The notes under the pieces were generated by a model that was not told where the DNA came from, made no database searches, and worked only from the letters and a program-made list of their open reading frames with translations. Of a stretch of DNA of 64,000 bases, positions 1-64,000 are shown piece after piece (within the stretch, counting starts at the first letter, position 1; every line of letters begins with the position of its first letter). The DNA lies in NCBI GenBank assembly GCA_047967505.1, contig CM106538.1, one strand, 5' to 3'. Source of the DNA: Dipteris shenzhenensis (Eukaryota). A program made the position numbers and the translations under genes.

Positions 1-1940
1 AATGTGTCTCCAATGTGGTATACTTGTAACAATTGCAGCCTTCTGGAATTAAGTCACATATTGAGGTGTTAAAGAGGGATGGATCAAGATTTAGAAGATA
101 GCTGCTTGAAGACGACACACATGGCCAAAAGTTTGTTTCTCTACTACAGTTGATCAAGAATCTTGATGCACAGATAGACAAGAGTTCTTGATGCGGACAA
201 GAAGGATGCTCATAACATAATTAATGCTTGTAAACATAAATGTTCCAGAGATGACTAGGAATTAGGTGATGACAACGACCAGATTCACTCAACTAATAAA
301 ATTCACTTATTTCCATCCATTGAGGCTTGCAATAGATAGCTGACCATACTCGACCATGATGGGAAATCCAATTTCTATTGCACCCATTGGCTTCCATCTC
401 CAAATTGTATCGCGAAGTCCACTTGAAATGACTCTGCCGCGATGCCAAGCATTTCACCTTCAAACTAGATCCATGTAGATATGGGCAGTAGCGCAATTTG
501 ATCAACAGGTCTTCAAAAAAATAAACAGTGTGTACAGCAATAGCCTTGTCAATTCTATTGTCAGCTATTAATCTGTATATGCGGTGCTTAAATCATGAAA
601 GGTCTATGTCTCACAATGAACCAAGTGAGATCTGTATACAAGGCACTTAAATCATGAAAGGCTATGTACGTGATTTGAAGGCCATAACGAATACAATTGA
701 CGAGGATGGAAAAGTTGTATCCCATCAAAAAACAACCACAAGTTTATGTGCACACAGTGTCATTTTCAGGAACAATAGCTTGCAACACTAGCGTAGTCTT
801 GCATAGGTATTCTGGTAGCAAGCCATGAGAGGTACAGAGCATAAAAGAAAAATGGGTAGAGAAGGAACACACAGCTTGGAATCGGGTAGATTTAGCCAGC
901 AAAGGAGCCCTCCATCATCAAAAGAAATCATCAACATTGTTGTAGATCATCGAAGCTTGTGTGAAGCTACAACATGGCAGGGAATGACCAGCCCCTCCAA
1001 TGGGGAAGAGAGCAACTTCTCTTTCTGGCCACCCTCTACACACTTGCGATGGGAAATGCTCGCAGAACCTGCAAATCCTTGAAAAACACAACAAAACTCT
1101 TCGAAAATACGCACAAACTCTCAAAACTCACAAATGGAAGAGAATGAACAAGCGTGCTGGATACAATCTCCCCCCATAAGAGTGGTGCTCTCCTTCCACC
1201 TCCTATGTATTTATGTATATTTCTCAAAAAGCTTTCGAGCAAAAATCATACAAAAGCCTCTGTGCTTTCCTCCATGCACCCTTTTACAAAAAGCCCATCC
1301 ACCTTCTAGAATAGCTGGCTTTTTCTAAAAATAAAGCTTTTTCTAACTTTAGTTTATACACTTAGCCAAGCCACTAATATTCCAAAATTCAAATATGTAC
1401 ATAAGCTTTTGTAATATAAAAAATTAGGCATAAGACTTATTCATCCCCGCATCACTGGAGTTGCACCTACGCGTCCAAAATATGGCGGATCATGCTTGCC
1501 AGATGCCATTGCCCAATCAATTACTCTTTCCTTGGATTCACACGATGAATAGTAATGAAATATTTCAAGCATAAGATAACCTTGGAATTAATCACCACAA
1601 TCAATCAACCTTTTAGTATTATAGCAACGTAAAATCAATAGATCATAGATGAATGGTGCACACATGTGACACATACCATCTCATGGTGCACTTGATGCTA
1701 CACATGAATAAAATCGTACGGATGTTGCACACATGCTACACATATTGTCATCGCGTAAGTGGTGCACACAATGCTACACACTCATACAGCCATAGCCGTA
1801 TATCCAGCCATGTAGGAGCACACATGCATCACTACGGAATAGTGAGCAGACATGCATCAGCCGCACGACAAAAATGCTGGATCTCACTAAAATAAATATT
1901 GAAGGATTAAATTAATGGGATAATTCCAATTCTCATAACA

Positions 1941-2383
1941 TCCCTCTTGCTTGAAATTGCAATCGCCCTCAATTGCGTGACAAAAAAGTAGTCAATAAAT
2001 CAGGGTACTAGCAAAAATATTGCTTGGGCATCCACTTAGCATCCTCAATGGGGTGGTTCTTAAATGTAAGAAGGTAAATAGGATATGAGTTTCCACATCT
2101 CGTTTGAGTGATTTGTTGATCAATGATCTGGTCTGGCTCTAAGAGTTGGGTCTCTCCTTGAAGCAATGGTGCATCGTCTAAAATAGGTCGAACTGGTGGG
2201 TCTCCATGGAAAGGTTTCAGGAGGTGCACATGAAAAGAATTATGAATTTTCCAATTGAGTGGTAATTCGAGCCAATAGGCATTTTCATTAATGCGCTCCA
2301 AAACTTTAAAGGGACCATAGGATTTAGGGGCAAACTTAACTATAGGGTGTGTCTTGATACTCTTAAGTCTGTGCTTCTCAATA
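1941..2383 (-). mobile_element. Ty3/gypsy chromovirus 3' end: integrase C-terminus plus chromodomain and PPT; the 3' LTR starts at 1940 and runs leftwards (left limit not resolved)
   Basis: ORF 2008-2391 has KFAPKSYGPFKVLERINENAYWLELP..IHNSFHVHLLKPF followed by a chromodomain-like tail (YLLTFKNHPIEDAKW). On the minus strand the purine tract CAAGAGGGA precedes TGTTATGAG at 1940. Confidence 0.8.
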
Positions 2384-5300
2384 TGTAACATAGGTTTGTA
2401 TGATGGTGCATGTGGGTGAATCTATAGCCTGGAAAGTCTGGTGACGGTGAATTGCTCTGGTGGCATTGGTTGATCGCAGTGCTTCAGGACTGTCAATGGT
2501 TATGAGCCCAATCATTGTGGGGTTTTTGGCTCATGCGAACATAAGGAATGTATGTAGCTACAAGAGTGTCCACTTGTTGATTGACAAAAGGGATGTTTGG
2601 AGTTTGGAGGAGGTCGTGGTGAGGAGACTGCACAGATACACAGAGGTGTAGAGTGACGTCAGTGCATAGGCAATGGCAGTTTTGACCAGGGAGCTTTCCA
2701 TTCTTTCTTGTTAAAAGAGAAGAAAAATCAATTTTGTTGGGATGTCCCTTTTGCAGTTATTTGGTAATTACAGTTAATTTAAATTGCAGAAGTTTCCCTA
2801 GCATAGGAAAGTGAACCGACAATTTGTAGTTTACAGTTTTACGGTTTGCTATATGCTTGTATAGTGGGGGTTTGGAAAGTTATTATATACAGTTATAAAG
2901 ATTATTTTCAAGTTTGTATCATTTGGATGGTGCGTGAGAGAAAAAAAAAAAACACCCATCTATCTAAATGGCAGTTGAAGAAGAAGCTTCTAGAGTGGAT
3001 CCTGTAGAGTCGGAGGTCCCGGCTGACCCCGCACGTGTCACACCCAACATGCCATACAGTGTCTGGCAGAATTGCATTATTGGAAAATGCCTTGTAATAG
3101 ATTTTAGTGCAACAATTACAAGTAAATGTAGGGCAATCTGAGCTCAAAAAATTGGTTCATGGTATGTCTGCTAGACCTCTCGTGAAGAGAAGGGTAAAGC
3201 TCCAATGGAGCTTGAATCTAGTGTTCATACGCGAGTCTAGGAGGGCTAAGGTGCCTAATATTGCCAATTATAGGCCAGAAAAGTATTCTGGTCGGATGTC
3301 TGATTATAGTTCCGATATCATAGAGACCTGGTTACACAAATGGGATGAGGCCTTCGCCATTTGTGAAATCAGGAATGATATGAAGAAAATCCGCGAGGCC
3401 ACCCATATGTTTAATGAGGCAACAGATAGGTGGTGGATAAGACAACAGAAAGATGGAGTGGCATCCACTACTTGGGAGGGTTTTAAAAAAGAATTTAGAA
3501 AACACTTCTTACCTCTTGATGAAGCATCCCGAGCTTGGGATCAGTATCAAATCCTTCGTCAGAGACATTTATCAGTGGCAGAATACACTGATGAGTTCAA
3601 AGAAAGTGTAATGAAATTTTATGAACCTCTACATCAGTCAGTCCAGGTAAAAGATTTCATCTTTGGACTGAATGATCGGATCAAGATGGAAGTTCAGGCT
3701 AAGTATGCGAACACGCTAGATGAAGCAATTGCCATAGCCCTGAACTATGAGGATGCCAAAGGGAACAGACCAAGTGGGTTTGTGCAAGTTGGGACTCGGT
3801 ATGAGTATCCAAAGAAAACGGGGTTCAAGAAGAAGTGGATTAGCAAAGGGAGTGCCTCACAGCCTAGTGGTCAAGCCAAGTAGGCAAAGCCAGTTGAGAC
3901 GCCTAAACCAAGTACCACCATTGGAGTGAAAAGAAAAGTAACACCAATGGCAGCCCGGGCTTGGTTGAAGTCTTCTTTAAACCTAGAGCAAAGAGAAAAA
4001 GTGAGGAGAGAAGGCTTGTGTTTTGGATGCCTTTAGCCTCATTAGTGGAAAGATTGTCCACAAAACAAAGATCATCGGATGGCTAAGATGTTGATCTCAG
4101 AATGCGACGTGGAAATGGAGGAAAGTCCCAGAGCAGAACAGATGCAAATTCAACTAGTGGGATCTTCTCAAAGGTCAGTACCTATTTTGTTATGGGTGTC
4201 TGTTGCTAAGTTAGTAATCAGTGCACCTGATAATGTCCTATCAAGGCCCATACCAATGGGGTATACAGCCTTTAATGATACGGAGTTAATTAAGATGAAA
4301 GGGCAAGTAGCCAGTAGCCAATCATGATGTCATTGTGTTGTTTGACTCAGCGTCAACACACAAAGTAATTAACTCCAAGCTTGTAAAGAGGCTGAAATTA
4401 AAGACTAATCCATCTGAATATGCATATGCAGTCAGAATGGCGGACAGAAGTTCAACTGAAGTATGGGACCAAAGGATTACCCAGTTGGAACTTCGATTTT
4501 AGGACTATACAGAGAAGCTTGATTTTGAAATGACAAAGCTTGCTCACGCAAATATAGCCCTAGGTAAGGCTTGGCATTCTAGGAAGAATCCAGGCATAGA
4601 TTGGAAAAAGCACATTTATTAATTCAAGATGAATAATGTGCTGTATGTCTTATAAGGTGAAAAATATATACCTCAAGGACCGTTGGTTTCCGTAATGGAA
4701 GTTCAAAAAGCTCAAGAAGAGTTTTTGTTTCTTTGTACAGCATCGGTAGAGCCGATTGATGGTTCTTTGGCTAGCACTGATGTTACCCAAAATGGAGAGA
4801 TGGCCAAGCTAGCTGATCAAATAGCAAAGGAGTTCTCTGATTGTTTTATGTATGAGTTACCTCTAGAGCGGAATGTTCAACATAATATTGAACTAATCCT
4901 GGGGGCAGAACCTGTAAATAGACCTCCCCATAGATTAAGTTTTACTGAAGAAGTAGAGGTACGAAGACAACTGGAAGAATACCTTGAGCTGGGCAGATTC
5001 AACCCAGTTTCTCACCTTTTGCTTCGCCAGTGATATTTAAAAAAAAAGAAAGATACTTTTTGCCTCTGTATAGATTACAGAGCATTGAATAATATCACTA
5101 CTAAGCACATGTATCTGATGGCTCGGGTCAATGATTTGCTAGATGTGTTACATGGGGCCGTAATTTTTAGTAAGATAGATCTTAAATGTGGCTACCATTA
5201 GATCCGTATTAGAGGCGAGGATGTGCATAAAACCGCTTTAGAAGTAGATTTGGACATTATGAGTTTTTGGTAATTTCGTTTGGACTTACCAATGCTCCAG

Positions 5301-5530
5301 CTACATTCGTCATGCTTATAAATGATTTACTACATCCGTATATCGAGAAGTTTGTAGTACATTTTATGGACGATATTCTTGTGTTCAGCAAAAGTATTGC
5401 TGAGCATCACGAACACTTAAGAATAGTGTTCAATACTTTGAGGAAAGCCAGTCTTTATGTAAATAAAAAGAAAACTGTACTATGTATGATAAGACTTGAA
5501 TATTTAGGATTCATTATTACCCCTATATTG
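2384..5530 (+). mobile_element. 3'-truncated Ty3/gypsy retrotransposon (putative 5' LTR 2384-2921, gag, protease, RT) inserted into the previous element
   Basis: A TGTAACA...TGTATCA segment begins where the minus-strand integrase frame breaks. It is followed by gag, the protease motif LFDSASTH (about 4340) and RT motifs (FGLTNAPATF, HFMDDILVFS) with stops and frameshifts. Confidence 0.8.
3107..3883 (+). pseudogene. gag: Ty3/gypsy Gag
   Basis: Retrotrans_gag-like RWW..TTWEGFKKEFRKHF..LRQ..SVAEY..F motif; a degenerate zinc knuckle (LCFGCL*PH*WKDC) follows at about 4015. Confidence 0.85.
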
Positions 5531-7126
5531 TGAGACACAGTACCACTCAAGTCCCTTGCCCTCTCACTCATAGGTTGTAGCACCCTAGAGACCACTCACT
5601 CCACTACTCCTTGCTCATTAAGTGCTCACTCCACCTCTCGCTCCACCCCTCGCTCTAGCTCTACTACTCCATCCACCACAAATCCTTAAGACTTTGCTTT
5701 GCCTAAGGACCTATCCTATAGAGTGAACAACATTTGGGAGGTTATACAAGACGAGGACGCAAAGGCAATCGTCATAAGATACACGAGGAGGTTGGTGAAC
5801 ACCCACTTCCCCAATGATATATTTGAACCTTGGAAACAACGGGACAAGAAATCCAAGGATGCCATCATAGATGCCCTCGAGAGACAATTTCCAAATCCTA
5901 AAGGGTTTGAGTTTGATTAAAATGCCATGCTTACACGGATGGGGGAGCTCTTTAAGTCTTGTAGATATGAATTAAGCGATGCTTTTAAGGATGGTAAGCA
6001 CAAGCCAAGGTGGGCAGACCCGAAGGATTGGAAGAGAGCAAAGAGGGATTACAAGGAGAATCCAAATGCATTTGAGCCTCAGCGGAGGGTGGCAAGGATA
6101 CACCTGGAGATTGTAGGTCCTTCACAACTTGGGAGTGGTGGTGACAGACTTGGCAACGAGGCATGGGTGGTAAGTGTATATTTATCTTCTACTAAATTTC
6201 TAATATGTTCAATCGTTCAAATGTCTTGTCATTCATATCTAACTAATTGAATTTGGATGGATCCAGGAATCTATGATTGGAAGGCCTCCAAACAACGAGG
6301 AGTACAAAATGGAGTTTGAAATTGGAGCCAAGAAATGGCTGTAGGAGAAGGAGAAAGAAGGATTCCACATCGATTGGAAAAGGGTGGTGGTGTTTCGTGT
6401 AAGTATACCCTATTTCTCTCCATTATTGTTTGACTATCACCATTGTCTTACAATCAACTCTCTTAGTAGAAGAGGAGGGTAAGGGATCAAGCGCACGCAG
6501 AGAGACCGAGGGCGAGGAGGGAAAGGAGGACAACGAGGGTGCACACAGAGAGACCGAGGATGAGGAGGATGAGGAGGGCAAGGAGGAGAAATAGTAGGAT
6601 ATGGCATTTAGTTGTTCAATATTTTGGCACTGTTGCCCTTTTGTAGTAGATTACCTCGACAGATTTGCCATTTTGGAGTTTGAAACTTTTGCCATTTTGT
6701 AGCACATTAGCACATTACTTCGGAGGATTTGCCATTTTATGGCACATTGTTTCGACAAATTTGCCATTACTTTGTAGACCTTCTTTGCAAAATTGTAATA
6801 TAAACCTCCGCATTTTTAACATTTAATCGTGATTTTAATGGAAAAAGAATTTATGTGGGACAAGATGGGACTAAAACAAGCACCATCGTGCCCCACAAAT
6901 TTTTTTTAAATCTTCTATAAAAACGTTGGTATGTACCAACGCCTACACTGACACCCATATCGACACTGTAGGGCATATTTTACTAATGGTGACATCGACA
7001 CCTGCACCAACGATTTCTTTGCGACGTCCACACCGAGGGAGTTTCTGACACTTTCCACTTGTTAAAAAAAATTCTTCATGTTTAGCATCGGTATCGGTGT
7101 TGAAAAGCGGCCCGTGTCTTGTAGTG
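5531..7126 (+). mobile_element. Right portion of a CACTA (En/Spm) DNA transposon with a degenerate TnpA/Ptta-like gene
   Basis: Ends in TCTTGTAGTG at 7117-7126 (reverse complement CACTACAAGA). ORFs 5699-6250 resemble plant Ptta/En/Spm proteins, with GTAAGT donors at about 6170 and 6399 and an acidic tail. No left CACTA end was found. Confidence 0.75.
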
Positions 7127-9450
7127 TCTCCCATGAGAGTCGATGGAGATGACTCTTAGCAGTAGCATATGGATAGGTCCTCGTGCTCATGGAACTTAAC
7201 AGTTGGTTGGCCCGTGGTTGATAGCGCTTCTCACGACTACTCTAGTATTCTTTTCAAGTCTAATATAGCTTGGTTTGTATTAGAGCTATCAGTGTGTCAG
7301 TCACTTTGTACACCGAATACGTGTTGTGTTTTACCTTTGTGGCATAGTGTGTAGGGACTCTTGTAAAGTCGCAACAAGCCCCATAGAGATCACAACCAAT
7401 AGTTGGTGTGAGAGAGGACTCAACTATGTGTCACCTCTTTTTATCAGTCCTGTGAGCCTTTGTGGCTAGTTGTTTATATTTCCATAACTTAGTTGAGTCG
7501 GTTGACATGATCTCTTTCTCTTCCATAACAATCATCATTTTATGTGAGGTAATTATCATTTTATCTGAAGCTAGTAAGCTCTAAAATCCTAAAGTTGGTA
7601 CTAGAGCATGGTCATGAGGGCTTGAGAAGAGAGGAGAGTTTTGTTGATGTCAAAGTACTCTTAACTTTCGATACTCACAGATCGTGGAAGTATAAGGAAA
7701 TGTATGAGATCTCAGAGAGTTTTGACTTCACTTGACATTTTGGTAGAAGCCTCATTTCATCTACATTTGAATCTACACCATTTGTGAAATGGATAAGGGG
7801 GATAAACAAATTATGTTCTCATTGTCTTCAATGGAAAAAATTTCCCTTCATGGCAGTTAGCGACTCGATTACTCTTCATGCAAAAGGGTTATGGGGAATT
7901 GTAGCAAATATAGAAAAGAATCCCAAAGGGACTACATCAGAGGTAGATAAGAGTGCCTAGAATATGAACAATGAGAAAGCTATTGGCTATCTAGGTCGAG
8001 CACTAGCTCCTGATTTCTTCCATCATCATGATACAAAGAGCACAGTAGCAAATAATTGGAGTACATTAGAAACACTTTTTGGGCTTCGTATGAAACACTC
8101 TAAAGCCAAATCTCAAACAAGAATTGTTTGACTTGAAGAAGAATATGGGCGAGACATTAGGAGTGTTCTTAAACAAGATGGAAGTATTGTTAAGGCAACT
8201 AAGCACACTTGGAGCAAAAGTGGAGGATAAAGATAAGAAAGCTATTCTACTCAAAAGCATACCAGTAGAACAGTTCGGGGAGATAGTGAGAATTCTTCAA
8301 CTTGATGATAACGTGGATTTTTTGGACTGTGTCAGTGTGAAGAAAAGCTCAACCACACTTCCATCTATGACTCAAGGGCATTTGTTGCGACAGACAAGAA
8401 GAAGAAGAAGAAGACAGACAAGAAGAACAAGACTACACACGACACTAGAAGGTGCAATTATTGTGGAAAAGGACACTTGGAGAAGTTTTGCTTCACAAAA
8501 TAGAGAGACGAGCTATTGAAGAAGACCAAGGAAAAGGAAGTAGCCGTTGAGGAAGATGATAAGAAGGATACATCGATGCTCGTTGAAGTGGATCACCTTA
8601 GTGATCAAGACTATGCTTTCTAACTCAGAAGGGTAGTAGTAACTGCCTAGAATTAGGGTCTCTGTGACAAATTTTTTAATAGCCGTTGAGTTCTTTGTGA
8701 ATGAATTGATGGTGTAGCTCTTTGTGAGCATTATTAGTTTTCCTTTGTGGATGTTTGTTTTGGTTTGATAACTCTTTGTGAGCAGGTGACTGTCTTTTGT
8801 ATGCATGATCTCCCCATTTTGGCCAAGGGGGTGTGTGTAGGCTTTAAGCTTGATTATAGTACATCCTCATGGGGAGTTCCATAGTTGTTGGAGAGCTCAA
8901 AAAGGAGGTGGCACGTGTTAATTGTGCATGCAACCTTTTATGAGGATCTACAAGGTAGCTTATTGTCACCTTGAGGAGCCCCTCTAGCCCAATAAGCTCG
9001 TGAGCTTAATCCATGCAGAAGACTCTTGGTAGGAGCATATGGATAGCTTGTAGGCAACCTCGTGCTCGTGGACCTCAATAGTTGATTGGCTCGTGGTTGC
9101 CGGTGCTTCTGTTAACTACTTGAATCTTCTTTTCAAGTCTTATATAGTTTGATTTGTATTAGAGCTACCAGTGTGCCAGTCGCTTTGTACACCGAATACA
9201 TGTTGTGTGTTTTGCCTTTGTGTGGCATAGTGTGAAGGGACTCTTGTAAGGTCACAACAAGCCCGTAGGGATGCATGACTAGTAGTTGGTGAGAGAGAAC
9301 TCGACTATGTGTCACCTCTATTTATTAGTCCTATAAGCCTTTGTGGCTAGTCGTTTATATTTCCATAACTTAGTTGAGTCGGTTTACACAATCTCATTGT
9401 GAGGTGTATTTATCATTTTATGTGAAGATAGTAAGCTCGAAAATCCTACA
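7127..9450 (+). mobile_element. Gag-only Copia-derived LTR element (TR-GAG-like): partial 5' LTR 7127-7593, degenerate Met PBS 7596-7607, gag about 7788-8640, PPT, 3' LTR about 8836-9450
   Basis: Diverged direct repeats (7150-7593 vs about 9020-9450, ending AAATCCTAAA and AAATCCTACA), PBS TGGTACTAGAGC, Copia gag with knuckle CNYCGKGHLEKFC, and PPT CCAAGGGGG. No pol domains lie between gag and the PPT. Confidence 0.75.
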
Positions 9451-9957
9451 AAAAGTTGAAGTTCTTGAAGGAAAAACAAGAGATAATTTATGGCTCCCCC
9501 CATTATACTACTTAGCAATCCCCTCACATGTTGAAGTCTTTGCTCAATCTTCATTTGAGGCCAACATGCATTCATACCTTGACAATAGAAAGAAAATTTC
9601 CATCATTGAGAGCTACTGCACATGAATAAGAAATACACAGTTGGCGCCTTAGGCTAATTTGGTTCACACATTATTATAGTTCATACAACTTGAAGCATTT
9701 ATTTGTAGGGTGCTCTGCATGTGAGAGCTGGCTTACCCATCAACCTTTTTGAAGGCAATTCAACCAATTCTAAGCACTAGATTCTAGCTTCCTATTGACT
9801 AGAGAGAAAATAGAGCTCTGGTGCTCACAAAGGTACCCTCCAAAAGTGAGGTGTGAATTGTGAAATCAATGGCGCTTCACCTTTGCCTCCATTTTTGTGC
9901 AAGCCTCTAAAACTAGCCAGTAGTGCCACATTTTGGGCTTCATGTGTAGAGAGCCTT
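9451..9957. repeat. Dispersed repeat, copy 1 (homologous to about 33500-34015)
   Basis: Colinear similarity, e.g. GATAATTTATGGCTCCCCCA and CCCTCCAAAAGTGAGGTGTGAATTGTGAAATCAATGG occur in both places. Confidence 0.85.
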
Positions 9958-10339
9958 ATGAAAGAAACAGATGATCGTAATCATGAAAGTAGAGAAGCCA
10001 AATCGTGAAAATACCCATGTGTTGGAAACCACATCTAGAGGCCCCACGTTTTTCAGTTTTGTTTGTTTGAGTGAGTCCAGAAGGGTCCAAAACTCTTTGT
10101 TGGAGTCTCCAATCTTTGGTTTGTGAAGGCTATGGAAGGAGACAAATTCTTTGTCATTGCATCTCCGTCTTTCTTCTCCAAAACCTTCATAGTCTAAGGT
10201 TTTGGTCTAAAGTCTTCTTTTCACTCAAGCATCCTTTTTTACAAAGCAAGAGGGAAAATATCTCCATTAGTGTTGTAAAAGGATAGACATTGCCAACTAG
10301 CAATCCATAAGCTGGTAAGCCGTTCTTCCGATGGCTAAA

Positions 10340-11100
10340 GAAATCTCTTTGATTGAAAATTATATTGGAAAGGGTTTCCATTCATGGAAAACTCAACCTA
10401 AATACCGCTTGATGTTTAAGGGGTTATGGCCATATGTAGATGGTAGAAAACCATGAATTCAAGAAAACCAGATGAGGGTGAAGATGACAAAAGGGACAAG
10501 TCATCATTATGCCTACCATTGATAAGAGCCTTGTCCACCACATCGATGAGTTGGCCACAGTGAAACTCAAGTGCGATGAAATGGAAAAGCTCTATGGTGC
10601 AAAGTAAAAAAACTCTACAGTTTCTCTAAAAATTGAATTCTTTGGTCTTGAGTACACTCAAGGGGATCTTGGTTCCTTCATTTCACATATGAAGGGACTA
10701 ATGGTGTAATTAGCATCTATAAAACCTAAAATAGAAGAAGAGGATGAAATTGTTGTTCTCCTTATCATGCTCTTGTCTCACGACATTGAAAATTGTTACT
10801 AATTCTACACTTGAGGGAGTCATTTCTTCTCTTCTAGATGAGGAGAAAAGCCTCAAATTAAATGGTACTTCTACATCAACAGCAGCAAGAGTAGCATTGT
10901 ACTTTTAATCCAAGGTCATCAAATGTTCCTTTTGTAAAAAGAAGGGACATACTGAGGCAAGGTGCTACATCAAAGATCCCAAGAAGAAGCAATGTGACAA
11001 ATGTGGAGAATTGGGTCACTTATCATAGGAATGTAATGGCAAGAAGGAGGAAAACAATCTGGTGGCAACATTATCATGAGATGAAAATTTTTTGTAGATC
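10340..11100 (+). pseudogene. gag: Degenerate Copia gag with two zinc knuckles
   Basis: FHSWKTQ..LMFKGLWPYVDG at the N-terminus; CSFCKKKGHTEARC and CDKCGELGHLS*EC at about 10920-11035; many stops. Confidence 0.75.
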
Positions 11101-11859
11101 ACATTTGTAAAAATCCTATCCAGTACATACCTAAGATACAAAGTCCTTAATCTTTAAAATCTAGGAAAGCATTGTTGAGACAAAGAGAAAGAGGAGAGAG
11201 ACAGACATAAGAGTTGCTCCCAAGGTAGTGATTCTATTCATAGATCATAGGCATATATATAGTTGAGAACTAGCTAGGGCAAGCTATATATAGCTCTAAC
11301 ACCCCTACTCGAACAAGGTTCTCTAGCTATGGATGAAAAAACCCTTGGCTAGTACAAGGGAAAAACCCGAGCCACTATATATATATCTTTGTGAAAATAT
11401 ATATACAAAGGATGTCCATAGGCTAGTCTGAATGATACAGTGTAATGTTGGATGATACTGTGCAAATTGCATGTGGATAGTACAAAGATATAAGACAAGT
11501 ACTTGTCCATAGTACAATGCAAAGTATAGGTGCTCTTCATCTGAATAGGAGAGCTTGTCATCTCCAAGTTCAATCTCATCAAATCTCCTCAAACCTTTAT
11601 AATCATGCCTTCATGTTTTGCACAATTCATCCACCTAAAATGACCGGTTTCATGTAGTGTATACAAACACAACAAATATTCAAGTAAATGTCCCATTTCA
11701 TGCGGTGTATACAAACACAATAAATATTCAAGTATCCTTTTCCGTTGTACCAAGGATGAATGCATGAGGAAATTGCTTTGGCCACTCCAAAGATGGGTAT
11801 GTAGGGGCGATTTGAGATGTCCACAAAGCCAGGGTGAACAACTGGGTAGCCGAAGTAAC

Positions 11860-12385
11860 GAACGATCGGAAATACAATGAGCATAAGCCACACACATATG
11901 ATAAGAGGCAAGCTTGTGTGGATTAGACACAGCTTAGATAATCATAGTAGGGATGAAATAACAACCTCATAGTGGAAGTACCGAACGACAAAAAATACAA
12001 TGAGCATAAGCCACCCACTTATGACAAGAGGCAAGCTTGTGTGGATTAGACACAGCTTACATAATCATAGCGGGAATGAAATAATGACCTCTTCACATTC
12101 GGAAGTACCAAACAACCGGAAATACAATAAGCATAATCCACACACGTATGAAAAGAGGCAACCTTGTGTGGATTAGTCATAGCTTATATAATCATAGTGG
12201 GAATCAAATAACAACCTCTTTGCATCTGGAAGTATTGAACAACCGGAAATACAACGAGCATAATCCACACACGTATGAGAAGAGGCAACCTTGTGTGGAT
12301 TAGACACAGCTTACATAATCATAGTGGGAATGAAATAACAACCTCTTCACATTCAGAAATACCGAACAATCGGGAAGACAAGCAT
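11860..12385. repeat. Tandem repeat, unit about 125 bp, about 4 copies
   Basis: AAATACAA.GAGCATAA.CCACAC...GAGGCAA.CTTGTGTGGATTAG recurs near 11870, 11993, 12120 and 12247. Confidence 0.9.
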
Positions 12386-12444
12386 CCAAGATTACAAAGA
12401 ACATCCGAAAGTAATCAAGAAAATGGGCATCCAAGAATGGTGAT

Positions 12445-13148
12445 CATGTCCAAACGAGTACTCAATAGTAATCCATATGTGCCATGTCCAAACGAGTACT
12501 TAATAAACTATCCATATGTGCTTGTCCAAATGAGTACTCAAGAAGTAATCCATTTGTGTTAATAAATATTGTCACCTTAAAGACCTTGAACCTTGCCACA
12601 TCAAGATAAGTACGCAATAAGTAATCCATAGGTACCACGTCGAAACGAGTACTCAATAAGTAATCCATATGTATTCATCATGAAAGACATATAAGTATTT
12701 GTCACGTCCAAATGAGTACTCAATAAGTAATCCATATGTGCCATGTCCAAACGAGTACTCAATAAGTAATCCATATGTGCCATGTCCAAACGAGGACTCA
12801 ATAAGTAATCCATATGTGTTTATTTGAAAGACGTTGAACCTTACCACGTCCAAATGAGTATGCAATATGACTATGTCAAAATGAGTTCTCAATAAGTAAT
12901 CCATATGTTCATCGTCGTGAAAGCCAAATAAATATGTGTCACTTCCAAATGAGGACTCAATAATAATCCATGCGCCATGTCCAGACGAGTACTCAAGTAG
13001 TTAGCCATGTGCCATGTCCAAATGAGTACTCAAGCAGTTAGCCATATGTGTTTATAAATATATTATCACTTGAAAGATGTTGAACCTTGGCACATCCAAT
13101 ACATAGGTGCCACAGCCAAATGAGTACTCAATAAGTCAGCCATATGTG
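12445..13148. repeat. Minisatellite with a 39-bp unit, about 14 copies, irregularly interrupted
   Basis: Unit CATGTCCAAACGAGTACTCAATAAGTAATCCATATGTGC, with palindromic core GAGTACTC. Confidence 0.9.
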
Positions 13149-13922
13149 TTCATCGGTGAGAGACATATACATATACCTCACCACATAAAGGGTGGAATAA
13201 AAGGGCCAAATAAAAGTATGCCTTGCTTGAAGATATAAGGTGAACCAATAAGTAAATACATACTGTAATCAGCTCATGTTGAAAGTAAATCTTGATATAG
13301 AATATTGGCAAGTCTTTTTAACCAAGATTCATGAAAACTTGAAGCTACAGCTCAACTTATTAGTACTAGAACATAATAATACATGTATTATCATTGCGAA
13401 TAAAACATCAAGCATATTAATGTAGTGGAATACAAATAACATAACCTTTCAAGTGGAATATCAAGGACAAAGCAGTGTACTGAACTACGATGCTATCATG
13501 GTTCCCAATCATGTATAAGATTAAAGGAAGTTGGTTTATCTCTATACCAATAGGCAAAGAAAACTCCAACACATAGATGTATGTCATAGTGGTTGGTGAT
13601 CTTGGAATTAACCATCATTGTCTTGCTGAAAAGCAATCAGGTTTTGTGAGGTACCCGAGTATAGATATTGATAGAGATCTTTTGTTGAAGGATGTTCTAT
13701 GAATGCTAAGTAGCAAAGTACTTACACAAACACTCAACAAGCAATGCACTAAATAAGAAGTTGGTCAGTAAAGGATGCGCTAAATAAAAACTAGCTTAAT
13801 AGATGTGAAGCATCATTGGCTTTTTACTTTGTCAAAGCAGCATGAAGCTATAAGTGCTAAGCGTTAAACTATTATTTTTACTGATGACCTAATAGAAAGC
13901 AAAAATTTCTTTCATATGGTAG

Positions 13923-16900
13923 TGTGACGCCAAAAATTGATATTTTTAATTTGGATTTGGTATTGTTTTTCTCTATGTTTGATAAGAGGTTGAGTATCAA
14001 GTGATAGCCTAGTGGCTCTCACTTATTTCTATTTTCTATGATATTGTATGGGATTGAGAGGATGAGTGGAATGGCTCATTGTAAATACCATAGGTATGAA
14101 TTATAAATACCTTGGTATGGGGTGAGAGTTATTTGTGTATGGGATATTATGGAGTTTTTAGAAAATAGGAAGAGTGAGTCATATAAAGAGGTGGGCTCAT
14201 GTCCATGTGTTCCAATAATATAAGAGAGGCCACATGCCAAGCGTGTGGAAGGCATGTGGAGGAGTGTGAAGTCAAGAGGAATCCTTCTAGAATTCCTATG
14301 TGGAATAAGGAGGATGTGGACACGTGGAAAAGAGAGGTCCCTATGGGCTCCATGTGGGGAGACCCTTGACTTTCTCAATATTTTAAGAGTCTTGAGCATC
14401 TTGTGATGGGACACATGGAAAGAGTAGCCAAAAAGGACATGGATGGTGACATACAAGCTTATGTGATCGATGGGGAAAAGAATCTACAGGCAGCCATTGT
14501 AAATGGGTGAAGGAGGGTGATAAAATCTCTATAAAAGGAGCCCTCCTCTCCCTTGTTCATCAATCTCCTCCACCATTAGGCCTCATGTTGCTGTAGCTCT
14601 AGTCTCCTCAAGCCTCTTCCATGAGCCTTCTCTCCCTCTTGTAGATATTCTCTTATGTAGACTCTTGAGTCCATCTCTCTCTACTTCGTTCTCTCTCTAT
14701 GAGTAGTCTTGGAGCTTTCGCTCCCTCTTGTACATATGAAACCTCTTCTTCTCCCTTGTGCTTGTAGTGTTTTGAGTTGCATTGGAGTGGAGTCTCACTC
14801 TATTGGTAATGAACGTCACTTCAGGTTCTCTCTCTCTTGAGTGTCTCTTCCCTTTTCTTTCTTTCAAAGCTTTAAAAGTTCTTTCTATTCCGTCGCTCAC
14901 TGTGCACACATGGTCCATCGATTTCCCAAGCCACCATGCAAACTTCTTCCCCTCTTCTAGGCAAAATCTATGAGCGGTGGATCGTTGATGAAGGTGGAGT
15001 CTTAAGGGAGCATCCTGCTCAGGAGAAATTAGCATGGGTGGAGGGTAGTTTTCATGACAGTTTGACCCCCTATCAGTGTTTTGCTCATAACTTTCTGCTC
15101 AATAGTTTGATTTTAATGAAATTTATATCAAAGCGAAGCTCTTTTTAAGGCGCATGTTTGTATGTGATCAGATCTTGAATGAGATACTGCTGCAAAAAGT
15201 TATGTCTCTGTGTCTGATAGTCTATTTTCATGACAGTTTTTACCCCCGTCTAGTAAATTGTCCACAACTTTTTGGCCGCTTCTCTGTTTCTTGCGAAACA
15301 TATATCAACGCGAAGCTCTCTTTAAGGCACATGTCTCTATGTGCCTAGATCTTGAATCCAATATTGCTGCAAAATGTTATGAGTCTCTGTGTTTGACAAT
15401 CTCTTTTTATGATAGTTTTTACTCCCTTCCAGTAAACTGTCCATATCTCTTCAACCGTCTATCTGTTTTCAACAAAACTTATATTAGCGTGAAGCCCATC
15501 TTAAGGCGCATCTCTTTGTGCATTTGAATCTTTGATATCATGTCTCTACTGAAAGTTATAGGCCTCTGTGTCTAATGACAATTTGTAGAGTGTTTTGAGC
15601 TGTGTAAAGGTGTCTATGAAGGAGGTGCAATGTTTCCTCAGAACCTACCCATCCGACCCAATCAGCCCCTTCAAACTCCTCGATATATATCAGTTCATGT
15701 CATGTTGAGCCGTAAGATCTTCTTTCAACAACGTATCGCTCTTCTCTTTGGCGTAGACCGGCTCGTTGAAATTATGGCCTCTCCTGATCCTTTCCTTCTC
15801 CCTATGCTTGATTACAACATCACTTAGGATGTTACCATCTTCACTCTCATCTGAGGGAGGAAAGTATGGTGTGATATCTTGGCATAAAAGCTTCTCTTTT
15901 AATTTCCTATTCTCAATGATAAATATCTTTGTCAGTTAGTTCAAAAGCAACAGGAAGTGAAGAGGTGCGTGAAGTTTATTACCCCCAACTTCATGTCACA
16001 TCTTTTGATGGAGACGCCGAGTACGTTTGGTATTGGATTCATCCCACCTTACTAAACAGTCTCAAGTGTACTTGATTGGATGTTATGCCTAGTATAGGCA
16101 TGTGTTTTTGATAAGATAAAGAAGATGCTTGGAAGAACTCCATTAGAAGAGATTGCAGCCCGTTTAAGAGAACTAGAAGATTGTGAAGGTGATGCTCAAG
16201 CTATTCGCACAGTCACCATGATCATATCCTTTATGTTTGCACTGTTGAATATGTTGGTGAATTGACAACGTCGACAATAGGCACAATGATAAATTGGGGA
16301 TTGTTTCATGCACTGGCAGCTTGGTGTGAAGAAGAGTTGAGTCTTTGGGTAGTTTTTGACTATAACAGTGGAGTGGTGATTCTCAATGCTTTCAACTTCT
16401 TTTGATATGAAAATGATGAAGAGTACAATGTCTTGAAGCTGTTATGTGCACTTCCAATTGTGAGAAAGGTGATTCTTGAATGCATGTATACACAATGTTT
16501 TCATGGTGCTGGTTGGTCACTTATTTTTGAAGATTTTGTAGAGGATCACATTGTGGAGGGTATTCAACAAGTGGTTATGCATAATAAGTTGGTCTTGGTA
16601 TACTAAGGCTTTGTGGGATCTTGTTTGGATCTTATTTGGGATATTATTTGGGTCTTGGTGTTTCCTTTTTGTGTTTCTTCATGGTGAAGATTCCAGTGTT
16701 TCAAGGGACCCAAGGGGAAGACTCGGAGTCTTATCTTCGGGATTTTGTTCAAGGATGCCGGCTTTCTGGATGGTCCATGAAGGATCGGGCGGAGATTTTG
16801 CCTGATTTTCTTGAAGGTGTAGCCTTGAGTTGGCATAAGACCTTGTCGGACTCTACCAAGGACCAAGTGGTGGCAGCAATGAAGCAGAGATTTGGGGTAG

Positions 16901-19900
16901 TGGAGTCGCCAAATGCTTTGATGTTGTAGTTGGACTGGTTCTATCAAGGAGAGGGTGAGTTGGCATTGGCAATCTGATATGAAACTTTATGGACAAAGTA
17001 TGAAAGGGCAGCTTTGCGAGCTGTGGCATCTGCATCATCGGCCCCTCAAAGTCTCTTAGGGATGGAGCACTTAAAGATGAGCAAATTTTGTATGGCTTTG
17101 GAGCCTCATCTTTGCTCAAAAGTAATGAGTAAAGATCCAACAACATACGTGGAGGCACTTCACATTGCGACCAAGAAAGAAGCTTCTCTAAAGATCGAAT
17201 CCTCTTTTGTGTCTTCAACAGCTTCAACTTCTAAGGTGGAGGTAATGGGCGCTCCTTAGGTACCAAATTCCTCTGAGTTAGATCATAATATCTCTCAATT
17301 GATGGCAGAGTTTGCTGATTTGAAATTGCATTTGGTTAATGCACGACAACCTACAGCACCAAAGAGTGAAGATAGGCCTCGAGATAAGAGTGGGGTCACT
17401 TGCTATGAATGTAATGAAAAAGGTCACTATCGCCCCAAGTGTCTTAGATTGATAAAGAAAGAAGAAAAACAAGTATCATTGTTAGAAGCTTCTTCAGGGG
17501 ATGAGGAAAGAGAGGTAATGATGGCTAAACGGGGGCGTGGTAAAGCAAAAGAAGAAGAAGAAAGCAAGGAAGAAGTAGATGAGGAACATCAGGGAGAGGA
17601 ACACCGTAGTAAGAAAAAGAAGGCATCTAGAAGGAGAATAGTCAGACTTTCCTTTAGGACAAGGAATCGGAAGCTATGACTTGTTATCCGACCTTAAAGA
17701 AAAGGAAGCTCATATCACCTTTGGTCAATTACTTGCTTTGTCTCCAAAACTACGGAAGGAATGGGGAAAGCTAGCAAGCACAAGAGTATCAAAGAAGAAA
17801 AAGAAGAAAAGCTCCATTCCTATTGTTCAAAAGGTAGATATAGATGTTGGTGATGATGTACCTGTGGTTGATGTGATCATTGATGGTCAAGTGATATCTA
17901 ATGTTTACATTGATGGAGGTGCATCAATTAATGTCATGAGTGAGAAGACCATGATAGATGCTGATTTAAAATACTCTAGTACTACCTCTCCTTATCGCAT
18001 CAAATTGGCTGACAACACTAAGGTTAAGACCTTGGGAGTTGTGAAGAATCTAGAAGTGGATGTATGTGGAATTTCTGTGCCGACTACTTTTCAGGTGATC
18101 CCTACCAAGCCAGATGCACGTGCCTATCCATTGATTTTGGGAAGGCCTTGGCTACGCAAGGTGAAGGCTGTTCAAAAGTGGGATTGATTTTGTAGGGAAA
18201 TGATAAGAAGGTGCCCTACAACATTAGAAGTCGCAAAAAGGAAGTTATCAAGGAGGAGACTTCAACATCAGAGAGTTCAAGCTCTGATTTAACCGATGAA
18301 GAAGAACAGATAGGGTGTAGCTTCGAGGAGTCCAACTCAGAGGGTGAGGTGGAAGGAGTGGCCTTTGGTCTTTGTCTTGGTGCTGATCGGGATGAGTCAG
18401 GAAGGAACAAGGTGGTGGTGTAAGAAGATCCTGTAGAGACACTTCATGTGGAGGATGTGGAGCACACTAAATGACGCCAACGCAATGAAGAGCTTCTTGG
18501 TGATTCTCTATCAGGTAGTGAGAAGCTCCAGTACTTGGATATGTTAGATGATTTTCCATGTTTCTTTGCAACAAGCTATTCATAGGTTCGACCAATCTCT
18601 CTTGTGGAGCACAAGATTGAGTTGAAGCCAGAATGCAAGCCAGTTGTGCAACGCTTAAGGCGATTGGGGGTGATCCAAGCTGAGGCACTAAAGAAAGAGG
18701 TAATACAACTACTTGAGGTGGGATTCATCTTTCCTGTTGATGATTCAGAATGGATATCTCCTGTAGTTGTCACACCAAAGAAAGGAAATAAGTGGCGGGT
18801 TTGTGTGGACTTTTGTCCTTTGAATGCATGCACTAAGAGGGATCATTTTCCTTTGCCATTCCAAGATGAAATACTAGACGAAGTAGCAGGGCATGAGATG
18901 TATTCTGTTTGTGATGGGTATTCTGGGTACTTTCAAATTCGTATTCGGGAGCAAGATCGAAAGAAAACATCATTTGTCACACGTTGGGGAGTCTTTACTT
19001 ACAGAGTGATGCCTTTTGGGTTGACCAATGCACCAGCTAAATTTCAAAGGTTCATGAGTCAAGTCCTTGAGCCTTACTTGGGAAAGTTCATAAGGGTGTT
19101 TTTGGATGTTTTTTGCATTTATTCTCGGCGCATAGATCACATGGAGAAGTTAAAGATGGCCTTAGCTAGGATTGATGAAGCAAAAGGGTGTCTAAATCCT
19201 AGCAAGTGTCATTTGGCTCAAACAAAAGTAGTCTTGTTGGGGCATATTGTGTCTGAAGAAGGCCTGCAAATGGATCCTGACAAGGTTCAAGCAATCATGG
19301 CATTGCCAAGTCTTGAGAGTGTCACTAGTGTTCGTAGAATTCTAGGAAAGAGCAAGTATTATCAACACTTTTGTGATGATTTCACAGAGATAGTGCATCC
19401 CATGAATTTGTTGACAAGAAAAGGAGTTTCTTTCCAATGGGGTGTGGAGTAACAAGAGTCTTTCTAGCAACTTAAGGAGGCCATGAGTAAGGGCCTAATA
19501 TTGAAGCCCCCTGATTGGTCTCAAGACTTTTATGTAAATCCAAGTGTATCTTTGCATTAAGTTGGTGCTGTATTGCTACAAAAAGGAGAGGCAGGTAGAA
19601 TGCAACCCATCTATTGTGCCAGTCGACAGCTTACAGATGTGGAAACAAGGTATGAAGAAATGGAGCAGCAAGCTCTCTCTTTGGTGTTTTCAGTCAGAAA
19701 GTTTTGCTCCTATTTATTACCTCGACCATTTTTCTTCCTTACCTCTCACTCTATATTAGCATATCTATTCACAAGCCTAATCATGGGGGGAGATTTGCAA
19801 AATGGTTGTTAGAGCTTCAAGAGTTTTCTTTCTCTTTTGTCACTGAAAATACCACTAGGTCCACTATGGCAGATTTGCTCACAGGACGGGAGGATCTAGG

Positions 19901-22900
19901 AGAAGAAAAGAAATGTAAGGAGAACATTAAACATGAAAGAGATATACCACCAGCAGCTTTTGTTTTGTATTTTGATGGGGCTTTTAGTCCTTCACGCCAA
20001 CAAGGATCCGGGGGGATGGTCTTGATGAATTCTAAAGGTCAAGAAGTATGGGCAAGAGGACAAGAGCTCCCAGGAATCACAACTAACAATATAGCTGAGT
20101 ATAATGCTTTGATTCTTGGTCTGGAGGGTTGTCTTCAAAGTCAAATTAAATAATTGAAAGTAAGAGGAGATTCTCAGCTTATTATAAAGCAAATGCAAGG
20201 GCATTACAAGACAAGAAGTCCTCATTTGAAGGAGCTTAATCAAAAGGCTATGGCACTATGTAGTCAATTTGATTTTTGCAAGTTTGTTTATATAAACAGA
20301 AAAGAAAATCAAAGGGCAGATGAGTTAGCTACTCAAGCCATTATAGTACAAGACTGGGGGGTGGTTTCTTTGGTAGACACTGGATGGCCAGAGCTGCAAG
20401 ATGTTCAACAATATGTGGAAGAAGGCATGTTTCCTCGAGGGTTAACTCCACAATATAGAAGCAGAGATTGGTAAGGAAGGCTTGTCCCTATACTATTGTT
20501 GATGACATTCTTTATAAATTGGGAAAAGACAAGGTGCTCCGTCAGGTGGTTCATCCCATGGAGACTAGGAGAATCCTAGAAATGTGTCATGAATGCTCTA
20601 GTCATTTTGCTTTAACAAGCACAGCTAGGAGAATTCTTAATGCAGGTTACTTTTGGCCACGCCTCCATAAGGATGTATATGAATGGTGTCAAAGTTGTAA
20701 AGTATGCCAAAAGTTTGGAAGGAGACAGTTGATTCCTGGGCCCTTAAAGCCTACTCCAGCATATGGACCATTTGAGAGGTGGGGGTTGGACTTTGTGGGA
20801 CCACTCCCTCGCTCATCTCAAGGCAAACATTATTTATTGGTGGCCACAGATTATGTGACTCGGTGGGCAGAGGCCAAGGCCACAGTCAATAGCAAGGCAA
20901 GCATAGTTGCAAAATTTCTCTTTGAAATTTGTTCATGCGTTGGATGTCCTTTGGAAATTCTCACTGATGGAGGAACCTCTTTTAGAAATGAACTAATTGA
21001 AGATGTGGTGCATAAGCTAAAGATAAATCATAGCATGTCCACGCCATACTATCCCCAATGTAATGGCTTGGCTGAGGAAACAAATGGATTGCTGTGCAAT
21101 TAAATGGGAAAGCTCGTAGACACCAAGAAAAGGCATTGGGATAGGCACTTGGCAGAAGTTTTATGGGCTTATAGAACCACACACAAGCTAGCTATTGGGT
21201 TTACACCATTCCAACTAGTGTATGGAATAGAAGCCATTTTACCCATTGAATTGGAGATACATAGTCTTCACACAGCTGTTGCAAGAATAGAAGGACAGGA
21301 GGATGCCTATGCTCAATGCTTGGTACAGCTAGAAGCCTTGGATGAATACAGATTATAGGCCTTACAAAACTTGGAATCTTCTCAAAAAAGGCGCAAGGTC
21401 CGTTTTGACACCAAATTACGCAAGAAGAAAGATATTGTAGAAGGAGATTTGGTAATGAGATTTGATAGCCGTCTGGACAAGTGGCTAGACAAAAAGTTTA
21501 TCGGTCGATGGGAGGGACCATATCGAGTCAAAAAGAAGTTCACGAATGGAACCTATCAGCTTGAGGATGTTGATGGCATGGTGATACCCAGACGCACCAA
21601 TGAGTATCGCCTTAAATTCTTCTATGCTTGACCACCTTGAGGGCCAGTAGACCCTCTCTATCATTAGAGAGGATCTGCTGGGGGGGAAAGATGTGACGCC
21701 AAAAATTAATATTTTTAATTTGGCATTGGTATTGTTTTTCTCTATGTTTGATAAGAGGTTGAGTATCAAGTGATAGCCTAGCGGCTCTCACTTATTTCTA
21801 TTTTCTATGATATTGTATGGGATTGAGAGGATGAGTGGAATGGCTCATTATAAATACCATAGGTATGAATTATAAATACCTTGGTATGGGGTGAGAGTTA
21901 TTTGTGTATGGGATATTATGGGAGTTTTTAGAAAATAGGAAGAGTGAGTCATATAAAGAGGTGGGCTCATGTCCATGTGTTCCAATAATATAAGAGAGGC
22001 CACATGCCAAGCGTGTGGAAGGCATGTGGAGGAGTGTGAAGTTAAGAGGAATCCTTCTAGAATTCCTATGTGGAATAAGGAGGATGTGGACATGTGGAAA
22101 AGAGAGGGTCCCTATGGGCTCCATGTGGGGAGACTCTTGACTTGCTCAATATTTTAAGAGTCTTGAGCATCTTGTGATGGGACCCATGGCAAGAGTAGCC
22201 AAAAAGGACATGGATGGTGATATACGGGCTTATGTGATCGATGGGGAAAAGAATCTACAGGCAGCAATTGTAAATGGGTGAAGGAGGGTAACGAAATATC
22301 TATAAAAGGAGCCCTCCTCTTCCTTGTTCATCAATCTCTTCCACCATTAGGTCTCATGTTGCTATAGCTCTAGTCTCCTCAAGCCTCTTCCATGAGCCTT
22401 CTCTCCCTCTTGTAGATATTCTCTTATGTAGACTCTTGAGTCCATCTCTCTCTAGTTCGTTCTCTCTCTATGAGTAGTCTTGGAGCTTCCGCTCCCTCTT
22501 GTACATATGAAACCTCTTCTTCTCCCTTGTGTTTGTAGTGTTTTGAGTTGCATTGGAGTGGAGTCTCACTCTATTGGTAATGAAGGTCACTTCAGTTTCT
22601 CTCTCTCTTGAGTGTCTCTTCCCTTTTCTTTCTTTCAAAGCCTTAAAAGTTCTTTCTATTCGGCCGCTCACTGTGCACACATGGTCCATCTATTTCTCGA
22701 GCCACCATGCAAACTTCTTCTCCTCTTCTAGGCAAAATCTATGAGGGGTGGATCGTTGATGAAGGTGGAATCTTGAGGGAGCATCCTGCTCAGGCGAAAT
22801 TAGCATGGGTGGAGGGTAATTTTCATGACAGAGTGACCCCCTATCAGTGTTTTGCTCATAACTCTCTACTCAGTAGTCCGATTTTAATAAAATTTATATC

Positions 22901-23772
22901 AGCGCGAATCTCTCTTTAAGGCGCATGTTCTTATGTGACCAGATCTTGAATTAGATACTGCTGCAAAAAGTTATGAGTCTTTGTGTCTAACAGTCTGTTT
23001 TCATGACAGTTTTTACCCCTGTCTAGTAAACTATCCATAACTTTTTGGCCGCTTCTTTGTTTCTTGCGAAACATATATTAGCATGAAGCTCTCTTTAAGA
23101 TGCATGTCTCTATTGCTCAGATCTTGAATCAAATATTGCTGCAAAATGTTATGAGTCTCTGTGTTTGACAATCTGTTTTTATGACAGTTTTTACTCCCTT
23201 CCAGTAAACTGTCCATATCTCTTCAACCGTCTATTTGTTTTCAACGAAACTTATATCAACGCGAAGCCCATCTCAAGGCACATCTCTTTGTGTGTTTGAA
23301 TCTTTGATATCATGTCTCTACTGAAAGTTATAGGCCTCTGTGTCTAATGACAATTTGTAGAGTGTTTTGAAATGTGTAAAGGTGTCTATGAAGGAGGTGC
23401 AATGTTTCCTCGGAACCTACCCATCCGACCCAATCAGCCCCTTCAAACTCCTCGATATACATCAGTTCATGTCATGTTGAGCCACAAGATCTTCTTTCAA
23501 CAACGTATCGCTCTTCTCTTTGGCGCAGACCGGCTCGCTGAAATTATGGCCTCTCCTGATCCTTTCCTTCTCCCTATGCTTGATTACAACATCACTTGGG
23601 ATGTTACCATCTTCATTCTCATCTGAGGGAGGAAAGTATGGTGTGATATCTTGGCATAAAAGCTTCTTTTTTAATGTCCTATTCTCAATGATAAATATCT
23701 TTATCAGTCAGTTCGAAAGCAACAGGAAGTGAAGAGGTGCGTGAAGTTTATTACCCCCAACTTCATGTCACA
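13923..23772 (+). mobile_element. Full-length, decayed Tat-type Ty3/gypsy retrotransposon; LTRs 13923-16000 and 21692-23772
   Basis: 2.08-kb LTRs TGTGAC...GTCACA; flanks GTAG/GTAG; PBS-like TGATGGAGACGCCG after the 5' LTR; PPT GGGGGGGAAAGA; domain order gag-PR-RT-RH-aRH-INT. Confidence 0.95.
16681..21631 (+). pseudogene. gag-pol: Gag-Pol of the Tat-type element, including an additional archaeal-type RNase H
   Basis: Knuckle CYECNEKGHYRPKC; protease IDGGASIN; RT with mutated FLDVF; second RNase H (LYFDGA..TNNIAEYNAL..GDSQL..NQRADELA, about 19960-20340); integrase WGLDFVGP..TDGG..PQCNGLAE; multiple stops. Confidence 0.92.
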
Positions 23773-25609
23773 GTAGATAACCTTTTGTTCAAGTGATTTT
23801 CTCAATCGACTTTTTGGTTTGTTGAACATATATAATTATCACTGCAAAAGCATGTAGATTGGGCTACCTTACTCTTAAAAAAAAGATTGAAACTCTACTT
23901 GAGATCGATTAGATAAGATCTTCATCCCTAAAGATTGACTACGCTTGCAACAATGATCCTACGCTCTTGGTTTTTATGGTTATGAGTGACGGGCGTTGAG
24001 TTTCCTCTTCATCTAATTTTTATGGAGTCATGTAGCTAAAGAAGTTTGCTTTATGTGATTGAGCCTCTTTGTGATCCATTTGGGAACGTGAAAGCATGAT
24101 ATGCCAGTGTGTTAAATCCAAGGGAACACAAGTACTGAGTGCAAGATGGTATGATCAATTGGTAGAGATTGAAAGCGGGAGGGCAATGCTGTATCAAGAA
24201 GCTTCGTATCATTAAGTCTAATTTTTCATTGCTTTTGCTTTTGCTTCAAATATTGTTGATTCTATAAAAGTATGAACCTTTTCTATCCTCATGCCCTAGA
24301 TTAAGTTCTCTTTGGTTATGGGTGTTCATCTTCCTATCCAAACACTCTTTTACCAGTTTATTGATAGCAGGCAACACAAAAGAAACAACCATAACTTTCT
24401 TACCCAAAATTGAAATATAGTGATCCAGCCAGTGAAAATAACCAGCGCATGCACTTTGAACAAGCCATTGTGGGCCATTTTCATCAATCATGATTACGAC
24501 ACTAATTTTCCATGCATCTTTAATAACTTTTGCATATCAACTCAAAACTTAGAGATCAAGTAGTCGAAATGATCAGAAATAATATTTTGTGAATCATCGC
24601 ATTGTCAGATTGACAAAAATCATGTTGCTTTCTTCTCATAGTCATGCGAGAGCGTAGCCAGGCTCTGATACCATGTTGAGAGAAAGAGAAAGAGGAGAGA
24701 GACAGACACAAGAGTTGCTCCCAAAGAAGTGATTCTATTCATAGATCATAGGCATATATATAGTTGAGGACTAGGCTGAGTTAGGGCAAGTTATATATAG
24801 CTCTAACAAGCATGATTCCTTGTAGCCAAAATGCAGTTGCAATACTCAATAGAGTGATAGAATAGTGAGTGGTAGTCATGTGGCTCTCAAAATATGAGAC
24901 ATGGGTTTCATGAAAAGGCTCACATGGAACCTGTCCCTTGTACTTGTGGTATTGGATAAAAACACGTGTATGGATATTGTACAACGAAGTGGGTGCCTTA
25001 TCACACTTGGTAGAGCTCTTGGCCAGGGATTTAAAAAGTACGTTTTTAAAAAATACGCACTTTTTGATTAAAGATCAAGGCCTAACTCCCTAAATGCAAA
25101 AAAATGCGGTTCTTTACATTGGTTGTCGATTGGAAGAATACCGCATGGTGTACGCTCTGACCGCACCTACCATAATGTGCATACTGCACGGCATCTAACC
25201 ATATGAAGTGATATCATTTGTCCCACTAGGTCCCTCATCTCTACCACATGGTTTTTTTTAGGGCACCACTAGATACCGCTGGTAACCTGCTTGTACCGTG
25301 CGGTACATGTCCAATTGGTATGTGTGACACTTTGGATCATCTGATTGGGAAGGATAAGAAATATTGTACGTTGACAATGGACATACCGTGTGATGTAGGA
25401 TGGTACTGCTTAGCGTCCGTGACAAATCCTATAAAAGGACCTTACTCTCGCCACTATTGCCCTACCAAACCTGTCGCTTTCCACCACAGTTGTCACTTTC
25501 TACCTTTTGGTGAGATTTTAGAGCTTTTAGAGTCGGTCTATTAGGCCAGGTGATGACCTACCTTGGCCGGTCAGATTCACCTCGCTTGGCTGACTGAGAG
25601 TAGGTTGTT

Positions 25610-25750
25610 TGAGAGAGGGAAAGAGAGGGATTGAAAGAGAGAGAGAGAGAGAGAGGAAAGAGAGGGAGGGAGAGTAAAAGGGAGAGAGGGAGAGTAAAAG
25701 AGATAGAGGAAAATAGAGAGAGGGAGAGTAAAAGAGAGAGAGGGAGAGAT
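25610..25750 (+). repeat. GA-rich microsatellite / polypurine tract
   Basis: About 140 bp of almost pure G/A. Confidence 0.95.
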
Positions 25751-26389
25751 GTTTGTTTATGTGTCAGTCAAGCCAAGACATGATCCATTTCGGCCGATCG
25801 GATTCGCCTCCCCTCGACTGATATGTGTAATAGTAAAGATCAAAGCCGGGTGATGGATTGCATCTGCCAGTCGGTTCCCCCCACTTCGATCTTCTTATAT
25901 ATCATATCTCTTTATATGTATATAGGTGTCAATAGAGCCGAGTTTTATCTGGATGATGGCCCGCTTTTGCCGGCCGGTTCCTCCTGATAAAACTCTTCCC
26001 AATCGTATGTGTGATTGGCAAAGCTGATCTAGATCATCTTGATTATGTGATGCTATTATATCTTTTCTATTCTTACCTCCAGTAGCTGATAGATTGACAC
26101 TTGATGGTGAGTTTATGGAATTCCCTCTATAATAGTAGAAGATCGCGTAGTGATTGCTATAGTAGTGGATTATGTTGCGAGATCACGAATTACTTGACGT
26201 AATATACCATCACCTTGAAAAGTTAGTGGTTTATTTCTAAGTATCAGAAGTTATTCAAAAATGTTAATGATGTTGCATGTTTATTTTGAATGAAATTTAG
26301 TTTACACCAGCATTGTAGTTTTGCATATGTATTTTGGATGTTCTTTATTTTCAAGTTTGAGCGTTTACAAAACAATTGTTGCATGCACT

Positions 26390-27008
26390 AGATCACCACA
26401 TTGTCTACACACCAAATCTCCACTCACCAAGTTGCAAGCAAGGTTATTTTGTCATCATGGATTGTCCATTGCTGTTACTATTGCTAGTGGTTTGAAAGTA
26501 ATTCACGAACAAAGATATGCGCACACCGATCTGCAAGCAACCAACTACATGCTGGACTTTACAACGGATGACATGTCTGCCCGAGTTGGGATTATTAATT
26601 GGGGAAGAAGCCTCCATTGGACTGAAAGTCGATATTCGCAAGACTTGGCTTTTGCTCCTCCTAGGTCATTTCCTCGTCATTTCCATGGTTAGTACCGGAA
26701 TTATATGCCAGTACAACTACACAAGCAAATCCCAAGGGCGCATGGGCACAGAGTAAGAATGCTTTGCTGTTGGATGGCTATTTTGGCAAATTGCCAACTT
26801 TCTCATAGATGTTGCAGACGCTCTTAGTGACAACTCCGTGAAGGGCGACCTTGCAATCAAGCTTTTGGTTGATTGTGGGAGCATGCTATGCAAGATTGAT
26901 CCAAAGGAGCGATCTTCCATGGAAGCAATTTTAACAAAACTACATAGTTTTAATGTAAACGAGGATGTGGCAATGCAATCCATTGAGGAAATGAAGACAT
27001 GTTATTGA
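26390..27008 (+). pseudogene. Protein kinase C-lobe, divergent non-RD type
   Basis: GLKVIHEQRYAHTDLQATNYML..VGIINWG, then after a frameshift WLVPELY..FAVGWLFWQI..IDPKERSSMEAIL (subdomains VIa-XI). Confidence 0.8.
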
Positions 27009-27297
27009 ATATAAGCTACATATTTTTTTAGATTGACCCATATGATCGCACTATGATTGTCAAAGTTTAATGTCTTTGAAAAATGTAAATGTCGATTTAA
27101 AAATGTAACAATTTGTTAGAGTTTGCCGTTTTTATTTGTACAGTTTAATCAATCGTGGTCAATCCGTAATCTTGTTAGTTAGATAAATTCTTATATGGTG
27201 TGGTTGGTATGCGCATGTAATAATTAAATGTTTCAATAACAAGTTGCTCACTCGATTTCACATGCTTGTTAGATCTTATCTTGCTCCCTCACTCACC

Positions 27298-28735
27298 ATG
27301 GCATCCGCATCCTAACGTTCAACGCAAGCTGCATATGCATCTCAAGATCCAAGCGTGAGGGGAAAGCAAGCCCATGAAGCACATGATGGACATGGATGAT
27401 GATACCCTCCTACCGACACGAAGAGATGAGGCGTGTGAAATTGCCAATGCAAGCAATTTTCATGATTCGAACAGTTGGAAATACAACTGCATCAATGCAG
27501 TGGTCTCCAATGATGACATTGTAGTGGTATGGGATTGCGTAGATGTTGAACATAGATCTCACATAGATAGTGGCCCATCAAGAATTGTCACCACCTCGCT
27601 ATGAAAGATAATGCATACTATATTCACTGCATGATCAAATATGAAAAGCCTCATAGCGGGGCCGTGCCACTTTACTTTGCAAAGATGTTATATGTAAAGT
27701 TTGTGTTGGACGTGCCTATAGACTTCACTGACAAACCCAAGACATGAGGCAAAAGGCCAACGCAATCACAACTAGCCAGCGCCATTGCTGTCCCTGTCGT
27801 TGCAACACCACCTACTAACGTGGGAAGCCCGATTTTAGGTAAGTGAAGTATATGCCATTTTGTTACATGTGGATTGTTATAGTTGTTATATCATACATAG
27901 CATACTCATTGGCCATGAGTTGGCCATATTGTGTGCTTGTGTAGTTTCTGTGATGACGAGCTTTGAATTATTTATGAACATGCGTGAAGTTGCGAAAGAT
28001 GAAGATGTAGAGGGCCCACATGCTGAGGGTTCACATGCTGCAATGCAAAGTGCTGTGTAGGAAGATCTCACCTTTTTAAGAATCATAGTAAATGATGTGT
28101 ATCAGCAGGCGATGAGCAAGAACAAGCGCCTACAAGCTGAAGTCAATCACCTAAATGCCATACTCCAACAAGTTGGTCAAAGGCAAGACCTGGAAAATGC
28201 ATACGAGGAGCAATGCTGCATCTCCAATGCATATTCTCAGCAAGTACGAGTTGCACAAGCGACCCTCCAACACATTGAAGATGGCGGTTGTGTGCGCAAC
28301 TTGGATCCAAATTTTGTGGGTATGGCAGCTAGAAAACCATCCACCCTTTCATCGTGTATCACCTTTGTGAATGATGGGCCTTTATGTCCAATATGCCAAG
28401 ATCGTTTTGATACGATGACTGGATATTATGCGCTATCATGTCATCATTGGTTTCACCTGGTATTCCTAGCAAATACGTTGAAGGCCAGGAGTGCCTGACC
28501 AATTTGTAATGCTCCCCAAGCTAAGCAATTGTACGATGTTCTTGGCATCGGAGCAACATTTTTCAGCGGATCCTCGGCTGTAGAGGCTATAGGCCCTGTA
28601 TATTGTAATGCTCGCTCGGGGTTTCAAGACCCATTGTTCTTTCTTCAAGTACAAGTTGAGACTGGTGGCGTGCAACTATTTCATCCACAATCGTGTTTGT
28701 ACTTGCGGCTATCTGACCACCCAAGACGGCAATGA
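27298..28735 (+). pseudogene. Coiled-coil plus RING-H2 finger protein (E3 ligase-like)
   Basis: CPIC..YALSCHHWFHLVFL..A*PIC is a RING-H2 with two lost Cys, preceded by a heptad-like stretch (KNKRLQAEVNHLNAIL). Probable intron GTAAG..TAG at about 27839-27944. Confidence 0.7.
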
Positions 28736-29089
28736 TCCTTTCCACTCTCGGAACCTTGCACTTTCCAATTTGTCTTCAAGGGTCGCCTAGGAAATGTTTC
28801 TACATACGAGTTTCTCAACCCATGTACTCTTCGTGGTAGATGTTACATCACTTTGTGGTAGTTACGAGCGTAACATAGTCTTGGGCTTTTGTAGGGTTTC
28901 GACCTTGTTTCTCTAAAGCCATGCTCACATACTCTGTATACACATACTAATAGATCAATAATGTGCAAAATTGTCAATTTCCATGTATAAAAACATTTCT
29001 CCAATCTTGAACAAATTTATTTCCCGAATATGTGTTGCATGGAGAAAGCATTTCACTCATTCTTATTCCATCAATGTTCAGTAAGTGCG

Positions 29090-30510
29090 CTAGACCTCGA
29101 GATGGAGCAACCATCCAATCGTCTTGCCCCCTCTCGACATAATTGGATGGTTATAGACGTGGTAATCTGCCTCCTAGGGACCTAGGCATGGGATGTCAAA
29201 TTTCCTTTTCCCACATCTTGCTCTTTCTCGAGTAAGCATCTATCTACACTATGATCTTTCATGACATCATGCTCTGACGCGAAAGTCAGTATTTCACACA
29301 CGCTAGTGCAATAGCTAGCATTGCTTTACATGCACGTGGTGCTGTTCTTCCAGCACTCTGCTCAGAGTCTTCAGTGGCATTACGCCCCCCCACCATGGCT
29401 GTTTGTCCACTCTCCGATGATTATGCCCTGAGAGGCTTGTAATTAGCATTTTGGCTCCTCGAGCTGTATCCATTTTGTGATTGCAGCCCGCTGGCCTTTA
29501 GGCCCTCTTGTACTCTTGCTTTCAAGTAATATAACTAGCACTACTTTTTGCGCAAAAAAAAAAGTCCTCGCATTTGGAGCTGTTTGGCAGCCTGGTCGGA
29601 CCTGTACGGAAGCAAGCGACCACACGTGTGACCATCCAGAGCCTCTCCAAGCAATTTTGTCACGGGAAGATTTTCTCTCTCACCTTCTACTTTTCAATCT
29701 TAACCATTCGGCACAATTATTCAAAGGATCTAAATGCATTCATTTATGTTACAAGCAATCTGAAACATCTGGACTCAAATAAATACACAAGGAACCTGCA
29801 ATATTGATTAAGAACATCAATGGTCTAAATCATTGTCAAATTTCATTAGAATAGTTCCATATAGTAAATGTCCACTCATTTACATCTTCAGCTTATACAC
29901 GGGTGATTCAATGTTCTGCATTGTTAATGCCTTGCAAGATGAGGCAGCAACGGATTCAACATTTGGTCCCTCACATCTCTTTATTAGTTTATCTTCATTG
30001 CCAATCAAATGTTTTCTTATCCTCATGGCTGATCTTGTAAAGACTTGGTTGTAGAAGTTGCACTTCACTTTTGATGCCCTAAGATAGTAACAAAATCCTA
30101 TGGTTTTGCAACACTTTGGCCTCTTCCTTGAGTCTTGTTTGGTGGTTGACGTTGCCCTAACTTCTCTATCTGCCATGGTTGCTGTACATGTAAAAGAGAA
30201 AAATCCATCTCAATTATTGATATGTTTTCAGCAACTTAAGACAATGTCACTAACATGCCATCGAAAACAAATGTATGTTTGCTAGACCTCAAGAGAGAGC
30301 AACCATCCAATTGTCTTGCCCCCTCCTGACATAAATGGATGGTTATGGATGTGGTAATCTGCCTATAGAAATAGGCGTGGAATGGAAAGTTGCCTTTTCC
30401 CATGTCCCGCTCTTTCTCATGTAAGCATCTATATGCACTATGATCATTTGCATCATCATGCTCTGTATGCGAATGCCGGTATTTCACATACACTAGTGCA
30501 GTAGCCAGGA
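29090..30510. repeat. Diverged direct repeat of about 230 bp (29090-29320 and 30281-30510) flanking the BED finger
   Basis: Shared CTAGACCTC..GAGCAACCATCCAAT.GTCTTGCCCCCTC...GTAAGCATCTAT...GTATTTCACA..CTAGTGCA. Confidence 0.85.
29880..30176 (-). pseudogene. BED-type zinc finger as found at the N-terminus of plant hAT transposases
   Basis: KVKCNFYNQVFTRSAMRIRKHLIG..IKRC fits KVKCxxC...RIxxHLxG...C, with the second Cys mutated to Tyr. Confidence 0.65.
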
Positions 30511-33499
30511 ATACCTACATGTGCACTTATCAAGACCCTTTGTTTGAATCTACAAAGTGAAGGATGCTACCTAAGAGCTACCTAAGTTAGACATATCTGA
30601 CGTAATTTTAGACATACATTTCATACCTATATAAGATTAGCTAATTGTTTTGAGATAAGATAACTACTATTTATCTTTGCACATAAATGTACAGTATACG
30701 ATGCCACAAATTTCTTTTTACAAGAAAACTAGTATAGTTTGTAATGATCTCTAATGTGTAATTTGCGGGTTGATACAACCTGGCAATTGCGAGCTACACA
30801 ACCGGCTAGAATTTCAACAAATTGTTATCATCTGGTGAATGCGAGCCACAACCGGTGGTATTTTTAGCTTCCTATTGCCTAATCAATACATATAAACTAT
30901 AATATATCATTTTCAATTTCACATCCATGTGCGAATAGTTACCGATCGACATATGCGGACCACCCATGGGCACATAGTTCAAAGGTATTTTGTATCCATA
31001 TGCGAGTAGTTACAAGTCGGCATAAGCGGATTCCCCACTGGCACATAGATACTTACAATCAATATCATATATATATTTTACTAGTTTTTTGTAACCTATA
31101 GACTATATAGCTAGTAACTTATAAAAAATGTGAGATTTCACTAAAATTTTAAAGCTAATTTCTACGAAAAAAACTTTTTTCCTTTTCCTTTTGTGAAAAT
31201 AACTTCAAATATATTTAAATGAAAACATTCTTTAAAAAGTAATCTTTCAAATCACAAACAATAAACCATCAACTTAGAGCTACACATTATCCATTTTGCA
31301 TCCTAGTGTGGGTAGATATCAGTTGGCCTAAGTGAGCCCACCACCGACACTGGACACTTTTTCAAAGGATATAAAAACTCACAAATTAGTTTGGAAGCTT
31401 TCTTTATCCCTTTTTCCTTGTCCTTCTTTGTTTTTTTTGAGACTCCAAGCAAAGCTGGATTCTCGAGAATGTGAATAGTATGAGGTTGGCACAAAGTATA
31501 TATAAGAAATTGCACCACACAGTATCTTTATAATACCACTCGGTATGCACCACAAACCCGCGTGATACATGGCTGAGACCGTGCGGTGTATACATCTCTT
31601 GCATGGTATAGGTTAACACCGGGCAGTATACCAAACGTTGTACCACACGGTAGGTGTTTTTATCATGTGATGACATGCTATAGCTGGTCTCGGTTAAAAA
31701 ACGTGATGGGGCCGGTTTAAATCGCTGTTGGGGGGTCAAAAACATTTTAATTCGGGGAATTAAAACGCTCGTTTTAATTCCCCTGCAAATCCCTACTCTT
31801 CGCTCTATTTACAGGAGCCCAAGAGAATCTTTCTTAAGGTTGAATTACAAGGAACCTAATCCTTTGTATACTCATGGTCTTCACATTGTCCATATCTTCC
31901 TTCTCAAGCTAAAAAGCTAACAAATTCTCTTATACACCTATGCCAACAAGATGATCTCGAGGTGATCAAAGACATTATTGATTAACAAACCCTCATATAT
32001 TGAGGTGATAAGAGGTGAAGAAATAGTCCCTATCACAATTTGAAGCAAGTGAAAACTAACATCATTAGTTTGATGGAATTCGGCTTTGCAAGGGTGAATC
32101 AATTGTGAGAAATCTCATGATGGGGCAAGAAACCCTGTTGCCCTCCCATGAGCTTCATGCTTGGTTGCCCTCTGTTTGGGGCATACACTTATACAATGCG
32201 GGTGGATAGAATATAAGCAAGTAGCACAGAAGTAAGAATAAGATTTGTGGGTAGTTGAGTGGCTGCTCAATGAGTGCCCCATATAGGTCTCCTTTCAATA
32301 TCAAGGGGACAATTTTATAGATCTCTCATGCAGTACCCTATAGCAATTTTAACCTCAAGATCTCTCTCCATCAATATCCTATACTACTACATAAGAGGCT
32401 ATTTCCGTTGTTTATTCCTCTTTCTCCCCTTAACATATGGAATAGAGCTGAGCTAGACTTGAATGGAAACACTCCTTGTTATTCCATTTTATATTATGCT
32501 TTGTTGAAACAAAATTATATTTACCAAATAAAGCATATTCATCACTCAAAAAAATGACTGGATGAAAGAAGTATTTATGCTACTTGTGATAATGTAATCA
32601 TGATAGAAGATAAAGGCATTTCTATGAAGAAGGACCATATAGAAAAATTCTTTCACATGCCTTCTACTTCAATAAAAAGATATCTTTAGTTTTTATTTCT
32701 TGTATAAATTTTTTCAAAAAAATATATTTTAAATGAGTTTGATTTTGGAGGAAATTGCCTTTGAATATCTCCTCATTTGAAAACTAGCAATATGAAAAAT
32801 TTGAATAGTCATTTTTTCAAGCCATCTATCATAGTGAAGCATGAATTCAGACCTGAGATTTAGACCCTCTTTTATCAATTAGAAGTCCCTTTGGTAGAAT
32901 GCAGTGAAAGCCGCGTGTCATGGGGAGGAAGAATAAGAGTCATGGATAATTGAATGTGTGCACCATATAGGCTCTCCACTCAACATGAATGGGATACGTG
33001 TAGGAGTCTTAAGAGAGTCTTAAGTTCTTGAAAGGAAAAGAATATCCATTTTATATCTCTCTCCATCAAACCCTTCAACAACTCCAAACCCAAGGAGTTA
33101 ACTAAGAAATATATGTGTGTGTATTCAATAGCAGGGGTTTTATTTTCTTGAGGAGTTACATAAATTATACATACATATGCAGTTTTTTAATTCAACAAGT
33201 AAAAATATCCATATCAGAGGGATATTTTTTTATCATCTCAAAATTTATAGAAGTGGTGTATATAGGTTGTAAAAATACAAAGCTAGGAGGTTTCTTAAAT
33301 ACCCATTGAACATGCTTGCTATATGCTATTTTCACACAATGCCTTGGGCCCCACACATTGAAATTCCAGGCAACTTACTAGCCTATAAAATACCCATTAA
33401 CTAGTTACTACCTTCAGGCAAGTTGCTTGTCTATTAAATAGGTGTCCTTTACCTTTAAGAACATTTAAGGCTTTTTGTCAATATCAAAGGGACAGGTAC

Positions 33500-34015
33500 A
33501 AGAAGTTGAATTTCTTAAAGGAAAAACAAGGATAATTTATGGCTCCCCCATTAATTTATGGCTCCCACACATTCAAGTTCTGGGCTCAATCTTCATTTGA
33601 GGCCAATATACATTCATACCTTGACAATGGAAAGCATTTTTCCATCATTGAGAGCCTCAGCACATGAGTAAGAAATACGCAGTCGGTGCCTTAGGCTGAT
33701 TTTGTTCACACATTATTATAGTCCATATAGCTAGAAGCATTTATTTGCAGAGTGCTTTGCATGTCGAAGTTGGCCATCCTTCATTGTCTTGCCCATAGAG
33801 CTCTCTACCACTGTAATTCAACCCACTGTAAGCACCAGATGCTAGCTTCCTATTGGCTAGACATGAAATAGAGCTCTAGTGCTCAAACTGGCACCCTCCA
33901 AAAGTGAGGTGTGAATTGTGAAATCAATGGTACTTCACCTTTGCCTCCATTTTTGTGCAAGCCTCCAAAGCTGGCTACTAGTGCTGCACAGTGGGCTTCT
34001 TGTGTAGAGAGCCAT
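33500..34015. repeat. Dispersed repeat, copy 2, immediately upstream of the UGT
   Basis: Homologous to 9451-9957. Confidence 0.85.
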
Positions 34016-34416
34016 TTGGGTTCAAGGAGAAGTGCCTTCACCCTTAGTGTTGGTTGAGGGATATGAATAAAAGTGACACTATCAAGAAACCACACCTTGG
34101 CACATTTTATGAGTGTAGGCCCAAAAGAGAGGAAAAGCATGACTCTTGTGAGAGGGGTAGCATCAGGAAATTACACCTTGGCATGTTTTATGAACTCGTG
34201 TAGGCTCGAGAAAGCATGATTCCCTTTGAGCCGTGCATCACCAGCCTCAGAGGGCGAGAGGGTTCATCTCCCATATCTTCCACTGCATTCCAAGGACAAC
34301 CTTCCTTGAATGCGTATTCTTTAAGGAGGCCTATAGAGAACCCATCGAGGGTGAGACTTGGACTACCCATCTTGGGCTAGCAATTTGCCAAGGCTTGGGC
34401 TACCAGCTTAGTAGGC

Positions 34417-35889
34417 ATGGCGCCTAGTTCAAAACCCCATGCCGTGGTGATCCCCCTCCCAGCTCAAGGGCACATTGCTCCCATGATGCACCTATCCAAG
34501 AAGCTTGCGGCCGACGGCTTCACTATCACTTTCGTTCTTACAGAACACCACCATGCCATCTTGGTGCGCACGGAGCCTGTACTCAAGGGGGAAGGTCTTG
34601 ACATTCGCTTGGTTGGACTCCCGGACGGGAGAGACTCCGGGAGTACCTCTGGTGAGGACAATACCATAGAGATGTGCAAAGCTTTCTCAAAAATGGAGGG
34701 CGTCCTGGGAGAACTTATTGGCAGGCTCATGAAGGAGGATCCGCCGGTAACGTGTGTCGTCTCAGACATACTTGGGGTATGCACGCAAGACGCCGCCAAC
34801 AAGTTTCGACTGCCGAGGCTGGCTTTCTGGACCGAGTCAGCAGCAACGTATGCTTGTATTATGCTGGCCTTGCAAGGATTCCGAGCTTCGGAAGGTAAGT
34901 CCATAACTACGCCTGATAACGTCAGACATTATCCATCCCTAGGAAGAGTTTTAATTCAATCGTGGATTTCTGCAGAGCCTTTACCAATAACCGCCGTCCC
35001 AGGAACGCCACCCCTCAAGTTTACAGACATGAATTCGTTTGTCCGAATCTACGATCCGCAAGATTTCATGTGCAGCTTCTTCCTGGATTCTTTTGCCAGG
35101 CTCGATGAGGCAGCTTGGATAGTTGTGAACACCTTCGACGAGGCTGAGCATGATACCCTGCAAGCTCTGAGAAAGCAGCACCAGATCTACACAGTTGGCC
35201 CTCTGTTGCCAATTTCTTTTTTCAATGGCCCGATGGATACCAAATTCAAGACGGCGGTGCTCTGGCCGGAAGAATCAGACTCTATACGGTGGCTGGACAA
35301 GCAACCATCCAGCTCGGTTCTCTACGTCTCCTTCGGAAGCATCGCAATACTATCGCGGGCACAATTCGAGGAGCTGGCTTTGGGGCTGGAGACAAGCCAG
35401 CAGCGGCTGCTGTGGGTGATCCGTTCGGACCTACTGCACGGAGACTCTATTCCGGAGGGCTACTTGGAGAGGGTGAAGGATCGTGCGTTCTTCGCGTCGT
35501 GGGTGCCGCAGCTGCAAGTGCTATCGCATCCGGCAACGGGCGGGTTCCTAACACACGCAGGATGGAATTCGACGCTGGAGGGCATAGTAGCAGGGGTGCC
35601 GATGCTGGCATGGCCATATTTTGCAGACCAGGGAATGAACAGGAGGTTCATAGTGGATGGGTGGAAGGTAGGGATGGAGATGGAAGCAAGCGAAGGCGAG
35701 GGGGGGGGGATAGTGAGGAGGGAGGAGGTGGAGAAGAAGGTGAGGGCGTTGATGGGAGGTCATGAATCCAAGGAGCTGCGCAGCAATGCTAAGAGGTGGA
35801 AGGCAGCAGCTCAAGCAGCTGTGCAGGAAGGAGGCTCTTCAGCTCGCAGCTTGGAGGCCTTGCTTAAGGCCATGCACCTTAGTGAGTGA
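34417..35889 (+). CDS. Family-1 UDP-glycosyltransferase (UGT85/86-like), probable exons 34417-34894 and 34976-35889
   Basis: N-terminal KPHAVVIPLPAQGHIAP with catalytic His; complete PSPG box WVPQLQVLSHPATGGFLTHAGWNSTLEGIVAGVPMLAWPYFADQ; terminal GGSS; GTAAGT...TTCTGCAG intron at 34895-34975. Confidence 0.95.
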   Translation: MAPSSKPHAVVIPLPAQGHIAPMMHLSKKLAADGFTITFVLTEHHHAILVRTEPVLKGEGLDIRLVGLPDGRDSGSTSGEDNTIEMCKAFSKMEGVLGELIGRLMKEDPPVTCVVSDILGVCTQDAANKFRLPRLAFWTESAATYACIMLALQGFRASEGKSITTPDNVRHYPSLGRVLIQSWISAEPLPITAVPGTPPLKFTDMNSFVRIYDPQDFMCSFFLDSFARLDEAAWIVVNTFDEAEHDTLQALRKQHQIYTVGPLLPISFFNGPMDTKFKTAVLWPEESDSIRWLDKQPSSSVLYVSFGSIAILSRAQFEELALGLETSQQRLLWVIRSDLLHGDSIPEGYLERVKDRAFFASWVPQLQVLSHPATGGFLTHAGWNSTLEGIVAGVPMLAWPYFADQGMNRRFIVDGWKVGMEMEASEGEGGGIVRREEVEKKVRALMGGHESKELRSNAKRWKAAAQAAVQEGGSSARSLEALLKAMHLSE

Positions 35890-36030
35890 TTAACTGAGTT
35901 GTTGTAGTTTATTCTCAAAATATAGTTAGTATCTTCACCCCTACAACAATGTATTAACCTTGCTTAAGGCCATGCACATTAGTGAGTGATTAACTGAGTT
36001 ATTGTGGTAGTTTATTCACAAAATATAGTT
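35858..36030 (+). repeat. Tandem duplication (period about 100 bp) of the UGT stop-codon region
   Basis: CCTTGCTTAAGGCCATGCAC.TTAGTGAGTGATTAACTGAGTT at about 35858 and about 35958. Confidence 0.9.
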
Positions 36031-37559
36031 CGACAACAACTGTATCTTCATCCTATCGACGGTATCATTTGCATAGAATATTCCCATGTGTTACCTTCAT
36101 CAAGATATCCATCAATCTAAGGTTATTCTTTTGTCTAAGGTTTACTAAAAGACTACGTCACGTACATGTGTGTTTTTTTCAGAGATTTATCTCTTTGATT
36201 CTTTTCTTTTATTTAAGTCATGTTCTTCAGCCCAATTTTACACATTTTTCTGTAGGCAGCCTAAAGGGATGTTTGGCTGTCAAGAGCTCTCAGTGTAACC
36301 TCTACAAATAAGTTTGTGTAAAAACTCGTGTAAAATCATATGAAACACAAAAAGCATACACATGCTTTTGATGATAAATCTATATTAAACGTTCCAACTT
36401 TGCAGCTAGAGCTCAATTGGTTGTGATTGACGCATTGTGAAGAATACATAAGAAGAATTTGTGGGAATAAGAGAGTGTCGCTCCAAACTCCCGTTGCTCA
36501 GAAATTCCAAGACCAAAGGCCTGTCGGAACACATTTGCTCAAGTACGTCTGTTTTCTGTCCTTTGCATTGCCTTTTCTGTTCTTTCCCGAATCTGCCTTT
36601 GCGACCTTCTCTTCGCTTTGCTTTCATCTTTCCTCTTTCTTTTGAATTCATCTCTGTTTTCGCTTTTCTCTTCTTTCGCGGAGGAACAACTCATAATTTC
36701 TCTTGATTTGCTGGATGCTAGGGAGGGGAAGCGGAGGAGGGGGGAGGACAAGCGAGAGGCTTCATAAATTTAGAAGAAATTACAGCTTCATAAGGCTCTC
36801 ATCTATTTAGTGCCTTTCATTTACATCAGGGATACTCATACGGACTTGTTCAACAGATCATGCTTCACAGAGATCAGAGCGTTGCATGGAAATAGATAGT
36901 CACTTGTCTAAGGATAGCAGTTTGAGAAGAGGGCTGGAGCGATAAACAGACAGCGATGCTTGCTTGTTATTGCAGAGGGGGTGAAAGATGATGCAGCATG
37001 CCATACAGGAAAGATGATGCCTATGCCAGCAAGAAGGGAGAGAGAAAGGCGCTTTGCATTTATGGAAGACAGAAGCTCACAGTGTTTGTATTCGTGCAGA
37101 CACTGAAACTAAAATGCATATTGTTAGTCTTGTAAGTCTTGCTAACCATCCGCACTAATCCATCCGTGCTTTCTGTCAATCTCCTGCTAAGGCCAATACT
37201 CACCTTACCGTAATCAAATCGTCTGGGTAGCTTTTCCAAGCGAATGCTTGTGATTTGTGCTAAGGTATCTTCTATATTGCGTATGCAGAGTAATCTGCAA
37301 TTTCCTGTGAATCTCCTGCTACTGTTAGTGTTCTTAGTCTCTTTAAGGATCCGTCGCCCGCTCGGAGGCACAGGCAGAGCAACGATCCACAGGGGTGTAC
37401 CTCCGAAGTGTTCCCGCTCGGACTCTTGATCAAGAGGGCTTTTGGCAATCCTCTCGTCCTTTTACTATGGACGAGCTATGGACCCTGCGAGGTTGAGTGG
37501 AGAGAATCTGCACGGAGAATTACGTGATTGCCTCGTGTGCTCCTTCTCTGATGACGAAT

Positions 37560-38040
37560 CCATAACGCATTACCTCCCCCTCTGCACTAATGTCATCTAT
37601 GCAACAGGGTTTGACAGGATAGAAATCGCATGGGGGATAGAGGGACTGCCCCCTTATCATTCCTTCAATGCTCACTGTGGTATTATTGTGCTAGGTCTAT
37701 TCGGATGCGGGATTAGGTACGTGGAGTAGAAGACGGATAGACGGAAGGGATTGGAGCGATAAACCTAGGAGCGTGATGTCAAAGGAGACATTGAAGGTTC
37801 CTTTGCCTCAAGATCTATCCCTCGCCTTCAACTCACTAGTGGGAGCAATTCCCGAAGCCCTTGCCAGTCTTCCCGATCTTGATAGGAATCCTTTGAGGAT
37901 TGTACCGAGCTTCAGCCGACTAGAGATCTCTTAGAAAACAGACTAGAAGGCTAGGTTCCGCCGGCCTCTCTGGGGAAGCTGATGAGCTTACTATAATTTG
38001 TTAGCAGGGCATATACCCAATGAATTGGGGGCTCTGCAGC
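37560..38040 (+). pseudogene. Gene fragments: FAD-dependent oxidoreductase-like piece followed by plant extracellular LRRs
   Basis: CTNVIYATGF..HCGIIVLGLFGCGI (37575-37715); then DLSLAFNSLVGAIPEALASL, LENRLEG*VPP and NLLAGHIPNELGAL, which match the plant LxxNxLxGxIP consensus. Confidence 0.55.
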
Positions 38041-38464
38041 ATCACTGCGCTTGGAGGAGCCTGTCACTCCTCCCTCTTCTCGGCTGTCCACTTATCTGCT
38101 CTCATCTCACAGGTGAGACTGCACTCTATGTGGCAAACTCTCTGCCTCGCTGCCCACGTTGGATGTCTCATATGCTTCCTGGCTTACCATTTGAAACGTC
38201 CTCTGCCTGGCTTAGCAGTGCTAGAACATTTCACCTCCCAATATGACTCTAAATGAATTCGCTGATTTTCTATTCAATCATGATAGAAAAAAAACTTGGG
38301 CGTTCACACTTTGGTTTGAGAGTAAATGAAAGATATAACTTGAGCTAGACTGCACTCAGATTCCTATTTAGTAGAACTGTCGAGACTTATATCTATGTGC
38401 GCACGTGCTAGGGCTTCCAAAAATACAAAAGAGTATAGATGTATGATCTGAAAGAAGATGTTTT

Positions 38465-38890
38465 AACAGTTGCTGTCAATTTTGTGCCTTGGAGTATTTC
38501 CATTAGGTTTTGCTCGTATGGTATATTGATTGACAATTTTTCCCACATGATAAAATTTTTGAATTTGTAAAATTCATTGTGCGATATCTATTTTTTACCT
38601 TGGGGTATTTCTGCAAGGATTTGCTCATATGGTATATTGTCTGATCTTGTCTTAATTACCTTAAAACCCAAAATAAAAGAGATTACAGATGCATGATAAT
38701 GTTTTTACACATGCTGTCAACTTTGTACCTTGGAGTATTTCCGTAAGGTTTTGCTCAAATGATATATTTTTTGACCATGTTTTCAACATAATTTTTTTAA
38801 AATATTTGTTGAGTTCACTATGCAATATCAACTTTGTACCTTGGGGTATTTCCACAAGGATCTGCTCATATGGTATATTGGCATGATCTT
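38465..38890. repeat. Tandem repeat, period about 120 bp, 4 copies
   Basis: TTTGT.CCTTGG.GTATTTC....GG.TTTGCTC.TATGGTATATT near 38480, 38592, 38723 and 38833. Confidence 0.9.
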
Positions 38891-38957
38891 AACTTTGCAA
38901 TTGTCACATAATTTTAAATTTTCTGTCTCTTAACTTTGTATTTTGCTTTTGTTTAGG

Positions 38958-40463
38958 ACGTGCTAAACGTATTGACATGGCAACCAAAGAACATTCCAAA
39001 GAATTAAAGAGGCTTTTTGCCTATATTCAAAGAGAAGTACTCTTACTCATCGCACACATGGACAAGACAATGATCGGAAAAATTAGGGACGATGACACTC
39101 TGCTAGATGTATTCAAACAACATGTGATGCAAAGGCTAAATAAAATCAAAGAGGTGTCAAAGATACGAGATCAAGTAAAAGACATATTTAAAGATGTAAC
39201 TTGGTCAGAAGAATTGAAAAAGCATGTGACGACCATCATAGGAAACATCACATATCATGCACAATATGTAGATGAATCACTAACTTCGAATGAGAACTGT
39301 TTGGCTTGGCATAGTATGTGGAAACAAAGGAAAGCTCGTGGTTTATGAGCAAATTTGTACGTGCTAGCTAAGAAGAAGATTGGTCCAAATCCAACCGAGG
39401 AATATGTACATGCTAAAAAAAACACATCGGACAATGCTTCTATGTAAGAAGTGGACAGTACTGCTGCGACTTTTCCTATAGCAACCTATATTGCTTGGCT
39501 ACAAGATCATGCATATGAAATATATAAGGATAAAAAAATCGGCGCTAGGTTTGAAGGCCAACAAAATCAAAGGAGTATTAGGGATCAGTCTGATTGCTTA
39601 TCATGTAACCAAGAGTTTTAAAGGCAATGCAGAGAAAAGGGAGTCTACTTTCATGAAGGAATCAACAATGCAAGTTAAACATAGCATCCGAGTCCCCGGC
39701 CAATTGCTATGTCAATAAGTGCACCACATTGGATTTTCATGCCATATTTTAATGGAGGGACACTATACACATTTTTCAAAGAAACCAAAAAAAGGTTCAT
39801 ATATTGCAAACTTGAGTTAGATACAAAGCAAATCCCTGCAAATAACATAGAACAGGTTGGGACACTGGTACCAGAACTTTGTTTTTCTCTTTGCCTCGGC
39901 CTTCAGAAGCTGCACGAACAAGGTTGGATCCACAATGATTTGCATAGCAAAAATGTCCTTCTGGACTACGCAGCTACTATGTGAGTGCGGATTGATATTT
40001 GTGACTGGGGACGCCCTACATATATAATAAATTCAAAGGAGAACTTGTTAGCTAGACATTCTAGTGAGGAAGATACTGAGTACAAGAATAGAATTGAACT
40101 CGAAAGAGAGAGACTTAGCAAGATGGGATGGCTAGCTCCTGAGCTATACAATGGTACTACAAAAAAACCTTGGAGTACATCTACATTGGACATTTTCTCT
40201 CTAGGTTGGATATTCTCAGAGCTTTGTAAAATTAACCTTTACATAGCAAAATATGTACCTAGTTTATAGATTGTCACAGACCAAGCACAATAGTCAAGAG
40301 ATGTTAAACTAGTCCAATACATTTCCAAAAGGATGCTTAAACAACATCCAAATGACCGCATATCACTAGAGAGTTCATGCAATCTATTTTCATCGAGGAG
40401 AATCAAGCCTGATATATGTATGTGACCATTACAAGAGATGGGAGATGATATGATCCCAAATTA
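38958..40463 (+). pseudogene. Protein kinase with a helical N-terminal extension, divergent non-RD type
   Basis: HVTKSFK (subdomain II), FMKES (III), MPYFNGGTL (V), IHNDLHSKNVLL (VIb), ICDWG (VII), WLAPELY (VIII), DIFSLGWIF (IX), HPNDRIS (XI); stops and frameshifts. Confidence 0.88.
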
Positions 40464-41449
40464 ATTTTTTGATGTAATAAAGGAAAATCGAATATACAAA
40501 GTCATTCCATGCTGGCTGATCCTATATTCTATGTTTACATTGAATTCATAACTATTTAAAAAGCAAAAAAAGTTATGATATGAAGTTTTGAATTCCGGAG
40601 TTTTTAATAAATAAGTTCTAATACAGTAAAGATAGTATATCATCAACTTATGAGTAATTTAATTCAAGATAGTGGATTGACTAATTTCAAGTGTGCGACT
40701 AGTCCATGCAAACTACTTTTTTTTAAAGATCCAAGAAATCCCATTACAAGCTAGATTAATAATTTATTGTTCAATGATACCATATTTTGACATTGTTTTA
40801 TTATTTTTTTAACGTATTGCAGATGCATATGCTTGGTCTGTACAAGAACTTGCATGACGCTAAACTTGGAATATAGATACGCTCATTGAGATCCAGGTAA
40901 TATATTAGTCTCCTACCTAAGTCGCAATACTCAATCTCGACGCCTATATTCTCAACGATTTTAACTTCAGCGCACGGGGAAGGGCCCGTTCCCTCACATT
41001 ATAACTCTTTGGGGAAGGAAATGCGCTGCCTCCCCACCCACACTATGTGTGGTTATATAAACTATATATACATATATATATATATATAAATATATTTTCC
41101 ATTTGATATTTTTTTAAATAAATGTCTTTTGCATATTCTAAATTCTTCTTTTTTTGTTTCTGTGTCGAGGTGTTCGCAAGAAGGGAACGCTCAACCACAC
41201 ATGTCACTTTGACAGACCTGCTATTGTCAACTTAATTTATAATCAGGTATTTCTCTTTTTTTAATTTCTTAAAAAAAAAAGAAGGAAACTTTACAATAAG
41301 GGAAATCCTTCATAGTTTTGCAAATTTCATAAAGAAGAAACTCGCTACTTCAAGTTTGTTCTTTATTAATGTTGGATTATTTGTAGAACACATAAACTAA
41401 TTCTGTACTCACTTGCTTACGATAAATGCATGACACCGACATTTAGAAT

Positions 41450-42300
41450 AATGGCAATAGATAGGATCATCAAGAAATGACGCCTAGCTATACCTAAGGA
41501 CATTAGACAAAAAGAAAAGAAAATTAGAGCCCTCAACAATATCCTGGATGTTTCTAGACAGATTGCTAAGTGAATGGAATAGTGACTGCTCGCAACACAT
41601 TAAGAAGCTACAATTTTGTGCATCATGTGGAAAATGCGAGGTTTGGATTGGGAAAAGCAAGAAACTTACTGGGAAATTAGATTCATAGATGCAATAGTGC
41701 TTGTAAGACCGATCCAGACTATTTGCCAAGTGCAAGTATGGCTTTCCTTTCGACAACCATCCAAAGACGAAGGCATCTGTAGATCCACAGACCTATCGAT
41801 GGATGTACTACCGACTCAGCCAATAACACCAGAATGTGGTCCCATACTATGCTACAGTATTGGTATTATGGCAAGGGCACATGAACATTCATAGAATCAC
41901 AAATACCGGCCTCTCATACTACTTGCTAAAGTATGCCATGAAGACGAAGCCTATAGGAAATCTAAACTTGAATATTGAAGATGCAAAACGATTGGGCCTT
42001 GAGACACTTGATCCATTAAAGTCAAAGATGATTACCGCATATATGCTATCCAAGCCAACATCACCAACCGAGGCAACATTTACAAGTACCCACTATTCAT
42101 CGTAGCGAGGCTTCGTAGCGAGGCTGTATACTTAGTCGACTCCTCACCATTAGAGCTTCGACAAAGGTACTTGCGAAACTACTGTGTCACAACAATCCAT
42201 CCTATCGATACATATTATGGGCATCCAAGCATACTAGAGTAGCTTACATTTTATGAACATTGGAAGTCATTCACACCCCAAAAAGAACGAAGGCACAATA
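41450..42300 (+). pseudogene. Helitron Rep (HUH/Y2) domain remnant, internally deleted
   Basis: HRCNSAC..KCKYGFPF..RWMYYR..NVVPYYATVLVLWQGHMNIHRI..YYLLKYAMK contains the YxxKY catalytic motif. The HUH motif is not visible; an N-terminal CASCG abuts the HxC motif. Confidence 0.8.
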
Positions 42301-42339
42301 CAACACAAGGTACAATGATAGACTCATTCAACAACTATG

Positions 42340-43625
42340 TATATCCGACCTCGACCTTGACTGAAGATCAAAGAGCTATTTACCATAACATTTTTGAGAT
42401 AGCAACGGGGCTGCATATTGTTTGTGGCACACCTGGGTTAGGAAAGACGTTCATCACCAAGTACATAACTTATCATCATGTCCTACACAGGAAGTCCATA
42501 GTCTTGTCAGCGATGATTGGTGTTGCAGCATTATGATTGAGCCATCTTGCGACAACAGTCCATCATCAATTCGCACTTCCAAAGAAGAATGAGATGTTTC
42601 ATAGCACACTTTTCAAATTAGACGATCACTATTTTGCATTGCTCACTGCAGACACCATCATCATCGATGAGATATCCATGATGACATGTCAAATGATGAA
42701 CATGTTAGTCTGACAACTGTGTGAGATTTGCAACAGCAATACTCTAGATCCATTCCACTCCAAAAAGCTAATTCTTTTTTGTGACATGCAGCAGCTCCCG
42801 CCAGTATGCAAATGCAGAGTTGCTCCTAAGGAATATTGTCATAAGTGTCACATCAGCAACTCACCTTTCTGGAGAATGGCTACATTTCACCATATGCATG
42901 CCTCAATCCGGCACTTAGAAGATCCATATTTCAACAGCTTCTTAAACATCATTTGCACTATAACACCAATAGAAGATCAGATTAAACAATATCTCGTTGG
43001 GACAATCATCACAGATGAGGAGGCACAAAGCTTCATCGACACAGAGACCATTGATTTGTGCACGCACAAAGAGGATGCACAACAATATAACAATAATATC
43101 CTGAGATCACAATTTCCAATAACTGACATCATGCGAGTACAGGTTGTATAGAATGCAGATAACATTCCAGAATTACAAGATTGGACAATCGATCGGGATT
43201 TCCATGAGCTTCAGCACGTAGCAATTGGTGCTAGGATCATGCTAACAAAAAATATTAATTTGACAATAGGATCTGCCAATGGGGCAATAGCAACTATTCG
43301 TAACCTGGAGTGGCATGAAACAATAGGCATGTTGACAAAGATTCATGCCATTATCTCTTCCACATGTGAGCCTATTACACTCAGATGCTCGAAGCACACA
43401 CGAAAGGTCCTGAACGCGGAACTTGGTACCACAAGACAACATTTCCAATCACACTCGCATATGCGATAACCAGACACAAGTTACAAGGCTTGACACTACA
43501 TGGAATGATATTAATCATTATACGTGAATCGTTTGCTCCAGGATTGATGTATGTTATGCTGTCTCGAGTCACGAGCCGCCGGTGACATCTTCATGTCTTG
43601 CATAGCATAAAACCTTTCGACTTCG
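42340..43625 (+). pseudogene. PIF1-family helicase (Helitron Hel domain)
   Basis: GTPGLGKT, IIIDEISMM, CDMQQLPPV, GARIMLTKNINLTIGSANG, FPITLAYAITRHKLQGLTL, LMYVMLSRV. Confidence 0.93.
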
Positions 43626-43868
43626 TGTGCCCATGCCTCATATAGTATACCCACAATGTAATTAAAAAAGGTAATATCCCTTCACCATCCATGAATCGAT
43701 ACGATATTTTTATTAATTAATAGCTAAAATGCTAAATATACAGTTCAGCATATAATCTCAAACCTGTGCTTTGAAGCCAATCAAGCATTCTACATTCCTT
43801 CCTTGTATAACTTAGTCACTATTTATTTTGGTAGATCGTACAAAAGGGATGCCTCTTTTTTTCAAAAA

Positions 43869-44585
43869 ATGGCTACTACAAAAGAGGTACGTATGCATGC
43901 GTAACTATTTTCTTTGAGAAAACCATTCTATTTAACATCAATCTACATTTATTCATACATTCATTTTCATTTTTCAGCTTTTCCAACCATTCAAACGAAA
44001 AGCTATAGAAAAAAAGGAAGATGAAGAATGCGCCTTAAAAAAACATAAAAAAGAAAGCAACATTTTCTTCAATGATAAATAGATGAGAAGAGCAAATGTG
44101 GCAGGCATGCAACCACAAGAATTAGTATCTTTGGATTTAACTCATACGAGAAATACCATCCCTTGATGGCAAAAGTAACGCAGATTCTGCAGCATAGACC
44201 TAGGGGGAGCAACGAGCTCATAGATGGATTGATAAAACACATTATACAAAAGCTATCCAATGTCTAGGAGACCATGGATGAGTTGTTGCCCTGCACAAAA
44301 GCACAAGTGATACTTGATAAACATACCAAGGGAATACCAATCTTTTGCATAACAATTCTACACTTTGCCTTCAACGTCGAACTTGAAGAGCTTGCCAATC
44401 TTGACAACCAAGTAGCTGATAGCATATCACAACAATTCAAGGATGCATACAATCTACAGCAAGGCAAATGGCCAATAACCATTGACAAGATAGCATACAA
44501 AATTGATCTAGAATTTGGAGAAAAAAACTAGGGGCCATCAGCAGCAATCTTCCCAAAAAGCAGCCTAACCCTACCCACAATACAT
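43869..44585 (+). pseudogene. Unknown intron-containing ORF downstream of the helicase, cut by Copia insertion
   Basis: Short exon ATGGCTACTACAAAAGAG|GTACGT, acceptor TTTTTCAG at about 43977, then a long mostly open frame (ORF 44274-44531). No recognisable motif. Confidence 0.45.
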
Positions 44586-47500
44586 TGAGAAGATTGTGGA
44601 AGAGAGGGAAGGAGTCTCACTTGCGGCTTTCTCACATGCATAATGGGGGAATACACACAAAGGTGGAGGCTGAAAACAATTTTCCTCTTCTTAGTTGTGA
44701 AAGCCAAAAGAACACAAGTACAAAGAAATAGAAGAACCCTATATGTGGGTCTCAAAACCAAACTCAACTAACTAAGGTGGCATACTAACTGAGCCACGAA
44801 CTAGTGTAGATAAGGATAGCTGTCATCCAGCTATTATTCATGGGCGGTGTACCAACCGCATCTCCAGCTAACAAGTCGGTGACATAGGTACACAACGGTC
44901 ACCCTAGCATATCTCGAGTGGAGCTCGATATCTCAAGACTCCCCCTCGAGCTCAATCCCAAATCCTGCACACCAAGTAGGTCTCTGAACTTGCGCAGCTT
45001 CTTTGCGCCCAATGCTTTCGTGAATATGTCAGCTACCTGATCCTCTGTGCTGACATAAACTAGATCAATAAGACCTAGTAAAACCTTCTCCCGCACATAG
45101 TGATAATGCACCTCAATGTGCTTTGTTCTGGCATGAAAGACTGGGTTCTTTGCCAAATGTATACTACTCATGTTGTCACAATAAATGACAACCGGCCCCC
45201 ATCTGTAGACTGATGCATATCATAGAGTAGCTTATGCAACCAAGCTACCTCACATGCAGCCATTGCTGCACCCCTGTACTCAGCCTCTATGCTTGACAAG
45301 GCAACTGTAGGCTGTTTCTTGCTGCTCCAAGTGACTGCAGCACTCCCAAAAGAGAACACATATCCACTGGTAGATCGTCTATCTGAAATACTACCAGCCC
45401 AATCAACATCAGTGTATCCATGGAACTGTATCTGAACCCCAGCCTCATAAAATAGTCCATACTGCAATGTGGACTTCACATACCTGAGTATGCGTCTAGG
45501 CGCATCCAAATGCGGTTTCCTTGGAGCCTGCATAAACTGACTTACCAACCCAATAGCATAGCTCAAATCTGGCCTGGTAATAGTCATGTAAATCAAACTT
45601 CCTACTATGCGTCTGTACATAGTAGGGTCTTCCAGAAGCTCACTTGCATCTGTGCTCAGCTTCACATTCTGCTCCAAAGGAACTGAAATAGGCTTATAGC
45701 CTGTCATCCCATATTTGGACAGCATGTCCAATCCATACTGCCTCTGCAAGAGCTGTATCCCACTTGGTGATCTAATCACCTCAATTCCCAAGAAATAACA
45801 CAGCTCTCCCAAATCTTTCATCTCAAACTTCTGCCTCAATAGCATTTTCACATGAAGGATATCTTCATCACTATCACCTGTGATGATCAAATCATCAACA
45901 TAAATGACCAGCAGCATAATCCCTTTCTCTGTTTTTCTCACATAGAGTGAGAAATATGCCTTGGAAATCTGAAAGCCAATAGTGACAAGATACTGTCCTA
46001 TCTTGTCAGACCATGCTCTAGGTGCTTGCTTCAAGCCATACAAGGCTTTCTTCAACCTGCAAACAAACTCAGGATGAGTAGCATGAACATAACCTGCTAG
46101 CTGCTCCATAAAGACCTCTTCTTGCAAATCACCATGCAAGAAGGCATTCTTTACATCCATCTGATGTAAAGACCATCCCTTTGACGCAGCCATAGCAATG
46201 GCTGCTCTTACGGTTGCCATCCTTGCAACTGGGCTGAAAGTTTCTTCATAATCAATGCCATATCTCTGTGCATACCCCTTGACAACTAATCTTGCCTTGT
46301 ATCTATTCACAGAACCATCTGCATTGTGCTTGATCTTATAAGTCCACTTACAACCAATTGCATTCTTGCCTTTAAGCAAAGGCACCAATTCCCATGTAGC
46401 ATTAGCATCCAAGGCATCCATTTCTTCATCCATGGCTTTCTCCCATTTTTCATTTCCCATGGCTTGCTCAAAAGAAGTGGGTTGTGGTTCCTGTATCACT
46501 TTGACCATATAGGCATAGTGAATGGCTGTAAATCCATCATATTTCAGCCTATCCACAGGATACCTAACCCTGGTAGACCTGCACAAAATAGGCTCACTTC
46601 CAGGTGCTCTCAAAACATCCCTCGTCTTCCTTACTCCAGGTGTAACAACAGAAGGAATACCCAACTCATCATCAATGCTCTGTTCTGAGCCACTGGATTC
46701 ACCATCCACACAAGAGTGACCTGCATTCACATCATACATGGGCTGATCTACCTTCTCTTTCCCTTTTCATGATACTTGCGTACCACTCTCTGCATTGCTT
46801 TGAGGGGATTCTCCTGATCTCAATCTGCCTGTGTCCATGGCGAAGTATGTGAACCACTGGTAGAGGACACTCCAGGTCCACTGATATTTTGTGATTGCTG
46901 CTGTGCATTCTGTGCAGCATTACCATTTTGTGCATCTACATCAATCATCACATTTACGGGTTTATACCAGCTGCTCATCTCATCAAAAACAACATCTCTG
47001 CTCACTGTGAACTTACGTGTAGAAGGGTTATAGCATCTATACCCTTTCTGCTGCAGAGAATAACCAATAAAGACGCACTTCTCAGCTTTTGGATCCAACT
47101 TGGACCTCAGCTTATCTGGCACATGGACATAGGCAATGCAACCAAAAATCTTCAAATGAGAAATATCTGGTTTCCTACCAGTATACATCTCCTTTGGCGT
47201 CATGCCATGTATTGCTGCAGTGGGAGTCCTATTCATTATATAGACTGCTGTAGCAACTGCTTCAGCCCAATAATAATATGGTAGATCTTTTTCATTTAGC
47301 ATAGCCCGAGATACCTCTCCAATATGCCTGTTTTTTCTTTCTGCAATTCCATTTTGCTGTGGGGTATGACTGCATGAATATTGATGGTATATACCATGCT
47401 CCTGCAAGAACCTTGCAAACTCATTTGAGAGGTACTGTCCCCCTCCGTCTGACCTTAGGCATTTTATTTGCAGGCCTGTTTCTTTTTCAACCATAGCTTT

Positions 47501-50103
47501 GAAAGCTTTGAAGTGTCCAAACACTTCACTTTTCTTTTTCATAAAATACACCCACAGTTTTTTGCTGAAGTCATCAATAAATGTGATAAAATAGTGACAG
47601 CCTCCAATAGATGCAACTTTTGTAGTCCACACATTAGAGTGGATTAATTCCAATGGCTTCGTACTCTCTTGAACATGCCTAGGAAAAGGTTTCCTTACCT
47701 GTTTCCCAAATTGACAGGCTTCACAAACCTTGTGCATTTCTGCAACCTTGAATTTAGGCAATCCTGCAACAATATTTTGGGCTTGCATTGATTTAAGTCG
47801 CTGTATATTAACATGACCGATGCATTTGTGCCAGATATCAATATCTGCAACTACACCGGTCCCATGTGCAAACATTGCTGCACTCAATTCAGACATGTCT
47901 GCATCCAACGTAAACATCCTGCCCTTCTTCTTTCCTTTTGCTATCAAGCGACCATTATTTTTCATATCCTCAACAAAGCATCCACGAGGATTAAATCTGA
48001 CCTGCAAGCCCTGCTCAACCATCTGACCAACAGAAACTAGGTTCTTGGTGATGTTCGGGACATGAAATACATCAGACAAGTATTTCTTTTTCCCATCCTG
48101 CATAGACAAAGGAATTTTGCCAAGCTGCACAATAGGATGTGCAGTATCATCACCAGTCTCCACAAATCCTGGCTTTTCCATTCTCCTTGCATCTTACATC
48201 CATTCTGCATGACCTGTCATGTGGTTTGACGCACCTGAGTCAACATACCACACATCATTTTGTTCTTCTGCACTTGTCACAGAATTGGTCATATGCTGCA
48301 CCATAAATAGATGCTCATTTCTATCATCACCCTGCCTGCTAGAAGATGCATAATTACCTTGTTGCAATTTTCCATTCATAATGTCATTCTGCTTTTTGTA
48401 GCAGTCCTTAGCCATATGACCCATTTTGCCACAATAGTAGCATTCAACATTGCTATTTGCATTTTGGCTTCTCTGCCATCCACCATGACCTCTTTGGCTC
48501 TCCCTGACTCTAGAGTTACCATGTCCTCCTGCATAGGACTGGTTTTCTCGCGTTTGCTGCATATTCTGATTTCTACCACGGCCTGCAGATCGGCCTCCTC
48601 TACCTCTACCTCTACCTCTACCAGCATTTGAGTAGAAGACAATTTCTTTTGAAGTTCCTGCTGAAGAAGATGCACCACCATTTCTCTGCTCTTCAGAAAT
48701 TAGAAGAGCAATCAGCTCCTCAAAATCAGAAAATTTTTCACGGACGGCAATGGATGTCCGGAACTATGCATAATCCTTTCCTAGACCATTCAAGGTCACA
48801 GAAACCAAATCATCATCATCCACTGGCTCAAATTTTCTCTCTGCACATTGTGCAACTCTTGTTTGAGTTGCATTTTCCTGGCTTGCGTATTTGTGCTGTA
48901 CATTTTTGCCAAAGTATCCCATGCCTCCTTTGGCGTATTTGCATCCTGAATATGCACAATCATGGAGTCCGAAATGCTGATAGATAGCCAGTACATAACT
49001 TTCCTGGCTCTCTCATGCCATCCTTTGAATGCCTGCATTTCCTGTTGACTGGGAACATTAGGAAGAACAGGTTCTTCTTCATTTCCTGTAATGAATTCCC
49101 AATAGCCTTTTCCCATCAAGAAATTCGTCATTCTAAACTTCCATGCCTGGAAGTTGTTCTTGTCAAGCTTTTCAGTGACAATCTGTGAAAGAGAATCATA
49201 TGCCATTACACAACACTGCAAAATATTATGTCACTGCAAAAAACACAGCTTTTGCCTCACACGGGCAGATCTGCAAAACTGACAAAAGTGGTATTTCACC
49301 ACACAGTCACTTCCTAGTGACGATTTTGCATCAACAGGCAATAGGCATCAATCTGCAACTCCCAATATCTCTGCACACAGGCATACGATGCAATTTCTGT
49401 GGCACCTTTCCACCGATTAGCCGCGCAGTGGTCGCACAGCCAAAAACAGGGCCTTTTTCTGAGTGCCTGCAAAGGACTTCCGCCTTCAAAACGGGCCCCG
49501 AAACGGCCTCAAATCAGAAAAATAACCTCACTAGAGGCTTTGCCCTGTCCTGCAGCATATACTGCGCTCTCGCAACACCGCGAAGGGCGTCTCAATCTGA
49601 AACAGTGCACTCCTGCACTTCTGGCTGTGCTACCTGCAGAGATTTGCTCCCAAACTCAAAATAGGAAAGCAACACTGGTCCTCTTACCAGGACACCACGA
49701 ACTTGGCTTGCTTTCTTGAGCTCCTTACCATGAACAAGGCTCTGATACCATGAGAAGATTGTGGGAGAGAGGGAAGGAGTCTCACTTGCGGCTTTCTCAC
49801 ATGCACAATGGGGGAATACACACAAAGGTGGAGGCTGAAAACAGTTTTCCTCTTCTTAGTTGTGAAAGCCAAAAGAACACAAGTACAAAGAAATAGAAGA
49901 ACCCTATATGTGGGTCTCAAAACCAAACTCAACTAACTAAGGTGGCATACTAATTGAGCCACGAACTAGTGTAGATAAGGATAGCTGTCATCCAGCTATT
50001 ATTCGTGGGCGGTGTACCAACCGCATCTCCAGCTAACAAGTCGGTGACATAGGTACACAACGGTCACCCTGGCATATCTCGAGTGGAGCTCGATATCTCA
50101 ACA
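44586..50103 (-). mobile_element. Complete Ty1/copia element A (defective gag-pol about 44899-49206); LTRs 44586-44938 and 49751-50103
   Basis: 353-bp near-identical LTRs, TSD TACAT, Met PBS 49739-49750, PPT 44939-44947, gag-PR-INT-RT(YVDD)-RH order, frameshifts and a small gag deletion. Confidence 0.97.
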
Positions 50104-50210
50104 TACATAACATCCTTTCGAAGTATATATATTTTTCCATATAATAGATTTAACTTTCACTCATACTTTATTCAATTTTATGAACAGGAGACACAATTAA
50201 GGAACCAACC

Positions 50211-50460
50211 ATGTCAAACAACAATACCACATCGGTAACAAATTTTATCTATTGCATCACTTGTCTACGAAATGGGAAAAAATATATTGGACAACTACAT
50301 ACATTGAAACACGTCTGAAGTGACACAAAACTAACCCACCATCTAAAATGATCGATGATGTCCATAAGTACAAACCATTTGAAAAACACTTCAACGTGGT
50401 CTTGGCATTAACTCTGAATATAGTGGAAGCGAATAACTTAGAACATCAACTCGAATGGCC
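50211..50460 (+). pseudogene. GIY-YIG endonuclease domain
   Basis: Manual translation: NFIYCITCLRNGKKYIGQ, 1-nt frameshift, TTYIETRLK*HKTNPPSKMIDDVHKYKPFEKHFNVVL..EANNLE. The (G)IY and YIG motifs, Arg, His and the downstream Glu are at the expected spacing. Confidence 0.8.
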
Positions 50461-51319
50461 CAACCAGGACTGGGCATTTTGATGATTCTATAGCTTGGCT
50501 ACGATGTCGACCACCTGGATTTGATGCTTGGAAGGATATTTGATTGAGCTATGATGCTCAAGAGTGTGTTGTGTGGACTATGATGTCCTTTGTTTCGTGA
50601 AGCTATGAGGTTTTGATTTTGTTTGAGTGGTTAGTTGTAATGGTGACAAGTTCGGTAGGAATGAGCCAAAATTTTTGTTGTGATTTTCTGTTGACACCCT
50701 CTTTGGATCAAGGAGGGTGTTGGAGGGGTGATCCTTGTAGGAGTGGTAGCAAAGACACAAGTTTGGAGACTGCTCACGATTGGTTGATGTTTGCTGGTTG
50801 GCACTTGGTCATTGGACCATGCAAGTGATCAAGTGTCATTGGAGAATCAAGCAAGACGTGGACACTTGGTAGTTCAAGAGAAGAACTACACGTTGCATGG
50901 AGGTGGTGATCCTTGACGATTACAAAAGACTTCACATCGAGTTGATATGTCCTTTTGTCATGATCTCATGAAGAGCATGAGAGCCATGAGGTCAGAGTTT
51001 GATAGATAGTCCTCCGTTGTGCAGTTGTTCATCAGTATACTAGGTTATAGTCGAGTCTTCTTAAGCCAAAAAACTTGGTAGAGTTGAGGCGTAGATTTTG
51101 ATTGAATAAAGGGATTGATTATGTGATCTATTTTGCCTTCATCTGATCGTGTCATGAGATTATCTATTGAGTAAATATTTCTTAGTTTATGCGAAGAGTG
51201 AATCTCACAAGCAAAGGATTGTTTATTCACTCTGATTTCCAACACTTTTTGCATGCTGAAAAGTAAAGTCATTAGCCACAAAAAAGTTAGTATTTCATGA
51301 CTCATGGTGGTGGATAGTG

Positions 51320-54300
51320 TGAAGAGAGTGGGAGAGAGGTAAGGAGTCTCACTTGCAGCTTTCTCACATACACAATGGGGGAATACACACAAAGGTGGAG
51401 GCTGAAAATAGTTTTCCTCTTCCCCTCGAGCTCAATCCTAATTCTTGCACACCAAGCAGGTCTCTGAACTTGTGCAGCTTCTCTATGCCCAATGCCTTTG
51501 TGAATATGTCAGCTACCTGATCCTCTATGCTGACATAAACTAGATCAATAAGACCTACTAGAACCTTCTCCCGTACATAGTGGTAATGCACCTCAATGTG
51601 CTTTGTTCTGGCATGAAGGACTGGGTTCTTTGCCAAATGTATACTACTCATGTTGTCACAATAAATGACAACCGGCCCATCTGTAGACTGATGCATATCA
51701 TAGAGTAGCTTATGCAACCAAGCTACCTCACATGCAGTGATTGCTGCACCTCTGTACTCAGCCTCCGTGCTCGACAAGGCAACTGTAGGCTGTTTCTTGC
51801 TGCTCCAAGTGACTGCAGCACTCCCAAAAGAGAACACATATCCACTGGTAGATCGCCTATCAGAAATACTACCAGCCCAATCAACATCAGTGTATCCATG
51901 CAACTGTATCTAAACCCTAGCCTCATAAAATAGTCCATACTGCAATGTGGACTTCACATACCTGAGTATGCGTCTAGCCGCATCCAAATGCGGTTTCCTT
52001 GGAGCCTGCATAAACTGACTTACCAACCCAACAGCATAGCTCAAATCTGGCTTGGTAATAGTCATGTAAATCAAACTTCCTACTATGCGTCTGTACATAG
52101 TAGGGTCTTCTAGAAGCTCACCTACATCTATGCTCAGCTTCACATTCTGCTCCAAAGGAACTGAAATAGCCTTGCAGCCTGTCATCCCATATTTGGACAG
52201 CATGTCCAGTCCATACTGCCTCTGCAAGAGCTGTATCCCACTTGGTGATCTAATCACCTCAATGCCCAAGAAATAACACAGCTCTCCCAAATCCTTCATC
52301 TCAAACTTCTGCCTCAATAGCATTTTCACATGAAGGATATCTTCATCACTATCACTTGTGATGATCAAATCATCAACATAAATGACCAGCAGCATAATCC
52401 CTTTCTCTGTTTTTCTCACATAGAGTGAGAAATCTGCCTTGGAAATCTGAAAGCCAATAGTGACAAGATACTGTCCTATCTTGTCAGACCATGCTCTAGG
52501 TGCTTGCTTCAAGCCATACAAGGCTTTCTTCAACCTGCAAACAAACTCAGGATGAGTAGCATGAACATAACCTGCTGGCTGCTCCATAAAGACCTCTTCT
52601 TGCAAATCACCATGCAAGAAGGCATTCTTTACATCCATCTGATGTAAAGACCATCCCTTTGATGTAGCCATAGCAATGGCTGCTCTTACGGTTGCCATCC
52701 TTGCAACTGGGCTGAAAGTTTCTTCATAATCAATGCCATATGTCTGTGTATACCCCTTGACAACTAATCTTGCCTTGTATCTATTCACAGAACCATCTGC
52801 ATTGTGCTTGATCTTATAAACCCACTTACAGCCAATTGCATTCTTGTCTTTAGGCAAAGGCACCAATTCCCATGTAGCATTTGCATCCAAGGCATCCATT
52901 TCTTAATCCATGGCTTTCTCCCATTTTTCATTTCCCATGGCTTGCTCAAAAGAAGTGGGTTCTCGTTCCTGTATCACTTTGACCATATAGGCATAGTGAA
53001 TGGCTGTAAATCCATCATATTTCAGCCTATCCACAGGATACCTGACCCTGGTAGACCTGCGCAAAATAGGCTCACTTCCAGGTGCTCTCAAAACATCCCT
53101 GGTCTTCCTTACTCCAGGTGTAACAATAGAAGGAATACCCAACTCATCATCAATGCTCTGTTCTGAGCCACTGGATTCACCATCCACACAAGAGTGACCT
53201 GCATTCACATCAAACATGGGCTTATCTACCTTCTCTTTTCCTTTTTGTGATACCTGCGTACCACTCTCTGCATTGCTTTGAGGGGATTCTCCTGATCTCA
53301 ATCTGCCTGTCCATGGTAAAGTATGTGAACCACTAGTAGAGGACACTCCAGGTCCACTGATATTTTGTGATTGTTGCTGTGCATTCTGTGCAGCATTACC
53401 ATTTTGTGCATCTACATCAATCATCACATTTACTGGTTTATACTAGCTGCTCATCTCATCAAAAACATCTCTGCTCATTGTGAACTTATGTGTAGAAGGG
53501 TTATAGCATCTATACCCTTTCTGCTGCAGAGAATAACCAATGAAGACGCACTTCTCAGCTTCTGGATCCAACTTGGACCTCAACTCATCTGGCACATGGA
53601 CATAGGCAATGCAACCAAAAATCTTCAAATGAGAAATATCTGGTTTCCTACCAGTATACATCTCCTCTGGCATCATGCCATGTATTGTTGCAGTGGGAGT
53701 CCTGTTCATTATATAGACTGCTGTAGCAACTGCTTCAGCCCAATAATAATCTGGTAGATCTTTTTCATTTAGCATAGCCCGAGATACCTCTCCAATATGC
53801 CTATTTTTTCTTTCTACAATTCCATTTTGCTATGGGGTATGACTGCATGAATATTGCTACTTTATACCATGCTCCTACAAGAACCTTGCAAACTCATTTG
53901 AGAGGTACTCTCCCCCTCCATCTGACCTTAGGCATTTTATTTGCAGGCCTGTTTCTTTTTCAACCATAGCTTTGAAAGCTTTGAAGTGCCCAAACACTTC
54001 ACTTTTCTTTTTCATAAAATACACCCACAGTTTTCTACTGAAGTCATCAATAAATGTGATAAAATAGTGACAGCCTCCAATAGATGCAGCTTTTGTAGTC
54101 CACACATTAGAGTGGATTAATTCCAATGGCTTCGTACTCTCTTGAACATGCCTAGGAAAAGGTTTCCTTACCTGTTTCCCAAATTGACAGGCTTCACAAA
54201 CCTTGTGCATTTCTGCAACCTTGAATTTAGGCAATCCTGCAACAATATTTTGGGCTTGCATTGATTTAAGTCGCTGTATATTAACATGACCGATGCATTT

Positions 54301-54885
54301 GTGCCAGATATCAATATCTGCAACTACACCGGTCCCATGTGCAAACATTGCTGCACTCAATTCAGACATGTCTGCATCCAACGTAAACATCCTGCCCTTC
54401 TTCTTTCCTTTTGCTATCAAGCGACCATTATTTTTCATATCCTCAACAAAGCATCCACGAGGATTAAATCTGACCTGCAAGCCCTGCTCAACCATCTGAC
54501 CAACAGAAACTAGGTTCTTGGTGATGTTCGGGACATGAAATACATCAGACAAGTATTTCTTTTTCCCATCCTGCATAGACAAAGGAATTTTGCCAATCTG
54601 CACAATAGGATGTGCAGTATCATCACCAGTCTCCACAAATCCTGGTTTTTCCATTTTCCTTGCATCTTGGATCCATCCTGCATGACCTGTCATGTGGTTT
54701 GATGCACCTGAGTCAACAAACCACACATCATTTCGTTCTTCTACACTTGTCATAGAATTGGTCATATGCTGCACCATAAATAGATGCTCATTTTTGTCAT
54801 CACGTTGCCTACTAGAAGATGCATAATTTCTTGCTGCAATTTTCCAGTCATAATGTCATTCTGCTTTTTATAGCAGTCCTTAGCC
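51320..54885 (-). mobile_element. Copia element B (same family as A): pol region with internally deleted 3' LTR, 5' end missing
   Basis: ORFs 51364-54777 are nearly identical to element A; only about 100 bp of LTR (51320-51421) is fused to the PPT. Confidence 0.93.
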
Positions 54886-57108
54886 GAAAAGTGCAAGAGT
54901 GCACTGTCTCATATTGAGACGCCCTTCGCGGTGCGGCGAGAGGGTAGTATATGCTATGTGACATTATTTTTCTGATTTGAGGTCATTTCGGGGCCTGTTT
55001 TGGTGGCAGAAGTTTTTCCACAGACACTCAGAAAAGTGGCCTGTTTTGGCTGTGCGACCATTGTTCTACAGGTCCGTGAAAAGTTACCACAGAAATTGCA
55101 TCATATGCCTATGCGTAGAGATATTGGGAGTGACAGTATCATTCTTATTGCCTGTTGATGCAAAATCATCACTAGGAAGTGACTGTGTGGTCAAATACCA
55201 CTTTCGTCAACTTTGCAGATTTGCCTTGTGAGGCAGAAGTTGCGTTTTTTGCAGTGACAGAATATTTTTCAATGTTCTATAATGGCATTTGACTCTCTTT
55301 CACAGATTGTCACTGAAAATCTTGACAAGAACAACTTCCAAGCATGGAAGTTTAGAATGACGAATTTCCTTATGGGAAAAGGCTATTGGGAGTTCATTAC
55401 AGGAAATGAAGAAGAACCAATTCTTCCTAATGTTCCCAATCAACAAGAAATGTAGGCATTTAAAGCCTGGCATGAGAGAGCCAGAAAAGTTATGTACTGG
55501 CTATCTATTAGTATTTCAAGTTCTATGATTGTGCATATTCAAGATGCAAGCATGCCAAAGGAGGCATGGGATACTTTGGCAAAAATGTACAGCACAAATA
55601 TGCAAGCCAAGAAAATGTAGCTCAAGCAAGAGTTGCATGATATGTAGAGAGAAAATATGAGCATCAATGACTACCACATGAAGGTGAAGAAGATTGGAGA
55701 TGCACTTGCTTCCATTGGGTCGCCAGTGGAAGATGATGATTTAGTTTCTGTGACCTTGAATGGTCTAGGAAAGGATAATGCACAGTTCCGAACATCCATT
55801 GCCATCCATGAAAAATTTCCTGATTTTGAGGAGTTGATTGCTCTCCTAATTTCTGAAGAGCAGAGAAATGGTGGTGCATCTTCTTCAGGAGGAACTTCAA
55901 AAGAAACTATCTTCTACTCAAATGCTAGAAGAGGTAGAGGCAGAGGTAGAGCAGGCCGATCTGGAGGCCGTGGCAGAAATCAGAATATGCAGCAAATTCA
56001 AGAAAACCAGTCCTATGGAGGAGGACATGGTAACCTTAGAGGTAGGGGGAGCCAAAGAGGTCGTGGTGGATGGCAGAGAGGCCAAAATGCAAACAACAAT
56101 GTTGAATGCTACTATTCTGGTAAAATGGGTCATATGGCTAAAGATTGCTACAAAAAGCAGAATGACATTATGAATGGAAAATTGCAGCAAGGTAATTATG
56201 CATCCTCTAGTAGACAGGGTGATGACAGAAATGAGAATTTGTTTATGGTGCAGCACATGACCAATTCTGTGACAAGTGTAGAAGAAAGCAATGATGTGTG
56301 GTATGTTGACTCAGGTGCATCAAACCATATGACAGATCATGCAGAATGGATGCAGGATGCAAGGAAAATGGAAAAACTAGGATTTGTGGAGACTGGTGAT
56401 GATACTGCACATCCTATTGTGCAGATTGGTAAAATTCCTTTGTCTATGTAGGATGGGAAAAAGAAATACCTGTCTGATGTATTTCATGCTCCGAACATCA
56501 CCAAGAACCTGGTTTCTATTGGTCAAATGGTTGAGCAGGGCTTGCAGGTCAGATTTAATCCTCATGGATGCTTTGTTGAGGATATGAAAAATAAAGGTCG
56601 CTTGATAGCAAAAGGGAAGAAGAAGGGTAGGATGTTTACATTGGATGCAAGCATGCCTGAATTGAGTGCAACAATGTTTGCACATGGGACCGGCCTAGTT
56701 GCAGATATTGATATCTGGCCTAAACGCATTGGTCTTGTTAATGTACAGCGACTTAAATTAATGCAGGCCCAAAATATTATTGCAAGATTGCCCAATTCAA
56801 GGTTGCAGAAATGCATAAGATATGTGAAGCCTATCAATTTGGAAAACAGGCAAGAAAGCCATTTCCTAGACATGTTCAAGAGAGTAAGAGGCCATTGGAA
56901 TTAATCCACTTTGATGTGTGGACTACTAAAGCTGCATCTATTGGAGGCTGTCATTATTATATCCACTTTTATTGATGACTACAGCAGAAAAGTTTGGGTG
57001 TATTTTATGAAAAAGAAAAGTGAAGGGCTTGGGCATTTCAAAGCTTTTAAAGCTATGATTGGAAAATTGCAAATAAAATGCCTAAGGTCAGATGGAGGGG
57101 GAGAGTAT
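54886..57108 (+). mobile_element. Copia family A fragment in opposite orientation (part of 5' UTR, gag, PR, start of INT), interrupted by Copia C
   Basis: gag from about 55281 (MAFDSLSQIVTE..) through ORFs 55657-57111, ending at LRSDGGGEY. Confidence 0.9.
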
Positions 57109-60100
57109 TGAGAGTGCTCTCAACGGAAGCAAGAACGGAAGAGGGAGAGAGAGAAACAGAGAGCCACACAAGTTTTGGTGGGTGCAGAACCACCCTAATC
57201 TTCTTTTTCATTCATTTATATATGTGTTTGAGTATTGTACATAACCAGGGTAAAGGCACAGTGACCTTTAACCCCCACAACCTCCCACTTAAAGGACAAT
57301 GTGCCTTTAAGGGAGAACAACCAGTGAGCATACTATCCAATGCCCATCAATACACGACAATACTCAAACCGCTGACTAGGTAGACTCTTCGTCAGCATAT
57401 CTGCAGGGTTATCATCTGTATAAACCTTGACAAGCTCTATGCGCTTGTCCTCAAGTACCTCCCTGATGAAATGGTACCTGACCTCAATGTGTTTGGTCTT
57501 TGCATGAAAGACCGGATTCCGTGCTAGCTGAATAGCACTCATGGAATCACTATGCAATGTCGGTACACCTGTATGAATCCCCAAATCTCCCACTAGCCGA
57601 TCAAGCCATATAGCCTCCTTGTAACCCTCTGTGGCTACAAACATACTCAGCCTCTATGGTAGACAAAGCAATGCACTTCTGTGCACGAGACATCCACGAC
57701 ACTGCACCACCTGCAAAGGTGAACACATAACCAGAAGTGGATCTCCTACTATCCACATGCCCTGCATAGTCTGAATTTGTGTACCCAAGTACACGCATGT
57801 CTCCTTTACCAAAGCAGATGCACATCTTGTTGAGATATCAAGCTCTACCCCTGATACATCTCCTGGATGACTATCATTTATGTCACCGCCTATGTTAGTT
57901 GTACTCGTGGTGTAGTTAGACTACCACGTATGTTTTTGGTTTGGGTTCACATATGAACCACGTATTCTAGGTTTGACATATAGGGTATTTCCCTCTTCTA
58001 TTGTATTGTTGTTGTGTGCAAAAGTGAAGAAAGGCTTCACCCTCCAACCTTGTGTCCTCTCTCTCTCTTTTGTGTGTTGTGAAGAAAGCTGAACTTGAGT
58101 CTCCTATCTCTCTCCCTCATTCTTTACATGGTATCAGAGCCTTGTTCGAGGTAAGGAGCTCAAGAAAGCAAGCCAAGTTTGTGGTGTCCTGGTAAGAGGA
58201 CCAGTGTTGCTTTCCTATTTCGAGTTTGGGAGCAAATCTCTGCAGGTAGCACAGCCAGAAGTGCAGGAGTGCACTGTTTCAGATTGAGAGGCCCTTCGCG
58301 GTGTGGCGAGAGCGCAGTATATGCTGCGGGAGAAGGCGAAGCCCTTGGTGACTTTATTTTTTTGATTTGAGGCCGTTTCGGGGCCTGTTTTGAAGGCGCA
58401 AGTTCTTCACAGGCACTCAGAAAAAGGCCCTATTTTTGCTGTGCGACCACCGCGCGGCTAGTCGGTGGAAAGGTGCCACAGAAATTGCATCGTATGCCTG
58501 TGTGTAGAGATATTGGGAGTTGCAGATTCATGCCTGTTGCCTGTTGATGCAAAATCGTCACTAGGAAGTGACTGTGTGGTGAAATACCACTTTCGTCAAT
58601 GTTGCAGATCTGCCCCTGTGAGGGTTTCCGCAGAAGTTTTGCTATTTGCCCTTGTGAGGCATTTGCTGTGTTTACAGGTTGCTGTTGCAATTCGTGTTTT
58701 GTAAAATGTCTGAGAATCTGTCTACCATTGTCAGTGAGAAGCTTGACAAGAACAACTTCCAAGCATGGAAGTTCAGGATGACAAACTTCCTTATGGGAAA
58801 GGGAGTTTGGGATTACATCAGTGGTGAAACTGCAGAACCAATTTTGGGTAATGCTCCCACTCCTGCTGAATTGAAGGCCTTTAAAGAATGGCATGAAAAA
58901 GCCAGAAAATGCTTGTATTGGCTGTCTGTTAGCATTTCAGATTCTATGATTGTGCATATACAGGATGTAGAGACGCCTAAGGAGGCATGGGATACATTGG
59001 TGAAGCTGTATAGGACAAATACCAAAGCACGAAAGATGCAGCTAAAGCAGGAGTTGCACAATGTGCAAAGGAAAAATATGAATATAAATGAGTATTCCTT
59101 GAAGGTGAAAGGCCTTGCAGATTCTCTTGCCTCCATTGGAGCACCTGTTGATGATGAGGACTTAGTGTCCGTGACCTTGAATGGTCTTGGGAAAGATTAT
59201 GCACAGTTTCGGACATCCATTGGAGTCCGTGAAACATTTCCTGATTTTCAGGAACTTATTGCTCTCTTGCTGAGTGAAGAGCAAAGGAATGGTGGTTCAG
59301 CCACCTCAACTTCTCAAGAGACTGCTTTCTACTCGAATACAGGTAGAGGCAGGGGTAGAGGAAGAGGCCGTTTTGGTGGTCGTGCAGGAAATCAGAATCA
59401 GTAGCAACAACAGGAAAACCAGTCCTATGGAGGAGGACGTGGTAGTTCTAGAGGCAGGGGGAGCCAAAGAGGCCGTGGTTCATGGCAAAGGAACCAGCAA
59501 GTAAATAGCAGCACAGAATACTATTATTGTGGAAAGCCTGGACACAAGGAGAATACATGCTATAAAAAACAGAATGACATCAAAAGTGGGAAGTTGCAGC
59601 AAAGCAACTATGCATCATCAAGTGGGCATGGTGACGACAGAAATGAGCACCTTTTTGTGATGCAGCATATGGTTAACTCCATGTCAGGAGATGCTGCAGC
59701 TTGCAATGATGTTTGGTATGTTGATTCAGGTGCCTCTAACCACATGACCAGTCATGGTGAGTGGTTTCATGATGTTAGAAATTTGGATAAGCCAGGTTAT
59801 GTTGAAACAGGTGATGATACTGCGCACCCAATTTCGCAGGTTGGTAAAGTGCCATTGGCTATGCAGGATGGCAAAACGAAGTACTTGGCAGATGTACTTC
59901 ATGTTCCAAAAATCACTAAGAACCTGGTTTCTGTTGGCCAGATGGTTGAGCAAGGTCTGCAGGTTAGATTTAATCCTGATGGATGTTTTGTTGAGGACTT
60001 GAAAAATAAGTGCCGCTTGGTTGCGAAAGGCAATAAAAATGGCAGAATGTTCACCTTGGATGTTGATATGCCTGAGGTAAAAGCTGCTATGTTTGCGCAT

Positions 60101-63100
60101 GGGAGAGGTGTCATTGCAGATATTGAGATATGGCACAAGCGCATTGGGCATGTGAATATACAAAGGCTGAAATCCATGCAAACGAAAAACATTGTTGCAG
60201 GTTTGCCTAAATTCAGAGTTGAGGGAATGCAAAAGGTATGTGAAGCATGCCAAATGGGTAAGCAGGCCAGACATGCATTTCCCAAAAATGCTAAGGTGAG
60301 CAGAAGACCTTTGGAAGTGATCCATTCAGATGTTTGGACAACCAAAGCTGCTTCTATTGGTGGATGCCATTATTATGTGACGTTTATTGATGACTACACT
60401 AGGAAGGTGTGGATTTATTTTATGAAGCACAAAAGTGAAGTGTTCAGCCATTTCAAGGCTTTTAAGGCCATGGTTGAAAAAGAGAAAGGTGTGCATATTA
60501 AAGTGCTAAGATCTGATGGAGGGGGAGAGTACTTTTCAGAAGAATTTTGTGAATATCTGAAAGAACAGGGAATTCAAAGGAAGTACTCATGCAGGTCTAC
60601 CCCTCAGCAGAATGGGGTTGCAGAAAGGAAGAACAGGCATATTGCAGAAGTAGGGACGGGCGATCGTAAATGAGAAAAACATGCCTGATTATTTTTGGGC
60701 TGAAGCAGTAGCAACTGCTGTTTATATTATGAACAGAACCCCCACTGCAGCTGTCCATGGCATGACGCCTGAAGAAATGTATACAGGCCAAAAACCAGAT
60801 ATTTCTCACTTGAAGGTATTTGGTTGCATAGCTTATGTTCATGTTCCTGATGAGAAGAGAACAAAGCTGGATCCAAAGGCAGAAAAATGCATCTTTATTG
60901 GATATGCTCAGCACCAGAAAGGGTATCGCTGTTATAACCCTTCCACCTGCAAAATGCAAGTGAGCAGAGATGTTGTTTTTGATGAAATGAGCAGCTGGTA
61001 TGCACCAACTGTTATGGTAGGAGATGCAGATGCAGGAAATGGGAATGCTGCAATAAATGCAGAGCAGCAATCTCAAGCCTTGAGTGGACCCAGAGAGTCC
61101 TCTACTAGTGGATCTAATGCATGGACAGGGAGATTGAGATCTAGTGAATCGTCACATGGCAACCCTGATAGTGTTGTGCAGGTATCACATAAGGGAAAAG
61201 AAAAAGTAGACCATGCTCTAGTGTTTGATGTGTCTGCTGGTAGCTCTCATGTTGATGGAGAGTCAAGCGGCTCTGAAATGAGCCTTGATGAGGAACTTGG
61301 GATTCCTTCTGTTGTTACACCTGGTGCAAGGAAAAGCAGGCATGATTTAAAGACTCCTGCAACTGATCCAGTTGTACGGAGGTCCACTCGTATTAAGTAT
61401 CCAGTTGACAGGCTGAGATATGATGGGTACATAGCACATCACTATGCTTATATGGTCAAGGTTCTAGAGGAGCCAGAGCCCACATGTTTTGAGGATGCAG
61501 CAGGGCATAAAAATTGGGAAGCAGCTATGGATGAAGAGATGGCTGCCTTGGATGCAAACCACACTTGGGATTTGATGCCTTTGCCTCATGATAAGAAGGC
61601 TATTGGCTGCAAGTGGGTTTACAAAGTAAAGCACAATGCTGATGGGTCTGTTAGCAGGTACAAGGCAAGATTGGTTGCCAAGGGTTTTGCACAGACATAT
61701 GGAATTGACTATGAGGAAACTTTCAGCCCAGTTGCAAGGATGGCAACCGTGAGAGCAGTAATTGCTATGGCTGCTGCAAACGGATGGTCTTTGCATTAGA
61801 TGGATGTGAAAAATGCCTTCTTGCATGGTGATTTGCAGGAAGAGGTTTATATGATGCAGCCGGAAGGTTATGAGGATAATTCACATCCCGATTTTGTATG
61901 CAGGTTGCGCAAAGCCTTGTATGGCTTAAAACAGGCGCCGAGGGCATGGTCAGACAAGATAGGGCAATATCTTGTCACTATTGGATTTCAGATTTCCAAT
62001 TCAGATTTTTCACTTTATGTGAAAAGGACAAACAGAGGGATTGTGCTTATAGTCATCTATGTTGATGACTTGATTATTACAGGTGATAGTGATGCAGACA
62101 TTAATGAAGTGAAGCTGCTGTTGAAGCAGAAATTTGAGATGAAGGATTTGGGAGAGCTGCGTTACTTCTTGGGCATTGAGGTTATTAGATCCCCGAGTGG
62201 GATAAGGCTATTGCAAAGGCAATACGGTTTGGACATGCTGTCCAAATATGGGATGACAGGCTGTAAGCCTATCTCTGTTCCATTGGAGCAGAATGTGAAG
62301 CTCAGGTGAGCTTCTTGAAGATATTACTATGTACAGGCGCATAGTAGGTAGCTTGATTTACATGACTATAACCAGACCAGATTTGAGCTATGCTGTGGGG
62401 CTGGTGAGTCAGTTTATGCAGGCACCGAGGAAGCCACATTTGGATGCGGCTAGGCGCATACTGCGGTATGTGAAGTCCACATTGCATTATGGACTGTTTT
62501 ATGAAGCAGGGTGTGCATTACAGGTACATGGATACACAGATGCTGACTGGGCTGGTAGTGTCTCAGACAGGAGATCTACTAGTGGTTTTATGTTTTCCCT
62601 TGGGAGTGGTGCCATCAGTTGGAGCAGCAAGAAGCAGCCAACAGTTGCCTTGTCGAGCACAGAGGCTGAGTACAGGGGTGCAGCAATGGCTGCATGTGAG
62701 GTAGCTTGGTTACGGAAGCTACTTGCAGATATGGGACTGCCAATTCATGCAGCAGTTGTCATTCATTGTGACAACATTAGCAGCATCATGCTTGCTAATA
62801 ACCCAGTTTATCATGCTAGAACGAAGCACATTGAGGTGCATTATCACTTTGTGAGAGAGAAGGTTCTAGCTGGTGAGATTGATCTTGTCTATGTCAGCAC
62901 TGAGGAGCAGGTGGCTGATATTTTTACGAAGGCATTGGGTACCGAGAAGCTTCGCAGATTTAGGAGCTTGCTTGGTGTACGTGAGATGGATTTGAGCTTG
63001 AGGGGGAGTGTTGAGATATCAAGCTCTACCCCTGATACATCTCCTGGATGACTATCATTTATGTCACCGCCTATGTTAGTTGTACTCGTGGTGTAGTTAG

Positions 63101-64000
63101 ACTACCACGTATGTTTTTGGTTTGGGTTCACATATGAACCACGTATTCTAGGTTTGACATATAGGGTATTTCCCTCTTCTATTGTATTGTTGTTGTGTGC
63201 AAAAGTGAAGAAAGGCTTCACCCTCCAACCTTGTGTCCTCTCTCTCTCTTTTGTGTGTTGTGAAGAAAGCTGAACTTGAGTCTCCTATCTCTCTCCCTCA
63301 TTCTTTACACATCTCCTTGGTACCCTTCATGTACCTCATGATGCACTTAACTGCCTCCCAATGCCTCTTCCTGGATTAGCCATATACCGGCTAACAACTC
63401 CCACTGCAAATGCAATGTCTGGTCTAGTAGCTATCATAGCATACATAAGACTCCCAACTGCTGATGCATAAGGAACCTTGGCCATCATGGCCCTTTCCTC
63501 ATCTGATTTGGGACTATCTGTATGACTCAGTTTCACATATGGAGGCAATGGAGCATATTGAAACGTTGTAATGCTTTTGTAACATACTCTTTTTGTGAAA
63601 GCCAAAGGAGTTTCCTACTCCGATTACGCGTGATGCGCATACCAAGAATATGACCTGCAAGTCCCAAATCCTTCATATCAAAGGCCTCATGCAACTTGGC
63701 CTTTAATGCATCTAGCTCATAAGTATTCTTGCTAGCCAATAGCATATCATCCACATATAGTGCCAAGATTATCAGGCTATTATCCTTAGCCCTTTTAGTG
63801 TAGAGGCAGTGATCAATTTCACTCCTTCTAAAACCCTGGGACTGAATGAAAGCATCAAACTTCTGATACCATTCTCTAGGCGCTTGCTTAAGACCATAGA
63901 GACTCTTCTTTAGCTTGCAAACTAAATGCTCTTTACCCTTTTCTTCAAAGCCTTCCGGCTGCACCATGTAAATTTCCTCATGCAAATCCCCATGCAAGAA
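57109..64000 (-). mobile_element. Copia element C (different lineage): 3' LTR 57109-57279, RH 57333-57827, RT 63310-64000; runs off the window and is split by element D
   Basis: TG...CA 171-bp segment next to PPT AAGTGGGAGG; RH motifs (NPVFHAKTKHIEVRYHF); RT LYVDDMLL; the frame resumes across the element D insertion. Confidence 0.9.
57828..63309 (+). mobile_element. Complete Ty1/copia element D; LTRs 57828-58128 and 63009-63309; gag-pol 58706-63051 disrupted
   Basis: 301-bp LTRs with no difference seen by eye, TSD CATCT, PBS TGGTATCAGAGC 58129-58140, PPT GAGGGGGAG. Confidence 0.97.

Follow-up and report, generated by a model that had tools for sequence, protein, structure and literature searches.

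Helitron-like elements are a force in the remodelling of plant genomes, and it is not yet settled by what means their different subgroups cleave the second DNA strand. A 64,000-nt stretch of Dipteris shenzhenensis DNA (contig CM106538.1 of assembly GCA_047967505.1; this whole stretch is called the window here) raises the question whether a kinase-like frame, a Rep/helicase gene (RepHel), an ORF without a family and a GIY-YIG nuclease frame, all in one orientation and interrupted by a Copia retrotransposon, belong to a single rolling-circle transposon, as the initial annotation of the window had proposed. Our analysis makes it probable that the interval beginning near 38320 and reaching at least to 50480, minus the Copia insertion, is a single old, inactive copy of a multicopy Helitron-like element, and that the working form of the family in this plant lineage encoded RepHel together with a GIY-YIG nuclease downstream and a kinase upstream. 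RepHel is a transposase in which an HUH/two-tyrosine nuclease is combined with a PIF1-type helicase, and it mobilizes the element through nicking, unwinding and strand transfer. Overall, the reading given by the annotation is partly supported.

The interruption itself is clear. The LTRs of Copia A, at 44586-44938 and 49751-50103, are 98% identical over 300 nt, the target site duplication TACAT flanks them at 44581-44585 and 50104-50108, and the frames on the minus strand between them are Pfam-typical for Copia. Removing this insertion leaves, on the plus strand, the four short repeats, the kinase-like frame, the Rep/PIF1 frame, the unknown ORF and the GIY-YIG frame in that order (Table 1), which is the co-oriented unit that the annotation had described; every gene in it is a pseudogene and all frames are broken. 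The repeats, announced as a 4x120-bp array, resolve into four 77-nt cores at 38452, 38563, 38693 and 38804 (spacing 111/130/111), with 77-80% identity between the two 241-bp units, and are absent from the TRF output. Single repeat units are skipped in contigs of other copies, at the joints 38587>38689 and 38819>38929. The orphan ORF, found as announced, has no protein family match, and three frames in the AT-rich spacer match no family either. Within the 64-kb window we found no further copy of the unit.

Table 1. Features of the interrupted Helitron-like unit and of its insertion, in window coordinates.
Feature	Position	Strand	Basis
Four short direct repeats directly 5' of the kinase frame (two 241-bp units, each with two 111-130-bp subunits)	38449..38890	+	
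Intron-less kinase-like pseudogene: 123-aa N-terminal part, linker, protein kinase domain (HND, DWG, APE)	38977..40425	+	
AT-rich spacer, (TA)n at 41054-41095, repeated with its neighbours	40426..41487	+	Contig depth in all bins, joints across the spacer
RepHel N-terminal segment, CAxCG zinc-finger-like motif, profile positions 14-56	41488..41685	+	
Rep nuclease domain, C-terminal part (CKYGFPF ... YYLLKY), profile positions 576-746	41707..42239	+	
RepHel helicase (PIF1-like, SF1B), profile positions 903-1330, 4 internal in-frame stops, one frameshift near 43400	42243..43627	+	
Unknown ORF, 151 codons, one stop, repeated in other copies	44079..44531	+	
LTR retrotransposon Copia A, an insertion in the unit and not the element's own	44586..50103	-	LTRs, TSD, Copia frames
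Pseudogene of a small stand-alone GIY-YIG nuclease: FIY..YIG followed by frameshift and stop	50211..50480	+	
Candidate 3' subterminal features: four CTAYGAKGY motifs (50499-50611), 12-bp hairpin at about 50692-50718; membership only presumed	50499..50718	+	

The RepHel pieces of the window were placed by tblastn and profile on a 1350-aa protein. The N-terminal segment matches weakly (16.6 bits, E 1.8e-4, profile against the six-frame ORFs of the window), while the C-terminal part of Rep scores 114 bits with the profile and includes a 117-aa stretch that is 42-43% identical to two full-length RepHel relatives and is 51% identical to a third, truncated RepHel over its C-terminal 67 aa. This stretch contains the two-tyrosine motif region, with YYLLKY at 41917-41934, so the annotation was right to name a Rep with YLLKY; it had overlooked that the HUH half is gone and that every frame is broken. 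Profile positions 57-575, the part with the conserved SLHAHI motif that all 16 full-length relatives keep, have no match anywhere in the 64-kb window, and since the flanking pieces are only 22 bp apart, the missing HUH part appears to be an internal deletion in the window copy. In all, the RepHel of the window is short by about 520 codons (HUH included) and by about 155 more.

The PIF1-like helicase follows 3' of Rep in one gene, with the order and spacing seen in the relatives except for the gap of about 155 codons. It matches PIF1 with 78.3 bits (E 8e-22), which bears out the helicase assignment; the description of this helicase as compact does not hold, because the whole helicase part of the relatives is matched. 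A search with the helicase returned 3140 library proteins at E<=0.001, with a best identity of 41%, and among 49 matches that were scanned PIF1 was present in every one and Helitron_like_N in 27. The relatives of this RepHel are Helitron_like_N plus PIF1 proteins of 1350-1600 aa that are at most 41% identical to it, one of them from the green alga Trebouxia. Matches of both Rep and helicase to RepHel proteins support the predicted membership in a rolling-circle (Helitron-like) lineage. The window copy is incapable of moving alone, because the HUH part of Rep is lost and all frames are broken. It is dead and internally deleted, and therefore nothing shows its genes to be active, nor does it have a present function in the host.

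Other copies could be followed in two DNA runs of one study, both of them small-share matches in a sequencing-run index (0.05 of the words), whose organism may be a relative of the window's species. Contigs of 200-480 bp (235 in one run, 221 in the other) map to 38300-44585, the GIY-YIG part lying outside this span, and they cover all 30 bins at 80-99% identity. Sorted by identity (at least 99%, 95-99%, 90-95% and below 90%), they number 10, 60, 85 and 80 in the first run and 8, 41, 88 and 84 in the second, so that few are at least 99% alike to the window (10 of 235 and 8 of 221). Fifteen deletion joints are listed in these contigs. The joint 39685>41112, present in both runs, leads from the kinase into the spacer, the joint 40890>43578, present in one run, leads from the spacer into RepHel, and the two overlap across the spacer. 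Because deletion joints link all three, kinase, spacer and RepHel form one repeated unit and their adjacency is a property of the family; as the contigs are short, this linkage rests on joints and overlaps together. What emerges from the short contigs of this one study is a dispersed multicopy family with deletion derivatives. The annotation had allowed that the kinase and GIY-YIG genes might turn out to be single-copy host loci. For 38300-44585, which holds the kinase, hundreds of diverged contigs contradict this: that stretch is supported as a many-copy family and is no single-copy host locus. Third-position differences (9 of 15 in the kinase and 4 of 12 in RepHel, among 40 of the 637 differences) gave no clear signal.

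The kinase is legible as such, though as a pseudogene. Its read-through scores 43.2 bits with Pkinase (cut-off 31.7; E 4e-11) and 39.7 bits with PK_Tyr_Ser-Thr, and its motifs can still be read, while activity is not judgeable from a decayed copy. The frame comprises 483 codons and has its own start; stops interrupt it at 9 in-frame positions, and the frame slips near 39560-39685. Language-model look-alikes of the kinase are kinases (score 0.96), a 99-aa piece returning nothing beyond generic kinases, and a PDB search gave remote kinase matches only; the 123-aa N-terminal part belongs to no known family and has no look-alike in the protein atlas (best 0.77). A word-based search with the read-through found no match at E<=0.001, none among plant proteins of 265-846 aa; with no close homologue in sight, the origin of the kinase is not traceable.

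This untraceable origin could also suit a different explanation, that the kinase and the upstream repeats are a separate repeat, or a captured or adjoining host pseudogene, carried as a passenger fragment without a role in the element. Gene capture is frequent in such elements, with 20 captured domains given in the survey text of PMC11417382, and the kinase is missing from every distant relative examined (none by tblastn in 46 loci, none by Pfam among 92 ORFs in the flanks of L001, L007 and L008). We nevertheless consider this explanation unlikely, because the joints of other copies run from kinase to spacer and from spacer to RepHel, and because the frame is no fragment and instead a complete intron-less gene with its own start. 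The failure of any plant protein in the size range searched to match the kinase argues against a recent host capture. Moreover, two kinase lesions of the window are not common to the other copies: the stop at 39982 is private to the window, other copies having C for its T, and other copies have one extra G after 39561. On the preferred reading, the kinase would have been a functioning passenger gene, perhaps acquired within this plant lineage.

The GIY-YIG domain named in the annotation is present as a fragment with the motif FIY-x10-YIG, scoring 28.4 bits with SegE_GIY-YIG against a cut-off of 25. Among 46 loci, and then among 126 loci (1.65 Mb), the sole match to this frame is an ORF in the metagenome contig L003 (7169-7507), which scores 30.6 bits with PF01541 over positions 1-75 of 78 and lies 2.2 kb 3' of the RepHel of that contig, in the same orientation. 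The window frame matches the L003 ORF with E 4e-6 among the 46 loci and 4e-10 pairwise, at an identity of 33%, close to the roughly 34% between the two RepHels; the second half of the window frame aligns to this ORF. The L003 GIY-YIG, used as query in a word-based search, matched only its own near-copy, and a PDB search with the GIY-YIG ORF returned nothing. A motif scan of the loci for both gene types was too strict and overlooked the L003 ORF.

Could the GIY-YIG frame belong to a nuclease gene, selfish or of the host, that is independent of the element and sits beside it by coincidence, resembling the L003 ORF only in the general GIY-YIG fold? The frame is short and broken, its single-frame read-through (50109 to 51317) reaching 24.4, just below the Pfam cut-off of 25, it lies outside the span to which contigs were mapped, and a downstream GIY-YIG occurs in only one of the three relatives with at least 1.9 kb of 3' sequence (L008 has a Ulp1 protease downstream of RepHel and no GIY-YIG there). 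Yet the only match in 1.65 Mb sits behind a RepHel in the same orientation and relative place, the likeness reaches past the catalytic motifs (H..NP...M..DVH.Y.P...HF), and the text of a published survey (PMC11417382) describes an association of GIY-YIG and RepHel in another family, which together make a chance neighbour quite improbable. The claim that the flanking genes are parts of one unit stands in part for each of them: the kinase is tied to the unit by joints in other copies and by no distant relative, and the GIY-YIG frame by L003 and not by two of the three relatives with downstream sequence.

Giant viruses have genes for kinases and PIF1-like helicases and for GIY-YIG nucleases in number, and the best Pfam model for the GIY-YIG fragment is the phage-type SegE, but the idea that these three genes are the relic of an integrated giant-virus-like genome and no transposon deserves hardly any credence. 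All 80 loci kept from a viral collection match nothing but the helicase part (from residue 910 on, 22-53% identity), with no Rep match, kinase or window-type GIY-YIG among them; the two-tyrosine region of Rep is typical of RepHel, and the stretch recurs in many copies, deletion derivatives among them.

At the ends of the element, comparison of 38200-38960 with 50480-50760 gave no inverted match beyond chance (best 19, shuffle mean 19.7; the true ends were not located), and we found no TIR, 5'-TC start or 3' CTRR end, including no CTRR after the candidate hairpin. The segment 50480-51317 was considered as an LTR (a purine tract followed by TGTTGG) and rejected; it has no paired LTR in the window, and the site is the hairpin.

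With respect to subgroup, a DUF6570 domain upstream of Rep has been proposed as a marker of HLE2 in the survey text (PMC11417382). None of the 16 full-length relatives carries it at E<=1, the window copy's own region being lost, and in a positive control it was present in 8 of 17 RepHel ORFs that are more distantly related. In a helicase tree of 52 rows (midpoint-rooted, quick search, no HLE1 reference), the window and all 16 relatives fall in a group of 38 rows (SH-aLRT 93), with four DUF6570-bearing rows on the other side. Comparison with Helraiser does not set the family apart from HLE2 (62 versus 54 bits). A bolder reading, which we hold to be possible and rather doubtful, would make the element a plant member of a distinct DUF6570-free Helitron-like clade with its nearest kin among green algae and environmental eukaryotes, in which GIY-YIG is a long-standing partner passed down vertically with RepHel and, in this plant lineage, the kinase a working accessory gene without a traceable host origin.

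Known systems share some of these features. With canonical plant Helitrons (HLE1, of which Helraiser is the solved example) the unit has in common a two-tyrosine Rep, a PIF1-like helicase and the carriage of passenger genes; it differs in that no RPA gene and neither of the HLE1-type ends was found, and in that its best library matches are not annotated plant proteins and include a green alga. The 62 bits between Helraiser and a full-length relative of the window RepHel are no better than for PIF1 helicases generally. Helentrons (HLE2) likewise bring a second nuclease with their RepHel, an AP endonuclease that is thought to nick a second time at the target, and they offer a likely working analogy: the GIY-YIG nuclease of the present family may have served transposition in a similar way, for example through a second nick at the target. 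The Helentron enzyme, a member of the Exo_endo_phos family, is fused to the RepHel C-terminus (as seen in L012 and L013), whereas the window has a separate small GIY-YIG ORF 1-2 kb downstream. L003 (protein P0010) belongs to the same RepHel clade and has the sole GIY-YIG homologue, in the same order and orientation; its RepHel is nevertheless only about 34% identical, its 8.7 kb hold no kinase, and the interval that separates its RepHel from its GIY-YIG is longer than that of the window and has no relation to it.

The closest parallel by description is HelenSM92 of Sphagnum magellanicum, a Helitron-like family of a land plant in which, according to the survey text, the autonomous copies carry GIY-YIG besides RepHel (Li et al. 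2024, PMC11417382). As described there, it is an HLE2 family with short terminal inverted repeats, TT sites and autonomous copies of about 16-19 kb; the relatives of the window RepHel lack DUF6570, the window has yielded no termini, and it carries a kinase. Because GIY-YIG in a land-plant Helitron-like family is thus already published in that text (PMC11417382), any claim to novelty on this point is weaker.

The element adds a variant to the known Helitron-like type, with the remains of its own GIY-YIG nuclease and an unusual kinase gene. Neither the text of the HELIANO survey nor one of its supplements (PMC11417382) mentions a kinase, and an element-borne kinase would, as far as these go, be a new kind of passenger for these transposons. 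For genome annotation, the family is a repeat that is still missing from protein databases. A GIY-YIG nuclease kept across relatives that are one third identical would suggest that a second nuclease is needed again and again and that different lineages have answered this need with different enzymes, and, if the bolder reading of an old DUF6570-free clade is true, the stand-alone GIY-YIG would be a third solution beside those of RPA-carrying Helitrons and AP-endonuclease Helentrons.

Every feature listed in the initial annotation was found in the window, which is TE-rich plant DNA with Ty3 and Copia frames all along, but none of the frames in the Helitron-like unit is intact, every gene being broken (see table). 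The two LTRs of Copia A, the retrotransposon within the unit, are 353 bp each and 98% alike across 300 nt. Before the unit, an intact 502-aa UDP-glycosyltransferase ORF (34381–35886, + strand) lies in a GC-rich island (52% versus about 40% nearby); its nearest solved structures are plant UGT85 enzymes (2pq6, E 2.4e-83), and it looks like the sole ordinary host gene of the window.

Features of the Helitron-like unit and of the Copia element within it
Feature	Position	Strand	Remarks
Four short repeats	38449–38890	+	first item of the unit
Kinase-like frame, 483 codons	38977–40425	+	nine in-frame stops, frame slips locally; Pkinase 43.2 bits (cut-off 31.7)
AT-rich spacer	between kinase frame and RepHel pieces	+	
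RepHel pieces	41488–43627	+	
RepHel N-terminal CAxCG segment	41488–41685	+	profile positions 14–56, weak match (16.6 bits)
RepHel Rep piece	41707–42239	+	profile positions 576–746
RepHel helicase piece	42243–43582	+	profile positions 903–1330
Frame without family name, 151 codons	44079–44531	+	
Copia A	44586–50103	-	TACAT at both flanks
GIY-YIG frame, 90 codons	50211–50480	+	frameshift and stop; fragment SegE_GIY-YIG 28.4 bits (cut-off 25)

The transposase gene, RepHel, joins a Rep nuclease to a PIF1-type helicase. A read-through of the helicase matched 3140 proteins of a representative library at E ≤ 0.001 (top identity 41%); 49 of these matches were scanned, and PIF1 was present in all 49, Helitron_like_N in 27, and a kinase or GIY-YIG domain in none (E ≤ 1e-4). 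The stretch CKYGFPF...YYLLKY shares 42–43% identity with the Rep domain in each of two full-length relatives; a third relative, a truncated protein, matches the last 67 aa of the stretch at 51% identity. Placement of the pieces by tblastn with twelve relatives and by a profile built from sixteen full-length relatives indicates that the gene begins near 41.5 kb and has lost some 520 codons, among them those of the HUH motif, plus a further 155 or so. The window copy is incapable of autonomous transposition. The helicase had been described as compact, which was not borne out, its length being ordinary.

Other copies were seen in two low-coverage DNA runs from one organism, possibly a relative of the window's species (5% of sampled words). 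Aligned at 80% likeness, the runs gave 235 and 221 short contigs that covered all 30 bins of 38300–44585, mostly at 80–95% identity to the window, which makes the entire segment, with the kinase and the spacer, a repeat of many diverged copies. Deletion-bearing contigs link 39685 with 41112 in both runs and 40890 with 43578 in one; since the two deletions overlap inside the spacer, no boundary between separate repeats can lie there, which speaks against separate insertions of kinase and RepHel. Kinase–RepHel adjacency is thus a property of the family, as seen in short contigs from an organism that may be a relative. At 41191, three contigs in both runs diverge into identical, unrelated GC-rich letters, reflecting either an insertion in other copies or a deletion in the window copy.

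The other copies have C where the window has T at the stop at 39982, and one additional G after 39561, the site of the window's frame slip, so that at least two kinase lesions are private to the window copy. Among the differences listed, a small sample of 40 out of 637, third codon positions account for 9 of 15 in the kinase and 4 of 12 in RepHel. The kinase is a complete gene in extent, intron-less, with a divergent catalytic domain and an N-terminal part of 123 aa that matches no known family. No protein of 265–846 aa matched it at E ≤ 0.001 in a word-indexed search, which makes recent capture from the host unlikely. Beside the relatives, no kinase was found by tblastn (46 metagenome loci with RepHel relatives) or by Pfam (92 of 141 flank ORFs; L002 was omitted as a duplicate of locus L001, and L003 was scanned separately).

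Among the same 46 loci, the window GIY-YIG frame had a single match, at 7169–7507 of L003 (E 4e-6), and this match is reciprocal. The L003 ORF encodes a stand-alone GIY-YIG protein of 113 aa (PF01541, 30.6 bits) on the same strand as the L003 RepHel and 2.2 kb downstream of it. Pairwise, the two nucleases align at E 4e-10 with 33% identity over 67 aa, extending past the catalytic motifs (first GIY-YIG motif, E 0.001). This identity is about equal to that of the two RepHels, and such similarity fits joint descent of GIY-YIG and RepHel, though two independent uptakes are also possible. A GIY-YIG ORF is missing downstream of RepHel in L007 and L008, two other relatives with downstream sequence: Pfam recognised nothing in L007, and L008 carries a Ulp1-type protease (7626–7892, + strand; Peptidase_C48, E 3.9e-10). 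The accessory gene downstream of RepHel thus varies among relatives, being a Ulp1 protease in L008 and GIY-YIG in L003 and the window.

No inverted repeat was found between the left region and the region past the GIY-YIG frame. No contig extends past 38300 and one listed contig ceases to match at 38320, which is a hint, no more, of a left end near 38320. On the right, four CTAYGAKGY motifs (of seven matches in the window) lie within 113 bp (50499–50611) after the GIY-YIG frame, followed by a 12-bp GC-rich hairpin at about 50692–50718 (fold of 50470–50730, z = -2.96); these may be candidate subterminal features, of the unit or of another element. The right flank is a pile of rearranged retrotransposons: a second Copia of Copia A's family (51318–55600, - strand) starts at 51318 with only the last ~100 bp of an LTR, which means that the DNA once bordering the unit on the right is gone, and more nested Copia pieces follow on the opposite strand from 55648 onward.

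The profile search returned 17 proteins at E ≤ 1e-10, one of them belonging to a green alga, Trebouxia sp. C0004. DUF6570, put forward as a marker of HLE2 (Helitron2/Helentron) elements by Li et al. 2024 (PMC11417382), was found in none of the 16 full-length relatives (E ≤ 1); as a control, it was found in eight of 17 less closely related RepHel ORFs, two of the eight also having a Helentron endonuclease. Classical Helentron transposases are encoded at two metagenome loci, L012 (2–5641) and L013 (4074–10325), as long RepHel ORFs that carry DUF6570 and, at the C-terminus, an Exo_endo_phos domain. A quick tree of the helicase had 52 rows and no HLE1 (canonical Helitron) reference; in it the window paired with the relative proteins P0004 and P0005 (SH-aLRT 98), this group was nested in one of 38 rows containing 16 of 16 relatives (SH-aLRT 93), and the four DUF6570 rows fell on the opposite side. 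Helraiser, an HLE1 example, scored 62 bits against a relative and 54 bits against an HLE2 protein, values too close to separate the subgroups. Upstream of the RepHel relative in L001 (1–1500, + strand), and also in L002, lies a split HECT ubiquitin-ligase gene, and the L001 contig is therefore eukaryotic host DNA with introns. That the unit is a giant-virus relic is countered by the viral collection, where all 80 loci retained align with the helicase part alone and lack both the kinase and a window-type GIY-YIG.

According to Li et al. 2024, HLE2 elements occur in 13 of 74 species sampled, across six of eight sampled land-plant classes, and the Sphagnum family HelenSM92 has a GIY-YIG domain, as does the window unit. 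The kinase sets the unit apart: of 20 stably carried domains, the 19 named in the text include no kinase, and the word is absent from the main text and from one supplementary file.

The initial annotation's reading of a Helitron-like family with its own accessory genes stands in RepHel homology, kinase linkage in copies and GIY-YIG in one relative; against it, no relative examined has the kinase, L007 and L008 lack GIY-YIG, and the window copy is dead. Judged from sequence, the unit is a dead copy, with internal deletions, from a Helitron-like family that has a GIY-YIG gene as partner; this partner is common to one distant relative (L003) and has a published precedent (PMC11417382). A kinase gene specific to the lineage is carried by the family too, and it accompanies the unit in other copies.
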